From Azolla caroliniana (Eukaryota; Plantae; Polypodiophyta), in NCBI GenBank assembly GCA_043228905.1, contig JBHGNT010000006.1, positions 15,252,001 to 15,316,000 of the forward strand: DNA of 64,000 nt. The letters are read 5' to 3'. Position numbers and translations under genes: made by a program. Shown piece by piece: positions 1 to 64,000 of the stretch; positions within the stretch are counted from its first letter, which is position 1; every line of letters begins with the position of its first letter. The notes beneath the pieces are model-generated. The model was given only the letters and a program-made list of their open reading frames with translations. It was not told the DNA's origin and did no database searches.

Positions 1-300
1 GGTTCTTGCCGTATGGTGTAGAATAGGCCGACCATCTCTCGTTGATCCACCTCCTTGTTGAAGAACTGTAAAAATCTGGTTTTTAAGTCTTCAAACGTTG
101 TGATGGTGCCAGGAGTGTGCGTTAAGCGCCATTGCGCGGCTGGTTGTTCCAAGGTCATGCCGAACTCTGCCATCTTCGAGTGTTCTGCTTTGGCGGCGGT
201 CAAGTGTTGCGACACATGGTTTGCTTCCCATGTTTGCAGAAATGCATAGACATGAGCTTCTACGTCCAGATCATCCTAGTACTTGGGATATTGGAATGAC
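1..300 (-). pseudogene. gag: Retrotransposon gag capsid fragment of element X
   Basis: Manual minus-strand translation gives FQYPKY*DDLDVEAHVYAFLQTWEAN...AAQWRLTHTPGTITTFEDLKTRFLQFF...LFYTIRQE, a Retrotrans_gag-like pattern with one stop. Confidence 0.7.
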
Positions 301-1329
301 ATGTCGTCATCCAGTGTCGGAGGTCTCCCCTACGCTTCTTTCGATGTCAGAGGTCTTTCCTCCTCTTCTTGCGGTGTCTCATGTGGCGCTGTCGGAAGTT
401 GATCTGCCACTTGCCTGTCTGGGGCTTCTAGTTCCGTTAACTCTTCTTGTGTCGGCAAGGTATCCGACTGCTCTTCCTCTGGTTCGTTTGGGGTATCGTG
501 GCTGCTACGGTAATTCGAATGGGTGCTGCATTTGCCGTTTGAATTGGATTCGAAGGCCGAGAACGGTTCCGAATCGCCGCCCGTGTCTATAGAATGGATT
601 CCGCATCCTGGAGACTACTCAAACTGCTTCCTTCGTCCGGTTGGGAATTCTACTGCCCACAGAGTGACTCCATGGCCACTCGCCGGATTACCTTGGAAAA
701 TGAATGATCCGCACGGATCTCTTTTGCCGCATGTTGGAAAGCCTCTCGTTTCCGCAATCATTCGGCAAGTCTTCTTGCTCGCTCCGTAACCGGGTCATTT
801 GTTGGTCTAGTCATCCATGCCCGCTGTTGTTCACTGCATTTGTGCAGGAATCGTGGTCGCCAAAAACTGTGTTATCGCTAGGGCCGAACAATGGCCTAAC
901 ACAGGGTGTCCCCTTGAGACACTTCACCAAAGGGGTGTTGCGGTGAGATAAAGTTAGACCGACTATTAATGGAACCCTAATCGGTTACTAAGCGGCAAGA
1001 TCATTAGTCACAATACACGTGTAGGATAAATTACACTTAGCATAGAATGGTAATTAACAATGATTAAGATACAGAACAACAACACTCTATTAATTATCCG
1101 CTCCTGATTACAATTTAACCATGCCCTTTTATAGGTCTCCGGCTCTTGGTACAAACCGGTGCCAACTGGCAACCATCTACAAACCGGTTCGGATCCGGAT
1201 CGGCATACCGATTCCGCGTCCGTCCGTTCGCTTCTCAAATCATAATAATTATATATATATATAATCAGCTCCTGGTTATTAATTATCCCCCGTTTCCCAT
1301 TTTGGACTTCCCTTGCCGGCCGGCTAACA
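1..1329 (-). mobile_element. Ty3/Gypsy element X, 5' portion (5' LTR 868-1329, PBS, degenerate gag); continues beyond the window start; inserted into Copia A'
   Basis: On the minus strand the LTR runs TGTTAGCC...GATAACACA, followed by GTTTT and a PBS TGGCGACCACG (resembles a tRNA-Arg 3' end). It cuts the Copia reading frame right after 'DEGEPESF'. Confidence 0.8.
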
Positions 1330-4300
1330 CAAAGCTTTCCGGCTCCCCCTCATCAATCAACAATACGTGCTCTGCATCTGGAAATCTCCATGGGGCTCTT
1401 CTCTCTCGGAGAGGATATCTCTGTCCTTGGTTTCTGACTACCGGTCCGTTCGTTTGTTCCTCATTCGAGTACGATTCAGGATCTTGTCCGGTTCCAGTGT
1501 CTTCTTCTTCTTCGGTCGGTTCAGTTTCTTGTCCGTATCTGGCCGGTTCGTCGAGTGTCATCCGATTGCTGGCCAACATCCGGTTTTCAACCAGGTAGGT
1601 CCTTGTGTCCTCAAACCGGTTTTCATTGGATGATCCGGAGTTCATCATCTTCTTCTCCGACTCTGAGTCGACAATGGTTCTGTCTTCCATGAAGACTATG
1701 TCCTGACACCGGAACACCTTCTTGTCGACCAGATCCCACACTCGGTAACCGAACTCATCATCGCCGTATCCAAGGAATATGCATTTCCTGGACTTTGGAT
1801 CTAGCTTTGCTCTCTTGTACTTTGCAACATGCACAGATGCAAGACACCCGAACACCTTCAGATGCCGGTAAGACACGTCTTTATCAGTCCATACTCTCTG
1901 TGGTGTGTCTTTGTCCAAGGGTACTGAGGGTGATCTATTTATCATGTAAGTCGCCGTCATCAGCACCTCAGCCTAAAATGTCTTGGGTAACTTGGCATGT
2001 GCAAGCATGCTCCAGACTCTCTCCATTATGGTCCGGTTCATCCTTTCGGCCAACCCATTTAGTTCCGGCGTCTTCGGCACGGTAAATTCGAGCCGGATTC
2101 CCTTCGACCGGCAGTACTCCTCGAACTGACCATGGTAGTCTCCTTCGTTGTCTGCTCGAACCACCTTCAACTTCGGGCCAGTTTTTCTTTCCACTCTCGC
2201 ATGGAGATCCTTGAAGACGGATAACACTTGATCCTTCGTCTTTAGTGGTGAGACCCACACCTTCCGGTTGTGGTCATATATGAACGTCACGAAGTACTGC
2301 AATCCGGCGTGTGACTTCGTGTCTACTTGACACACATCGGTATGCACCAGCTCTAGTGGTGCATTCCGTCTCATCGGTGGTCTTGACCGGAAGGAGGTTC
2401 AGTTTTACTTGCCAGTTACGCAATCAGTGCATTTTTCAAGATGCACGTCTTTCACCTCTGGAATTAGGCTATCTTCGGCAAGTCTTCTCATCCCCGTCTG
2501 GCTCATATGACATAGTCTCTTGTGCCACAACTCATCGACAATGTCAGATGCTAGGTTCACTTCTTCCCGGCATATCTGGGCATGCATTAGATATAGCGTG
2601 TTGATCTTCTAGGCTCGAGCCACAATCAGGCTTCCTTTGCTGAATTTCATGACTCCATTCCGGATGCTACCTGTGTAGCCTTCATCATCTAGCCGATAGG
2701 TTGATATTAGGTTCAGTCGAACCTCCGGAACGTGTCGGACATCCTTCAGCAACAACTTGCATCCGGTTGAAGTCGTCAACAACACATCTCCTATGCCGGC
2801 AATTCAGCATGTACCTTCATTCCCCATCCGGACACAACCATGACCTCCGGTTGTGTAGGATGAGCATCAGTTCATTCCGGTCCGGTGTCAGGTGGAACGA
2901 CGCTCTAGAATCAACTACCCACGTTGTCTCGTCGCCGACAAGGTTGAACTCATTCTCCTCGGTAATGAGCATTAGTTCTTCTTCTCTTGTCGCGATTGCC
3001 GACGTTCCCTTCCGATCCGACCGTTTCCGGTCCGAACCGTTCTTCGAATCGACACCGTCGGTTCCTTTCTCTTTCCGGAAGTGTCGACAGTTTTTCTAGA
3101 AGTGCCCAAGCTTTCCGCAATAAAAGCAAGTAAGCCTCCCCCTTGACTTTGACCGTGTCCCTGACTTTTCCCGGGTATGGGGTGTCTGGTTCCGTTGTCT
3201 TCCTCTATGTGCTTCCGATTGAGTAAGGAGGGTTTTAGAGTCAGAGATCACTTCTTTGTCTTTCTGGTGCGCCTCTTCATCTAGCAAGCTTGACTTGACT
3301 CTTGCTAGGGACAACTGTTTTCCTTCTAGCCCGGCATTGCCCAACGTGACAACTAGCATTTCCCAACTATCCAGGAGGGAAGTGAGCAGGAGTAATGCGA
3401 GTACCTCATCGGCGAGAGGTACTTCCAATGAGGTTGCTTGGTTTATTAGTCCCTGGAAGGCATTCATGTGCTCCGCCATACTGGAGCCTTCTTGGTACTG
3501 AAGCCTCACTAACTTGCGGAATACCAAAACCCGATTAACAACATTTTTGTTTTGGAACATGATGTCGATCTTCTCCTAGAGTTCATAAGCCTTACTTTCT
3601 TCATTGAAGATGTTGTACATGCTCATGTTGATGAAGCACCGGATGTATGTCGTCGTCTTCATGTGCATCACCTCCCACATTGTGGCGTCGATCTTATCTG
3701 GTCTCTTGTCCTTGAATTGAACCAACAACCAAATATCTTTAACCACCAACATATCCCTCATCTTCGACTTCCACACTGAATAGTTGGAGCCGGTGAGCTT
3801 GAACATGCCACCGAACGATTCTTCCATTTCCTATGTTGTTTCCTCTGATACCAGATTGTAGTGAATAATGCGGAATATTGCTCGGCCATGACCGAGTCTT
3901 GAATCACTTCAATGAGAATCAAACATAGAAATGGGGCTGGAGATTAGTACACGTACACACACGAACAATAGAGAGTACACAGGATGTTTACGTGGAAAAC
4001 CCTAATAGGGAAAAACCACGAGGGCCCACAGACTCCAAACTATCACTATATAAGAAAGGTACAATCAGAGACTCGGAGGCAACGACCTCGAGCTCTGTAT
4101 CTTCGCCAGGCGGTGGTTACAACAGAGTATCGCTTTGTATCTCTCTCTCTCTCTCTCTATACAATAGTTATGCACATACAACAATATGACAACACACACT
4201 TTTGTGATTGCCCTAGGTCATATTTATACTCATATGAACTTAGGGCTATTTACAAATATAGCCTCAATAGGCTTACTCAAAAACATATTCACAAATATGT

Positions 4301-4416
4301 CTTCTCTTCCGGTTCTCACCAAGTCCATCCAATCCGGTTTTCGGATCTCTTCCGGCTCTCACCGGGTTCTCTTCATTAATAACCGGATCTCATCCGGAGG
4401 GACCAAATTCCCAACA
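1330..4416 (-). mobile_element. Degenerate Ty1/Copia element A' (5' LTR 3857-4416, PBS 3842-3853, gag-protease-integrase), same family as 49948-55466
   Basis: The LTR begins TGTTGGGAATTTGGTCCCTCCGGATG like the LTR at 49948 and has a tRNA-iMet PBS. ORF fragments MEESFGGMFKLTGSNY, CFYCGKLGHF, LWHKRLCHMS, ELVHTDVC and PELNGLAERMNRT are broken by stops. Confidence 0.9.
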
Positions 4417-7163
4417 CTTCTAACTACTATAGCACTTTCTCATAGTCGGCTTCATATGGTCGGCTACAAACTTTCGATATCCCCGATCATCCCTATTCTC
4501 ATCCTTTTCTTCCATTGCACATCCTTTCATCGGAATGTGATCTAGAAACGACATTGTTATCTCCAGAATGTAGTGTCGGAACACCTTGTTCATTGCATTC
4601 ATCATATGTGCGACCAAGTTTGTCGCTCCTTGTGGTAGTGTGCACATCCGGACTAATCCTATAGGTGTCCGCATTGTAGTGATATCTCGACTCTCCACGG
4701 CTAGTTGGAATTGGTCATACCCGACTGGAGTATAGGTCTCTGATGGAGTATATCGTGCGTCCGACGAACGCTTCCACAAATTCATCCACTATCGGACCAA
4801 CACCGGAGTTCCGGATAATAACCTTGTTCACCGGTTGCAAATCTTGAATGAACCGGAGTGGCCCATGCTTCTTCGGAACCTTAAACCATCGATTTGAGTA
4901 GGGAGCATTTGATGGCTCTAGAATACCCATCACCACCTTCTCCTTGAGCAAGTCAATGATTTTCAGAATATGCACCTGTGGCACCGGAATCGGCTTCATA
5001 TGGTCGGCTACGAACTTTCGATATCCCCGATTATCCACTATCGGACGCTTCCGCAAATTCATCCACTATCGGACCGACTCCGGAGTTCCAGATAGTAACC
5101 TTGTTCAACAGTTGCAAATTTTGAATGAACCGGAGTGACCCATTCTTCTTCGGAACCGTAAACCATTGATTTGAGTACGGAGCATTTGATGTCTCTAGAA
5201 TACCCATCGCCACCTTCTCCTTGAGCAAGTCCATGATTTTCGGAATATGCCCCCGTGGCACCGGAATCGGCTTCAGGTTCCACGACACATGATCAATCGT
5301 GAAGATCACCATCGGCTCCACTATCCTTGGATCAACAAACCATATCTCTTTTGATGTGAATTGCAAATGCTTTTCCATGTTGCTACAACATCTCACGAAA
5401 TTGTTCTTCTTCATTCAGTAAGAAGAACCCATCTCCGCCAATCTAGAGTTTCCTCTGGGTCTCATTCGTGAAGATATGTCTGATATCCACAGACTTTCAA
5501 AGTGTGGGATCTCCCGAGACTTCTTTCCTCTTTTGTTCACTACTGGTGGGTAATGGTCCCGCAGACGGTTTCACCTTCTTTTCCACGGTCTTGTATTTCG
5601 TACACACCATTGCATCTTCTTTGTGGAGCACATCTAGCCCCATTTCCGCAATGATCTCGTACATCTCGGCCGATTCCACTGGGATTACCCGATCTTCTTG
5701 GCTATTCTCTTCCGCAAGATCTTCAAGTCGTTGTAGTGTGCTTCCATAGAACACTTCTTCGACTACTCCCATGATTTCGTCGTCCTCTTTTATGATTGAT
5801 GTAGACCGTAGCTCATCCTGCATCTTCTGGAGTTCTTTCTTTATTTCTCTGGTCATGGCCATATACGTAGATGCCCCATCCGGAATGATTCACACTTGTT
5901 TTGCTCTGAGAGTTTTCTTCCTATGTGGGGTATCGGGGTTTCTCAGACTATCACTTCCCCACTCCTCAACAATCCATTTTAAAATTCCGTTTTTGTTTGG
6001 TACAAGAGCTCTCTCTTGTTCCTTTCGTGATTCGATGGAACCATGCAAAAGTTGCTCCGCTATCAAGCATCTTTGTTTCCATCCATGAAGCTGTGATAAA
6101 GGGTTTCCCGAGGATCACAGAATATGAGACCTCATCTTGCACGAAGAAATTTTGGTCAATCTCCACATCCTCTGATCTTCACTATCACATTTAGACAAAC
6201 CGCAAATAAGTCTTCCATTGTTTTAGTGGCTGCCCGAATTTTCCATCCATGATTGGTGTTTATTGGCCACTTCCCCTTCCGGTAGAACTCCTTGGACATT
6301 AGGTTTATCTCCGATCCATGATCAATCAACGGAACTACGGGCTCTTTGATGTTTCCAATCCGGACCAAAGTCTTCGTAGATGCTCGTGCTCAATGTGGCT
6401 TTGTGTAACGGGAGGTCGAAATCTCATCCTCTGCTTTTGTGTCATTCATTAGAACGGTATTCGAATTCACCCTTGGAGCATTTGATTCTTCATAGCTTGC
6501 CTCTTTCTCTTCACGAGATCCACGAGGAGATCATGGAACTCTTTTGTTGAGAGATCAAGCTCAACTAGAGTTAGTTATTTAGTTAACCATGTAACTTCGT
6601 AGTTACCTAGATAGAATCTAGTTAGAAGTGTTGACTATAATGCCTTAAATAGGACCTTGTACTTAAGTGGGATATTCTAGATCCTCCACTCCTAAGTACA
6701 TTTAATATAGGACTTACACTTTTGTACCTGTATTATCCTCACACATGTACACACCCTTGCACATGAAATCTATATATACCTCATTGTAGGTATTTTTGTA
6801 TTTGATGATGATGATGATAATGCTAATTTAATATAGTTACTCATCCCCCATCTTGTGTTGTTCATAAGTGTATCTTCCTCTCTCTCTTCCTCTCACACAC
6901 ATACACACACATCACTTAATATTCCGCTTATCAACTAATCACATAACTAGGTACTAATTAATCCTTGCTTAATTACCTACCTAATTCTTAACATGGTATT
7001 AGAGCATGTGGTTTAGCACATCCACTAAGCCCATCTGCCTCTTCATAATTGTGTGTTCGAAACGCCGACGACAAATTCTAGCTATCCGTTACCGTAGTGC
7101 TGCTACGTAGCACGTATACGGGATCAAGGAAGAAAAACAAAAGAAGAGAAGACACCAATCAAC

Positions 7164-9890
7164 ATGAACATACAAATGGGTAGCTCGCTCCCTAGTGAAA
7201 AGCTAGAGTGGAGCAATTATTCATCTTGGGAGTACAAGATGACCCAATACCTCGTCGGCCAAGGGTATTGGAACTACATCAACGACGCTAAAGAAAATCG
7301 ACCCGACCCAAAGAACGCCGACTACACAACATGGGAGAAAGCGGCAAGTCGAGTCATGTATTGCTTGGCAACATGTGTCCATGACCACATGCTTAGCCAC
7401 ATTCGAGACGCCAAGATGCCCAAAGAGGTGTGGGAGAACTTAAAGAAAATGTTCGCCGCCAACACGACCGCCCGAAAGCTTCAACTCCGACAAGAGTTGA
7501 ACAACATTCGGCAAAAAGACATGTCTGTGTCGGACTACACTACCAAGATCAAGAGCATTTGCGACTCTCTTGGCTCCATCAAAATAAATGTCGACGAAGA
7601 CGAGATGGTTCAAGTATGCTTAGGCGGCCTCACACAACGATTTGACTCATTGAGGACGGAAATCTTGGCGAAAGAAAACCCTCCTTCATTCTTCGACCTC
7701 CAATCAATGCTATTGGTCGAAGAGAACCACGTCCGAACCAAAAGCAAGACGTCGGAAGGACAAATGTTCTTCTCGAATTCAGATGATGGCCAAGGACGAG
7801 GTCGTGGAGGTAGAAGAGGTCAATTCAACCCATCACATGAAGGAAACTCAAACCTTCACGGAAGCCATTGAGGAACCTTCGGAAGAAGGGGGAGCTTCCA
7901 TGCCGAACATGGTCGGCAAACGAGGCCCGCAACTTGCAATTATTGCGGCAAAATCGGCCACTATGAGGCAGAATGTCGGAAAAAGAGAAGTGAGTCGGCT
8001 TCAACAAGTCGACAACTCACGAATTATGCCGCGAACTCCGAATACAATGACTACGATAGACTATTCGTAATGAGGCATAGAGCAAACTCTATGTCCGCCT
8101 CCGACTCCACAAGCACCTCCAATTCGGAAGACGTGTGGTTCGTCGATTCCGGAGCCTCACATCACATGACATCCCACAAAGAGTGGTTCAATGAATTGCG
8201 TACACCGGATCGACCCAGTTTCATAGAGATGGGAGACGACACCACACATCCCATTCGGCACATCGGCAATGTCCCATTCGGGAAAGAAGGCGAGCAAACT
8301 TGCATCAAGAATGTCTTCCACGTGCCCACAATAACAAAGAATTTGGTCTCGGTTGGCCAAATCATGGAGCAAGGCATGCAAGTCCACTTCAACAACGAAG
8401 GTTGTTTCATCGTGAAAGATGGCTGACTCATAGTCAAGGGACGGAGAGACGGTCACATGTTCATCCTCGATTCGAACGAGGTGAAATCGGCCATGTATGC
8501 CAAAGGTCGCAAAATCAAAACAAGCATCGAGTTGTGGCACAAGAGAATCGGCCACACAAACCTCCAACGGCTCCGAGCTATGCAATCAAAGGGAGTCGTC
8601 ATCGGACTTCCGACATTCGCATCGAAATGAGTCGACTGAGTATGCGAAGTGTGTCAACTCGACAAACAACATCGACTCCCATTCCCGAAGGAGAGCCATG
8701 CGAGCAAAGGACTCCTCGACATCATACACTCGGATGTATGGGGACCGGCTCAAACGCTGACGATTGGTGGATGCCGATTCTACGTCACCTTCATCAACGA
8801 CTAGTCGCGCTATGCATGGATCTTCCTGATGAAGAAGAAGAGAGAAGTGTTCTCCCACTTCCAAAAGCTTAAAGGCCAAGTGGAGAAAGAAACCGGTCGG
8901 CACATTAGATGCCTAGGATCGGATGGAGGCAAGGATTACTTCTCCGATGAATTCACCTCCTACCTCCAAAGTGAAGGCATTCAGAGGGAATTCTCATGCC
9001 GACACACACCCCAAAAAAATGGAGTCGCCGAAAGGAAGAATCGGCAAATACTCGAGGTAGCACGCGCCATGATGCATGAGAAGCACATGCCGAACTTCTA
9101 TTGGGCTGAAGCAGCATCCATGGCCGTCTATCTCATGAACCGGTGCACCACTAATGGAGTGCATGAGCTAACTCCATACGAGCTCTTCGTTGGAAGGAAG
9201 CCGATCCTATCACACCTCAAGGTGTTCGGAAGCATTGCGAATATACGCATCCCGAGCGAACAATGACAAAAGCCCGACGTGAAGTTGGAGGAATGTATCA
9301 TGATAGGATAATCGTCCGAGAAGAAGGCATACAAGTGCTACAACCCTTCTACCTGAGCGGTTCGGGTAAGTCGAGACGTAGTCTTCGACGAGTCTGCATC
9401 CTAGTATGCACCAGAGACAACTTCGACTCCGACTCCGCTCGACCCGGAATCTGCCGAACAAGAGGTAGAAGATGGAGATTGCTTCGAACACATGTTCCAA
9501 GAAAGTCTGATTACGACAAAGCCTAGTGGGTCACAAGAGCCCCCACGTGACCCAAGCACGTCATGACCAAGAACGAACTTGGACAAAGGCAAAGGTAAGA
9601 TGCCCGAATACGAAGTCGATCACCCCGATGACAATGATTTGGATGTGTCGGCTCCCTCACTAGACAGTGAATTTGGTGTACCCATCATGCAGACACCTGG
9701 AGTAAAGAAGGCGCTCACATTGGCGAGCGAAAAACTTTGACGCTCTTCTAGAGAGAAGAATCCCGTTACTTGACTCAGCTACAACAAGTACATGTCCCAT
9801 CACTATGCCTTCGCAATGAAAGTCGCGGCCGAACAAGAGCTCAAGAGCTCCACCAAAGCGGCTTGTAACCCACGATGGGTAGAAGTAGTC
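7164..9890 (+). pseudogene. gag-pol: gag-protease-integrase of element C (frameshifted, with stops)
   Basis: ORFs 7164-7871 (EKLEWSNYSSW..., homologous to 59667-60842), 8070-8426 (VDSGASHHMT) and 8829-9266 (PQKNGVAERKNR). Confidence 0.88.
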
Positions 9891-10102
9891 GACCTTTGTC
9901 CACACACTACAAGCCTTTGTCACCGGCTTGAGGGGGAGGACCCGAGATTGCCATGACGAAGAAAGTAGAAGGCCGGACGGAAGCCGCACAGAAGTCGACA
10001 TCGAAAGCCAGACAACACCGAAAGCCAAAGAGGATGTCAGACGCCTTGAACTTGAGCTTGAGGGGGCATGTTGAGAGATCAAGCTCAACTAGACTTAGTT
10101 AT

Positions 10103-11432
10103 TGTTAGGAAACAGGTCCCTCCGGATGGGAAGTGAGAAGAACAGTGTTGGCTGTTATGAGCAACTCGGCCGAGGCTGCAGAAGACGGTTGCGTTGTCAA
10201 CCACGGAGGCGGAGTACATGGCGGCTGTGGAAGCCGGCAAGGAAATACTATGGATGAAGGACTTTATCGGAGAGCTCGGTATCTGGCAAGATGAATACCA
10301 GCTCTATTGCGATAGTCAAAGTGGCATCCACCTTGCTAAGAATGCAACGTACCATTCCAGGATGAAGCACATCTAGCGTAGGTACCACTGGATCCGGGAG
10401 CGAGTAGAAGATCGAGAGTTCGCGCTGATGAAGATCCACACGGCCGAGAACAGGTCAGACATGCTAACCAAAGTGCTGATACCCGACAAGCTGGATGCAT
10501 GTCGGAAGCGGATCAGACTAGTAAGACATCCCATGCCAGAGTGAAGGGGGAGTTTGTTAGGAAACAGGTCCCTCCGGATGGGAAGTGAGAAGAACAGTGT
10601 TGGCTGTTATGAGCAACTCGGCCGAGGCCAATAGGCTGAGGCCGAAACCGGATGTGGAGTACCCGACAACGGAAGACCCGGTGAGAACCGAATGACGAGT
10701 ACCTGGCAAGGAAGACCCGGTGAGAACCGGATGTTGCAGGCCCGGTGAGAACCTCTCACCGGATGAAGGGACATATATGTAAATATGTTCCAGAGAGCCC
10801 ATTGGGGCTATATTTTGTAAATAGCCGAAAGTCATATTAGTATAAATATGACCTAGGGCAAACTCTGTTGTGTTGTTGTTGTTTTTGTGTGTGTAACCAC
10901 TGTACAGAGAGAGGAAGAGGTTGTTGCTCTGTTGTAACCGCCTGGTGGCGAAGCGAGGGAGCAAGAGGTCGTTGCCTCTGTGCCCCATTGTTGTAATCTT
11001 GATATAGTGATATTTTGTAGTCTGAGGGCTGTCGTGGTTTTTCCCATAATTGGGTTTTCCACGTTAACCTCCAGTGCACTCTCTTCTTTATTGTTTCGTG
11101 TGTAGATACATCTCTCCACATCCCTATTTTTTGTGATTGATCCAACGTCTCGGTTGTGGCTGGGGAGCGTATTACTATCAAATTGGTAACAGAGCGAAAA
11201 CGACACAGAAAAATGGACGATTCGTTGGGAGGCATGTTCAAGCTCACTGGCTCCAACTATTTAGTGTGGAAGTCGAAGATGAGGGACATGCTCGTGGTTA
11301 AAGATCTTTGGTTGCCGGTTCAGTTTGGGGATAAGAGACTAGACAAAATCGATGCCATGATATGGGAGGTGATCCCTGTTTTCTGTGATTGATCCGACGT
11401 CTCGGTTGTGGCCGGGGAGCGTATTACTATCA
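10103..11432 (+). mobile_element. Rearranged Copia family-A derivative: LTR stub - RNase H - PPT - full LTR (10555-11180) - PBS - gag start - LTR 3' stub; TSD GTTAT
   Basis: GTTAT occurs at 10098-10102 and 11433-11437. 10103-10176 is identical to the start of the central LTR. STTEAEY/LYCDSQ RNase H motifs, PPT GAAGGGGGAG, PBS at 11184-11195 and gag MDDSLGGMFKLTGSNY follow. The last 60 bp repeat the LTR end. Confidence 0.88.
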
Positions 11433-12655
11433 GTTATTTAGTCAACCATGTAACTTCGTAGTTACCTAGATAGAATCTAGTTAGTAGTGTTGACTATAAC
11501 GCCTTAAATAGGACCTTGTACTTAAGTGGGATATTCTAGATCCTCCACTCCTAAGTACATTTAATATAGGACTTACACTTTTGTACCTGTATTATCCTCA
11601 CACATGTGCACCCTTGCACATGAAATCTATATATACCTCATTGTAGGTATTTTTGTATTTGATGATGATGATGATAATGCTAATTTAATATAGTTACTCA
11701 TCCCCCATCTTGTGTTGTTCATAAGTGTATCTTCCTCTCTCTCTTCCTCTCACACACATACGCACACATCACTTAATATTCCGCTTATCAACTAATCACA
11801 TAATTAGGTACTAATTAATCCTTACTTAATTACTTACCTAATTCTTAACATCTTTCTTTGCTGTTCTGAACAATTCACGGAGAGAAAATTCCACCTGACT
11901 ATCAAGGATTCTCTCTTCGAACACCTTCTTTAGATCCGTCTGTTGTTCGATATCTGACATGAGTTTGAATGCTGGAATCGTTTTCCTTTTTCCTTTTCCT
12001 TCAGAATTCCAGCTCTCCGGTGTCTTCGATGGTCCGGTCGCATCATCGGTGCACCATCGTTTGTCATCTACATACACCTCATGTAATTGGCATAGGGCAT
12101 AAACGCTATTCTTGTCTATGGGGCAATCCCATCCCGTAGCTTCTTGGATGCCTTCCGTAGTGCTTCAAATCTCATCAGAGTCGGGTTTTTCGGAGATTTC
12201 TAACATTTCCGATGAGAAAGACAACCTCGTTCTAGATGTTTCACCCACACATATTCCTGCGGTTGCCGCATAATTGTTTTTTTCCGCAATCTCCTCCTCT
12301 TGGACCTTCTTCATGCCGCTTTTCAGAAATTCAGCCGAAGTGGCTTCCAAGAGTCCATTGAATGGATCCGATTTCCCTCATAGTAGATGAGATCTTGTCG
12401 TAGAGCCTCCTTGTGCTATCGCAATCTTACCGATCATGTTCGGTACTATTGCACCATATGCATCGACATTCCATATACTTGGAACTTGTGGGATGGTCTT
12501 CCGACTTCGTCACCATCTCAATTTTGAGATTCTCCATCTCCTTCAACAACTGCTCCATTGTGGTTGCATCAATTCCCTTATCGGTCGTAGTCTCCCGAGC
12601 CCATGGTTGATGGTCTTCCAATCCGGCTGTTGGTCTCGGAATTGGTTCCGACACC

Positions 12656-14105
12656 TGTTAAGAGTATATTACTAATCAATAGACCAAAGTAAAGTAAAAG
12701 AAGGAAAATAGATTGGATAGAAGAACTCGTTCCACCTGACCACCCCCGAGCTATGATCTAGACATAGCCAACCTACCACCAACGTCCCATACCGCCGTAT
12801 ATTAGGATGACTAATACCTTGGAAGATATAAACACGATCGTCGAGATGAAAGCCTAGCCCGCACCACCGGTGTCTAAGACAACAACCTTCCAACGTAATG
12901 TGTTTATGAGGGTAGCTAAGCCTCATATTTATACCTTCTCCTAGGCTCCTTGAATAGATGTGCCTTTCTAAAATGGTCTCCATTCATTGGCTGCCCAAAT
13001 AATGATAGTGCATGCACCGATCATTCCTTCTATCCAATCACATTAGCCCCTTTTTTAACATTAGTGAACATATCCTTCACTAATGTAAATATTAGTGACC
13101 TACCCTCACCAACGTTATGTGTACATAACATACTCCCCTACTTTAAAGATTGCACTCTTGCAATATAAAGTGAGGAAATTGTGCCTTAAGAGTATGCTCG
13201 CGTTCCCATGTGGCATCATCAATAGGTTTATCCATCCATTTGATCTTGAATAGCTGAATCTCTTTAGAACGTAAACGTTTAGTACGAGAATCAAGAATTC
13301 GTTCAGGAACATGAGGTTTGTAAGAAAAATCCTCTAATGTTACAAGATCTTGGATTGTGATGGTGTTATCACCAGATGGTTTTAGATGACTGACGTGAAA
13401 AACAGGATGAATACCAACGTTACAGGGTAAGGCAAGGTGATAAGCAGATGACCCAACTCGCTTAAGGATTTCAAATGGGCCACATATCGTGGGGCTAACT
13501 TAGCGCACTTGCCCGTAGACAATGACGTAGAGTCAGAAGGGACACGCAAAAATTCTTTTTGACCAATAGTAAATGCACGAGCACGTCTCTCCCGATCAGC
13601 ATAAAATCGAGCACGATCTTCAGCTGTCTTGACATTTTCTTTGGCAATATGCAACATTTGGTTCATGTCTTGCAAAAAGTTGCGTGTAATGTCTAATGTA
13701 TCATGATGAATCGTGACATCGACTAGGGCACGTGGCTAAAAACAATACATCAACATAAAAGGACTATATCTAGTGGATGTATTTTTAGAGCTATTATAGG
13801 CAAATTCTAAGATAGGAAGGCATTGGTCCCACTTAGAAGGGGTTTTGCTACATAAGCTCGAAGTATGTCTTCAATAATTTGATTAACTCGTTCAGTTTAT
13901 CCATTAGATTGAGGATGATATGTGGAACTCATGCTCAACGTAGTTTCTAGTTTCTTAAAGACCTAAGTTCAAAAGTCACTAGTAAACTTGGAATTTTGAT
14001 CACTAACAATACGCATTGGTAATCCATAAAAGCAAAATAACTCATCAACAAATTGATAAGCCAATTGTTGAGCGGTTACCGTGGTTTTGGTAGGAATACA
14101 TAACA
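12656..14105 (-). mobile_element. Internally deleted chromovirus family E copy (3' LTR 12656-13130, PPT, chromodomain, integrase end, ~9-bp 5' LTR stub); TSD ACACC
   Basis: ACACC occurs at 12651-12655 and 14106-14110. The LTR matches 23231-23704. TGTTATGTA is fused directly to integrase sequence '[12 protein letters not shown]'. Confidence 0.88.
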
Positions 14106-15524
14106 ACACCCTCTTTTCTTCATTACCAAGCCATTTCCCCCTCTTTGTGTATCGTGCGACAATGTCCCACACATTTTCCCATGTATTGGTGAGGCCAAGC
14201 TCGGTACTCGTATCCTCTAGAAGCACTCCAAGATCTTTCCGGTCCCGGATGTCCACGGCTCGTAAGAACATGATCACTTTGTCCAGTGCGAGGATAGCTT
14301 GATCTCTCGCAGACAACCTCCCGAGTCAGATTTCGAATGCCGAAAACACATCGAGGACCTTTAGCCCCTTATTCAGTGTTTCCACCCAATCTTCGAATCC
14401 CCTCCGCGTTGCCTTGGAGGAGTTCTCGATTGTGAATGTAGTCTTCAATGCTTCTTCAAACACCACCCACGTCAAATTTTGTTGTCGTATCCCATGGATA
14501 CCCCCTTGAAGCCATTGGTAGCCACCCGATTGAAGGATGTCACTTGCAATCCTTCCGATATTCCGGCTTGTAGTCTCATAGATAACTTGACACATCTTTC
14601 TTGTTAAATTGTCCGTTTCGTTGCACGAGCTGCTTTACTGCCGCCGCAATCTCTGACACCGTGCATTGTTCTTGTAGCATCCACTCGAACATTGTCATCA
14701 TGTTGTTAGCCTCTGGTTGATTCTCCATCTCCTTACCACCCGGTTTCACGCCGGGTTCACCAAATGTGTCATGCCTTTCGGCGTCGGATCGTTGCGTGAG
14801 TCGGATGGAAACCACTAAGGTTATGGACTAGGAGGAGAGTTTTAAGGCTATTAAGAATATGTGTGTATTATAAGAAAGAGATAACGAAAACTTGTAAATC
14901 CCACAAGTGTATTGTATTATATTAATCAACCCTTAGAATTCTAATAGTAAATTGGATTAGATTGGAAAAGATAGTTTGAAAATTGGGAATCATCTGAATA
15001 TAGTGAATTTGATCAATATTTAGAAACCCAAATCAAAACAACCCTTACAATTTGCTTCCCCCCATCATTATATAGTGATGGGAGAGACAAAGTATATCCT
15101 ACTACATGCAAGCATGATGCTTTTTCTCTAACTTGAGTGGTCATGCACACTAGATGTCCTACTTTTTTCTATCATACTTTTTCTATCATACTTTTTCTTT
15201 TTTCCTTTTTCTTTTTTCTTTTTTAACCCAAGTGTTCATGCACACTCGATGTACATGAAGCACTTTCTATCATGATTTTTCTTTTAACTCGAGTTTATGC
15301 ATGAATGCCCTTTCTATCATGCTTATCTACAATATTTACGTGAGATAAACTTTTGTATAATTAAAATCTATAACTTTAATACTCACAATGTATTAGTACA
15401 ATGGGTTCAAATCTTTCCCTATGCATGTAATATAATTATTTTAGTAATTTCTCCTATGTCTTTATACTTAGTTAATCGGGTACTCTACGCATATTTTACG
15501 TAGTGTACAAAGCACACTACGATA

Positions 15525-16612
15525 GTGTGTTCTGCAAAAAGAAGGGTCATACGAAAGAGCAATGTCGCAAGCCCCAACGGAAAGAGCACGACAACAAAAC
15601 CAAAGTTGCAAACCATAAAGGTGAGATTCTTGATGTCCTTGAGGTCTATACATATCATTTAAGTTGTTGTAAATGTTCTTTCCCTCACTATGTATTGGGA
15701 CCCAATGATTTACTACGTGCAAACAGGTATATCAATGGATCTCCAGTACAATTCTCATTTGATTCGGGAAGCTCACATAATTTTGTGAATGATCATTTGG
15801 TTCAGATATGGGGAATCCAACCTACCGTAAGTGATCACACCTATAAGGGGCACTTGGCTGATGGAAGAGCACAATACATCAACATGGTGATTCATTCATT
15901 AGGAATTTCTATTGATACTTATATAGAAGAAATAGATTTCCATGCAATGAATCTTTGTACCACTAATGTAATACTGGGTTATCCCTGGTTTTTTAATAAA
16001 TACTTTTCATTATCTATTGATTGGGTTCACCATTCAATTACTTTTGTACTGAACGATTGTACTCATTTTATTCAAGGTATAAAAAACAATCTCTTTCGAT
16101 TGTTTCCTCTCCATCAATATCCGAGTTGTCTTGTTCTTGTTTATTTTATTGTGTACTTGATCCGAACATTCACATTTATAATATCAATAGTGTCTCGGGT
16201 CATTTATCATATTTTGAACAACAACAACTCGATGAAATCTTAAATGATTTTCGTGATGTTTTTCCAAGTGAACTACCACATCCTCCTAAACGTAATATAG
16301 ACCATCATATAGATATTGTACCTGGTGTTGCACCAATAAGTATACCTCCATATCGCTTAAGTCGATTCGAAGAGGATGGGGTATCTAAGCAACTCAAGGA
16401 CTATTTACAAATGGGTTATATACGTTATAGTAAATCACCATGGGGGGCACCTGTTCTCTTGGTAAAAAAGAAAGAGGGCACATGGCTCCAAGCATACATC
16501 GACGAGATATAGTCCTTTTATGTTGATGTATGGTTTTCAGGCACGAGCTATGATTGATGCTAATATACATCAGGATGAGTTGCGAAGTACGCAAAACTTT
16601 CTTCGGGATATG
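15525..16612 (+). pseudogene. Chromovirus family I fragment K (zinc knuckle, protease, RT start, then deletion into integrase)
   Basis: FCKKKGHTKEQC, FDSGSSHNF and [16 protein letters not shown]; junction at ~16486 into [11 protein letters not shown]; homologous to 30352-33900. Confidence 0.85.
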
Positions 16613-17478
16613 CCCCTCTTTAAAACATTGGAGTCTTGCAATGAAAAGTTAGGGAAGTTAGTTTTAAGAGTTTTTTCTCGTTCCCATTTAGCATATTGTA
16701 TAGACTTATCCATCCATTTAATTATAAATTCTCGTATTATTTTAGAATGCAAATATTTCATTTTAACATCGAGAATTCTCTCTCGTACATATGGTTTAGA
16801 ATATAATTCTTCAGAAGTAACCAGAGTTTAAGTTGTGACTGTATTATCGCCAGAACCAAGAAATTCTTTTAGACAACTTACATAAAAAACTAGATGGACT
16901 TCAATGCCATCAGGAAGAGCGAGGCAATAGGTTGATGAACCAATGCATTTAAGGACCGTATAAAGGCCCACAAAACTGTGGGGCTAACTTAGTGCACTTA
17001 CCCATACACAATGTCTTAGATTTGTGAGGTACACATAAACCTTCTATCCAGGGTTGAATACACGAGCTTGCCTATTATGATCGGCATAAAAACACGCTCT
17101 ATCTTGAGTTGCTTTTATATTATCTCATGCAATATGCAACATATCTTACATATCTTGAGGAAAGTTTTGTGTACTTCACAACTCATCATGATGTATATTA
17201 ACATCAATTGGAGCTTGTGGCTGAAAACCATACATCAACATAAAAGGACTATATCCCGTTGATGTATGTTTGGAGTTGTTATAAGCAAACTCCAAACATT
17301 GGGAGATAACGTTCCCATTTTGTTAGCTTTGCACCAACATATGCTCGAAGCATATCCTCAATAATTTGATTTACTCATTGCGTCTGTCCATCGGATTGAG
17401 GATGATCCGTGGAGGTCATGCTCAATGTAGTTTCTAACTTCTTAGAGACTTGCGTCCAAAAGTCTCTAGTAAACTTTG
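16613..17478 (-). pseudogene. Chromovirus family I integrase-chromodomain fragment, opposite orientation to K
   Basis: Homologous to 22420-23230 ([28 protein letters not shown]). Confidence 0.85.
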
Positions 17479-17720
17479 TGTTGGCCCTAGGAGTATGATT
17501 CGACGAAGAAGTGTGGACAGGGAAGAGTTGGAACGGAGGAATATTATGAATATTAGTTAATAAGTATTACGAAAAGGACGGATCCAGATAGTTATACTAA
17601 TCTGGATTCACACCGATTAAATAGTCGATAGTCGGTAAGGCACTGTTTTGTAATCTATATCGGATGCCTATAAAAGGATGTATAATCTTACGGAAGTAAT
17701 ACAAGTTAAGCATGTTTCGT
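17479..17720 (+). repeat. Partial LTR (element L), probably related to the element X LTR
   Basis: Begins TGTTGG exactly where the integrase homology stops, and shares the GGCAC..TTTGTA...CCTATAAAAGG TATA-region layout with LTR 868-1329. The 3' end was not found. Confidence 0.5.
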
Positions 17721-17842
17721 TGTTAAAAAAACAGAAAAGAAAACATATACAAGATTTTGAATGGTAATAATGAAAAGGCATGTTGACAACCACATTTAAG
17801 GAGCACCATGCGTCACAATCATACTATAATGATACACAACGT

Positions 17843-18616
17843 TGTCGTAGTGTATTTCGTACACTACGTGAAAAACTTATAAAGTACCGATTTAATAAAT
17901 ATGAATAAATAGTAGAAAATATTAAAATATATATAACATGCATAGGGCCAAATTCAAACCTTGCACCTCCATGTTAATAATGTAATGTCTTACCATTACA
18001 CTAGCATTTCATTAGTGTTCAAAAGTAGATGTTCCAAATAGAAAGGTTAGTTCACTTATGATAAACTTTAGTTAAAAGAAAAACGCATGCTAAAAGAAAA
18101 AGCTACGCATGCACATCTAGCGTGCATGAACGCTGTAGTTGATAATAAAAAACGCAGAAGTTAGAAAAAGCATGATCACTTTAGATCAAGCATATACTCT
18201 ATCTATAGGAAAAACATGGAGTCTATAGTTAGAGAAGAAAAAGCATGGATTGCTAAGACTCTCTCTCATCTCTATATAAGGATGAGGAGCACAATGTAAG
18301 TGTGTAAAATATTTGAAAATTGGATATATTTCTAAAAGACACCAATTAAAATATGCCTGGGATTCACGAAATAATCTATACTTGTGGGATTCACAAGTTC
18401 TTTTTAATCTCTTTCTTTCAATCTAAATACATATTCTTATCTAAATATTGATTAATCGAATACAATACACTCGTGGGATTCACGAGATTTCTATCTCTCT
18501 TTCTAATAATCGATCCATAACTATAAAGTTGTCTCAAATTCTTCTTCCTCCTAGTCCAAAACCCCAGCAGTTCCCACCCGACTCACGCAAACGATCTGGC
18601 GCCGAAAGGCACGACA
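17843..18616 (+). mobile_element. Solo LTR, family F (same family as the element B LTR)
   Basis: TGTCGTAG...GCACGACA; AACGT on the left and CA+AACGT on the right; homologous to 35533-36258 and 14767-15524. Confidence 0.85.
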
Positions 18617-18635
18617 CAAACGTGCCAACACAGGA

Positions 18636-21631
18636 ATGAAGAATAGGCAGTTGAAGAAGATGGGGATACAAAATTTCTAGAAGAACGAAGGAGTCTCATT
18701 TCGTGATCAGAAGATTTCAAGAGCACAGAGCATGCAGAACTCTGGAAAAGCACATGTAATCAACCTCCGAACCGAGCTCAACACAAAAACCGGCGAACCA
18801 ATGGTTGTCTCCGCAGAAGCAAAGGGTTGGCTCACAATGCACGGGCTCAAAGGTTTTATCTAGGTAGTAGAGGCACCACCACACAAGGAACCGGAGAAGT
18901 ACGCCACGACCATCGACATCGAGGGAATCTCCGATGTAACGGTGTAAGCGGCGATTGAATTACTGTCCGGAGGCCTACAATCAATTGAAAACCCCTCCAC
19001 CCAAAATTTGATAGGTTATTTCGGGGAGTTCTCTATAGGTAGCAAGGCATATCAAACACAGGACGGCAAGAATCCCTTATACCAAGAGGTGGCAAGAGTC
19101 TTGTTGGAATATGGATTTGTCTATCCTCGGCCACTCGTCATGCCAAAGAATAAGGCCAGATTTATCATAGAATCATTTGAAGGCTTAAAGGTGGACTAGC
19201 CATTGATTATTGTTGACTCACTCTGGACGACGATCGCAACAGTGGTCGACGATAAGAAGGCTTGGACAGGAGTGACACAATGGTTGACAGTGTTTGCGCC
19301 ACCAACAAGGGCTATCAAGGCAAAGAAAAGGGAAAGGGCAGAGACAATGCCCAGTCAACCATCGAAACGACAACAACCACTGGCATGACGTACCCCCAGA
19401 TGGATAGGAGAGGCATACTGACAAGAAGAACCATTTCTGGAGCCCATAAGAGTGGAACTGACAAGGCTAGCAAAGCCCATTAAAATAAAGCTGTGGAGAT
19501 AGGATAGAGTGCAAGAGCAGCCGGTATGAGCAGAGATGCACACCAGGAGACCGCGGGAGATGAGGAGATTGAAGAAGAAGAAGAACCTCTTCAGATGCCT
19601 CCTAGAACATGTCACAAGGAGCAACATGGGGATGGATCAGGTACGGAGAAGGACAATGTACCGACCACCCACTCAATGGTGGTGGAGCCAAGGCCGGCCA
19701 AGTGTGCCGAGAAGGAGAGACCAGAAACCACTGAGAGGGTTCCACCAGAACTAGAGCCAGAAAGAATAGTACAACCGGGTTCGACACAACTGCAATAGGA
19801 GGCAGAAAGGCCGGAACCGGAATTGGAACCGGTGATAGAAGCACCGGTAATTCAGAGTTTAGGGGCACAATGGGGAGACATGCCGGGAGAAGTACAATAG
19901 TTCTCTATACTTCAACAACAGGGAACTTGCTGAATGTGGTTGGAATGGTTGGGCAAGCAGGTTACCAGAGTGGTGGATCGGGTAGAAGCGAAATGACTAG
20001 AGACGTTCAGACGGCCCACATAGACAGAGCAATTGATGACGGTGACTGGATAGTTGGAAGAGGCCCGGAACCGAATTAGGAGCTTGGAAGAAGAACTAGA
20101 AAAGGCCAAGGAGTTAGCGACCATTATGGCGAACATGGGCCATAACACCAGCCTAGAGATGGAGCCGGTCGAACAAGAACGAACATAGGAAGAGGTTCTG
20201 GTGAAAGAAGTAGAACCAATGGCTAGTAGGGTACCGAAGAATGAGCGTGAGTGGAAGAAAGAAATCGAAGCACTCAAGGAAGTGTTTGTTGTGCAAGTAG
20301 CACTGAGAGAGAAAGAAAAAGACCTGTGGAAGACAACTGAGGAAGAGAAATGGAGGATAAAAGAGAGTCTCCGGAAGATACAAACCAACAATGACCAGTT
20401 GAAGGAAGAGAAAGAGAATCTGCTGCAAGAAAAAGATAAACTCCGGACAATGGCAGAGACAGAAATTGAGTGGTGGAAGGAAGAAATTCGACAACAGAAG
20501 GACCGGGACGATCGGCTACAATTGCAAGTCAGCCAGCGTCTCAAGCAAAAATGGGAGAACTTTGACAAGTTGTACTAGAACTACAAGAAGTTGGAAGTGG
20601 ATTATGACCAATGTTGAGATATCAAGCTCAACTAGTTTAATCTAGTTAGTCAACACATGTAACTTAGTAGTTACCTAGATCGAATCTAGTTAATGTGTTG
20701 ACCTTAAGCCTTTAAATAGGACCTTGTACTTAAGTGGGATATTCTAGATCCTCCACTCCTTAGTACATTTAATGTAGGACTTACACATAAGTACATATGT
20801 TCTACCCACACATGTGCACCTTTGCACATGGGTAGTATATATACCTCATTGTGGGTATTTTTGTAGTTGATGACACTTTTCAATATAGTCAATCATCCCC
20901 CATTTATCTTTATGTTCAAGTGTAACTTCCTCTCTCTCTCTCTCTCTTCCTCTCACACACTCTCACGCGCATATCATACTAATCTTCTGCTGCTTAACGT
21001 AACCATATAATTAGTCTCTAATTAACCCTAGTTAATTACCTAATTACTTAACAACCAGCAATAGGAGAAGTTGAAAGAACTCCGGGTAGAACTCAAGGAG
21101 AAGATGAAGGCTCTAGCAGCTCAGGAGAAGTTGCTGGAAGAAAGAACGATGTAGCTACTCACTGACACGAAAAAAGAGCAGTCGGAGTTGCTTGACACTC
21201 AAAACCAAATCATTGAGCATTGGAAGAAGACATTGGAAAGGGTCTAGATGATATATCAGACCTAGTTCAAGGATTATGAGGTGTAGGCAGCGGCAACGAT
21301 GACATTAATAACGCAGATGAAGAAGGACAAAGAGGCAATGGAGGACAAAATGAAGATGGGCATAAAGCGTATCGAGATCATAATCGGAGCTCAACGGGAA
21401 TGGATGAAGGGGAAGATGGAGAAGTGTTCCGCAGCAATCTGGAGCCAATGGGCTAAGTAGGCGGCTGCACTTCAAGTTCTCCGAGGTGATGCCGAGAACC
21501 GGAAGAAGGACAAAGATAATTTCTACAAGATGGATGAACCTAGTGTTATCACCATCCAGGAGGATTTGTCCAACGATTTTGACACTTTGGTTGATGCACA
21601 AATGGACGCTATCCGAAGGTTCCTTGAAGGA
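18636..21631 (+). pseudogene. Long degenerate ORF (~850 codons) with globular N-terminus and Glu/Lys coiled-coil C-terminus; probable retrotransposon accessory ORF of element L
   Basis: Collinear fragments LIGYFGEFSIGSKAY...FIIESFEGLKVD*PLIIVDSL, then EKE/KEE-rich heptads continuing across a solo LTR. No gag/pol motifs and no visible introns. Confidence 0.55.
20612..21053 (+). mobile_element. Solo LTR of Copia family C
   Basis: TGTTGAGATATCAAGCTCAAC...TACTTAACA, homologous to 6545-6993; TSD ACCAA/ACCAG. Confidence 0.9.
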
Positions 21632-24139
21632 TGTTAGGATCAGAACCAACCACAACTGGTTACTCTTATGTATGTTCGGGTGCAAAGAATCGACAATGGT
21701 AGTGCACAGACAAGAAAGAACAGAAACGAGAAATTAAAAAACGAGACATAGATATTTAACGTGGAAAACCCAAAAAGGGAAAAACCACAGGGGTCCACAA
21801 AACCCGAGAAACAGAATCACCATAATGAGGGAGGAATACAAGGAGACTTGGAGGCAACAACCTCGAGCTCGTATTCGTCAAAATGATGGTTCAACCGACA
21901 TGTTCGAATCGGTATATCCTTCCTGGTTACCTGAGCCGAATCGAAGACACACTCGAGGTGCCTATTAAAGATCTAGGTACTAATGTAAGCTTAAGATAAG
22001 GATAAACTAATGATAGATAAAAAGGAGAAAGAGAAAAGAAGAGTGTCGATCCACCCGACCACCCCCGAGCGAAGGGATCGAGACGGACTCGAGCCTCGAT
22101 CGGCGTCCCATACCACCGCCGTGGCGTCGAGTCGTACCTGGTGCTGGCGTGCTCGCTACAAGAGTTGACCCACCACAAGAGCAGAGTCTCGATGTAGTCA
22201 AAAGATGATCAAATGAGGGTAGCCAGGCCTCTTATTTATAGCGATACCCAAGGCCCCCTAGGCAAGTTCACACTTGACCTAATGGGTTGTCTCAATCCCG
22301 AGGATTAAAAGTAATCCTCCCCTTCTTTACACTCTTGTTTAACCCTCACACTTATCCACGTGTATAGAATACTACGGTAAATTCTCGCCATGGGATATTA
22401 AATGGTCATGCCCGTAACATACTCCCTTCTTTAAAACATTGCACTCTTGCAATGGAATGTTAGGGAAGTTTGTTCTTAGAGTATTCTCGCGTTCCCATGT
22501 GGCATCTTTGATAGATTTTTCCATCCATTTAATTTTAAACTCTCGGATTTCTTTAGCACGTAAGTTTTTTGTTTTAACATCGAGAATTCTTTCTGGTACA
22601 TGTGGTTTTGAAGATAAATCTTTAGAAGTAACCAGAGTTTCAGTTGTAACTGTGTTGTCGCCAAAACCTAGAAGTTCTTTTAGACGACTCACATGGAAGA
22701 CTGGATGAATTCCAACACCATCGGGAAGAATGAGATGATAGGCTGATGACCCAATGCGTTTGAGAACTGTAAAAGGCCCACAAAACCGTGGGGCTAACTT
22801 AGCGCACTTACCCGTAGACAATGTCTTAGAATTGTGAGGTACATGTAAAAATACCTTTTGTCTAGGGTTGAATACACGAGGTTGCCTATGATGGTCCGCA
22901 TAAAAACGCACTCTATCTTGAGCTGTTTTTATATTATCTCGTGCAATATGCAACATATCTTGCATATCCCGAAGAAAGTTTTGTGTACTTCGCAACTCAT
23001 CATGATGTATATTAACATCAATCGGGGCTCGTGGCTGAAAACCATACATCAACATAAAAGGACTATATCCCGTCGACGTATGCTTGGAGTTGTTATAAGA
23101 AAAATCCAAAATTGGGAGATAACGTTCCCATTTTGTTGGTTTTGCACCAACGTATGCTCGAAGCATGTCCTCAGTAATTTGATTTACTCGTTTTGTCTGT
23201 CCATCGGATTGAGGATGATCCGTGGAGCTCTGTTATGTACACATAACGTTGGTGAGGGTAGGTCACTAATATTTACATTAGTGAAGGGTATGTTCACTAT
23301 TATTAAAAAGGGGACTAATGATTGGATAGAATGAATGATATGTGCATGCACTATCATGATTTAGACAACCAATGAATAGAGAGCCTTTTAGAAAGGCACA
23401 TCTATTCAAGGGGCCTAGGAAAAGGTATAAATATGAGGCTTAGCTACCCTCATAGAGAGGATCACGTCGGAAGGCTGCTGTCGTAGACACCGGTGGTGCG
23501 GGCTAGGCTTTCGTCTCGACGATCGTGTTTATCTCTTCCAAGGTATTAGTCATCCTAATATCCGGCGGTATGGGACGTCGGTGGTAGGTTGGCTATGTCT
23601 AGATCATAGCTCGGGGGTGGTCGGGTGGAACGGGTTCTTCTATCCAATCTATTTTCTTCCTTTTTACTTGATTTGGTCTATTGATTAGTAGTAGACTCTT
23701 AACAGTGGTATCAGAGCTTTTACTAACAATTTTTTTGTTGTTTTGATGTTTTTTGCGTGTGAGCGAGGGGGATCTAACAAGGCTCGTCATGCTCTTCTCA
23801 GGATCAAAACAACACTCTAAACCCGGTATTCTTCTTTTTTGATCTCTTCTCTTTTTCTATTATGCGTTCTTTATGGTCGAATCAAATTGGTATTACGTTT
23901 TATTCTCTTTCTTTCTACCTCCTACTACGCTACGATTTTACTTATTATTATGCATTGGGCCGAGCGTGTTTGCACTAATCGCACACGCTCAACTCATGGC
24001 CTTTTGCATATTGCGATATATATCCCACTCTCTCCTCTCTTGAACTCTTACGATAATAATTATTCTTGTGCATTGGGTCGAGCGTGTTTGCTCTAATCGC
24101 ACACGCTTATCTCATGGCCGTTTTGCATATGATGTTGAG

Positions 24140-24470
24140 TATACCACTCTTCCCCTCTATTGAGCCATCACTTGGCCGATTCTAAGGGATGATGTGGCCT
24201 TGACGAGGTGTATGTTGCCTACCTATGCCACTCTACTCTCTATTAAGCCATCAATTGGCCGATTCTACGGGATGTTGTCGCCTTGACAAGGTATATGTAG
24301 CTTACATATGCCACTTTCCTTTTTAATTAGCCATCAATTGGCCGATTCTAAGGGATGATGTGGCCTTGACGAGGTATATGTCACTTACCTATGCCACTTT
24401 CCTCTTTAATTAGCCATTACTTGGCCGATTCTAGGGATATGTGGTGGTCTTGAGGAGGTGCATGTCAACT
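24140..24470 (+). repeat. 83-bp tandem repeat (4 copies) in the leader of element E
   Basis: TTGGCCGATTCTA recurs at 24172, 24255, 24338 and 24421. Confidence 0.85.
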
Positions 24471-25460
24471 ACCCTAGGGTTTCGTATCTTAGGGCATGTT
24501 TGATTCCATACACCTAATTGTTGATTATTCTAATTAAATTTTAATTTCATAAGTATTGTTTCACTTATATGATTTTCTAGTAATTATTATTTACCCGCCC
24601 ACAATTAACTCTCCTTTTTCCACTTCCTTTTCATGTATAAAGTATTTACATCGTTTATTTTTAATGTAACCTTTACGTGTAGACTACTTTTCGTATGGAG
24701 TGGCTTGTTGAACGATTTTTTTTTTTCAACGGGTCATCTAGGTTTAACTCTTATCATCAAGCCTTAGAAAACGAGTAAAACCATATGAGTTCCCTTATTG
24801 ATGTTTTAATCATGGATTTGAGTATTACATCTTTGCGCACAACACCGTCATCACTTGTATCAATTTGTGGCTTATGTCACAATTGTGCAAGTTATAACAA
24901 TCATATTGGGATGTATATGTGCATACCTTGCACTTCCCATTTATTTGTGACATTGTTTTTTTTTGTACGTAACACATGGGTTCTTTTTTTTTACCCTTGT
25001 TTTCGTCACTACTTAACTTTTATGAGTAGTGCCTTATTTTATCATTTTATCATCACGTTTGCTTATTGCTCGCAAGACTAGAATATTACTTGTGAGTGCA
25101 CTTGTTTTTTCACGTAATACACTTTCTCGACCATATAATACATGATGGGTTGGCATTAATATAAGGCTATCTAGGAAATTTCATTGATGTAAGAACCATG
25201 GTTGAGCCTCGGGGAGCCGCCATGATTACTCAAGATAGAGATCCGAGAAATACATCTTAGCTATGTTTTCCCCCATGGTTTTTAAAACACCATAGTGTTA
25301 CCATAGTTATCGGATCTCGAATCACATCTCATATGTCTAGAGGGGTAAAGACATGAGATACTTTCTTGGATAAAGTTCTTTCAATCAAAATTTCAAGCAT
25401 TCATTTTGCTTGTGTATTTTCTGAACCTCCTTATTTTATTGCATACCCACAACGTGCATC

Positions 25461-26567
25461 ATGGAACAAGTTTTGAACGCAGTTGGAACGATCTCTCCAA
25501 ATGAGACCTCTCAACCCCAATCCGCATCTCGCACACAAGCTGAGATCACTATTGAGCAATTGCTCACTACTACCTTGAATCAATTGGCCGAAATGAGACA
25601 GGCCAATATGGCATTGGAAAAGAAATTCCAAGAATTAACTATTGAGTCCAAGAAAGAAGGTGAACCTTCCTTCGTAGTCACGCCTTTCAAGGGAGATAAG
25701 AAAGAAAGAACCGAGGAGGCTATTAGCACTTGGCTTGGTCGTTGGGAGTCTCACTTTGAGCTTCATCCCAAGCCCGATGCAGTAAAAATTGGTTATGTCG
25801 GTCGTGAGTTAGGTGGCCGAGCTGCTGCTTGGTGGCGTGGCCTAAGGACCGCAAAAAACTTACCCACAACTTGGGAAGGTTTCGTTGATGTTTTTAAGAA
25901 ACAATTCTTGCAGCCACCTTCTCAAACCGAACAAGCGCAACACTTGCTCACATTGTCTAGTAAGCCATTTACCTCTCTCGAGGATTATGTGCATCACGCT
26001 CGGACCCAGATCCAAAAATCGGGACTTACGGGTGAGAAATGGTTTGTCGCTTGTTTTTTGAATGGTATTCCCAATGGGGATTATCATTGGATTGTCCATG
26101 ACAAGGACCCCACAACTTTCGAGGAAGCCGTCAACATTGTGCTGCGATACCATAGGACTTCCAAGAAAGACCACAATAAACCTGAGTTCGCCAAAACTCC
26201 GAATGTCAAGTTCATTGGGAAACGTAAGCAATCCAGTGACACTCTTGACCGCGACTCAAAGAAACCGAACCTCGTCTGTGCATATTGCAAGAAGTGGGGC
26301 CACACAAAGGATACCTGTCGTCGTCTTGAGAGGAAGTCAATGAACACCCCTCCTCAAGACAAATCTACGAGTCACACAGGTGAGTCTTTTGATATTGTTG
26401 AAGTTCATACCAATCACTTAAGTTTATGTGAATGCACTTTTCCTTCACATTTACTTGGACCTAATGATTTACTCCGAGCAGTCGGGTATATCAATGGAAC
26501 ACAAGCACATTTCTTGTTTGATTCCGGTAGTTCTCACAATTTTCTTAATGATCACTTTGTGCAATAA
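25461..26567 (+). CDS. gag: Gag and N-terminal protease of element E (premature stop inside the protease)
   Basis: 368-aa ORF with CAYCKKWGHTKDTC knuckle and FDSGSS. The homologue in element I reads on through this stop position. Confidence 0.85.
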   Translation: MEQVLNAVGTISPNETSQPQSASRTQAEITIEQLLTTTLNQLAEMRQANMALEKKFQELTIESKKEGEPSFVVTPFKGDKKERTEEAISTWLGRWESHFELHPKPDAVKIGYVGRELGGRAAAWWRGLRTAKNLPTTWEGFVDVFKKQFLQPPSQTEQAQHLLTLSSKPFTSLEDYVHHARTQIQKSGLTGEKWFVACFLNGIPNGDYHWIVHDKDPTTFEEAVNIVLRYHRTSKKDHNKPEFAKTPNVKFIGKRKQSSDTLDRDSKKPNLVCAYCKKWGHTKDTCRRLERKSMNTPPQDKSTSHTGESFDIVEVHTNHLSLCECTFPSHLLGPNDLLRAVGYINGTQAHFLFDSGSSHNFLNDHFVQ

Positions 26568-26769
26568 ATGGAACTCCACATAAACGCAAGTGATCATATC
26601 TATCAAGTTCACATGGCAAATGGAAGTGTTCAATACATCAGTGGCATTGTTTGTCAACTGCCAATTCAAATATATACCTATTTGGAGAAGCTTGACTTTC
26701 ATGTTATGAAACTACAATCCACAGATGTCATTTTAGGATACCCTTGGTTTTTTAATAAAAAACCCTTCT

Positions 26770-29700
26770 TTGTCCATTGATTGGATTAATCACTCAATCA
26801 CATTTGAACTTAATAGTTGTAAACATTTTATTCAATGTTCCAAACTTCCTTCTCGTTCACTTGTGTCTTCTAAATCTTTAAGTGAGTATTCTAGTTCATT
26901 AATTTATTCGTGTGTAATTGATCCTGCGGTTCAATTTTATTATTTTAATATTGACGCCACACAATTACCACATTTTGAGCAACGATTACTCGACTCTATT
27001 TTAGAGGATTTTCAAGATGTGTTTCCTACTGAATTACCGCTTACTTTACCACCTAAACGTAATGTGGACCATCAAATTGAACTCATCCCTGGGGCTGCTC
27101 CTGTGAGCATTCCACCTTACCGACTTAGTCGATTAGAAGAGGATGAGATCGCTAAACAACTTAAGGAATACTTGAGTATGGGCCACATTAGGTATAGTAA
27201 ATCACCTTGGGGTGCGCCAGTTCTATTAGTCAAGAAGAAGGAAGGTTCGTGGCGAATGTGTATCAATTATCGCCGTTTGAATAAAATGACAATTAAGAAT
27301 GCATATCCATTACCTCGTGCCGATGATTTGATTGATCGTTTGCACGGGGCTCGATATTTTACGAAAATTGACTTACGAACTGGTTATCATCAGATTCGCA
27401 TCGCCGAGGATGATATTCCTAAAACCGCTTTTCGTACGCGCTATGGCCATTATGAGTTTTTAGTCATGCCATTTGGGTTGACTAATGCTCCAGCCACATT
27501 CCAACAAGCGATGAATGATGTTTTCCGATATCAACTCAGTGATTTTGTTGTCGTCTTCTTGGATGATATTTTGATATATAGCCGTACCTTGCAAGATCAT
27601 GTTCAACATGTTCGATTTGTTTTGCGAAAGTTGCGTGACAACTCTTTCTATGCAAAACATTCAAAATGTGACTTCTTCCAAAAATCTATTGTGTACCTAG
27701 GTCATTTAATTACAGAAAATGGCGTTGAAATTGAACCTTCTCGTATTGAAAAGGTTAAACTTTGGCCCATTCCTCGTAATATTCGTGAACTTAGATCATT
27801 CTTAGGGTTTGTTGGATTTTTACGAAAATCAATTCGTAACTATTCCAAATTGACTACGCCATTAACTGACCTTTTAAAAGGTCATCCACGTAAGTCTGTC
27901 AAACCAATTTCATGGAATGAACAACTTGACAAATCATTTGAGACACTCAAGGAGCATGTGTGTCAGGCTCCCACTCTTCTATTACCAGACCCTTCTAAGC
28001 CTTTCTCAATTGAAACCGATGCTAGTGATTATGCTATTGGTGCCGTTCTTTATCAAGGTGGTCACCCTATTTCTTTTGAAAGTAAGAAGCTTGATGCTGC
28101 TCAATCTCGGTATTCGGTTCAAGAGAAAGAGTTGTTTGCGGTGATACACGCACTTAAAACATGGAGGCACTATCTCTATGGAAATAAATTTGTGGTTACA
28201 ACAGACCATCAATCATTAAAGTATTTTTGTGACCAGCCCGATCTTGTTGGTCGTAAAGGCTGTTGGGCTGACCTTATGCAAGATTTTGATTTTTCCATAC
28301 GATATCGCAAGGGTTCTATGAACACCGTTGCTGATGCTCTTAGTCGCATTAAAGAAGTTAACATGCTTAGCTTCACGGAAATAAAATCTGATCTTTTAGA
28401 TCGCCTTCGAGGGAAATACCTTGATGACAGTTATTTCTCAAAATACTGGACGAAAGCCGAATCTGGTTTAGATGCCGGTACTAGCACCCTACCCTCGAAG
28501 GCGACCTTTCACATTACAAACGGTTTGCTCTACCGTAGTGGAAAGGTCTGTGTTCCAGATTTACCAAATGTTAAACAGAAAATTTTTCATGAATGTCATG
28601 ATGCACCATCTGCTGGTCATCCTGGAATACAACGCACACTCGTTCTCATCTCGTGTACTTTTTTCTGGCCTAAGATGCGCTCTGACGTGCATAAATACGT
28701 AACTCAATGCTTACAATGTCAGATTAATAAGTCGGAACGACTTAAAGCTGCTGGTCTTTTACATCCCTTAGATATTCCCAACAATAAATGGGAAAGTATC
28801 TCGATGGATTTTATTGTTAGTTTACCTCGTACACAGAGGGGTCATGATGCCATATGGGTTGTCGTTGACAGGCTAACAAAATTAGCTAGATTTATTCCTA
28901 CAAAAACCACGGTAACCGCTCAACAGTTGGCTTATCAATTTGTTGATGAGTTATTTCGTTTTTATGGATTACCGATGGATATTGTTAGTGATCGAGATTC
29001 CAAGTTTACTAGTGACTTTTGGACTCAGGTCTTTAAGAAACTAGAAACTACGTTGAGCATGAGTTCCGCAGATCATCCTCAGTCTGATGGACAAACTGAA
29101 CGAGTTAATCAAATTATTGAGGACATGCTTCGAGCTTATGTAGCAAAAACCCCTTCTAAGTGGGAGCAATACCTTCCTATCTTAGAATTTGCCTATAATA
29201 GCTCTAAACATACATCCACTGGATATAGTCCTTTTATGTTGATGTATGGTTTTCAGCCACGTGCCCCAGTTGATGACACGATTCATCGTGATACATTAGA
29301 CAGTACACACAATTTTTTGCAAGACATGAACCAAATGTTGCATATTGCCAAAGAAAATATCAAGACAGCTCAAGATCGTGCTCGATTTTATGCTGATCAG
29401 GATAGACGTCCTCGTGCATTTACTATTGGTCAAAAAGTTTTTTTGCGTGTCCCGACTGATTCTACGTCATTATCTACGGGCAAGTGCGCTAAGTTAGCCC
29501 CACGATATTGTGGCCCATTTGAAATCCTTAAGCGAGTTGGGTCATCTGCTTATCACCTTGCCTTACCTCGTAACGTTGGTATTCATCCTGTTTTACACGT
29601 CAGTCGTCTAAAACCATTTTTAGGCTCTGGTGATAACACCATCACAATCCAAGATCTTGTAACATTAGAGGATTTTTCTTACAAACCTCATGTTCGTGAA

Positions 29701-29865
29701 CGAATTCTTGATTCTCGTACTAAACGTTTACGTTCTAAAGAGATTCGGCTATTCAAGATCAAATGGATGGATAAACCTATTGATGATGCCACATGGGAAC
29801 GCGAGCATTCGCTTAAGGCACAATTTCCTCACTTTATATTGCAAGAGTGCAATCTTTTGAAGTAG
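26770..29865 (+). CDS. pol: Pol of element E: RT, RNase H, integrase, chromodomain (cut off from gag by a stop and an extra A near 26760)
   Basis: 1031-aa ORF with FLDDIL, ETDASD, HDAP..GHPG/CLQC, SMDF, SDRD, GQTER, GPF and IKW...ATWE. Confidence 0.93.
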
Positions 29866-32800
29866 GGGAGTATGTTATGTACACATAACGTTGGTGAGGG
29901 TAGGTCACTAATATTTACATTAGTGAAGGGTATGTTCACTATTATTAAAAAGGGGACTAATGATTGGATAGAATGAATGATATGTGCATGCACTATCATG
30001 ATTTAGACAACCAATGAATAGAGAGCCTTCTAGAAAGGCACATCTATTCAAGGGGCCTAGGAAAAGGTATAAATATGAGGCTTAGCTACCCTCATAGAGA
30101 GGATCACGTCGGAAGGCTGCTGTCGTAGACACCGGTGGTGCGGGCTAGGCTTTCGTCTCGACGATCGTGTTTATCTCTTCCAAGGTATTAGTCATCCTAA
30201 TATCCGGCGGTATGGGACGTCAGTGGTAGGTTGGCTATGTCTAGATCATAGCTCGGGGGTGGTCGGGTGGAACGGGTTCTTCTATCCAATCTATTTTCTT
30301 CCTTTTTACTTGATTTGGTCTATTGATTAGTAATAGACTCTTAACAAGCTCATGCTCAACGTAGTTTCTAACTTCTTAAAGACTTGCGCCCAGAAGTCAC
30401 TAGTAAACGTTGGATCTCGATCACTCACGATATCCATCGGTAACCCATAAAAACGAAATAATTCGTCAACGAATTTGTAAGCCAATTCAGGAGTTGTTAC
30501 CGTGGTTTTAGTAGCAATAAATCTAGCCATTTTAGTCAGTCGATCAACGACAACCCAGATGGCATCATGACCTTTTTGGGTGCGAGGAAGGCTAACAATA
30601 AAATCCATGGATATACTTTCCCACTTATTATTGGGGATGTCCAAGGGATGTAAAAGTCTTGCGGCTTTAAGTCGCTTGGCTTTGTTAACCTGACACTAGT
30701 GACATTTAGTCACATAGCTATGTATGTCAGGACGCATCTTAGGCCAATAAAATTGAGTGGAGATGAGAACGAGTGTACGATGTATTCCAAGGTGCCCTGC
30801 TGAGGGTGCATCATGGCATTAAAAAAGAATCCTCTTTTTGACCTCCGGTAAATCTGGAACACAAACCTTCCCATTACGATAGAGCAAACCATTAACAATG
30901 TGGAAGTATTTCTTCGAGTATGTGGTGGTGTCTGTTCCAGACTCAACTCTTGCCCAGTATTTTGCAAAATAATTGTCATCAGGATACTTTCCTCGAAGGT
31001 GATCATAAAGATCTGATGTTATTTCAGTGAAGCTAAGCATGTTAACTTCACGGATGCGACTTAGTGCATCAGCGACAGTGTTCATGGAACCTTTACGATA
31101 TCGTATGGAAAAATCAAAGTCTTGGATGAGATCAGCCCATCGTGCCTTACGACCTTTCAGGTCTTGTTGGTCACAAAAATATTTTAAGGACTCGTGGTCC
31201 GTAGTTACCACAAAGCGATTTCCATAAAGATAATGGCGCCATGTTTTGAGCGCATGTATAACTGCAAATAATTTCTTTTCTTGAACGATACCGACATTGA
31301 GAAAAAATCAAGTTTCTTACTCTCGAATGCTATTGGTTTACCATCTTGATACAAGACAACACCTATAGCATAATCGCTTGCATCGGTTTCAACCTCAAAA
31401 GGTTTTGAAGGATCAGGTAAAAGAAGGGAAGGAGCCTTGCAACCCAGGTCCTTGAGTTCCTTAAAGGCGAGGTCTAGTGTAGCATTCCACACAATAGGTT
31501 TTGTAGACTTACGCGTTTGACCTTGTAAAAGATCAGTAAACGGCGTCGTCAATTGGGAGTAATTACAAAGAGACTTTCGCAAAAACCCGACAAAACCAAG
31601 GAATGATCGAACTTCTCGAATATTCCGAAGAGTGGGCCAAAGCTTGATTTTCTCAATGCGAGAAGGATCAATTTCAACTCCTCGTTCAGTTATGAGATGT
31701 CCTAGATAAGTAATTGATTTCTTGAAGAACTCACATTTTGAGATCTTCGCATAAAACTGTTTGTCACACAATGTTTGTAAAACAAAGTGGACATGTCTAC
31801 CATGTTCTTTTAATGTACGGCTATAAACTAAAATATCATCCAAGATAATAACGACAAATTTTCCAAGTTGTTCTCGGAAAATGTCATTCATTTCTTGTTG
31901 AAAAGTGGCCGGAGCATTGGTCAAACCAAAAGGCATAACCAAGAACTCGTAATGACCATAGTGCGTACGAAATGCCGTTTTAGGAACATCGTCCTCATTT
32001 ATTCATATTTGATGGTAGCCAGTACGGAGATCAAGTTTCGTAAAATACCGAGCTCCCTGGAGACGGGCAATGGGTACGAATTCTTGATCGTCAATTTATT
32101 CAAGCGTCAGTAATTAATACACATACGCCATGTGCCCTCTTTCTTTTTTACCAAGAGAACTGGTGCACCCCATGGAGATTTACTATAACGTATATAACCC
32201 ATTCGTAAATAGTCCTTGAGTTGCATAGATACCTCATCTTCTTCGGATCGACTTAAGTGATACGGAGGTATACTTATTGGTGCAACACCGGGTACAATAT
32301 CTATACGATGGTCTATATTACGTTTAGGAGGTAACCCATCAAGTAGTTCACTTGGAAAAACATCATGAAAATCATTTAAGATTTCATCAAGTTGTTGTTC
32401 AAAATATGTTAATTGAATCGGGACATTATCGATATTGTAAACGTGAATGTCCAGATAAAGTACACAATAAAATAATGTAGAACAAGACAACTAGGATTTT
32501 GATGAACACGAGGAAACAATCGAGAGGGATTGTTTTTTGATACATTGAATAAAATGCGTACAATCGTTCAGTACAAAAGAAATGGAATGGTGAACCCAAT
32601 CAATAAATAAAGAAGAGTTTTTATTATAAAACCAGGGATAACCTAGTATTACATCGGTGGTACAAAGATTCATTACATGGAAGTCAACTTCCTCTATATA
32701 AGTATCAATAGAAATTCCTAATGAATGAATCACCCTGTTGATGTATTGTACTCTTCCATCAGCCAAGTGCACCGTGTAGGTGTGATCACTTACGGTGGGT

Positions 32801-35532
32801 TGGATTCCCCATATCTGAACCAAACGATCATTCACAAAATTGTGTGAGCTTCCCGAATCAAATAAAAATTGTACAGGAGATCCATTGATATACCCGTTTG
32901 CACGTAGTAAATCATTGGGACCCAATACATAGTGAGGGAAAGAACTTTGACAATTACTTAAATGATGTGTATAGACCTGAAGGACATTAGGAATCTAACC
33001 TTTATGGTCTGAAGCTTTAGGTTTGCTGTCGTGCTCTTTCCGTTGGAGCTTTCGACATTGCTCTTTTGTGTGACCCTTCTTTTTGCAGAATACGCAAAAA
33101 GGATGTTGTCGCTTACAATCGCGATCTAGGAATTCGTTGGGAGTCCCGGGCGCTTCGTTGGGTTTGTTGTGGTCCTTCTTTGAAGTGCGTTGATAGCGAA
33201 GAACTATTTCAACGGCCTCTTCAAAGGATTTTGGATCCTTATCGTGCACTATCCAGTGATAGTCCGAATTGGGGATTCCATTGACAAAACAAGCTATCAA
33301 CCAATTGTCCCCTTCTAGACCCGATTTTTGGATTTGGGTTCTAGCAAGGTGAACATAGTCTTCTAGCGAGGAAAATTTCCTGCTAGAGAGGTTCATTAAA
33401 GCTTGTGCTGCCTCGGTTCGAGAGGGAGGTTGCAGAAATTGGCCCTTAAAAACCGTGACAAAATCTGTCCAGGTATCGGGCAATTTCCCCATAGTACGGA
33501 GCCCATGCCACCAGGTGGCGGCCTTACCCCTGAGTTCTCGGCCGACATATGCAATCTTCGTACTATGTGGCGTGGGATAGAGCTCAAAATGAGACCCCCA
33601 TCGTCCCAGCCATGTGCAGATTGCTTCTTCGGTTCTTTCCTTTTTGTCTCCCGTAAATGGCTTAACGACAAATGATGGTTCACCTTGTCGCTCATCAGGT
33701 CTATTAGTCTCACGTTGTAGACTAATGACACGTGCCTCAAGAGCACTCTGAGATTGCCGAAGTTCGGTCATTTGTTGAGCGGTGAAACTAAGGTATTGGC
33801 TTATTTGTGCCAAATACATCTCAGTGGACATTTTTCCAGGAGGATTCCCTTGAGTTCCTTCCACTTGAGCGGATGACATCGGGTCGTTAATTTGAGCCAT
33901 TAAAGATTATTTCTGGAAAAGAAATAGGATAAGGTCAGAGAGATAGTCATAACATCATGTCGTGATGCAAACATATCATGGGCAAACATTAATCGATATC
34001 ATGATCTCACGTCAATACCCCTCTAGACGTATGTGATGAGGTTCAAGATCAGGTTACTATGGTAACACAAAGGTGTTTTAAAAACCATGGGGGTGACAAT
34101 TTAATGTCTTTCCCTGATCTCTATATCAATTTTTTCATGGCAGCTCCCCGAGGCTCAACCATGTATGTTCGCGTCATGAGTAGTTTATACACGAAATTTT
34201 TTTTAACAATAAACTATGTTTCTTTGCCCACATATGTGGTTTCGGCTCTTTAAGTCCTATTACGAGGACCCCAAGGTGCACTTAGACCGTAAGTCTAAAC
34301 ATGTGTTATAGTCATATGTATCAAGGATGTTGTATGGTCTTGGTCATATTTGAACTCGAGACCTCGAGAACAAATACATTAAACACTTGAGCCAACCAAG
34401 GAAGTTGCTCTTCTCGAATGTTTAATGTTTGATTATCAAAACTATGTTCGTATATTACCTAACCTCAAGTCTCGTAATTACGATGGCATACGCCAAAGTG
34501 CAACCTAATGATCAAGCCAAATGAGCCCTCGTTTTGTAGTAGGCCCACATGGCCCATCACATGGTCACGTCATTACAAATGCCTCTCGTAAGAACGAGCT
34601 CATGGTGGCATCGTATCCATGTAACGAGGGAGGGATGTTGGATACGTGTGTCATTGGATCGACCTCACTTGAAGTGGGTCAAGCCCTACGTACTCAACAT
34701 CATTATGGCTATAGGCGTTTCTTTACGTAACGAAATCAAGGTCATCAACGGGGTTGTCAACAATCAAAAATTGTTGAAAAAGGGATGGTGACAACGCCAT
34801 TCTCACAAAAATGTGAGGACGGCCACCCCGGGGGCTCCACTATATATAAAGAGGTCGTATCACGTGTGTTCATGGCATCTTTTATAAACCCCTTATACGT
34901 ATATTTTTTACTATTTTAGATACCCTTCTATAAAAAAACGACTAATAAAAATACCCCTTCGTGCCAATATATATTTTGACAACAACTCATTTTAAATGCC
35001 CTTACATAGAAGACACATGTATGTTTTATACATGTGTACGTATGTGTGTGTGTGTGTGTGTGTTCATATGTATGTATTGCATTGTATTCCATGTTTATTT
35101 ATTTATGTGTTATATATCTTACATGTATGGCATGTGTCTATATGTTATGTGTATGTGTGTAGTGGCTTGTGTTTATTTGGAGCTAAATCATAAAGAGTCC
35201 TACAAGAGAGTCGTTCCATGGACAATACAAGTTGCCCAACTTAGGGCATGTTTGATTTGGATAAAAAAGTGTCATCAAAAAATCTTGTTTTTGGTCACCC
35301 GACTCAAAGGCAGTCACCTAACAAGTCACTCGACTCAAATAAAGTACCCGACTATCTCAAGGCAAGCAAGTTACAAGTAAGGAAGTGATCAATTGAAAGA
35401 ATGCTAAAAGTAAATGGCTTAGTGATTAGAGCCATTCCTTAGATTCAATGGGTTTAAAGTTTGAATCTTTGTTCCCTCTTAGTGAGAAGAGGGTTCGCTT
35501 TCCTTATTGGTCAATTTTGGGGTCTTTTACGT

Positions 35533-36258
35533 TGTCGTAGTGTATTTCGTACACTACGTGAAAAAGCAAAAATAATATAACCGATTTAATTACATATAAA
35601 TAAATAAAATAAGAATAATCAAGATATTTATCACGTGCATAGGGCAAGCTTCGAACCTTGTACCTCCACGTAGCCAAACCTCAACTTTACCATTATGCTA
35701 CCTTATCTTTAGTGTTGTATAAATAGATTTAATAACTATAAGTGCTTTATTTGCGCCTACCTTTATTAAAAAGGTAAATCATGTATTTTTAGAGTGCGTG
35801 AATATTTTATAGAAAAACGCAAACAACTAAAAAGTGACTCATGCACATCTAGCGTGCATGAGCACTATATTTAGCAAATAAAAGCAAGGATTAGAAAAGC
35901 ATCACATGCACATTTAGTGTGCATGAACATATTAGAAAAAAGCATGTAGCTATGCTTAGTCTCTCCCATCACTATATAAGGATGGGGAGCACATTGTAGT
36001 TTTTGTTGATTATTTTTCTATAATGATCAATCAATCTAAAATATTCGTGGGATTCACGAATTTGCTAAAAATAATTCTCTCTTACTACCTAAATATTGAC
36101 TAAATATACTAAACTCGTGGGATTCACGAGATTCTTATCTTATAACTCTTTATACCTATTCTTTACTAGCCTTATTTGTATTTTTCTTTCTCCTAGTCCA
36201 AAACCTCGGCGGTTCCCACCCGACTCACGCAAACGATCCGGAGCCGAAAGGCACGACA
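35533..36258 (+). mobile_element. Solo LTR, family F; 4-bp TSD ACGT
   Basis: TGTCGTAG...GCACGACA flanked by ACGT at 35529-35532 and 36259-36262. Confidence 0.9.
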
Positions 36259-36870
36259 ACGTTTACTTCTTCTTCAACTTCTTTCTCTTTTAGGGTTTCA
36301 ACATTTGGCTTCAGGTTATGAAGTCACTTTACACTTCATTTACATTTAAGGGGTACTAATAGCGTTGTTGAATTCAACATCTTAATTATTAAATGTGTTC
36401 ATTTTTTTTCACCACAAGTTTGTAGTTGTCGGCACACACACATAGAAAAGATTAATTGAATTTTGAAGGACTTAAGGGAAGTGGCTCGACTTAACTTAAG
36501 GGAAGGGAATGTTATGATAGGAGAGACTTGGAGATACCATGGGATTCTAGCAACAAGCAATTGATTCTTGCATGTCTATATTTCAAGAAGGGATAGAAAC
36601 AAACAACATGGGAAGCTACAAACATGAACCAAATTTTGCATTGAACCTAAGGTTTAGGGTTTACTAAAGTGGTAAGGATTGTTTTACTAATAAAGACTCA
36701 AGAGTTCATTATTTGGTTTAATAGCTATTCTCTATTTAAACTTTATGAAATATCATCAACAATCATCATGAATACTCCATTGCAAGAAGTCCCTTCAAAT
36801 GCTCAATCATTTCTCACATCCCAACATATTTCAATGAGGAAGAGATTAATATATGATTATTCAATATGTG

Positions 36871-36975
36871 AAGCTTATCAAACAATATATGTGCTACATG
36901 GATCTAGCCACATTTGACTTACATGATACATATCAATTACACTATTGGCAATACAACATCCCCTTCTCGTACACC
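36871..36975 (-). pseudogene. Probable PLS-class pentatricopeptide repeat fragment
   Basis: Manual translation with frameshifts gives EGDV/IANSVIDMY/VKCG*IHVAHILFDKL, close to the PLS-PPR pattern D..N.LIDMY.KCG....A...FD. Confidence 0.5.
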
Positions 36976-37726
36976 TTTTCCTCAAATTACATAGTTTGCA
37001 ACAAACAAACACATGCAAAACCAACTTGCAATAATAATGAAACATATTTCAAATCAAACCACCATTACACCTAAGGTTCAAATGGTGTTTCAAAAAAACA
37101 ATTATTCATTAGACTAGATGAAAGTAATGGAAATAGTTTTATATTACAGCACATACAATTATTCATTTATCAATTAACTAGACTATCTCCCCCTTTTACA
37201 ACAGCCACTCAGAAGCTTAAATATGTTTAATATTTGTAATCAGTAGACCACCTCACTAGGTATCCTCTCCATATTTAAAATACTAATGAAGTGTTCTTCA
37301 TTTTCCTACTACTTTACAAATGTGACCTTCCGATTGTTACATATCTGTTAGTCTAAGCAACAATCTACCTATTATGGGCTTTAAATTGCTCTATATTTAA
37401 TTACTATATTGAGCATACAAGAGTTTAAAAGTAAACACATTTTGGTAAGCAACATGTGCATTGTATACAGTTGAGAAGCAATGCCAGTTGATGTATAATT
37501 GAAAGTGAAACATGAATTATGTGCCCAAAACATTGATAAATATTTAATCTAATTACCATGACTTACATGATGAATATAACACGTATAAGAGGAGCAAACT
37601 AGGACATACAAATTTAGTCCAAAGCTTTAGGATTTGGAAGTTTCAAAGTTTATGCAATTCATAGGAATGAAGACCAACCATACTGATAGAACAAAAGACA
37701 GACATAGGAAGAAATGCATGATTCAC

Positions 37727-38196
37727 AATCTTCTGGTAATGTTTGTTTCCACCTCTGCAAAGTTTGAGGTGGATAGCCATCATCCCAGGTCGGAAATAAT
37801 TGGTTTCCTAAATAAAATATATTTCTCGTCATTTCCATTTAATTTGAAGAATAAAAAGGAAACACAATGAATAAATAAAGCTATAGTACTATTATACATT
37901 CCTAAAGCAATATGCACAACCAAACATGATTTCTACTAAGCTCCTAAGAAGAACAATGTTCATTCTTTTCTCATGACTTTATTTGCATGAAAAAGAAGAA
38001 AATATGCCATAATGAGTGAAGAACAAGGCACAACATCCACCATGGTCACAAGACAAATACATACCCGGACAATGCAATGACGGGCAAGTCCTACTGCGAC
38101 AATACTCTCTGCAACTTGCTTCACAATGTAAGCTCCACTCCAATCGATATTGGTAGGGTCCTTCCCAGAGAATGCACCACCACCATGAGCTCCCCA
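37727..38196 (-). pseudogene. SAMS: S-adenosylmethionine synthetase fragments: two exons (38065-38196, 37727-37807) separated by GT..AG intron sequence
   Basis: [44 protein letters not shown]|gtatgt and tttag|ETNYFRPGMMAIHLKLCRGGNKHYQK match the MAT signatures GGGAFSGKD and FRPGM..LDLKRGGN. Confidence 0.9.
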
Positions 38197-38573
38197 CGAG
38201 GCTTCTCAAGAAGAAAAGAGCTCTTCTTGCCTATGAAATGATGATAGCAAATACACAGATTAACATGGAAAAAAACATGAGAGGAAATGTTGCAAATGCA
38301 TGTGTGCATGCATTCATACATGTATACAAACACAACCATGCATATGTAAATACTCATACACACATGCACACATGCGGAAATGGTTTAAAACTGATATAAT
38401 ACATAGATGATGAGCTACATAAAAGGAAGGTAACATTAAATATTGCCGTGACTCTCTCTTTAAGAAATATTAATACACTTTTGTTGCTTCCATTTGCTTT
38501 CATTCTCTCTCTAAGAGACATTAATACATCTCCCCTTTCTTTCGAAAACCTAGTTCCTCACTCTATTTAAGCT

Positions 38574-39288
38574 TTAGAAGAGTTGGTTATCCACAACATC
38601 GGCCACAAAAGGAATGTGAAGAATTTTTCCAAGAATGCAATAAACAATTCTGAAAACCATATAGTCAGAAGAAGCGAAACAAAGACAACATAGTAGAACA
38701 AGATGAGAAGATCAAAACCGAATCCACTCTTTGGGATGAGGATCCTCTAAACGATGAGAGGGATAACAATAAGAACATCCAAGACACATGCTTGCATTGC
38801 ATTGAACCTAACATACCTCGGAAAGCTGGGATTTTTGACAAGAGCAAGGTAAATTGTGAAAAAAACCACAAAATTTGCATATGGGATGCTCGAGTAGAGA
38901 CAGAGGAGGAAATTGTCGTATTGCACCCCATTGAGAATTGGAAGGAAATATCCTACTGCTGATAACACTCTATCTATGGCAAGTGTACGGCCACCATTCC
39001 TTGAAAATGCTCTGATTGTGTTGGTGATCATCTATGCTCTCCTTCCTTTGTCCTTTAACCATAACCCATTTCTTACTGATACGAGACCATGAAAGAGAGG
39101 GAGAAGACTAACCTAAGATGGTAGTTTTTTATCAATACTTGAATACCTAGTCGTGTGATGTCTCAACGAAGCCGTGAAGGAGGAGGACGAGAAATAACTT
39201 CTATGAGCGGTAACACTAGGGGATCTTTTTGATTTTGCAATTGGTCGAAAGAGGAGGGAGAAGTAGAGAGATGTGCCGCCATAGCCAT
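38574..39288 (-). pseudogene. TIC20-II: Chloroplast inner-envelope translocon TIC20-II-like pseudogene, spanning transit peptide to stop
   Basis: DRVLSAVGYFLPILNGVQY..IPYANFVVFFTIYLALVKNPSFPRYVRFNAMQACVLDVL and, after a stop and frameshift, ILGKILHIPFVADVVDNQLF*. The upstream MAMAA + Ser/Arg-rich leader has stops, and there is an internal deletion of roughly 17 aa. Confidence 0.85.
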
Positions 39289-39529
39289 GAGCTCCAATAC
39301 CTTTACTTTGTTTCTTTCTGTTTTCTTGTTCTTGCAATCCCCTTCCTTTAGATTTAGCGCTCTCTCACACTCTCTTTTAACCCCATAGCCCCTTTTTCTC
39401 TGTCTCTGTCTCTCTCACTCCCCCTTTCTTTTCCCCCCACTTGTTTCCTAAAACACAAACATATGTAATCTCCCCCCTTTCCTTGCCCCATTTTTTAAAC
39501 CAATTAGTGTTTTAAAAAAAGTGTTGTAG

Positions 39530-41830
39530 CATGTTTATGTATGTATGTTTTATACACGTGTGTGTGTTTATGGTTGTGGATATGTATATTCTTTGTGTAT
39601 GTGTGTGTGTGTGTGTGTGTGTATGTGTGCACGCTCTCGCGTGATCTATACATGTGCATATATGCATGTATTGTATTCCATGTGTTGTATGTATGGCATG
39701 TGCATATGTAAGTATGTGATATTATGTGTGTGTATGTGGAATGTTCTATATATGTGCATATGTGTGTATTGTATGTATTATATGTATGGCATGTGTGTAT
39801 GTACATGTATATATATGTTATGTGTGTGTGTGATGTGTATGTATTATATGTGCATGTGTATATATGTATGTATCTACATATTGTATTGTATTATATTGTA
39901 TATATGGCATGTGTGTATATATTGTATTGTATGTATTGTGTGTCTAGCATGTGAGTATGTAGGGTATGTGTTATGTGTTTGTGTGTATGTTCTATGTATA
40001 TGCATATGTGTGCATTGTATTGCATGTGTATGTATGTGTTATATGGGTGTGTGTGTGTGAATATGTTATATACGTGGGCTATTGTATGTACAACATGTGT
40101 GCGTATGACATGTATATGTGTTATGTGCGTGTGTATGTTCTATAGATGTGCATATGTATTGTATTGCATGCATATATATGTATGTGCTATGTATGCATTT
40201 GTATGTACATATTGTATTGTATTAATTGTATATATGGGATGTGTGTATGTATTGAATTGCATGTGAATCTATGTACATATTGTAGTTTGTATGACCCTGT
40301 ATGACCTATATATATGGTGACATGTGGAATATGTATGCACATATGTAATGTGTGTATGTAATATATGTATGTATGTTGTGTATGTACTGTATAAATGTAT
40401 GGATGTGTATGGATGTATGTTTGTAAAATTTATATGTGTATCATGGTAGGCATATGTATGTATATACGTGTAGCAATGTATGAATGAATATATGTATGTT
40501 CATGTACGAATGTACATATGTGTATGCATATGTAATGTATGTATGTATGTATGTGTATGCATATATCCATATGTCAATGTATATGATTTGGTGTGTATGG
40601 ATGTGTGATTGTAATATGTAATTTATGTATATATCTAATGTATTTATATGTAGCAATGTATAAATGAATATAGCCTATAGGTATGTCCATGTATGAACGT
40701 ACATATGTGTATGCATATGTAATGTAATGTATGTACGTACGTACGTACGTACGTATGTATGTATGTATGTATGTATGTATGTATGTATGTATGTATGTAT
40801 CCATATGTCAATGTACATGACTCAATGTATATGAATGTGTGATTATAATCTATGAATATGCAATGTATCTATGCACATGTATGAATGTACATATGTGTAT
40901 ATATGTAATGTATGTATGTTTGTATGTGTAACAATGTATGCATATATGCATACATGAGTGTGTGGATGTTTGTTCGTAATATTTATGTATGTGTATGTAT
41001 ATATTTATGTATGTGTATGTAGTTTGTGATGATATGTATGTATATATGTAATGTATGTATGTAACGTATTTGTGTATGCATGTATGTAATGTATGCATAT
41101 ATGTGTATGGATGTATGTTTGTAAAACTTATAACATTGTAGGCATATGTATGTATATATATGGGGATATGTGGAATATGTATGTACATATGTATGTATGT
41201 GTATGCATATATGTATATATCAATATACATGATTCAATGAGTATGAATGTGTTTGTAATATGTGCATAATATGTATGTATGTGTATGTATATGTGTGTGT
41301 GGTGCAGTGATATGTATGCAAATGTATGAATGTATGTATGTGTACATATACATGTAATGTATTTATGTATGTATATATATGTAATGTATTTATGTATGTA
41401 TATTTTTGGGATATTTTCATGTTTAGTATGTATATGGCTTGTATATGGATGTATGTTTGTAGTATGTATGTAATATGCATGTATATATCCAATGTATGTG
41501 TAAGCATACATATATCTAATGTGTGTGTGTGTGTATATGTAAGTATTGTGGTTTGTATGGTCCTATATCATCTATATATATGGTGATATGTGGAATATGT
41601 ATGTACATATGTAATATATCTATGTATGTATCTATATATGTATATGTGTAATTTATGTATGTATGTGTGTGTAAATTTGTATATTGTGTAATTGGTATGG
41701 ATTATATGCTATGTAATATCTAATTTATTTATGTGTGCTTGCGCGTGTATATATATGTAGTACATATATGTAACTTGTTTGTAAGTATGAAGATTTGTAT
41801 ACATATAGTATGTAATATTAGGTATTAATA

Positions 41831-41861
<31 letters not shown>

Positions 41862-42430
41862 ATATAATATGTAATTGATTTTTTTGTATGTATTATGTAT
41901 ATATGTATGTTAATATATATATGGTTGATTCTAATATGTATATAGTATGTAATGCATGTATGTATGTGTATGTACATATTTATATATAGTAATATATATT
42001 TGTACATATATTTAGTCAATTTGCATGTATAAATGGGGGGTGGGGGGTTAAACGAATACTTGACTACCCATTCGTATTCGTATTCGTTTGCATTCGAATG
42101 GGAAACCCCACGAATGTGAATATGTCAATCTATGTATGTAATATATAAAATATGTTTGTAAGAATGTGTATGGAAATATGTAATATTAATTTTATGTATG
42201 TATTATGTATATGTGTATGCCAATATACATGGCTGATTCTAATATCTATGTAGTATATATTGTATGTATGTATCTACATATTTATATATGGTAATATATA
42301 TTTGTACATATATTTATGTTTAATCAAAATGCATGTATAAATGGGTGTAATGTATATATATACATATTTATGAATGTAATGTTTGAATGTAGGTATATAT
42401 GGATGCATGCATGTATATGTATGTATGCTA
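39530..42430. repeat. Degenerate compound (TATG/TG/TA)n simple-sequence tract, ~2.9 kb, with internal block duplications
   Basis: Visible directly; a related short tract lies at 35015-35160. Confidence 0.95.
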
Positions 42431-45400
42431 CTCCAAATTTGAGTATTGTTTGCATAATATATTCTTTACTATCTCATTGAAATATCTAATATTTCATGGG
42501 CTTATGTAAGAAAAAATTCTAGCATAATTGATAATACCCTTATGTAAATATATTTTCAAATCTTTATTAATACCCTTATATATATGTTCTGTATCTCACT
42601 GATTAATTTAAACCCCTTTTGATGAACTCACGTGCTATCATACAAGTTTTGACAGTGAAGCCCCCGGGACGGCCACCAACATCCTTTTCCCGACAAGGAC
42701 AACTTTCGATATAATCACGTAATAACGAATATACACATATGTTTACTTATCACATATATACGATCAAATACGTATATACGTGACCACATATGCCTATATT
42801 AAACATATCGTTATATTAAATAGCCACAAATGATGTGATCGAGATACGTAATCGAGGTATATACCTCTACGCACACGAAACATCCACAAATAAGAGATCA
42901 TCGTAATACGCAATTGAGGTATTGACCTCTTACGCATACGAGACCAAACGTATATCCTTTACAACAAATCAAGGTATTAAATTCATACGCAACATAACAT
43001 ATGTTCGTGAATGTAATACGTAATTGAGGTATTAAACGTTTTAGATAATCAATTAAAGACCACTACAACACCATTGACTTAATGAAAAAAAATGACATAT
43101 AAACTAAACACATGATTAGATGGGAGAAGAGAGAATAGAAAAAAAAAATTACGGAAAGAGTTACCGAAGTTCTTTGTTGATCGTTGTCTGGATGAAGGCC
43201 GACCGCACATCGATCGATCACCATCAATCAAAAGACAAAAGACAAAAAAAGAAACATTAGTACATAGCTCTGATACCAAATATTAGAGATCTAGGTACTA
43301 AAGTAAGCTTAAGATAAGGATAAACTAATGATAGATAGAAAGGAGAAAGAGAAAGAAGGGTGTCGATCCACCCGACCACCCTTGGGCGAAGGGATCGAGA
43401 CGGACTCGAGCCTCGATCGGCGTCCCATACCATCGCCGTGGCGTCGAGTCGTACCTGGTGCTGGCGCGCCCACTACAAGAGTTGACCCACCACAAGAGCA
43501 GAGTCTCGATGTAGTCAAAAGATGATCAAATGAGGGTAGCTAGGCCTCTTATTTATAGCGATACCCAAGGCCCCCAGGCAAGTTCACACTTGACCTAATG
43601 GGTTGTCTCAATCCCGAGAATTAAAAGTAATCCTCCCCTTCTTTACACTCTCGTTTAACCCTCACACTTATCCACGTGTATAGAATACTACGGTAAATTC
43701 TCACCACGGGATATTAAATGGTCATGCCCGTAACAGTGTCTTTCATGTACCGAAGTATCCATTTGACTGCCATCCAATGTTCCTTTCCTAGATTGCTCAT
43801 GTATCGGCTGACGACGTCGACAACATATCCGATGTCAGGCCTAGTACAGACCATCGCGTACATCAAGCTTCTGAATGCCAAGGCATACGGAACTTTTGAC
43901 GTCTCGTCCTTCTCAGTCTTCGTCTTCGGACATTGGTTCTTGCTCAACTTGTAGTTTGTTGGCAGTGTCGAGCTGACCGGTTTCGCGCTTTCCATGCCGA
44001 ATCTTTGGAGCACTTTTGTCACGTACTTCTCCGTTGACAACCATAACAATTTCTTTGTTCGATCCCGAATAATGTGCATTCCCATGATTTGTTTTGTCGG
44101 ACCCATATCTTTCATCGAGAGCAACCTACTCAAGGCCTTCTTCAAACTTTCGATTTTCTTCGGGTCCTGTCTGACAATCAACATGTCATCAACATACAAC
44201 AAGAGGATGCGAAAATCTGCTCCATCATACTTCTTGACAAAGATGCAATGATCAACTTGTGTCTTGTCGAAACCATGATCCACCATGAACAATTCAAACT
44301 TTCGGTACCATTGCCGAGGTCCCTGCTTCAGCGCATACAAGCTGTTGCTCAATTGCCATACCAGGTTTTCTTTACCTTTTTCAACGAATCCTTCTGGCTG
44401 GTGCATGTATATCTCTTCCTCCAAATCTCCATGAAGGAAGGTAGTCTTGACGTCTAGTTGCTCGACTTCAAGATCCACGCTGGTTGCGATGCTCAACACT
44501 ATTCGGATTGACATCATCTTCACGACTTGGGCAAATAGTTCATCGAAATCGACACCCTTCTTCTACTGAAAACCTTTCACACCAATTCGTGCTTTGTATC
44601 TGGGTAGATTCCTGCCATCTCCTAGTTTCAGTTTATATACCCACTTGTACCAAAGTGCCTTCTTCCCTTTTGGCGATTTGGTCAATTCATATGTGTGGTT
44701 CTCATGCTAGGAATCCATCTCCTCTTGCATGGCACTTAACCACTTTTGGCTGTGGGTATCATTCTTAGCTTCTTCAAAGCTTTCCGGCTCCCCCTCATCG
44801 GTTAGCAATTCACGTTCCTCATCCAGAAATCTACGAGGGGCCCTCCTCTCTCTCAGGGATATCATCTACCTCCATTCGGTACAATCGGTTCTTCTTCAAT
44901 TTTTTCGGTCGATTCAAATTCGGTTCCTTGTTCGGCCAGTTCCCCTTGTTCTTCAGTTGGTTCTTGATTTTGCCGAGTATTAAATCGGCCGATTGGCTTG
45001 GATTCGATTTCGATCGAATCGACTTCTACTCGATTTGGCTAAGCATCGACTCAGCTCGATTCGATAGTTGGAGACTTATTCCTAAACTCCCAATCGACAA
45101 TCGTCTTCTCTTCCATGAATACAATGTATCGGCTCCTAATCACCTTCTTCTTGGCTAAGTCCTATAGCCAATAACCAAATTCGTCATCGGCATAGCCGAG
45201 AAATATACATGACCGAGATTTCGGGTTCAACTTCCCCCTCTGGTCCTTTACAACATGCACATAGGCAAGGCAACCGAAAGCCCTCAATTGTCGGTACGAG
45301 ACATCCTTGGCGCTCCGCACTCTTTGTGGAATATCACTGTCCAAGGGTACTGAGGGTGATCGGTTTATCACATATGATGCCGTCATCAGTGCCTCAGCCC

Positions 45401-47457
45401 AAAACGTCTTCGATAACTTTGCATGTGCAAGCATACTTCGGAACCTCTCCATTACGGTCTGGTTCATTCTCTAGGCCAACTCGTTAAGCTCTGGTATCTT
45501 TGGTACCATATACTTGAGCCGGATTCCCTGCATTCGGCTGTAATCCTTGAACTGTCGTCGGTATTCTCCACTGTTGTCGGCTTGAACAACTTTCAATTTT
45601 TGGCATGTTTCCCTCTCAGCCCTCGCTTGGAACTCTTTGAAGATGGATAGGACCTGGTCCTTCGTCTTCAGCACAGAAGCCCACAACTTCCGGCGACAAT
45701 CGTCTATGAAGGTCACGATATAATATGAACCAATATGCAACTTTGTATCCACGTAGCATACATCCATATGCACGACTTCCAACAACATTTTCTTCCTCAT
45801 CGGGGGCGTAGATTGGAAGGAGGTTCTTTTCTGTTTGCTGGCCAAGCAATCGTCACATTTATCCAGATGCATTTTCTTCATCTCCAGTAGGAGGTCCTTT
45901 TCGGCTAATATCTGCATTCCCTTATGGCTCCTATGGCATAGCCTCTTATGCCATAACTCACCGGCCGTGTGTCGGCTACCACGTTCACTTCCTCTCAGCA
46001 TAATCTAGCATTCATTATATATAGTGTGTTGGTTTTTCGGGCTTCAACCATGATCAGGCTCCCCTTGCAAAACTTCATGACTCCGTTGCGGATGCTACCC
46101 ATGAAGCCTTCATCATCCACCCGACTGGCTAATACTAGATTTAATTTGATTTCTGGAACGTGTCGAACATCTCTTAATACCACTCTGTACCCGGTAGAAG
46201 TTTCCAAGCACACATATCCAATGCCGACGATTCGGTATGCTCCTTCATTCCCCATCTTTACAAGACTATGGTCTCCAGCCTGGTATGATGAAAGACACAT
46301 TTGTCGGGGGTTCGGTGAAATGATGCACTTGAATCGACATCCCATGTCGATCCTTCACCGGCGAGGTTGACTTCATTTTGTTCAATAATGAACAACAACT
46401 CCTCTTCACTCGCGACAATTGCTAAGGTGTTCTTTCTATCGGGGATTTTCTTCGGCTCTACACCATCAACCCCTCCCTTCTCCTTTCGAAAGTGTCGACA
46501 ATTCTTTTGGAAGTGTCCCGGCTTCCCACAATAGAAGCATGTGGGCCTTGCCCTCAACTTCGACCTTGTCCCCAACTTATCTCGATTCTGGGGACTTCGA
46601 ATTCGGCCTCTTCCTCGATTTGTGTCACTTTCCATTGTTGGGGTAGTTGTGGTTCGTGCGGCGAAGTCGCAGGGAGTAAGGTTAAGGGGAGTTGAAGGAA
46701 CTTTTATAAGGCTTGCGCACAAATGTTAGGAAGATTATGGATAAAAAGAATAAGAGTTTAAAGTAATGTGTGTGTGAGAGAGAAAAGTATAGATAAAGGA
46801 TAGAGACAATGTATGATTCAAGAAGCAAGATAGAGACAAAGTATGATTTAAGGAATTAAAGTATACGATATGAACATGATGTATATTATGAATACAAGAT
46901 TTTACCAACTTTACAATGCTTGATAGCAAGATGAACCCTTTCTCTACCAACTCTTGATTCAAACCCTTGACTCCAACTTGGAAACACGAGCCTCTTCACC
47001 AACAAGCTAAATTATTATTTGTTTCTTTGATTATCTTATTTCTCTAACTTTCTCATCATTGATTGATTACCCTGTTTTCCCTTGATTCATCCCGGAATTC
47101 CTTACCTCTCTTTATAGGTTCTCCCATGCATATGATGATATGGGGGTGCATGGCATGCATGTGATGCATGTGATGCATGATCGCCATTTGGCGCACATGC
47201 TTTACATGTGATGCATGATAGCCATGATGTTCATCTAAGCTCTAATGTATGAAGATACACATGTCATATGGTGATAAAAGCATAACTATAGAAAATAGCT
47301 TATCCTAATGGTATATGCTTCGTCCTTGGTGTGTGAGGTTACGGGTTCAAGTCTCTCAAATGTTACTTAATACAATATTGAAGTTTATTTTTAAATCGTG
47401 AAGCAAATCCTTCACGACACCCACCCCCTTTGAACTTGCACACTGGTTGTGCAAAGT

Positions 47458-49430
47458 TCATCCAAAGTCTTGGAAAAACTCTTCATTCCGTTTTTGAGCT
47501 AGATGTTCCCTCAACCATTCTTTGTTTCTTTCATGGTTAGACGTCATGGTTAAGAATTGGCCCCTCTTCCTTCCATCCTGACTCTTGATCCTCATGAAAG
47601 TCGAATCATCATTAATCACAGTTGTTTCCATCCTTACTATGTTGATGTATGGTTCACCATCCTTTGTTTCCATACTCACTACGCAGATGGATGGTTGACC
47701 AAGGATGACAGGGTAGGTTGATCCATGTTGCACATAGTAATTTTCATCCACCGACACATCTCCCATTGTTGCTTTCACATTAGGACATGCTCTGAATAGA
47801 TCATCATCTCTGTTGCAACTCTTTTCTTCGACCCATGATTCTTATCGATTGGCCACCTTCCTTTAACATAACATTCCGAAGACATCATGTTAATTTTTGA
47901 TCCATAATCTATCAAAGAAATATAAGGAATTTGTTGCTCCGCAATATTTGTAGGCGCCTCTGTTGTTGCTTGAGCCCAATGGTTCTTTGTATAATGACTC
48001 CTATCCCCTTCATGAATTGCAATATTATTTATCTTCTTAACACTTGCAACATTGATGGTGTCACGATCTAGATCTTGGAGTGCTACTGAACACACTCTCG
48101 TAACTTCTTCCGTGATGTGTTTTAAATCTGTCACGTCTTCTGTGTCCGAAGCAAGCTAGAAAGTTGGGTTTGGCTTCCCTTTTACTTTATCAGCTTCTTG
48201 TGTCTCGTGTTTCATTGCCGGATCAGCCTCCTCAGCTCTCTTTCGCTTCTTTTCCACTAGTACATCTTGTGCATTCACTTGGGCGAATGTTGATAGTGCG
48301 TCTACTGGATCATTCCATCTAGTGAAGTCTCGTATTTCATCCACTCGAACCTTCCCTTTTCTTGCATACTCCATCACACCTTGCCAAGAGTCAGATCCAC
48401 CATATGAGTCTTCTACACGCAACCCTAAGGTTGTCACGGATTGTATTGCTTGAGTCGTTTCTCTCTCGGCATCTTCCATTAGCTTTTTCATTCCACCTTT
48501 CCCGAAGTTGAGCTGGATTGGTTGTTGAGTCTTTGTCGAGTGAATCTTTCCATCTTGATAGTAGATTTTATCATGATTAAGAGAATCCCTATGTTCTTGA
48601 CAGTCTTTCTTTTGGTGGTTGACACTATCACACCACATACACCTTCGGACCATTCCACCTCCCTGCCTTGATGAAGTTGAGCTTTGTCCCGATTCTAGCT
48701 TCGTCACTTTGATCGACAAGTCTTTCATGCCTTTCACCAATTCGTGTAAGAGTGATTCTTCTACTTTCTTTTCTCCCGACTCGTTCCCCGTTTCTTCATC
48801 ATTTCTGTCGAGCAACTCCATAAACCATAACTTTCTTTTGCAGAAATGGGCGCACGCCCTTTTCACCTCCTCCCAGTCTTCGGTAAGTCCACTTGGACTA
48901 TTCTGATCTTCTAAAAGAATTCCTAAGTCCTTCCTGTCTTTAATATTAGTAGTTTGTAGAAACAATATTACTTTATCTAGCACTATTATATTTCTATCTC
49001 TAACATTTAGTTGCTCAAATCTTTCAGAAAACTCTTTTAATACTTCCAAAACACTTAAATGTTTATTAGACTCTACCCAATCCATGAAAGCTTGCCTTGT
49101 CATCCTTGACATATCGTTGAGGTTGTATTCATTGAGTAATGCTCTTTCGAACGTTGTCCATGTCTGATTCTCCCTTTGGAGCTCTTGGATCCTCTCTTGT
49201 AGCCCAATCGCAACGACTCAACTAAAGCTATTAATTTTTGTAGCTTCGTCGACACCGCATTTAAGCATTTCTTCATTATAAATATTCAGAAATCTTGTTA
49301 AATTTATACCTTTGAAGATTCCTACTCGTGCGAGAATATTGTCGACGGCTTTGTCGATGCTTGCCATCATCCCTTGTTCCCGCATCATTCGTTCCACCAT
49401 CGTACACATAAGCCTCATTTGCTCCTCCAT
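47458..49430 (-). pseudogene. gag: gag and aspartic protease of element G
   Basis: ORFs 49218-49430, 48156-49112 (CMWCDSVNHQKKDC), 47775-48134 (LIDYGSKIN) and 47458-47778 (VILGQP); homologous to element B gag-protease. Confidence 0.85.
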
Positions 49431-50002
49431 TTCTCCTTGTCGCCGCCTTCATGTCGGGTTCACCAAATGTGTTGGGGTAGTTGTGGTTCGTGCGGCGAAA
49501 TCGCAGGGACTAAGGTTAAGGGGAGTTGAAGGAACTTTTATAAGGCTTGCGCACAAATGTTAGGAAGATTAAGGATAAAAAGAATAAGAGTTTAAAGTAA
49601 TGTGTGTGTGAGAGAGAAAAGTGTAGATAAAGGATAGAGACAATGTATGATTCAAGAAGCAAGATAGAGACAAAGTATGATTTAAGGAATTAAAGTATGT
49701 GATATGAACATGATGTATATTATGAATACAAGATTTTACCAACTTTACAATGCTTGATAGCAAGATGAACCCTTTCTCTACCAACTCTTGATTCGAACCG
49801 TTGACGCCAACTTGGAAACACGAGCCTCTTCACCAACAAGCTAACTTATTATTTGTTTCTTTGATTATCTTATTTCTCTAACTTTCTCTTCATTGATTGA
49901 TTACCCTGTTTTCCCTTGATTCATCCTTTAATTCCTTACCTCTCTTTTGTTGGGATTTCGGTCCCTCCGGATGGGATGTCCCCGGAGATAAATGACGGCA
50001 AG

Positions 50003-50170
50003 CCCGGTTACGGAGCCGGATGCTGAAGACCCCGGTTACGGAGCCGGATGATGAAGACCCCGGCCGGTTACGGAGCCGGATGCTGAAGACCCCGGTTACG
50101 GAGCCGGATGATGAAGACCCCGGTTACGGAGCCGGATGCTGAAGACCCCGGTTACGGAGCCGGATGACGA
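50003..50170 (+). repeat. 28-bp tandem repeat in the 5' LTR U3 (5 full + 1 partial unit)
   Basis: CCGGTTACGGAGCCGGATG(C/A)TGAAGACC units. Confidence 0.9.
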
Positions 50171-50341
50171 TTGTACCCGGAGAGAGATCCGGATGCGGGG
50201 ACATATTTGTGAATATGTTTGCTAAGAGCCCTTGAGGCTATATTTGTAAATAGCCCGAAAGTCATATGTGTATAAATATGACTTAGGGCAAACAGTTTAT
50301 GTTGTTGCTCATTTTTGAGAGAGAGAGAGAAAAGTGAGTAG

Positions 50342-50372
<31 letters not shown>

Positions 50373-50669
50373 GAAGAGGTCGTTGCCTCTGTGTACTGCC
50401 GCCGCCTGTGGCGAAGACAGTGAGCTCAAGGTTGTTGCCTTGTAGCTTCACCATTGTACATCTCTGTCTATAGTGATAGTTGGAGTTTGAGGACTCCCGT
50501 GGTTTTTCCCCAGTTAGGGTTTTCCACGTAAAACATCCCGTGTACTCTTCTCTCTATTGTACTTCGTGCATTTTGTATCTCCTGTTTTCTGAAAGTTGAT
50601 CCTATTCCTCGGTTGTGTCCGAGCACTGTTGTCCTACAAATTGGTATCAGAGCACGGTTAACACAGAAA

Positions 50670-53600
50670 ATGGAAGGCGGCGGTAGTGGGCCTCCGGGCA
50701 TGATGGTGTTGAACTCACATAACTACGCCGACTGGAAGATAAAGATGGAAGACCTTCTCATCGTCCGAGACCTGTATGAACCGATCGACAATGCCGAGAT
50801 ACCCAAGGGGGTAATAGAGTCGGAGTGGAAGCTCCTGAACCGGAAAGCCGTAGCGACGATCCGGCAATATGTCGATGTAAGCGTTCTACAACATGTGGCG
50901 AATGACACCAACGCATATGAGATGTGGAAGAAGCTGTCGGGCCTCTACGAGAGGAAGAATGCGTTGAACCGGACCTCCCTGATGAGGAAGATAGTGAACC
51001 TCAAGTACCGGGACGGCGAGAATATGGTTGAACACGTGAGCACGTTCATGGGATTCGTGAACCAGCTTGCGGCGATCAAGTTCCCGTTGGAGGATGCAAT
51101 GCAAGCCATCATTCTGATGTGTACATTGCCGGAAAGCTGGGAGAACTTGGTGGTGACTCTCAGCACCTCCTGCACCGAAGATAACTTGTCTCTACAAACG
51201 GTAAAGACAAGCATTTTGAACGAAGAAGCGCGTCGGAGAGATAAAGAACCGGTTTCCGATCCGAAGATGCTGCTTACCGAATCGGATCGGGGAAGACAAT
51301 GGAACCGGAGTCCGCAAAGACGGGAGAAGTCGGGGACCCGGTCGCAGTCAAGAGGAAGGCCCACATGCTTCCACTGTGGGAAGCCGGGGCACTTCCGGAA
51401 GAATTGTCGGCATTACCGAAAAGACAACGGAGCCGACGACACCGATTCGAAGAAGTCACCGGAGCGAAACGGTGCATACCGGGGAGCCACGGACCGGAGA
51501 TGTCCGGATCGGCGAGGGCAGGACCGGAAAGGAACGACGGCACTCGCGGCAAGTGAAGAAGAGATAATGCTCATTACCGAAGAGAGGGAGCTGAACCTTG
51601 CCGGTGAAGAGATGACCTGGGTGGTCGATTCCGGAGCGTCGTTCCACCTGACCCCGGAGAAGAAATACTTCTCATCCTACACAGCCGGTGAGCACGGCTG
51701 TGTCCGGATGGGAAATGAAGGTACATGCCGGATTGCCGGCATAGGAGATGTGTGGCTGATGACATCAACCGGATGCAAAATGCTGCTGAAGGATGTTCGA
51801 CACGTTCCGGAGGTTCGATTGAACCTGATTTCGGCCGGGAGGCTAGACGATGAAGGCTACACGGGTAGCATCCGGAACGGTGTCATGAAGTTCAGCAAAG
51901 GGAGCCTGATAGTGGCTCGGGCCCGGAAGGTCAACACACTGTACCTGATGAATTCCCGGCTATGTCCGGAGGAGCTGAACGTGGCAGCTGACACTGCCGG
52001 TGAGCTGTGGCACAAGAGACTGTGCCACATGAGCGAGAAGGGGTTGAAGAGGCTTGCCGAAGACAACCTGATACCAGTGAAGCATGTGCACCTAGAGAAG
52101 TGTACCGACTGTCTGGCCGGTAAGCAAAACCGGACCTCCTTCCACTCAAGGCCACCGACGAGACGTAGCGCACCATTGGAGTTGGTGCACACTGACGTGT
52201 GTCAGGTAGAAACGAAGTCACATGGCGGAGCCCAGTATTTCGTAACATTCATAGATGACCATAGCCGGAAGCTGTGGACGGCACCGTTGAGGACAAAGGA
52301 CCAAGTGTTGTCCGTCTTCAAAGAACTCCACGCGAGAGTGGAAAGGGAATCCGGCAGGGAGCTGAAAGCGATACGAGCGGATAACGGAGGAGAATACCGG
52401 CGGCAGTTCGAGGAGTACTGTCGCTCGAAGGGAATCCGGCTCGAGTTTACTGTGCCGAAGACGCCGGAACTGAACGGGCTGGCCGAGAGGATGAACCGGA
52501 CCATAATGGAGAGGGTCCGGAGTATGCTGGCGCATGCGAAATTACCCAAGGGGCTTTGGGCTGAGGCAATGTCGACGGCGACATACGTGATAAACAGATC
52601 ACCCTCAGTACCTTTGGACGGAGACACGCCGCAGAGAGTGTGGACCGGTAGGGAAGTATCCTACCGGCATCTGAAGGTGTTCGGGTGTCTCGCATATGTG
52701 CATGTGGCAAAGGACCGGAGAGGAAAGCTAGATCCAAAGACCCGGCCATGCATATTCCTCGGTTACGGCGACGACGAGTTCGGCTACCGAGTATGGGACC
52801 CGGTCAACAAGAAGATATTCAGGAGTCGTGATATCATCTTCATGGAGGACAAGACACTCGCCGACTGGGAGTCGGAGAAGAAGATGAAGAGCTCCAAGGC
52901 GACCGGTGAGGATCAACTCTACGAGGAGCAGTCCCGACCGGCAAGGGACCGGTTAGCACTCGAGGATCCGGCCGAAGACGGTGAAGAAACAGAACCGGCC
53001 GAGGAAGATGAAACTGATACCGGAACCGGCCCCGATCCCGAAATGGATCCGGATGAAGAAGAAACGGAAGAGCCGGTTACCGAAGCTCCGGAACGGAGAT
53101 ATCCTCTAAGAGAGAGAAGGGCCCCCCGGAGATTTCCGGAACCAGAGCACTTGCTGCTAACCGACGAGGGGGAGCCAGAGAGTTTTGAAGAAGCAAAGCT
53201 TGACACCCATAGCCGCAGGTGGTTAAGTGCCATGCAGGAGGAGATGGATTCCCTGCATGAGAACCACACATATGAACTTGTGGAGTTGCCGAAAGGAAAG
53301 CGGGCACTTCGAAACAAGTGGGTGTTCAAGCTGAAACCGGGAGATGCCGGAAATCCCCCGAGATACAAAGCCAGGATCGTGGTGAAGGGGTTCCAGCAGA
53401 AGAAGGGCGTCGACTTCGACGAAATATTTGCCCCGGTAGTGAAGATGACCTCCATCCGGACGGTGCTGAGCATAGCGGCAAGCATGGACCTCGAGGTAGA
53501 ACAGATGGACGTGAAGACGGCATTCCTTCACGGTGACCTCGATGAAGAGATCTACATGCAGCAACCGGAAGGATTCGAGAAGAAAGGGAAGGAGCACCTG

Positions 53601-54743
53601 GTATGCCGGTTGAAGAAGAGCCTTTACGGACTGAAGCAGGCTCCCCGGCAATGGTACCGGAAGTTCGACTCCTTCATGACCGACGAAGGGTACCACAAAA
53701 CGCAGTCCGATCACTGCGTGTTTGTGAAGAAGTTCGAAGGAGGAGACTCTCTAATACTCCTCCTGTACGTGGACGACATGTTGATCGTCGGACGGGACCA
53801 GGTCAAGATACGGATGCTGAAGAAGGCACTTCACCGAACCTTCTCAATGAAGGACCTGGGTCCGGCGAGGCAAATACTAGGGATGCACATCATCCGGGAC
53901 CGGAAGAAGAAGCAGTTGTGGCTGTCACAGGAGAAGTACGTGACAAAGGTGCTTAAACGGTTCAACATGTCGGAAGCTAGACCGGTCGGATCGACCCTCC
54001 CGGCAAACTGCAAGCTGTCCAGCAAGCAAAGCCCCAAGACAAAGGCTGAGAAAGAGGACATGATGAAAGTACCATATGCCTCTGCCGTCGGAAGCTTGAT
54101 GTACGCAATGGTGTGTACAAGACCGGACATAGGATATGCAGTCGGAGTGGTGAGCCGGTACATGAGCAATCCCGGCAAAGAGCACTGGAACGCGGTCAAG
54201 TGGATACTCCGATACCTGAAGGGCACGACAAACGTGTGCCTCCGATTCGGCTCCGGTAAGCCCGAACTCGACGGCTTTACCGATTCGGATATGTCGGCTG
54301 ATGCAGATACCAGCCGGTCCACATCAGGGTATGTGATGACGTGTGCAGGGGGAGCTGTTTCGTGGCAGTCGAGGCTGCAGAAGACGGTTGCGTTGTCAAC
54401 CACGGAGGCGGAGTACATGGCGGCTGTTGAAGCCGGCAAGGAAATAATATGGATGAAGGACTTCATTAGAGAGCTCGGTATCCGGCAAGAGGAGTACCGA
54501 CTCTACTGCCACAGTCAGAGTGCCATCCACCTTGCGAAGAACGCGGCCTATCACTCCCGGACGAAGCACATCCAGCGAAGATATCACTGGATCCGGGAAA
54601 GGATAGAAGACCAGGAGTTCGTGCTGATGAAGATCCACACGGATGAGAACGGCTCAGATATGCTGACCAAAGTGCTCACACCCGACAAGTTGGAAGCATG
54701 CCGGAAGAGGATCGGATTGGAGAGACATCCCATGCCGAAGTGA
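50670..54743 (+). CDS. gag-pol: Uninterrupted Copia Gag-Pol polyprotein (1357 aa)
   Basis: CFHCGKPGH knuckle, VDSGAS protease, HTD/ADNGGE/GLAER integrase, YVDD RT and TDSD/TEAEY RNase H; the ATG lies just after the PBS. Confidence 0.96.
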   Translation: MEGGGSGPPGMMVLNSHNYADWKIKMEDLLIVRDLYEPIDNAEIPKGVIESEWKLLNRKAVATIRQYVDVSVLQHVANDTNAYEMWKKLSGLYERKNALNRTSLMRKIVNLKYRDGENMVEHVSTFMGFVNQLAAIKFPLEDAMQAIILMCTLPESWENLVVTLSTSCTEDNLSLQTVKTSILNEEARRRDKEPVSDPKMLLTESDRGRQWNRSPQRREKSGTRSQSRGRPTCFHCGKPGHFRKNCRHYRKDNGADDTDSKKSPERNGAYRGATDRRCPDRRGQDRKGTTALAASEEEIMLITEERELNLAGEEMTWVVDSGASFHLTPEKKYFSSYTAGEHGCVRMGNEGTCRIAGIGDVWLMTSTGCKMLLKDVRHVPEVRLNLISAGRLDDEGYTGSIRNGVMKFSKGSLIVARARKVNTLYLMNSRLCPEELNVAADTAGELWHKRLCHMSEKGLKRLAEDNLIPVKHVHLEKCTDCLAGKQNRTSFHSRPPTRRSAPLELVHTDVCQVETKSHGGAQYFVTFIDDHSRKLWTAPLRTKDQVLSVFKELHARVERESGRELKAIRADNGGEYRRQFEEYCRSKGIRLEFTVPKTPELNGLAERMNRTIMERVRSMLAHAKLPKGLWAEAMSTATYVINRSPSVPLDGDTPQRVWTGREVSYRHLKVFGCLAYVHVAKDRRGKLDPKTRPCIFLGYGDDEFGYRVWDPVNKKIFRSRDIIFMEDKTLADWESEKKMKSSKATGEDQLYEEQSRPARDRLALEDPAEDGEETEPAEEDETDTGTGPDPEMDPDEEETEEPVTEAPERRYPLRERRAPRRFPEPEHLLLTDEGEPESFEEAKLDTHSRRWLSAMQEEMDSLHENHTYELVELPKGKRALRNKWVFKLKPGDAGNPPRYKARIVVKGFQQKKGVDFDEIFAPVVKMTSIRTVLSIAASMDLEVEQMDVKTAFLHGDLDEEIYMQQPEGFEKKGKEHLVCRLKKSLYGLKQAPRQWYRKFDSFMTDEGYHKTQSDHCVFVKKFEGGDSLILLLYVDDMLIVGRDQVKIRMLKKALHRTFSMKDLGPARQILGMHIIRDRKKKQLWLSQEKYVTKVLKRFNMSEARPVGSTLPANCKLSSKQSPKTKAEKEDMMKVPYASAVGSLMYAMVCTRPDIGYAVGVVSRYMSNPGKEHWNAVKWILRYLKGTTNVCLRFGSGKPELDGFTDSDMSADADTSRSTSGYVMTCAGGAVSWQSRLQKTVALSTTEAEYMAAVEAGKEIIWMKDFIRELGIRQEEYRLYCHSQSAIHLAKNAAYHSRTKHIQRRYHWIRERIEDQEFVLMKIHTDENGSDMLTKVLTPDKLEACRKRIGLERHPMPK

Positions 54744-54808
54744 AGGGGGAGTTTGTTGGGATTTCGGTCCCTCCGGATGGGATGTCCCCGGAGATAAATG
54801 ACGGCAAG

Positions 54809-55000
54809 CCCGGTTACGGAGCCGGATGCTGAAGACCCCGGTTACGGAGCCGGATGATGAAGACCCCGGTTACGGAGCCGGATGCTGAAGACCCCGGTTA
54901 CGGAGCCGGATGATGAAGACCCCGGTTACGAAGCCGGATGCTGAAGACCCCGGTTACGGAGCCGGATGCTGAAGACCCCGGTTACGGAGCCGGATGACGA
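54809..55000 (+). repeat. 28-bp tandem repeat in the 3' LTR U3 (6 full + 1 partial unit)
   Basis: Same unit as in the 5' LTR, with one extra copy. Confidence 0.9.
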
Positions 55001-56123
55001 TTGTACCCGGAGAGAGATCCGGATGCGGGGACATATTTGTGAATATGTTTGCTAAGAGCCCTTGAGGCTATATTTGTAAATAGCCCGAAAGTCATATGTG
55101 TATAAATATGACTTAGGGCAAACAGTTTATGTTGTTGCTCATTTTTGAGAGAGAGAGAGAAAAGTGAGTAGCCGAGAGAGAGAGAGAGAGAGAGAGAGAC
55201 GAAGAGGTCGTTGCCTCTGTGTACTGCCGCCGCCTGTGGCGAAGACAGTGAGCTCAAGGTTGTTGCCTTGTAGCTTCACCATTGTACATCTCTGTCTATA
55301 GTGATAGTTGGAGTTTGAGGACTCCCGTGGTTTTTCCCCAGTTAGGGTTTTCCACGTAAAACATCCCGTGTACTCTTCTCTCTATTGTACTTCGTGCATT
55401 TTGTATCTCCTGTTTTCTGAAAGTTGATCCTATTCCTCGGTTGTGTCCGAGCACTGTTGTCCTACATCTTTATAGGTTCTCTCATGCATGTGAACGTAAG
55501 TGTTTGCGGAAGCGTAAAACAGAGAACAACACACACACACACACACACACACACAGAGCAAAACGCAATTTCAAAATTATATCAAGACTACACACCTACA
55601 CACTGTGCTAAGTAGCACTATTTATACAAGTCCTCTTGGAACTGACAGAAGTACCATGTACTTCAATGCTCACACGAGCATCTGACACTTACTACGAGAC
55701 TATAGATACCTAGTAGTCTATCCTATTCTAGGCTTCTGATTGGACTGCCGGTTACGGATTGCACCCAACCTCCACTGCTTGCCGGTTCGGTTACTCACCG
55801 TCATACCGATCCGTTTCGCCCGATCCGTCTCGCTTACCGGCTCCGGCTTATTCAGCCGATCCGGCTCCGGTTGAGCTTGCCGCTCAACACTCCCCCTCAA
55901 GCTCAACCTGAGGTGGGGTCGTAGTGTCAACCTCTGTGGCAGTCGGTTCTTTCAACCGACTTCTCCTGGCGTCACTCTGCCTTGCTCGCGCTCCTCGTCC
56001 GGTCCGGTCCCGTTTGCCGCGACCCCTTTGATTCTGTGCGCCTCGACCCTCTCGGTCGGCATGTCTGCTCAATAGGCCCATCTCAGCAGTCACGTTGCTG
56101 TGACTCCGGCGCTTGCCGATTCG

Positions 56124-59100
56124 TCAGTTCTCCCACGATGGCATCGACTTCCGCTGTGTCTGTGTCCCCATGGCCTTCAGTCGATCCGACTCATCCGGAT
56201 CCATCTGTTGATCCGAGTTAGTTGTCTCTGACTCATTCCAGCTCTTGTCCGAATCGGTACACTCTAATTCGACTTCCGGCTTTAGGCCTCTCACCACATC
56301 GGACCACTTCCGAGTCTTGGCCTTCTCCATGCTGCCCTCGGCTTCTTCAGCCGGTGAACCGAAATCGAATTCTTCACAGCCGCTTGCTCCGACCTGTTCG
56401 GATGTGTCGACTTCCTTCGTTGACTCGGCTTCCTTCATCTTCTTGTCTCCTCTTCTTCCGGCTCTCCTCTTACTGACGGGTTCAACAGGTTTTTTGTCTT
56501 TGCGAGTTTCGGTAGAGACTTTGCCCTTGCTTCTCCCCCTCAAGTGCGGCACGTCGAGATGCTGAATACCAAGCATGTTGGTAAAGTGTTGCAACTTGTC
56601 CAATCCGAGCGGCTTGGTGAAGATGTCGGCAACTTGCCGATCCGTATGAACATACCGTAGGTCAACTTCACCGCTCAGGACCCGCTCATGCACGAAGTGG
56701 TAGTGCACCTCGATGTGCTTTGTGCGAGCATGGAACACAGGGTTCCTGGCGAGCTGCAGGCTGCTCATGTTATCGCAGTAAATCGGGATCGGGGTCGGCA
56801 CCTCGATCCGCAAGTCTCGCAGCAGTCGCCGAAGCCAGATGGCTTCACAAGTGGCAACGGTAGCGGCCCGGTACTCAGCCTCAGTGCTTGACAAAGCCAC
56901 TGTGGGCTGCTTCTTGCTGCTCCACGCAACAGCCGCGCTACCTATGGAGAACATGTATCCGGAAGCGGAGCGGCAATCAAACGCATCGCCGGCCCAATCA
57001 GCATCTGTGTAACCGACAAGCTCTTCGGGTATACCTCGCCGGTATAGTAGACCTCGGTCCTTACTGCCGTTGACATACCATAATATTCGTTGCGCGCACT
57101 GAAGGTGCTCCACGGTCGGCTTCTGCATGAACTGACTTACCATGCCGACCGGATAGCTGATGTCGGGTCGGGTGATGGTTAAGTAGAGCAGGCTTCCCAC
57201 AACCTTTCGGAACCGTTTCTCATTGCAGGCCGGTCCGGAGTTGGGACGAAGCTTCTGGTTCCGGTCCAGGGGTGTGGAGACAGGTCGGCAATCCGTCATG
57301 CTGAACTTATACAACATATTCAACACGTAATGTCGTTGTGAGAGCAATATACCGTCGGGGGTCCGAATCATTTCGATCCCAAGAAAATAATGAAGGTCCC
57401 CCAGGTCCTTCATTTCGAATGCGTCCGACAACTGGGACTTGATGCGGTTGATTTCGGGAAGACCCGGTCCGGTGATGACTAAATCATCCACATACAAGAG
57501 TATACATACCGGACCATCAGAGCCTTGTCGGATGAACAACGAAGAGTCCGACTTAGAGACAGCAAATCCTAGCTTACGCAACCGGAGCGTGATCTTCACG
57601 TTCCAAGCTCGGGGGGCTTGCTTCAAGCCGTAAAGCGACTTCTTTAGTCGGTAGACCGCCGATGTGTTCTTCTCCGATTGAAATCCGGGGGGCTGAGTCA
57701 TAAAGACTTCTTCTTCAAGCTCTCCTTGAAGGAAGGCGTTCTTCACATCCATCTGGTGAAGATGCCACCCCCTTGCCGCAACAACCGCCAGTACCACACG
57801 AACCGTCGTCATCTTCGCCACAGGAGCGAAGGTCTCGTCGTAGTCGATTCCGTGGGTCTGCGCGTATCCCTTCGCCACTAACCGGGCTTTGGACTGGTTA
57901 ACAGAACCATCGGCGTTGTACTTGACCTTGTACACCCACTTGCATCCGATTGGTTTACAGTGACGGGGAGGATCAACTAGGTCCCAAGTTTTGTTGGCAT
58001 CGAGTGCCCGCATTTCTTCATCCATAGCGGTACGCCAATTTGCGTCCTTTGCCACTTCTGCATAGCTCTCCGGCTCACGCACTTCTGTTACCTTAGTCAT
58101 GTACGCATAATGATGCGCCATGTATTCATTGTACCCGTACCGCATGACGGGATCCTTCTGGCGGGATGATCGGCGCAACGCACTGTCACCTGATTTGAGG
58201 CCTTTCTTGGACAGTTCGGTCTTTGTTGCCGAAGATCCACCTTTCTCCTTTCCGGAGTCGGATACGCACTGATCCGACTCATCGTTGCCGGTTTCGAATT
58301 CCGGCATTTTCCTCTTCCCTTTCTCTTTGCGCGTGAACCGTTTCCTCGGTGCCTTGCGCGGGGAGAGCACGACAGAGTCTCCACCACTTGCCGTCTCTTT
58401 ATCCGACTGGTCCAACCGACTCAGTCGCTCGTTCGGTCCACTCAACCGTAACGATTCCAGACTCTCATCTTGAGTCCCGGTTTCATCATCCTCTGCCAGG
58501 GCTAATTTAGGCTCACTGGCCTGATCTTCCGGCATTGGGTCGGGATCGGAAGTTGGAGTCGGTACGGAGTACCAAGATGCCGATTCATCGAACTCGACAT
58601 CCCAGCTAACTCGGACTTCCTTCGTCCGGGGGTTGTAGCACTTATACCCCTTTTGCTCTTGAGCATAGTCGACTAGGATGCATTTTTCCGATTTTGCATC
58701 CAGCTTTCTCCGCTTCTGATCCGGCACATGCACGTACGCTATGCTGCCGAATATCCGTAGGTGTCTTAAGTTCGGCTTGCGCCCGAAATACAGCTCATGA
58801 GCTGACACCTTGTCACCAATGCGGTTTTGTATGTAGACGACCGTCTGGACTGCCTCCGCCCAGTAGAACCGGGGCATGCTCTTCTCCTCCAGCATTGTCC
58901 TTGCCGCTTCAACGAGTTTCCGGTTCTTCCTTTCGGCCACACCGTTTTGCTCCGGTGTGTATCTGCAGCTGAACTCTCGCCGAATTCCCTTCTGCTGCAG
59001 ATAACTAGTGAATTGGCCGGAAAAATATTCCTTTCCGCCATCCAACCGAAGGCATTTGATCTTCCTCTCCGATTCCCGTTCCACCATCTTTTGGAGGCTC

Positions 59101-59657
59101 CGGAAACAGTCGAAGACTTCGCTCTTCCGTTCAATGAGGTAGATCCAAGTATCTCGAGTATGGTCGTCGATGAAGGAGACGAAGTATCGGCTCCCGCCAA
59201 GGCTTACACTTTGTGCCGGTCCCCACACATCCGAATGGATGAGATCGAGCTTGTTACAGCTCTGGTTCCGTTCGGTGGGGAATGGAAGCCAGTGTTGCTT
59301 CCCAAGTTGGCAGGCTTCACAAATTTCGGCTCTCCGACCACTGAACTTCGGCAAACCGAAAACGACTTGTTTCGTTTGCAGGTCTTGAAGCCTCTGGTAG
59401 TTGACGTGGCCTATCCGCTTGTGCCACAGGTCAATGTCCGACTCGACCTTCTGTCGTTCCGCGAACAGAGTGGTGCCTAAGTCATTGGTGTTGAGGATAA
59501 ACATCCTCCCGTCTTTGCGCCCTTGCGCAATGACTTCGCCCTCATCCTCAATGAAGCACCCGAGGTGCGTAAACCGCACCTGCATCCCCTGGTCGACAAT
59601 CTGACCGACGGACACCAGGTTCTTCGTGATTGTCGGAACGTGTAATACGTTCATCAA
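56124..59657 (-). CDS. pol: Pol of element D (protease C-terminus, integrase, RT, RNase H, ~135-aa charged tail)
   Basis: 1177-aa ORF with HSDVWGP, PEQNGVAERKNR, YVDD, YTDADW and YCDN. Confidence 0.92.
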   Translation of the reverse strand: MMNVLHVPTITKNLVSVGQIVDQGMQVRFTHLGCFIEDEGEVIAQGRKDGRMFILNTNDLGTTLFAERQKVESDIDLWHKRIGHVNYQRLQDLQTKQVVFGLPKFSGRRAEICEACQLGKQHWLPFPTERNQSCNKLDLIHSDVWGPAQSVSLGGSRYFVSFIDDHTRDTWIYLIERKSEVFDCFRSLQKMVERESERKIKCLRLDGGKEYFSGQFTSYLQQKGIRREFSCRYTPEQNGVAERKNRKLVEAARTMLEEKSMPRFYWAEAVQTVVYIQNRIGDKVSAHELYFGRKPNLRHLRIFGSIAYVHVPDQKRRKLDAKSEKCILVDYAQEQKGYKCYNPRTKEVRVSWDVEFDESASWYSVPTPTSDPDPMPEDQASEPKLALAEDDETGTQDESLESLRLSGPNERLSRLDQSDKETASGGDSVVLSPRKAPRKRFTRKEKGKRKMPEFETGNDESDQCVSDSGKEKGGSSATKTELSKKGLKSGDSALRRSSRQKDPVMRYGYNEYMAHHYAYMTKVTEVREPESYAEVAKDANWRTAMDEEMRALDANKTWDLVDPPRHCKPIGCKWVYKVKYNADGSVNQSKARLVAKGYAQTHGIDYDETFAPVAKMTTVRVVLAVVAARGWHLHQMDVKNAFLQGELEEEVFMTQPPGFQSEKNTSAVYRLKKSLYGLKQAPRAWNVKITLRLRKLGFAVSKSDSSLFIRQGSDGPVCILLYVDDLVITGPGLPEINRIKSQLSDAFEMKDLGDLHYFLGIEMIRTPDGILLSQRHYVLNMLYKFSMTDCRPVSTPLDRNQKLRPNSGPACNEKRFRKVVGSLLYLTITRPDISYPVGMVSQFMQKPTVEHLQCAQRILWYVNGSKDRGLLYRRGIPEELVGYTDADWAGDAFDCRSASGYMFSIGSAAVAWSSKKQPTVALSSTEAEYRAATVATCEAIWLRRLLRDLRIEVPTPIPIYCDNMSSLQLARNPVFHARTKHIEVHYHFVHERVLSGEVDLRYVHTDRQVADIFTKPLGLDKLQHFTNMLGIQHLDVPHLRGRSKGKVSTETRKDKKPVEPVSKRRAGRRGDKKMKEAESTKEVDTSEQVGASGCEEFDFGSPAEEAEGSMEKAKTRKWSDVVRGLKPEVELECTDSDKSWNESETTNSDQQMDPDESDRLKAMGTQTQRKSMPSWEN

Positions 59658-59666
59658 CTTCCCTTT

Positions 59667-60842
59667 CTATCTGACGTGGCTTAGAGGGACTTCTCCGACG
59701 TGCACGATTGGGTGAGGAGTGTCGTCTCCGGTTTCGACTACTCCTGGTTGATCTGGTTTCTCCAGAAAGGAGAACCACTCTTTGTGGCTCGTCATGTGGT
59801 TTGACACGCTGGAATCAACATACCACACTTCCTCTGTTTTGGAAGTGGTCTTCTTCATTGAGTTTGCCTTGTGATTCATCACCAAGGCTGGACCCTTACC
59901 GGCCTTTCCGGTTCCGGATCCTCCTGATCTGTTTGCGTAGTGCGAGTTTTGCCGGCCATCCTTACCGGTCTTGCCGGATCCGGATTTGTCCGAATCGGCA
60001 CGCTTTCTCCAGCACTCGCTTTCCCTGTGGCCTTTTTTGCCACAATACCAGCATTCCGTAGCAGATTTGTCTTGCCGGCCTCCGGCACCGCCTTGACTCC
60101 CCCTGCTTGTCGAAGTCCCAGAACTACTGTCGGCACGCTCATAGTGTCTCCGTTCCTGCTCTTGCCGGCCGCCTCCATTGCGTGCCGACCCACCTCTTCC
60201 ACCACGCCCACGGAACCGATCCGTTCCCATGTACAACATTCGGCTGTCCGGGGATGCACTGGTAGATGCACCGGCATGGTTCTCCTCTATAAGGAGCATT
60301 GATTGTAAGTCGAAGAATGAGGGGGTATTCTCCCTTGTACACACCGCAGTCCAGAACGCTCCGAACTTAGACGCCAGGCCTCTGAGACATACCTGCACCA
60401 TCTCGTCTTCCTCTACGGTAACATTGATAGAGGCGAGCGAGTCGCAGATCTCCTTTATCCGGCCCGTGTAGTCTGCCACGGACATGTTCTTCTGTCGAAC
60501 ATTGCTCAACTCCTGTCTGAGTTGCAACTTTCGGGTAGTGGTGCTTGCGGCGAAAACCTTTTTCAGGTTCCCCCAAGCATCCTTCGGTGTCTTGGCGTCA
60601 CGGATGTGGCTGAGCAGCTGATCGCCGACACTGGACGCGAAGCAGTACATCACCCTGCTTATCGCCTGTTCCCATACCGGGAAGTCCTTGTGTGCCGAGT
60701 CTGGCGCCGCATCATTCGCTCCTTCGACATAACTCCAGTACCCGTGTCCAAGCAGGTACTGGTGCATCTTGTAAGACCAGGATGCGTAGTTGCTCCTGTC
60801 GAGCTTCTCCACCGGGAGCGACGTAGCCATGCCTCTATCCAT
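59667..60842 (-). CDS. gag: Gag-protease of element D (stop/frameshift separates it from pol)
   Basis: 391-aa ORF with CWYCGKKGHRESEC and WYVDSSVSNHMT. Confidence 0.9.
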   Translation of the reverse strand: MDRGMATSLPVEKLDRSNYASWSYKMHQYLLGHGYWSYVEGANDAAPDSAHKDFPVWEQAISRVMYCFASSVGDQLLSHIRDAKTPKDAWGNLKKVFAASTTTRKLQLRQELSNVRQKNMSVADYTGRIKEICDSLASINVTVEEDEMVQVCLRGLASKFGAFWTAVCTRENTPSFFDLQSMLLIEENHAGASTSASPDSRMLYMGTDRFRGRGGRGGSARNGGGRQEQERRHYERADSSSGTSTSRGSQGGAGGRQDKSATECWYCGKKGHRESECWRKRADSDKSGSGKTGKDGRQNSHYANRSGGSGTGKAGKGPALVMNHKANSMKKTTSKTEEVWYVDSSVSNHMTSHKEWFSFLEKPDQPGVVETGDDTPHPIVHVGEVPLSHVR

Positions 60843-60975
60843 GTCTTCTACTGTGTCTGTTTTCGACCTGTTAGGGTTTTCTTCTCAAGAGTAAATGTCT
60901 GCAGCAGAGGTTCTCAACCCTCGTGCTCTGATACCATGTGAACATAAGTGTTTGCGGAAGCGTAAAACAAAGAAC

Positions 60976-61038
<63 letters not shown>

Positions 61039-61929
61039 ACGCAATTTCAAAATTATATCAAGACTACACACCTACACACTGTGCTAAGTAGCACTATTTA
61101 TACAAGTCCTCTTGGGACTAACAGAAGTACCATGTACTTCAATGCTCACACGAGCATCTGACACTTACTACGAGACTATAGATACCTAGTAGTCTATCCT
61201 ATTCTAGGCTTCCGATTGGACTACCGGTTACGGATTGCACCCGGCCTCCACTGCTTGCCGGTTCGGTTGCTCACCGTCATACCGATCCGTTTCGCCCGAT
61301 CCGTCTCGCTTACCGGCTCCGGCTTATTCAGCCGATCCGACTCCGGTTGAGCTTGCCGCTCAACAGTTCTCTCAGGCATATGATGATATGGGGGTGCATG
61401 GCATGCATGTGATGCATGTGATACATGATCGCCATTTGGCGCACATGCTTTACATGTGATGCATGATAGCCATATGCTCATCTAAGCTCTAATGTATGAA
61501 GATACACATGTCATAAGTATGGTGATAAAAGTATAACTATAGAAAATAACTTATCCTAATGGTATATGCTTCGTCCTTGGTGTGTGAGGTTACGGGTGCA
61601 AGTCTCTCAAATGTTACTTAATACAATATTGAAGTTTATTTTTATATCGTGAAGCAAATCCTTCACGGCACCGTGACTAAGGATTTCGGGTTCGCAATGG
61701 ACTCTCGGTCCTTCCGGCGAGCTTCCTTGTTTAGGAAGCTCGACTTCACCTGAACTAGGGATAGATGTTTCCCTTCCAATCCAGCGTTGCTCAGTGTGAC
61801 AACAAGGGTCTCCCAACTGTCCTAAAGGGATCCCAACAACAACAATGCTAATAACTCATCGGCAAGAGGTACTTCTAGAGAGGTGGTTTGATTCATCAGT
61901 CCTTCGAAGGCATTAATATTCTCCACCAT

Positions 61930-63531
61930 GGTCAAGAACAGCACTAAGACAGAGAGGGAATTAGTACTAAGAGATGCGAATTAGTACTAAGAGAGAGAAA
62001 AGGGTGTAGAACTTGTTGGCATAAAAGGACGACTCCTTCCAAATTGTATCCGTCTGAGTGTGAACTCGTTAAAAAGTTTGGGCTTAGTATATAAGCGAAT
62101 ACCTAACATTGTAATGAGTGCTGATGAGTAGAGTATCGAATCTTTGAGAAAGAATGAAGTAATAAGAAGCTTTCCATTAAAGCTCCATTTGTGTAAGTCT
62201 CCACGCCTATTCTATTTTCTGTATGTGTTGTTTGCTGTCTAGTACCGACTAGAGATCCATACACGTTTCCGCACATAACATTCGTACCCACAATTGGTAT
62301 CAGAGTCGAATCTTTGTTGTTCGGCAGCAACAGACAACAGAAGAACCTGAAAGAAAAAACCAGGTCAAAAAACTCAAGTTCACAAACAGAATATGGTTTC
62401 AACATCCGGAACAGGAGTTGAAATCAGAAAATTTGACGACAAAAACTTTGCCTTGTGGAAGGAGGTGATGCAGGATGTGCTAATCATTCGAAGATAGGTT
62501 AAAGCCATTCGGCATAGTGAAAAACTTGCTTCAATGACAACCGAGGAGTGGAGATCAACGGACGAAATCGCACGCTCCACCATTCGAATGCATCTGGCCA
62601 AAAACGTCTATTTCAGCATGTCGAAAGAGACGACATCGTTCTTATTGTGGGAGACACTACAAACCGTCTATGAGAAGAAGTCCTCATCTTCGAAATTGAT
62701 CTTGATCAAACAATTGTTCAACATGAAGATGAAAGAGACTGATCCGGTAACCTCCAAGATCAACACCTTTAGCCGGGTGTTGTTAGAGCTCTCGTCACAA
62801 GGGATCAACTTCGAAGAAGAAGTGAAAGCCCTTGCCCTCCTATCGAGCTTGCCAGCGAGTTGGGGGGTATTCTGTACGACTTACGCCAATAGTCGACCGA
62901 TCCTAAATCTGGACAAAACAACGGGCCAAGTCCTCACAGAGGACATCAGATGAAAATCGATGGAACTAACCATCGATGAGTTGGTAGAAGCCCATCACTT
63001 GACTAAGTCGTTCGATCAACAGAGTCGAACGAAAGAACAAACCGACAGAATTAGTCGATGCCACAACCGATCGAAAACTAGGGGTGACTGACAATGGTCG
63101 AAGACGAGAACGGGTCAAACAAGTGAGTATCGCACACACTGCAGGAAAGCTGGCCACAATGTTTCCGACTGCTCAATAAAAAGAAAAGAGAGTGGTCGGA
63201 GATCCGAGCGGAATCAGGGACGTTTCGACTTGGACCACTCTCTAGTTGGCAACCGGATCAATGTTGCCGACACCTGATCCGGAGAAATCCTCTCCCTAGA
63301 GGACTCGATGATCGGAGAAGTCCTCTACAATGCACAAGTTGCACACACATGGCTACTAGAATCTGGTGCCACATTCCACGTGACCCCCAACATTGAATGG
63401 TTCTCGAACTATTCAGCCGACGCCAGCGACACATTCCGACTAGGAAATGGGCAGGAGTGCAAGATAGCTAGAACCGGGGAGGTTCGCATCAGATTGCCAA
63501 ATGGCAACACAATAACCCTGCACCAAGTTGG
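61930..63531 (+). mobile_element. Degenerate Ty1/Copia element J (LTR ending 62292, PBS 62295-62305, gag from 62393, protease)
   Basis: ...CCCACA-AT-TGGTATCAGAG, then IRKFDDKNFALWK, ALALLSSLPASW and WLLESGATFHVT. The LTR start was not resolved. Confidence 0.8.
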
Positions 63532-64000
63532 TGTTATGTACACATAATGTTGGTGAGGGTAGGTCACCAATATTTACATTAGTGAAGGGTATGTTCACTA
63601 ATGTTAAAAAGGGGACTAATGATTGGATAGAAGGAATGATAGGTGCATGCACTATCATTATTTGGGCAACCAATGAATGGAGAGCCTTTTACAAAGGCAC
63701 AACTATTCAAGGGGCCTAGGAAAAGGTATAAATATGAGGCTTAGCTACCCTCATAATCACATTACATCGGAAGGCTGATGTCTTAGACACCGGTGGTGCG
63801 GGCTAGGCTTTCGTCTCAATGATCGTGTTTATCTCTTCCAAGGTATTAGTTATCCTAATATCCGATGGTATGGGACGTCGGTGGTAGGTTGGCTATGTCT
63901 AGATCATAGCTCGGGGGTGGTCGGGTGGACTAGGTTCTTCTATCCATTCTATTTTCCTTCTTTTACTTTAGTTTGGTCAATTGATTAGTAATAGACTCTG
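63532..64000 (+). repeat. Family E chromovirus LTR, cut by the window end, inserted in element J
   Basis: TGTTATGTACACATAA... collinear with 23231-23704. Confidence 0.93.

Follow-up and report, generated by a model that had tools for sequence, protein, structure and literature searches.

A gene-carrying DNA transposon with two-block inverted ends and an 8-bp target site duplication in the fern Azolla caroliniana

Plant Pack-TYPE transposons are non-autonomous elements in which conserved terminal inverted repeats (TIRs) and a target site duplication (TSD) enclose a variable interior derived from host genes, and the part of the Pack-TYPE survey consulted here covers Pack-MULE, Pack-CACTA, Pack-hAT, Pack-PIF and Pack-Mariner elements in flowering plants (PMC8903248). 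The element described here spans positions 34827..42668 of the window, the 64,000-nt stretch of Azolla caroliniana DNA that we analysed, and has the same general organization, with TIRs and a TSD, mobility, pieces of host genes inside and no transposase found. Its ends, however, fit none of those superfamilies well, and it differs further in its two-block TIR with a fixed spacer, in its fern host and in having two cargo slots, one on each side of a retained intron end. It is a novel form among Pack-TYPE elements, likely of P type. GingerRoot, which has a 6-bp TSD and long TIRs, is not the element described here. GingerRoot is also a gene-fragment-carrying DNA transposon of a seed-free plant, Selaginella, according to the excerpt of PMC6839031 at hand. 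A review of land-plant elements lists six TIR superfamilies in its Table 1, and P is not among them (PMC9033089).

Ends, target site and insertion into a retrotransposon

The termini were set by comparison with other copies. The initial annotation had described each end as two inverted blocks held 19 bp apart, and this layout stood: the outer blocks are complementary at 14 of 15 positions and the inner blocks at 12 of 13, while the 19-bp spacers between them are mutually unrelated, left and right being alike at 6 of 19 positions, and the left spacer is conserved among left ends. Beyond base 47 the ungapped complementarity of the two ends drops to the background level. The ends, their flanks and the surrounding retrotransposon are arranged as follows.

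34819..34826, plus strand: left 8-bp TSD, ACGGCCAC, a single copy at the empty site
34827..34841, plus strand: left outer inverted block, 15 bp, element terminus (motif scan, copy comparison)
34842..34860, plus strand: left 19-bp spacer (comparison among left ends)
34861..34873, plus strand: left inner inverted block, 13 bp, starting CACGTG (motif scan, copy comparison)
34874..35043, plus strand: left subterminal region, common to family copies, with four same-direction A(A/T)(A/G)CCC(C/T)T repeats
42240..42621, no strand assigned: right subterminal region, 81-93% alike in many copies, with three repeats in the same direction as those on the left
42622..42634, minus strand: right inner inverted block (motif scan, copy comparison)
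42635..42653, minus strand: right 19-bp spacer
42654..42668, minus strand: right outer inverted block, element terminus (motif scan, copy comparison)
42669..42676, plus strand: right 8-bp TSD
21963..43735, minus strand: host chromodomain-bearing Gypsy (context, outside the DNA transposon proper)

The only exact matches to either end motif within the window were the element's own two ends. When three mismatches were tolerated in the outer motif and two in the inner, the window held 4 and 3 matches, near the chance expectation of 1.4 and 3.4, respectively.

The sequence repeated outside both termini is ACGGCCAC, and the window copy by itself is compatible with a TSD of 8-11 bp. Of the 58 ends with flank, 57 begin with C, and the adjoining outside base is variable, so the TSD is 8 bp long; the competing choice of a 10-bp TSD with TIRs shorter by 1 bp was ruled out by the terminus map across copies. 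A CACTA reading, based on CACTA/CACTG at bases 12-16, was also discarded, as the actual termini lie 11 bases further out, and the 8-bp TSD departs from the CMC/CACTA/Chapaev/Transib signature of CA..TG termini with a 2-5 bp TSD.

The transposon sits between the PBS (near 43270) and gag (32998-33906) of the host Gypsy, whose LTRs (21963-22419 and 43281-43735) show 16 mismatches over 457 columns. An empty site had been predicted in other copies of this chromovirus leader and was found, with ACGGCCAC in a single copy there; loose ends before 42667 match the left flank in 4 contigs in run X6 and in 12 contigs in run X9. The element is a real, mobile DNA transposon, as its termini, TSD length, empty site and many insertion sites demonstrate. 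A chance match, or a feature native to the leader of the retrotransposon, is hardly credible: the one point in favor was the 8-11 bp ambiguity of the window copy, and both the empty site and the 55 distinct flanks described below contradict it.

Family copies and sister MITEs

The end motif of the family can be written as CCCGGGGGCTYCACT-N18/19-CACGTGNGTTCAT. Further copies with the same two-block ends had been expected, and the motif scan retrieved them: 57 contigs contributed 58 additional ends, almost all with flanks of their own. The 55 distinct flanks divide into 30 in the window element's family and 25 in a sister family, the latter consisting of MITEs with two-block ends that start CAC rather than CCC and lie in conifer-like DNA, so that the same end code is present in two distant plant groups. 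In size the sister MITEs (268-418 bp) resemble Plater, a conifer MITE from pine, from which they are probably distinct: Plater measures 259-265 bp and has a continuous TIR of 24-28 bp in the part of PMC7602945 consulted, whereas the sister MITEs have two-block ends. Over 60 ends the spacer is 19 bp long in 46, 18 bp in 13 and 17 bp in 1 (17-21 allowed). The four end classes have 13-15 of 15 outer and 12-13 of 13 inner positions in common, block conservation that is partly imposed by the search pattern itself, and just 5-8 of 19 spacer positions.

An 8-bp TSD, as first proposed, was recovered in 14 of the 18 scorable two-ended elements (10 perfect and 4 with one mismatch; L035 was outside the scoring). 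Flank identity averages 0.86 for a length of 8 bp and 0.18-0.34 for lengths of 2-7 and 9-12 bp, and all passing pairs are strictly 8 bp. The 13 confirming pairs other than the window element are sister MITEs and not members of its own family; L020, the only other two-ended contig of that family, is without a TSD (mismatches at 6 of 8 positions), and L015, L025 and L049 also fail the test. Targets with a purine in the first and a pyrimidine in the eighth position are enriched (44/60, p = 2e-4). Two motif scans of the genome_contigs set returned 0 matches, and scans of viral contigs returned 0, 7 and 0; the 7 matches, in which the rest of the end is missing, were taken as chance.

Superfamily assignment

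No transposase was detected among the ORFs of at least 35 aa in 34827-39500 (16 of 69 scanned with Pfam), among the ORFs of at least 120 aa over the full length of the window, or with Pfam in the 57 contigs (148 of 305 and 150 of 222 filtered ORFs). The element had been annotated as lacking a transposase, which agrees with the window ORFs examined. The superfamily is therefore inferred from other features, which tie the element to P indirectly. One further ORF, in L009, is SWIM-like (Atlas scores 0.82-0.83); it was considered as a helper and set aside, as it apparently belongs to a separate nested element; its Pfam search at E 0.5 was blank.

We give a modest preference to P as the best-fitting superfamily, given the 8-bp TSD, the CA/CC start and the outer plus inner inverted block. 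P elements, in the excerpts of PMC7776569 and PMC10983969 consulted, have both an 8-bp TSD and inverted repeats in an outer and an inner position. A comparison with Drosophila P, zebrafish Pdre2, Anopheles P-MITEs and BuT5, drawn from parts of these two sources and of PMC1562414 and PMC3698922, finds the same 8-bp TSD (within the 7-8 bp expected of P), an inverted repeat inside the outer TIR (31+11 bp; 13+12 bp), internal differences between the left and right ends, derivatives that are MITEs a few hundred bases long and, as proposed here, DNA capture by gap filling (PMC8277862, in part). Because an outer plus inner inverted repeat has already been described for P, the two-block layout is less novel than first thought. 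Its spacing is nevertheless unlike that of P and Pdre2, the inner block lying 18-19 bp inside here, compared to ∼400 bp in Pdre2 and ∼100 bp in Drosophila P in the sections of those sources consulted. Of the Drosophila P target motif GTCCGGAC, the flanks here show the purine 1 and pyrimidine 8 enrichment given above but no enrichment of its T2/A7 (17/60, p = 0.54). The terminus rule for P elements is CANRG (5'-CA), and 23 of 25 sister ends fit it; the window element's family starts CC, unlike P, so that CANRG fits 0 of 30 ends and CNNRG fits 29 of 30. Host-gene cargo on the scale of this family is not described for P in the portions of the literature surveyed.

We therefore weighed other helpers against P. 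A Pack-hAT with atypical ends, mobilized by a hAT transposase, would be in keeping with the 8-bp TSD, which is typical of hAT, and with short TIRs accompanied by subterminal repeats, and Pack-hATs are known from maize and rice (PMC8903248, in part). Of the ends, however, none of the 30 in the family and 1 of the 25 in the sister family fit the hAT terminal motif YARNG, as given in the excerpt of PMC3014272, and the hAT target motif NTNNNNAN (PMC3276498, in part) is absent from the family, T2 and A7 occurring jointly in 1 of 30 flanks (p = 0.54); in the sister family it occurs in 5 of 25 flanks (p = 0.10). The evidence argues against hAT, which we regard as very unlikely, and leans to P. None of 55 ends starts with GG, which sets the elements apart from Merlin (GG start, 8-9 bp TSD) and from MULEs, whose ends start with G. 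Pack-MULEs carry several genes in one direction, a pattern that the cargo here resembles. MULEs are also the classic gene capturers, and their TSDs of 8-11 bp, reported with TIRs of 14-500 bp in the part of PMC6446971 consulted, include the length seen here. A Pack-MULE-like element with short degenerate TIRs nonetheless seems improbable to us, with the TSD fixed at one length in every passing pair and no long continuous TIR; the latter failure is not decisive because short-TIR MULEs exist.

KDZ (Zisupton/Kyakuja) and Novosib are rarely recognized in plants, and we judge a helper from these groups to be improbable as well. Zisupton has 8-bp TSDs and Kyakuja has CA..TG termini, but Kyakuja has 7-bp TSDs and is without TIRs (PMC12730594, in part), and no KDZ domain was detected in the ORFs scanned with Pfam; Novosib MITEs are known from "lower plants" according to the excerpt of PMC3964958. 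We also think it unlikely that the helper represents an undescribed superfamily or deep lineage common to ferns and conifers. Such a transposase would agree with the finding of one end code in these distant groups, and no published rule was found for CCC/CAC starts combined with a fixed 18-19 bp spacer and an 8-bp TSD; a literature text search for the terminal 10-mers gave no transposon paper among the matches listed. Every feature is, however, compatible with P.

The window element is a transposase-less copy from a multi-copy, cargo-carrying family with an 8-bp TSD, and we consider it somewhat more probable than not that its mobilization in trans depends on a P-superfamily enzyme (a transposase with a split RNase H that has a GTP-binding insertion) from elsewhere in the genome. 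The cleavage site of this enzyme would be the outer 15-bp block, and the inner 13-bp block, about two helical turns inward, together with the same-direction subterminal repeats would tether it; the outer and inner blocks may in this way have separate roles in cleavage and binding, as the initial annotation suggested. The target would be cut with an 8-bp stagger, preferably where the first base is a purine and the eighth a pyrimidine. If the helper is of P type, a superfamily would be added to vascular plants and to the gene-capturing class, and annotation pipelines would be missing or mislabeling an abundant element of fern and conifer genomes. The two-block end with its 18-19 bp spacer offers a sharp and testable model of end reading by a THAP-less plant transposase. 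The family stands as real even if the P link fails, and its end motif is usable for searches.

Captured cargo and internal layout

The interior of the window copy comprises the following features.

35465..36579, no strand assigned: 1.1-kb stretch, likely a later insertion, absent from the two closest relatives, L002 and L022
35533..36258, no strand assigned: solo-LTR-like repeat inside this stretch, TG...CA, with ACGT on both sides
37721..37807, minus strand: captured later exon of SAM synthetase (E = 0.0026 to PDB 6vcz)
38050..38199, minus strand: captured SAM synthetase exon, piece of the C-terminal domain (Pfam)
38192..38400, minus strand: central block with an intron-like 3' end, an AG acceptor at 38231 and a short exon start
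38577..39256, minus strand: captured TIC20 gene copy, nearly whole, broken (three stops, a frame change and two deletions)
39400..42240, no strand assigned: TG/TA-rich low-complexity tract, with comparable tracts in other copies

The element had been said to hold pieces of two or three unrelated host genes, all on the minus strand. Pfam searches confirm two of these on that strand, with TIC20 matching PF16166 (E = 4e-16) and SAM synthetase matching PF02773 (E = 8e-15), and the supposed third gene is actually the later exon of the same SAM synthetase. The cargo region with the SAM synthetase exon at 38050..38199 is common to L022, L033 and L037. Cargo varies among copies, as expected, with an RRM in L012, an AIG1-type GTPase in L046 and OSTC in L026 besides SAM synthetase and TIC20, and slot 1 has at least four types of cargo. 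Relative to the ends, all five cargo genes identified share one strand, for which chance gives ∼1 in 16; a weak PPR match in L037 (E = 0.005) was excluded from this count.

The central block is kept in 9 of the 11 other left-end copies compared. Its short exon start may resemble an IQD gene; Pfam and PDB searches for this label were blank. The IQ67 domain carries a phase-0 intron, as stated in the excerpt of PMC1368998.

The likely source of the cargo is template switching while a gap inside the element, or one that it left behind, was being repaired; the cargo would enter two internal slots flanking the kept intron end, with slots likely exchanged between copies through recombination. A transcript starting at the right end and heading leftwards would join slot-2 cargo to slot-1 cargo by splicing. 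More tentatively, these elements may amount to a "Pack-P" system, that is, a P superfamily in vascular plants with an end code common to fern and conifer and, in the fern, high-copy capture of whole or partial genes in one direction, in two slots around a kept acceptor, with chimeric transcripts. The fixed cargo direction and the kept acceptor make exon shuffling by the elements testable with RNA data.

Without the ∼1.1 kb (35465-36579) that its two closest relatives lack, the element proper measures ∼6.7 kb. The solo-LTR-like repeat within that stretch has related copies at 17839-18616 and 14767-15522. As possible traces of intact parent genes, diverged low-depth contigs align over the cargo, and there is a stop-free 274-aa TIC20 with 75% identity (P0001).

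Ends and target-site duplications

Motif and flank comparison on the window sequence bears out the two-block ends, spacers and duplicated flank described in the initial annotation.
34827..42668: the window copy, each end with a 15-bp outer block, a 19-bp spacer and a 13-bp inner block

Because its flank bases repeat over up to 11 positions, this copy by itself permits a target-site duplication (TSD) of 8-11 bp. An end-motif scan of metagenome contigs, with a pattern permitting spacers of 17-21 bp, recovered the expected further copies: 58 ends on 57 contigs, in mostly distinct flanks. With the window's two ends included, 33 ends in 30 distinct flanks belong to family A, that of the window copy, and 27 ends in 25 distinct flanks to a sister MITE family, B. 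The spacer is 19 bp in 33/33 family A ends. In family B it is 19 bp in 13 left ends; among the right ends, 13 have a spacer of 18 bp and one has a spacer of 17 bp. Both blocks are common to all four end classes while the spacer bases are alike at merely 5-8 of 19 positions, a contrast partly built in because the search pattern fixed most block positions; neither the length of the spacer nor the four terminal bases are subject to this selection. The terminal base is C in 57 of the 58 ends with flank, next to a variable outside base, and family A starts with CCCGGGGGCT (CCCG in 25/30) and family B with CACGGGGGCT or variants explained by CpG decay. Short A(A/T)(A/G)CCC(C/T)T repeats run in the same direction at both ends and also throughout a family B MITE. 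In L050, L052 and L020 an ∼250-bp subterminal stretch, like 42165-42409, is duplicated in inverted orientation inside the element, and L048 (1195-1384) carries a third end type with a CTCG start, a 19-bp spacer and distinct subterminal sequence.

Nineteen elements have two ends, 18 of them scorable at 8 bp. The claimed 8-bp TSD holds in 14, being perfect in 10 (the window copy among them) and with one mismatch in 4, and fails in L015, L020, L025 and L049; the flank of L035 is too short for 8-bp scoring and its 7 bases do not match. Mean flank identity is 0.86 at 8 bp versus 0.18-0.34 at other lengths. Thirteen of the passing pairs are family B MITEs, the window copy being the sole family A pair; we propose that L020, the only other family A contig with two ends, is a chimeric assembly of two copies. 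A purine at target position 1 and a pyrimidine at position 8 are favoured (family A, 44/60, p 2e-4; family B, 34/50, p 0.008), and T2/A7 is not favoured in the targets of either family.

The family B MITEs (268-418 bp; L003, L008, L010, L016, L017, L027, L028, L040, L051, L056 and others) share the two-block ends, starting with CAC and having spacers of 19/18 bp; their TSDs are 8 bp long, and they fall into at least two size groups. The contig with the complete MITE L056 also carries a Copia ORF whose best named matches, at up to 74%, are PITA_ proteins, the prefix denoting Pinus taeda in PMC7602945. From this one contig's sequence, family B therefore probably occurs in a conifer.

Captured genes

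The window copy holds, on the same strand, two SAM synthetase exons and a near-complete TIC20, in agreement with the single-direction host-gene cargo claimed initially. The TIC20 aligns at 64-74% identity to residues 13-274 of its nearest protein match and has three stops, one frame change and two deletions; the named matches are Adiantum proteins, at 55-60%, so the host is probably a fern. Angiosperm SAM synthetase coding regions are usually without introns; the piece here is divided by an intron-like stretch, and ∼30 codons are missing between its exons. The following features lie in this interior or elsewhere in the window:
37721-38199: SAM synthetase piece
35533-36258: TG...CA solo-LTR-like repeat with a 4-bp flanking duplication
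17839-18616: second copy of this repeat
14767-15522: third copy
42030-42120: short ATTCGT-repeat island in a low-complexity tract, resembling a small-transposon remnant

A 1.1-kb stretch carrying the solo-LTR-like repeat is missing in L002 and L022. Eleven of the 14 other left-end copies were compared. They have the left end in common and differ in two cargo slots flanking a central intron-end block that is retained in 9/11: slot 1, nearer the left end, is of at least four kinds, and slot 2 differs. Tabulated across copies, the cargo varies, with an RRM gene in L012, an AIG1-type GTPase in L046 and OSTC in L026, and all five identified cargo genes are oriented from right end to left end. Most ORFs scanned gave no match. 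Inside the family copy of L009, a separate nested element (4385-5890) carries GTCGCCCAAC repeats together with a SWIM-like ORF of 292 aa.

Insertion site and abundance

The window copy is inserted in a Gypsy element, between its primer-binding site and gag; the LTRs of this Gypsy element mismatch at 16/457 columns.
21963..43735 (-): chromodomain-bearing host Gypsy

Four public runs, representing no more than three samples, supplied the contigs aligned on 42420-43270. Loose ends immediately before 42667, in 4 contigs of run X6 and 12 of X9, match the left flank ending at 34816, and other leaders therefore carry a single target copy, the empty site that had been predicted. Comparable loose ends are absent among the matches listed for X4 and X1. 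At least six contigs among the matches listed track the right end to 42662-42668 and then continue into unlike sequence. Summed X6 depth over the right end is 9,000-47,000 versus 34-60 in most low-depth pieces listed; depth is not copy number and is therefore taken solely as many copies. On 36270-39400, near-identical pieces reach an X6 depth of 168-184 versus 28-45 for diverged pieces, which hints at several near-identical copies of the window variant. These could have arisen by their own transposition or by movement of the host retroelement. Several family copies (the window copy; L032 and L046, by their flanks) lie within or adjoining Copia or Gypsy sequence.

Superfamily and proposed mobilization

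Family A is mobile and multi-copy, lacks a transposase, makes 8-bp TSDs and carries variable cargo, and we are almost certain that it is a genuine family of Pack-type DNA transposons, whose conserved two-block end is unusual. As first claimed for the window copy, no transposase was found among the scanned window ORFs, nor in a Pfam scan of 148/305 and 150/222 filtered ORFs of the 57 contigs.

The superfamily had been left open; P is now favoured and hAT fails, with no helper transposase among the scanned ORFs. P elements start with CANRG, as do 23/25 family B ends, whereas family A has CC instead. The P superfamily shares the 8-bp TSD of both families and also their outer and inner inverted repeats (PMC7776569, PMC10983969). 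A hAT-type element fails two tests: the terminus YARNG (PMC3014272) occurs in 0/30 family A and 1/25 family B ends, and the target motif NTNNNNAN (PMC3276498) is not borne out in the flanks of either. Under the rules given in PMC6446971 (MULE) and PMC12730594 (KDZ), a MULE or a KDZ element is possible. CACTA-type elements (rule also from PMC12730594) and Merlin were rejected on TSD or start rules.

We lean toward the P reading, giving slightly better than even chances to a transposase-less gene-capturing family moved by a P-type enzyme. Such an enzyme would act in trans, cutting at the outer block and binding the inner block and subterminal repeats. Cargo may be captured by template switching while a gap is repaired, as PMC8277862 reports for P in Drosophila; slots may be exchanged between copies, and a putative spliced transcript would run right to left.

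Searches of the open literature turned up neither an account of this family nor one of fern or conifer P elements; Repbase and most subscription papers lay outside the search, and the family may therefore already have a library entry. P MITEs are reported in "lower plants" (PMC3964958), and the literature considered also includes PMC8903248, PMC3698922, PMC1562414, PMC13477047, PMC1368998, PMC9033089 and PMC6839031.

Other elements in the window are as follows:
35244 and 24492: TTA followed by GGGCATGTTTG, resembling a PIF/Harbinger end, with no partner end found within the window
23231-30346: second chromovirus, nested in the host Gypsy, LTRs 99% identical
50532-54743: Copia element with an unbroken 1403-aa ORF
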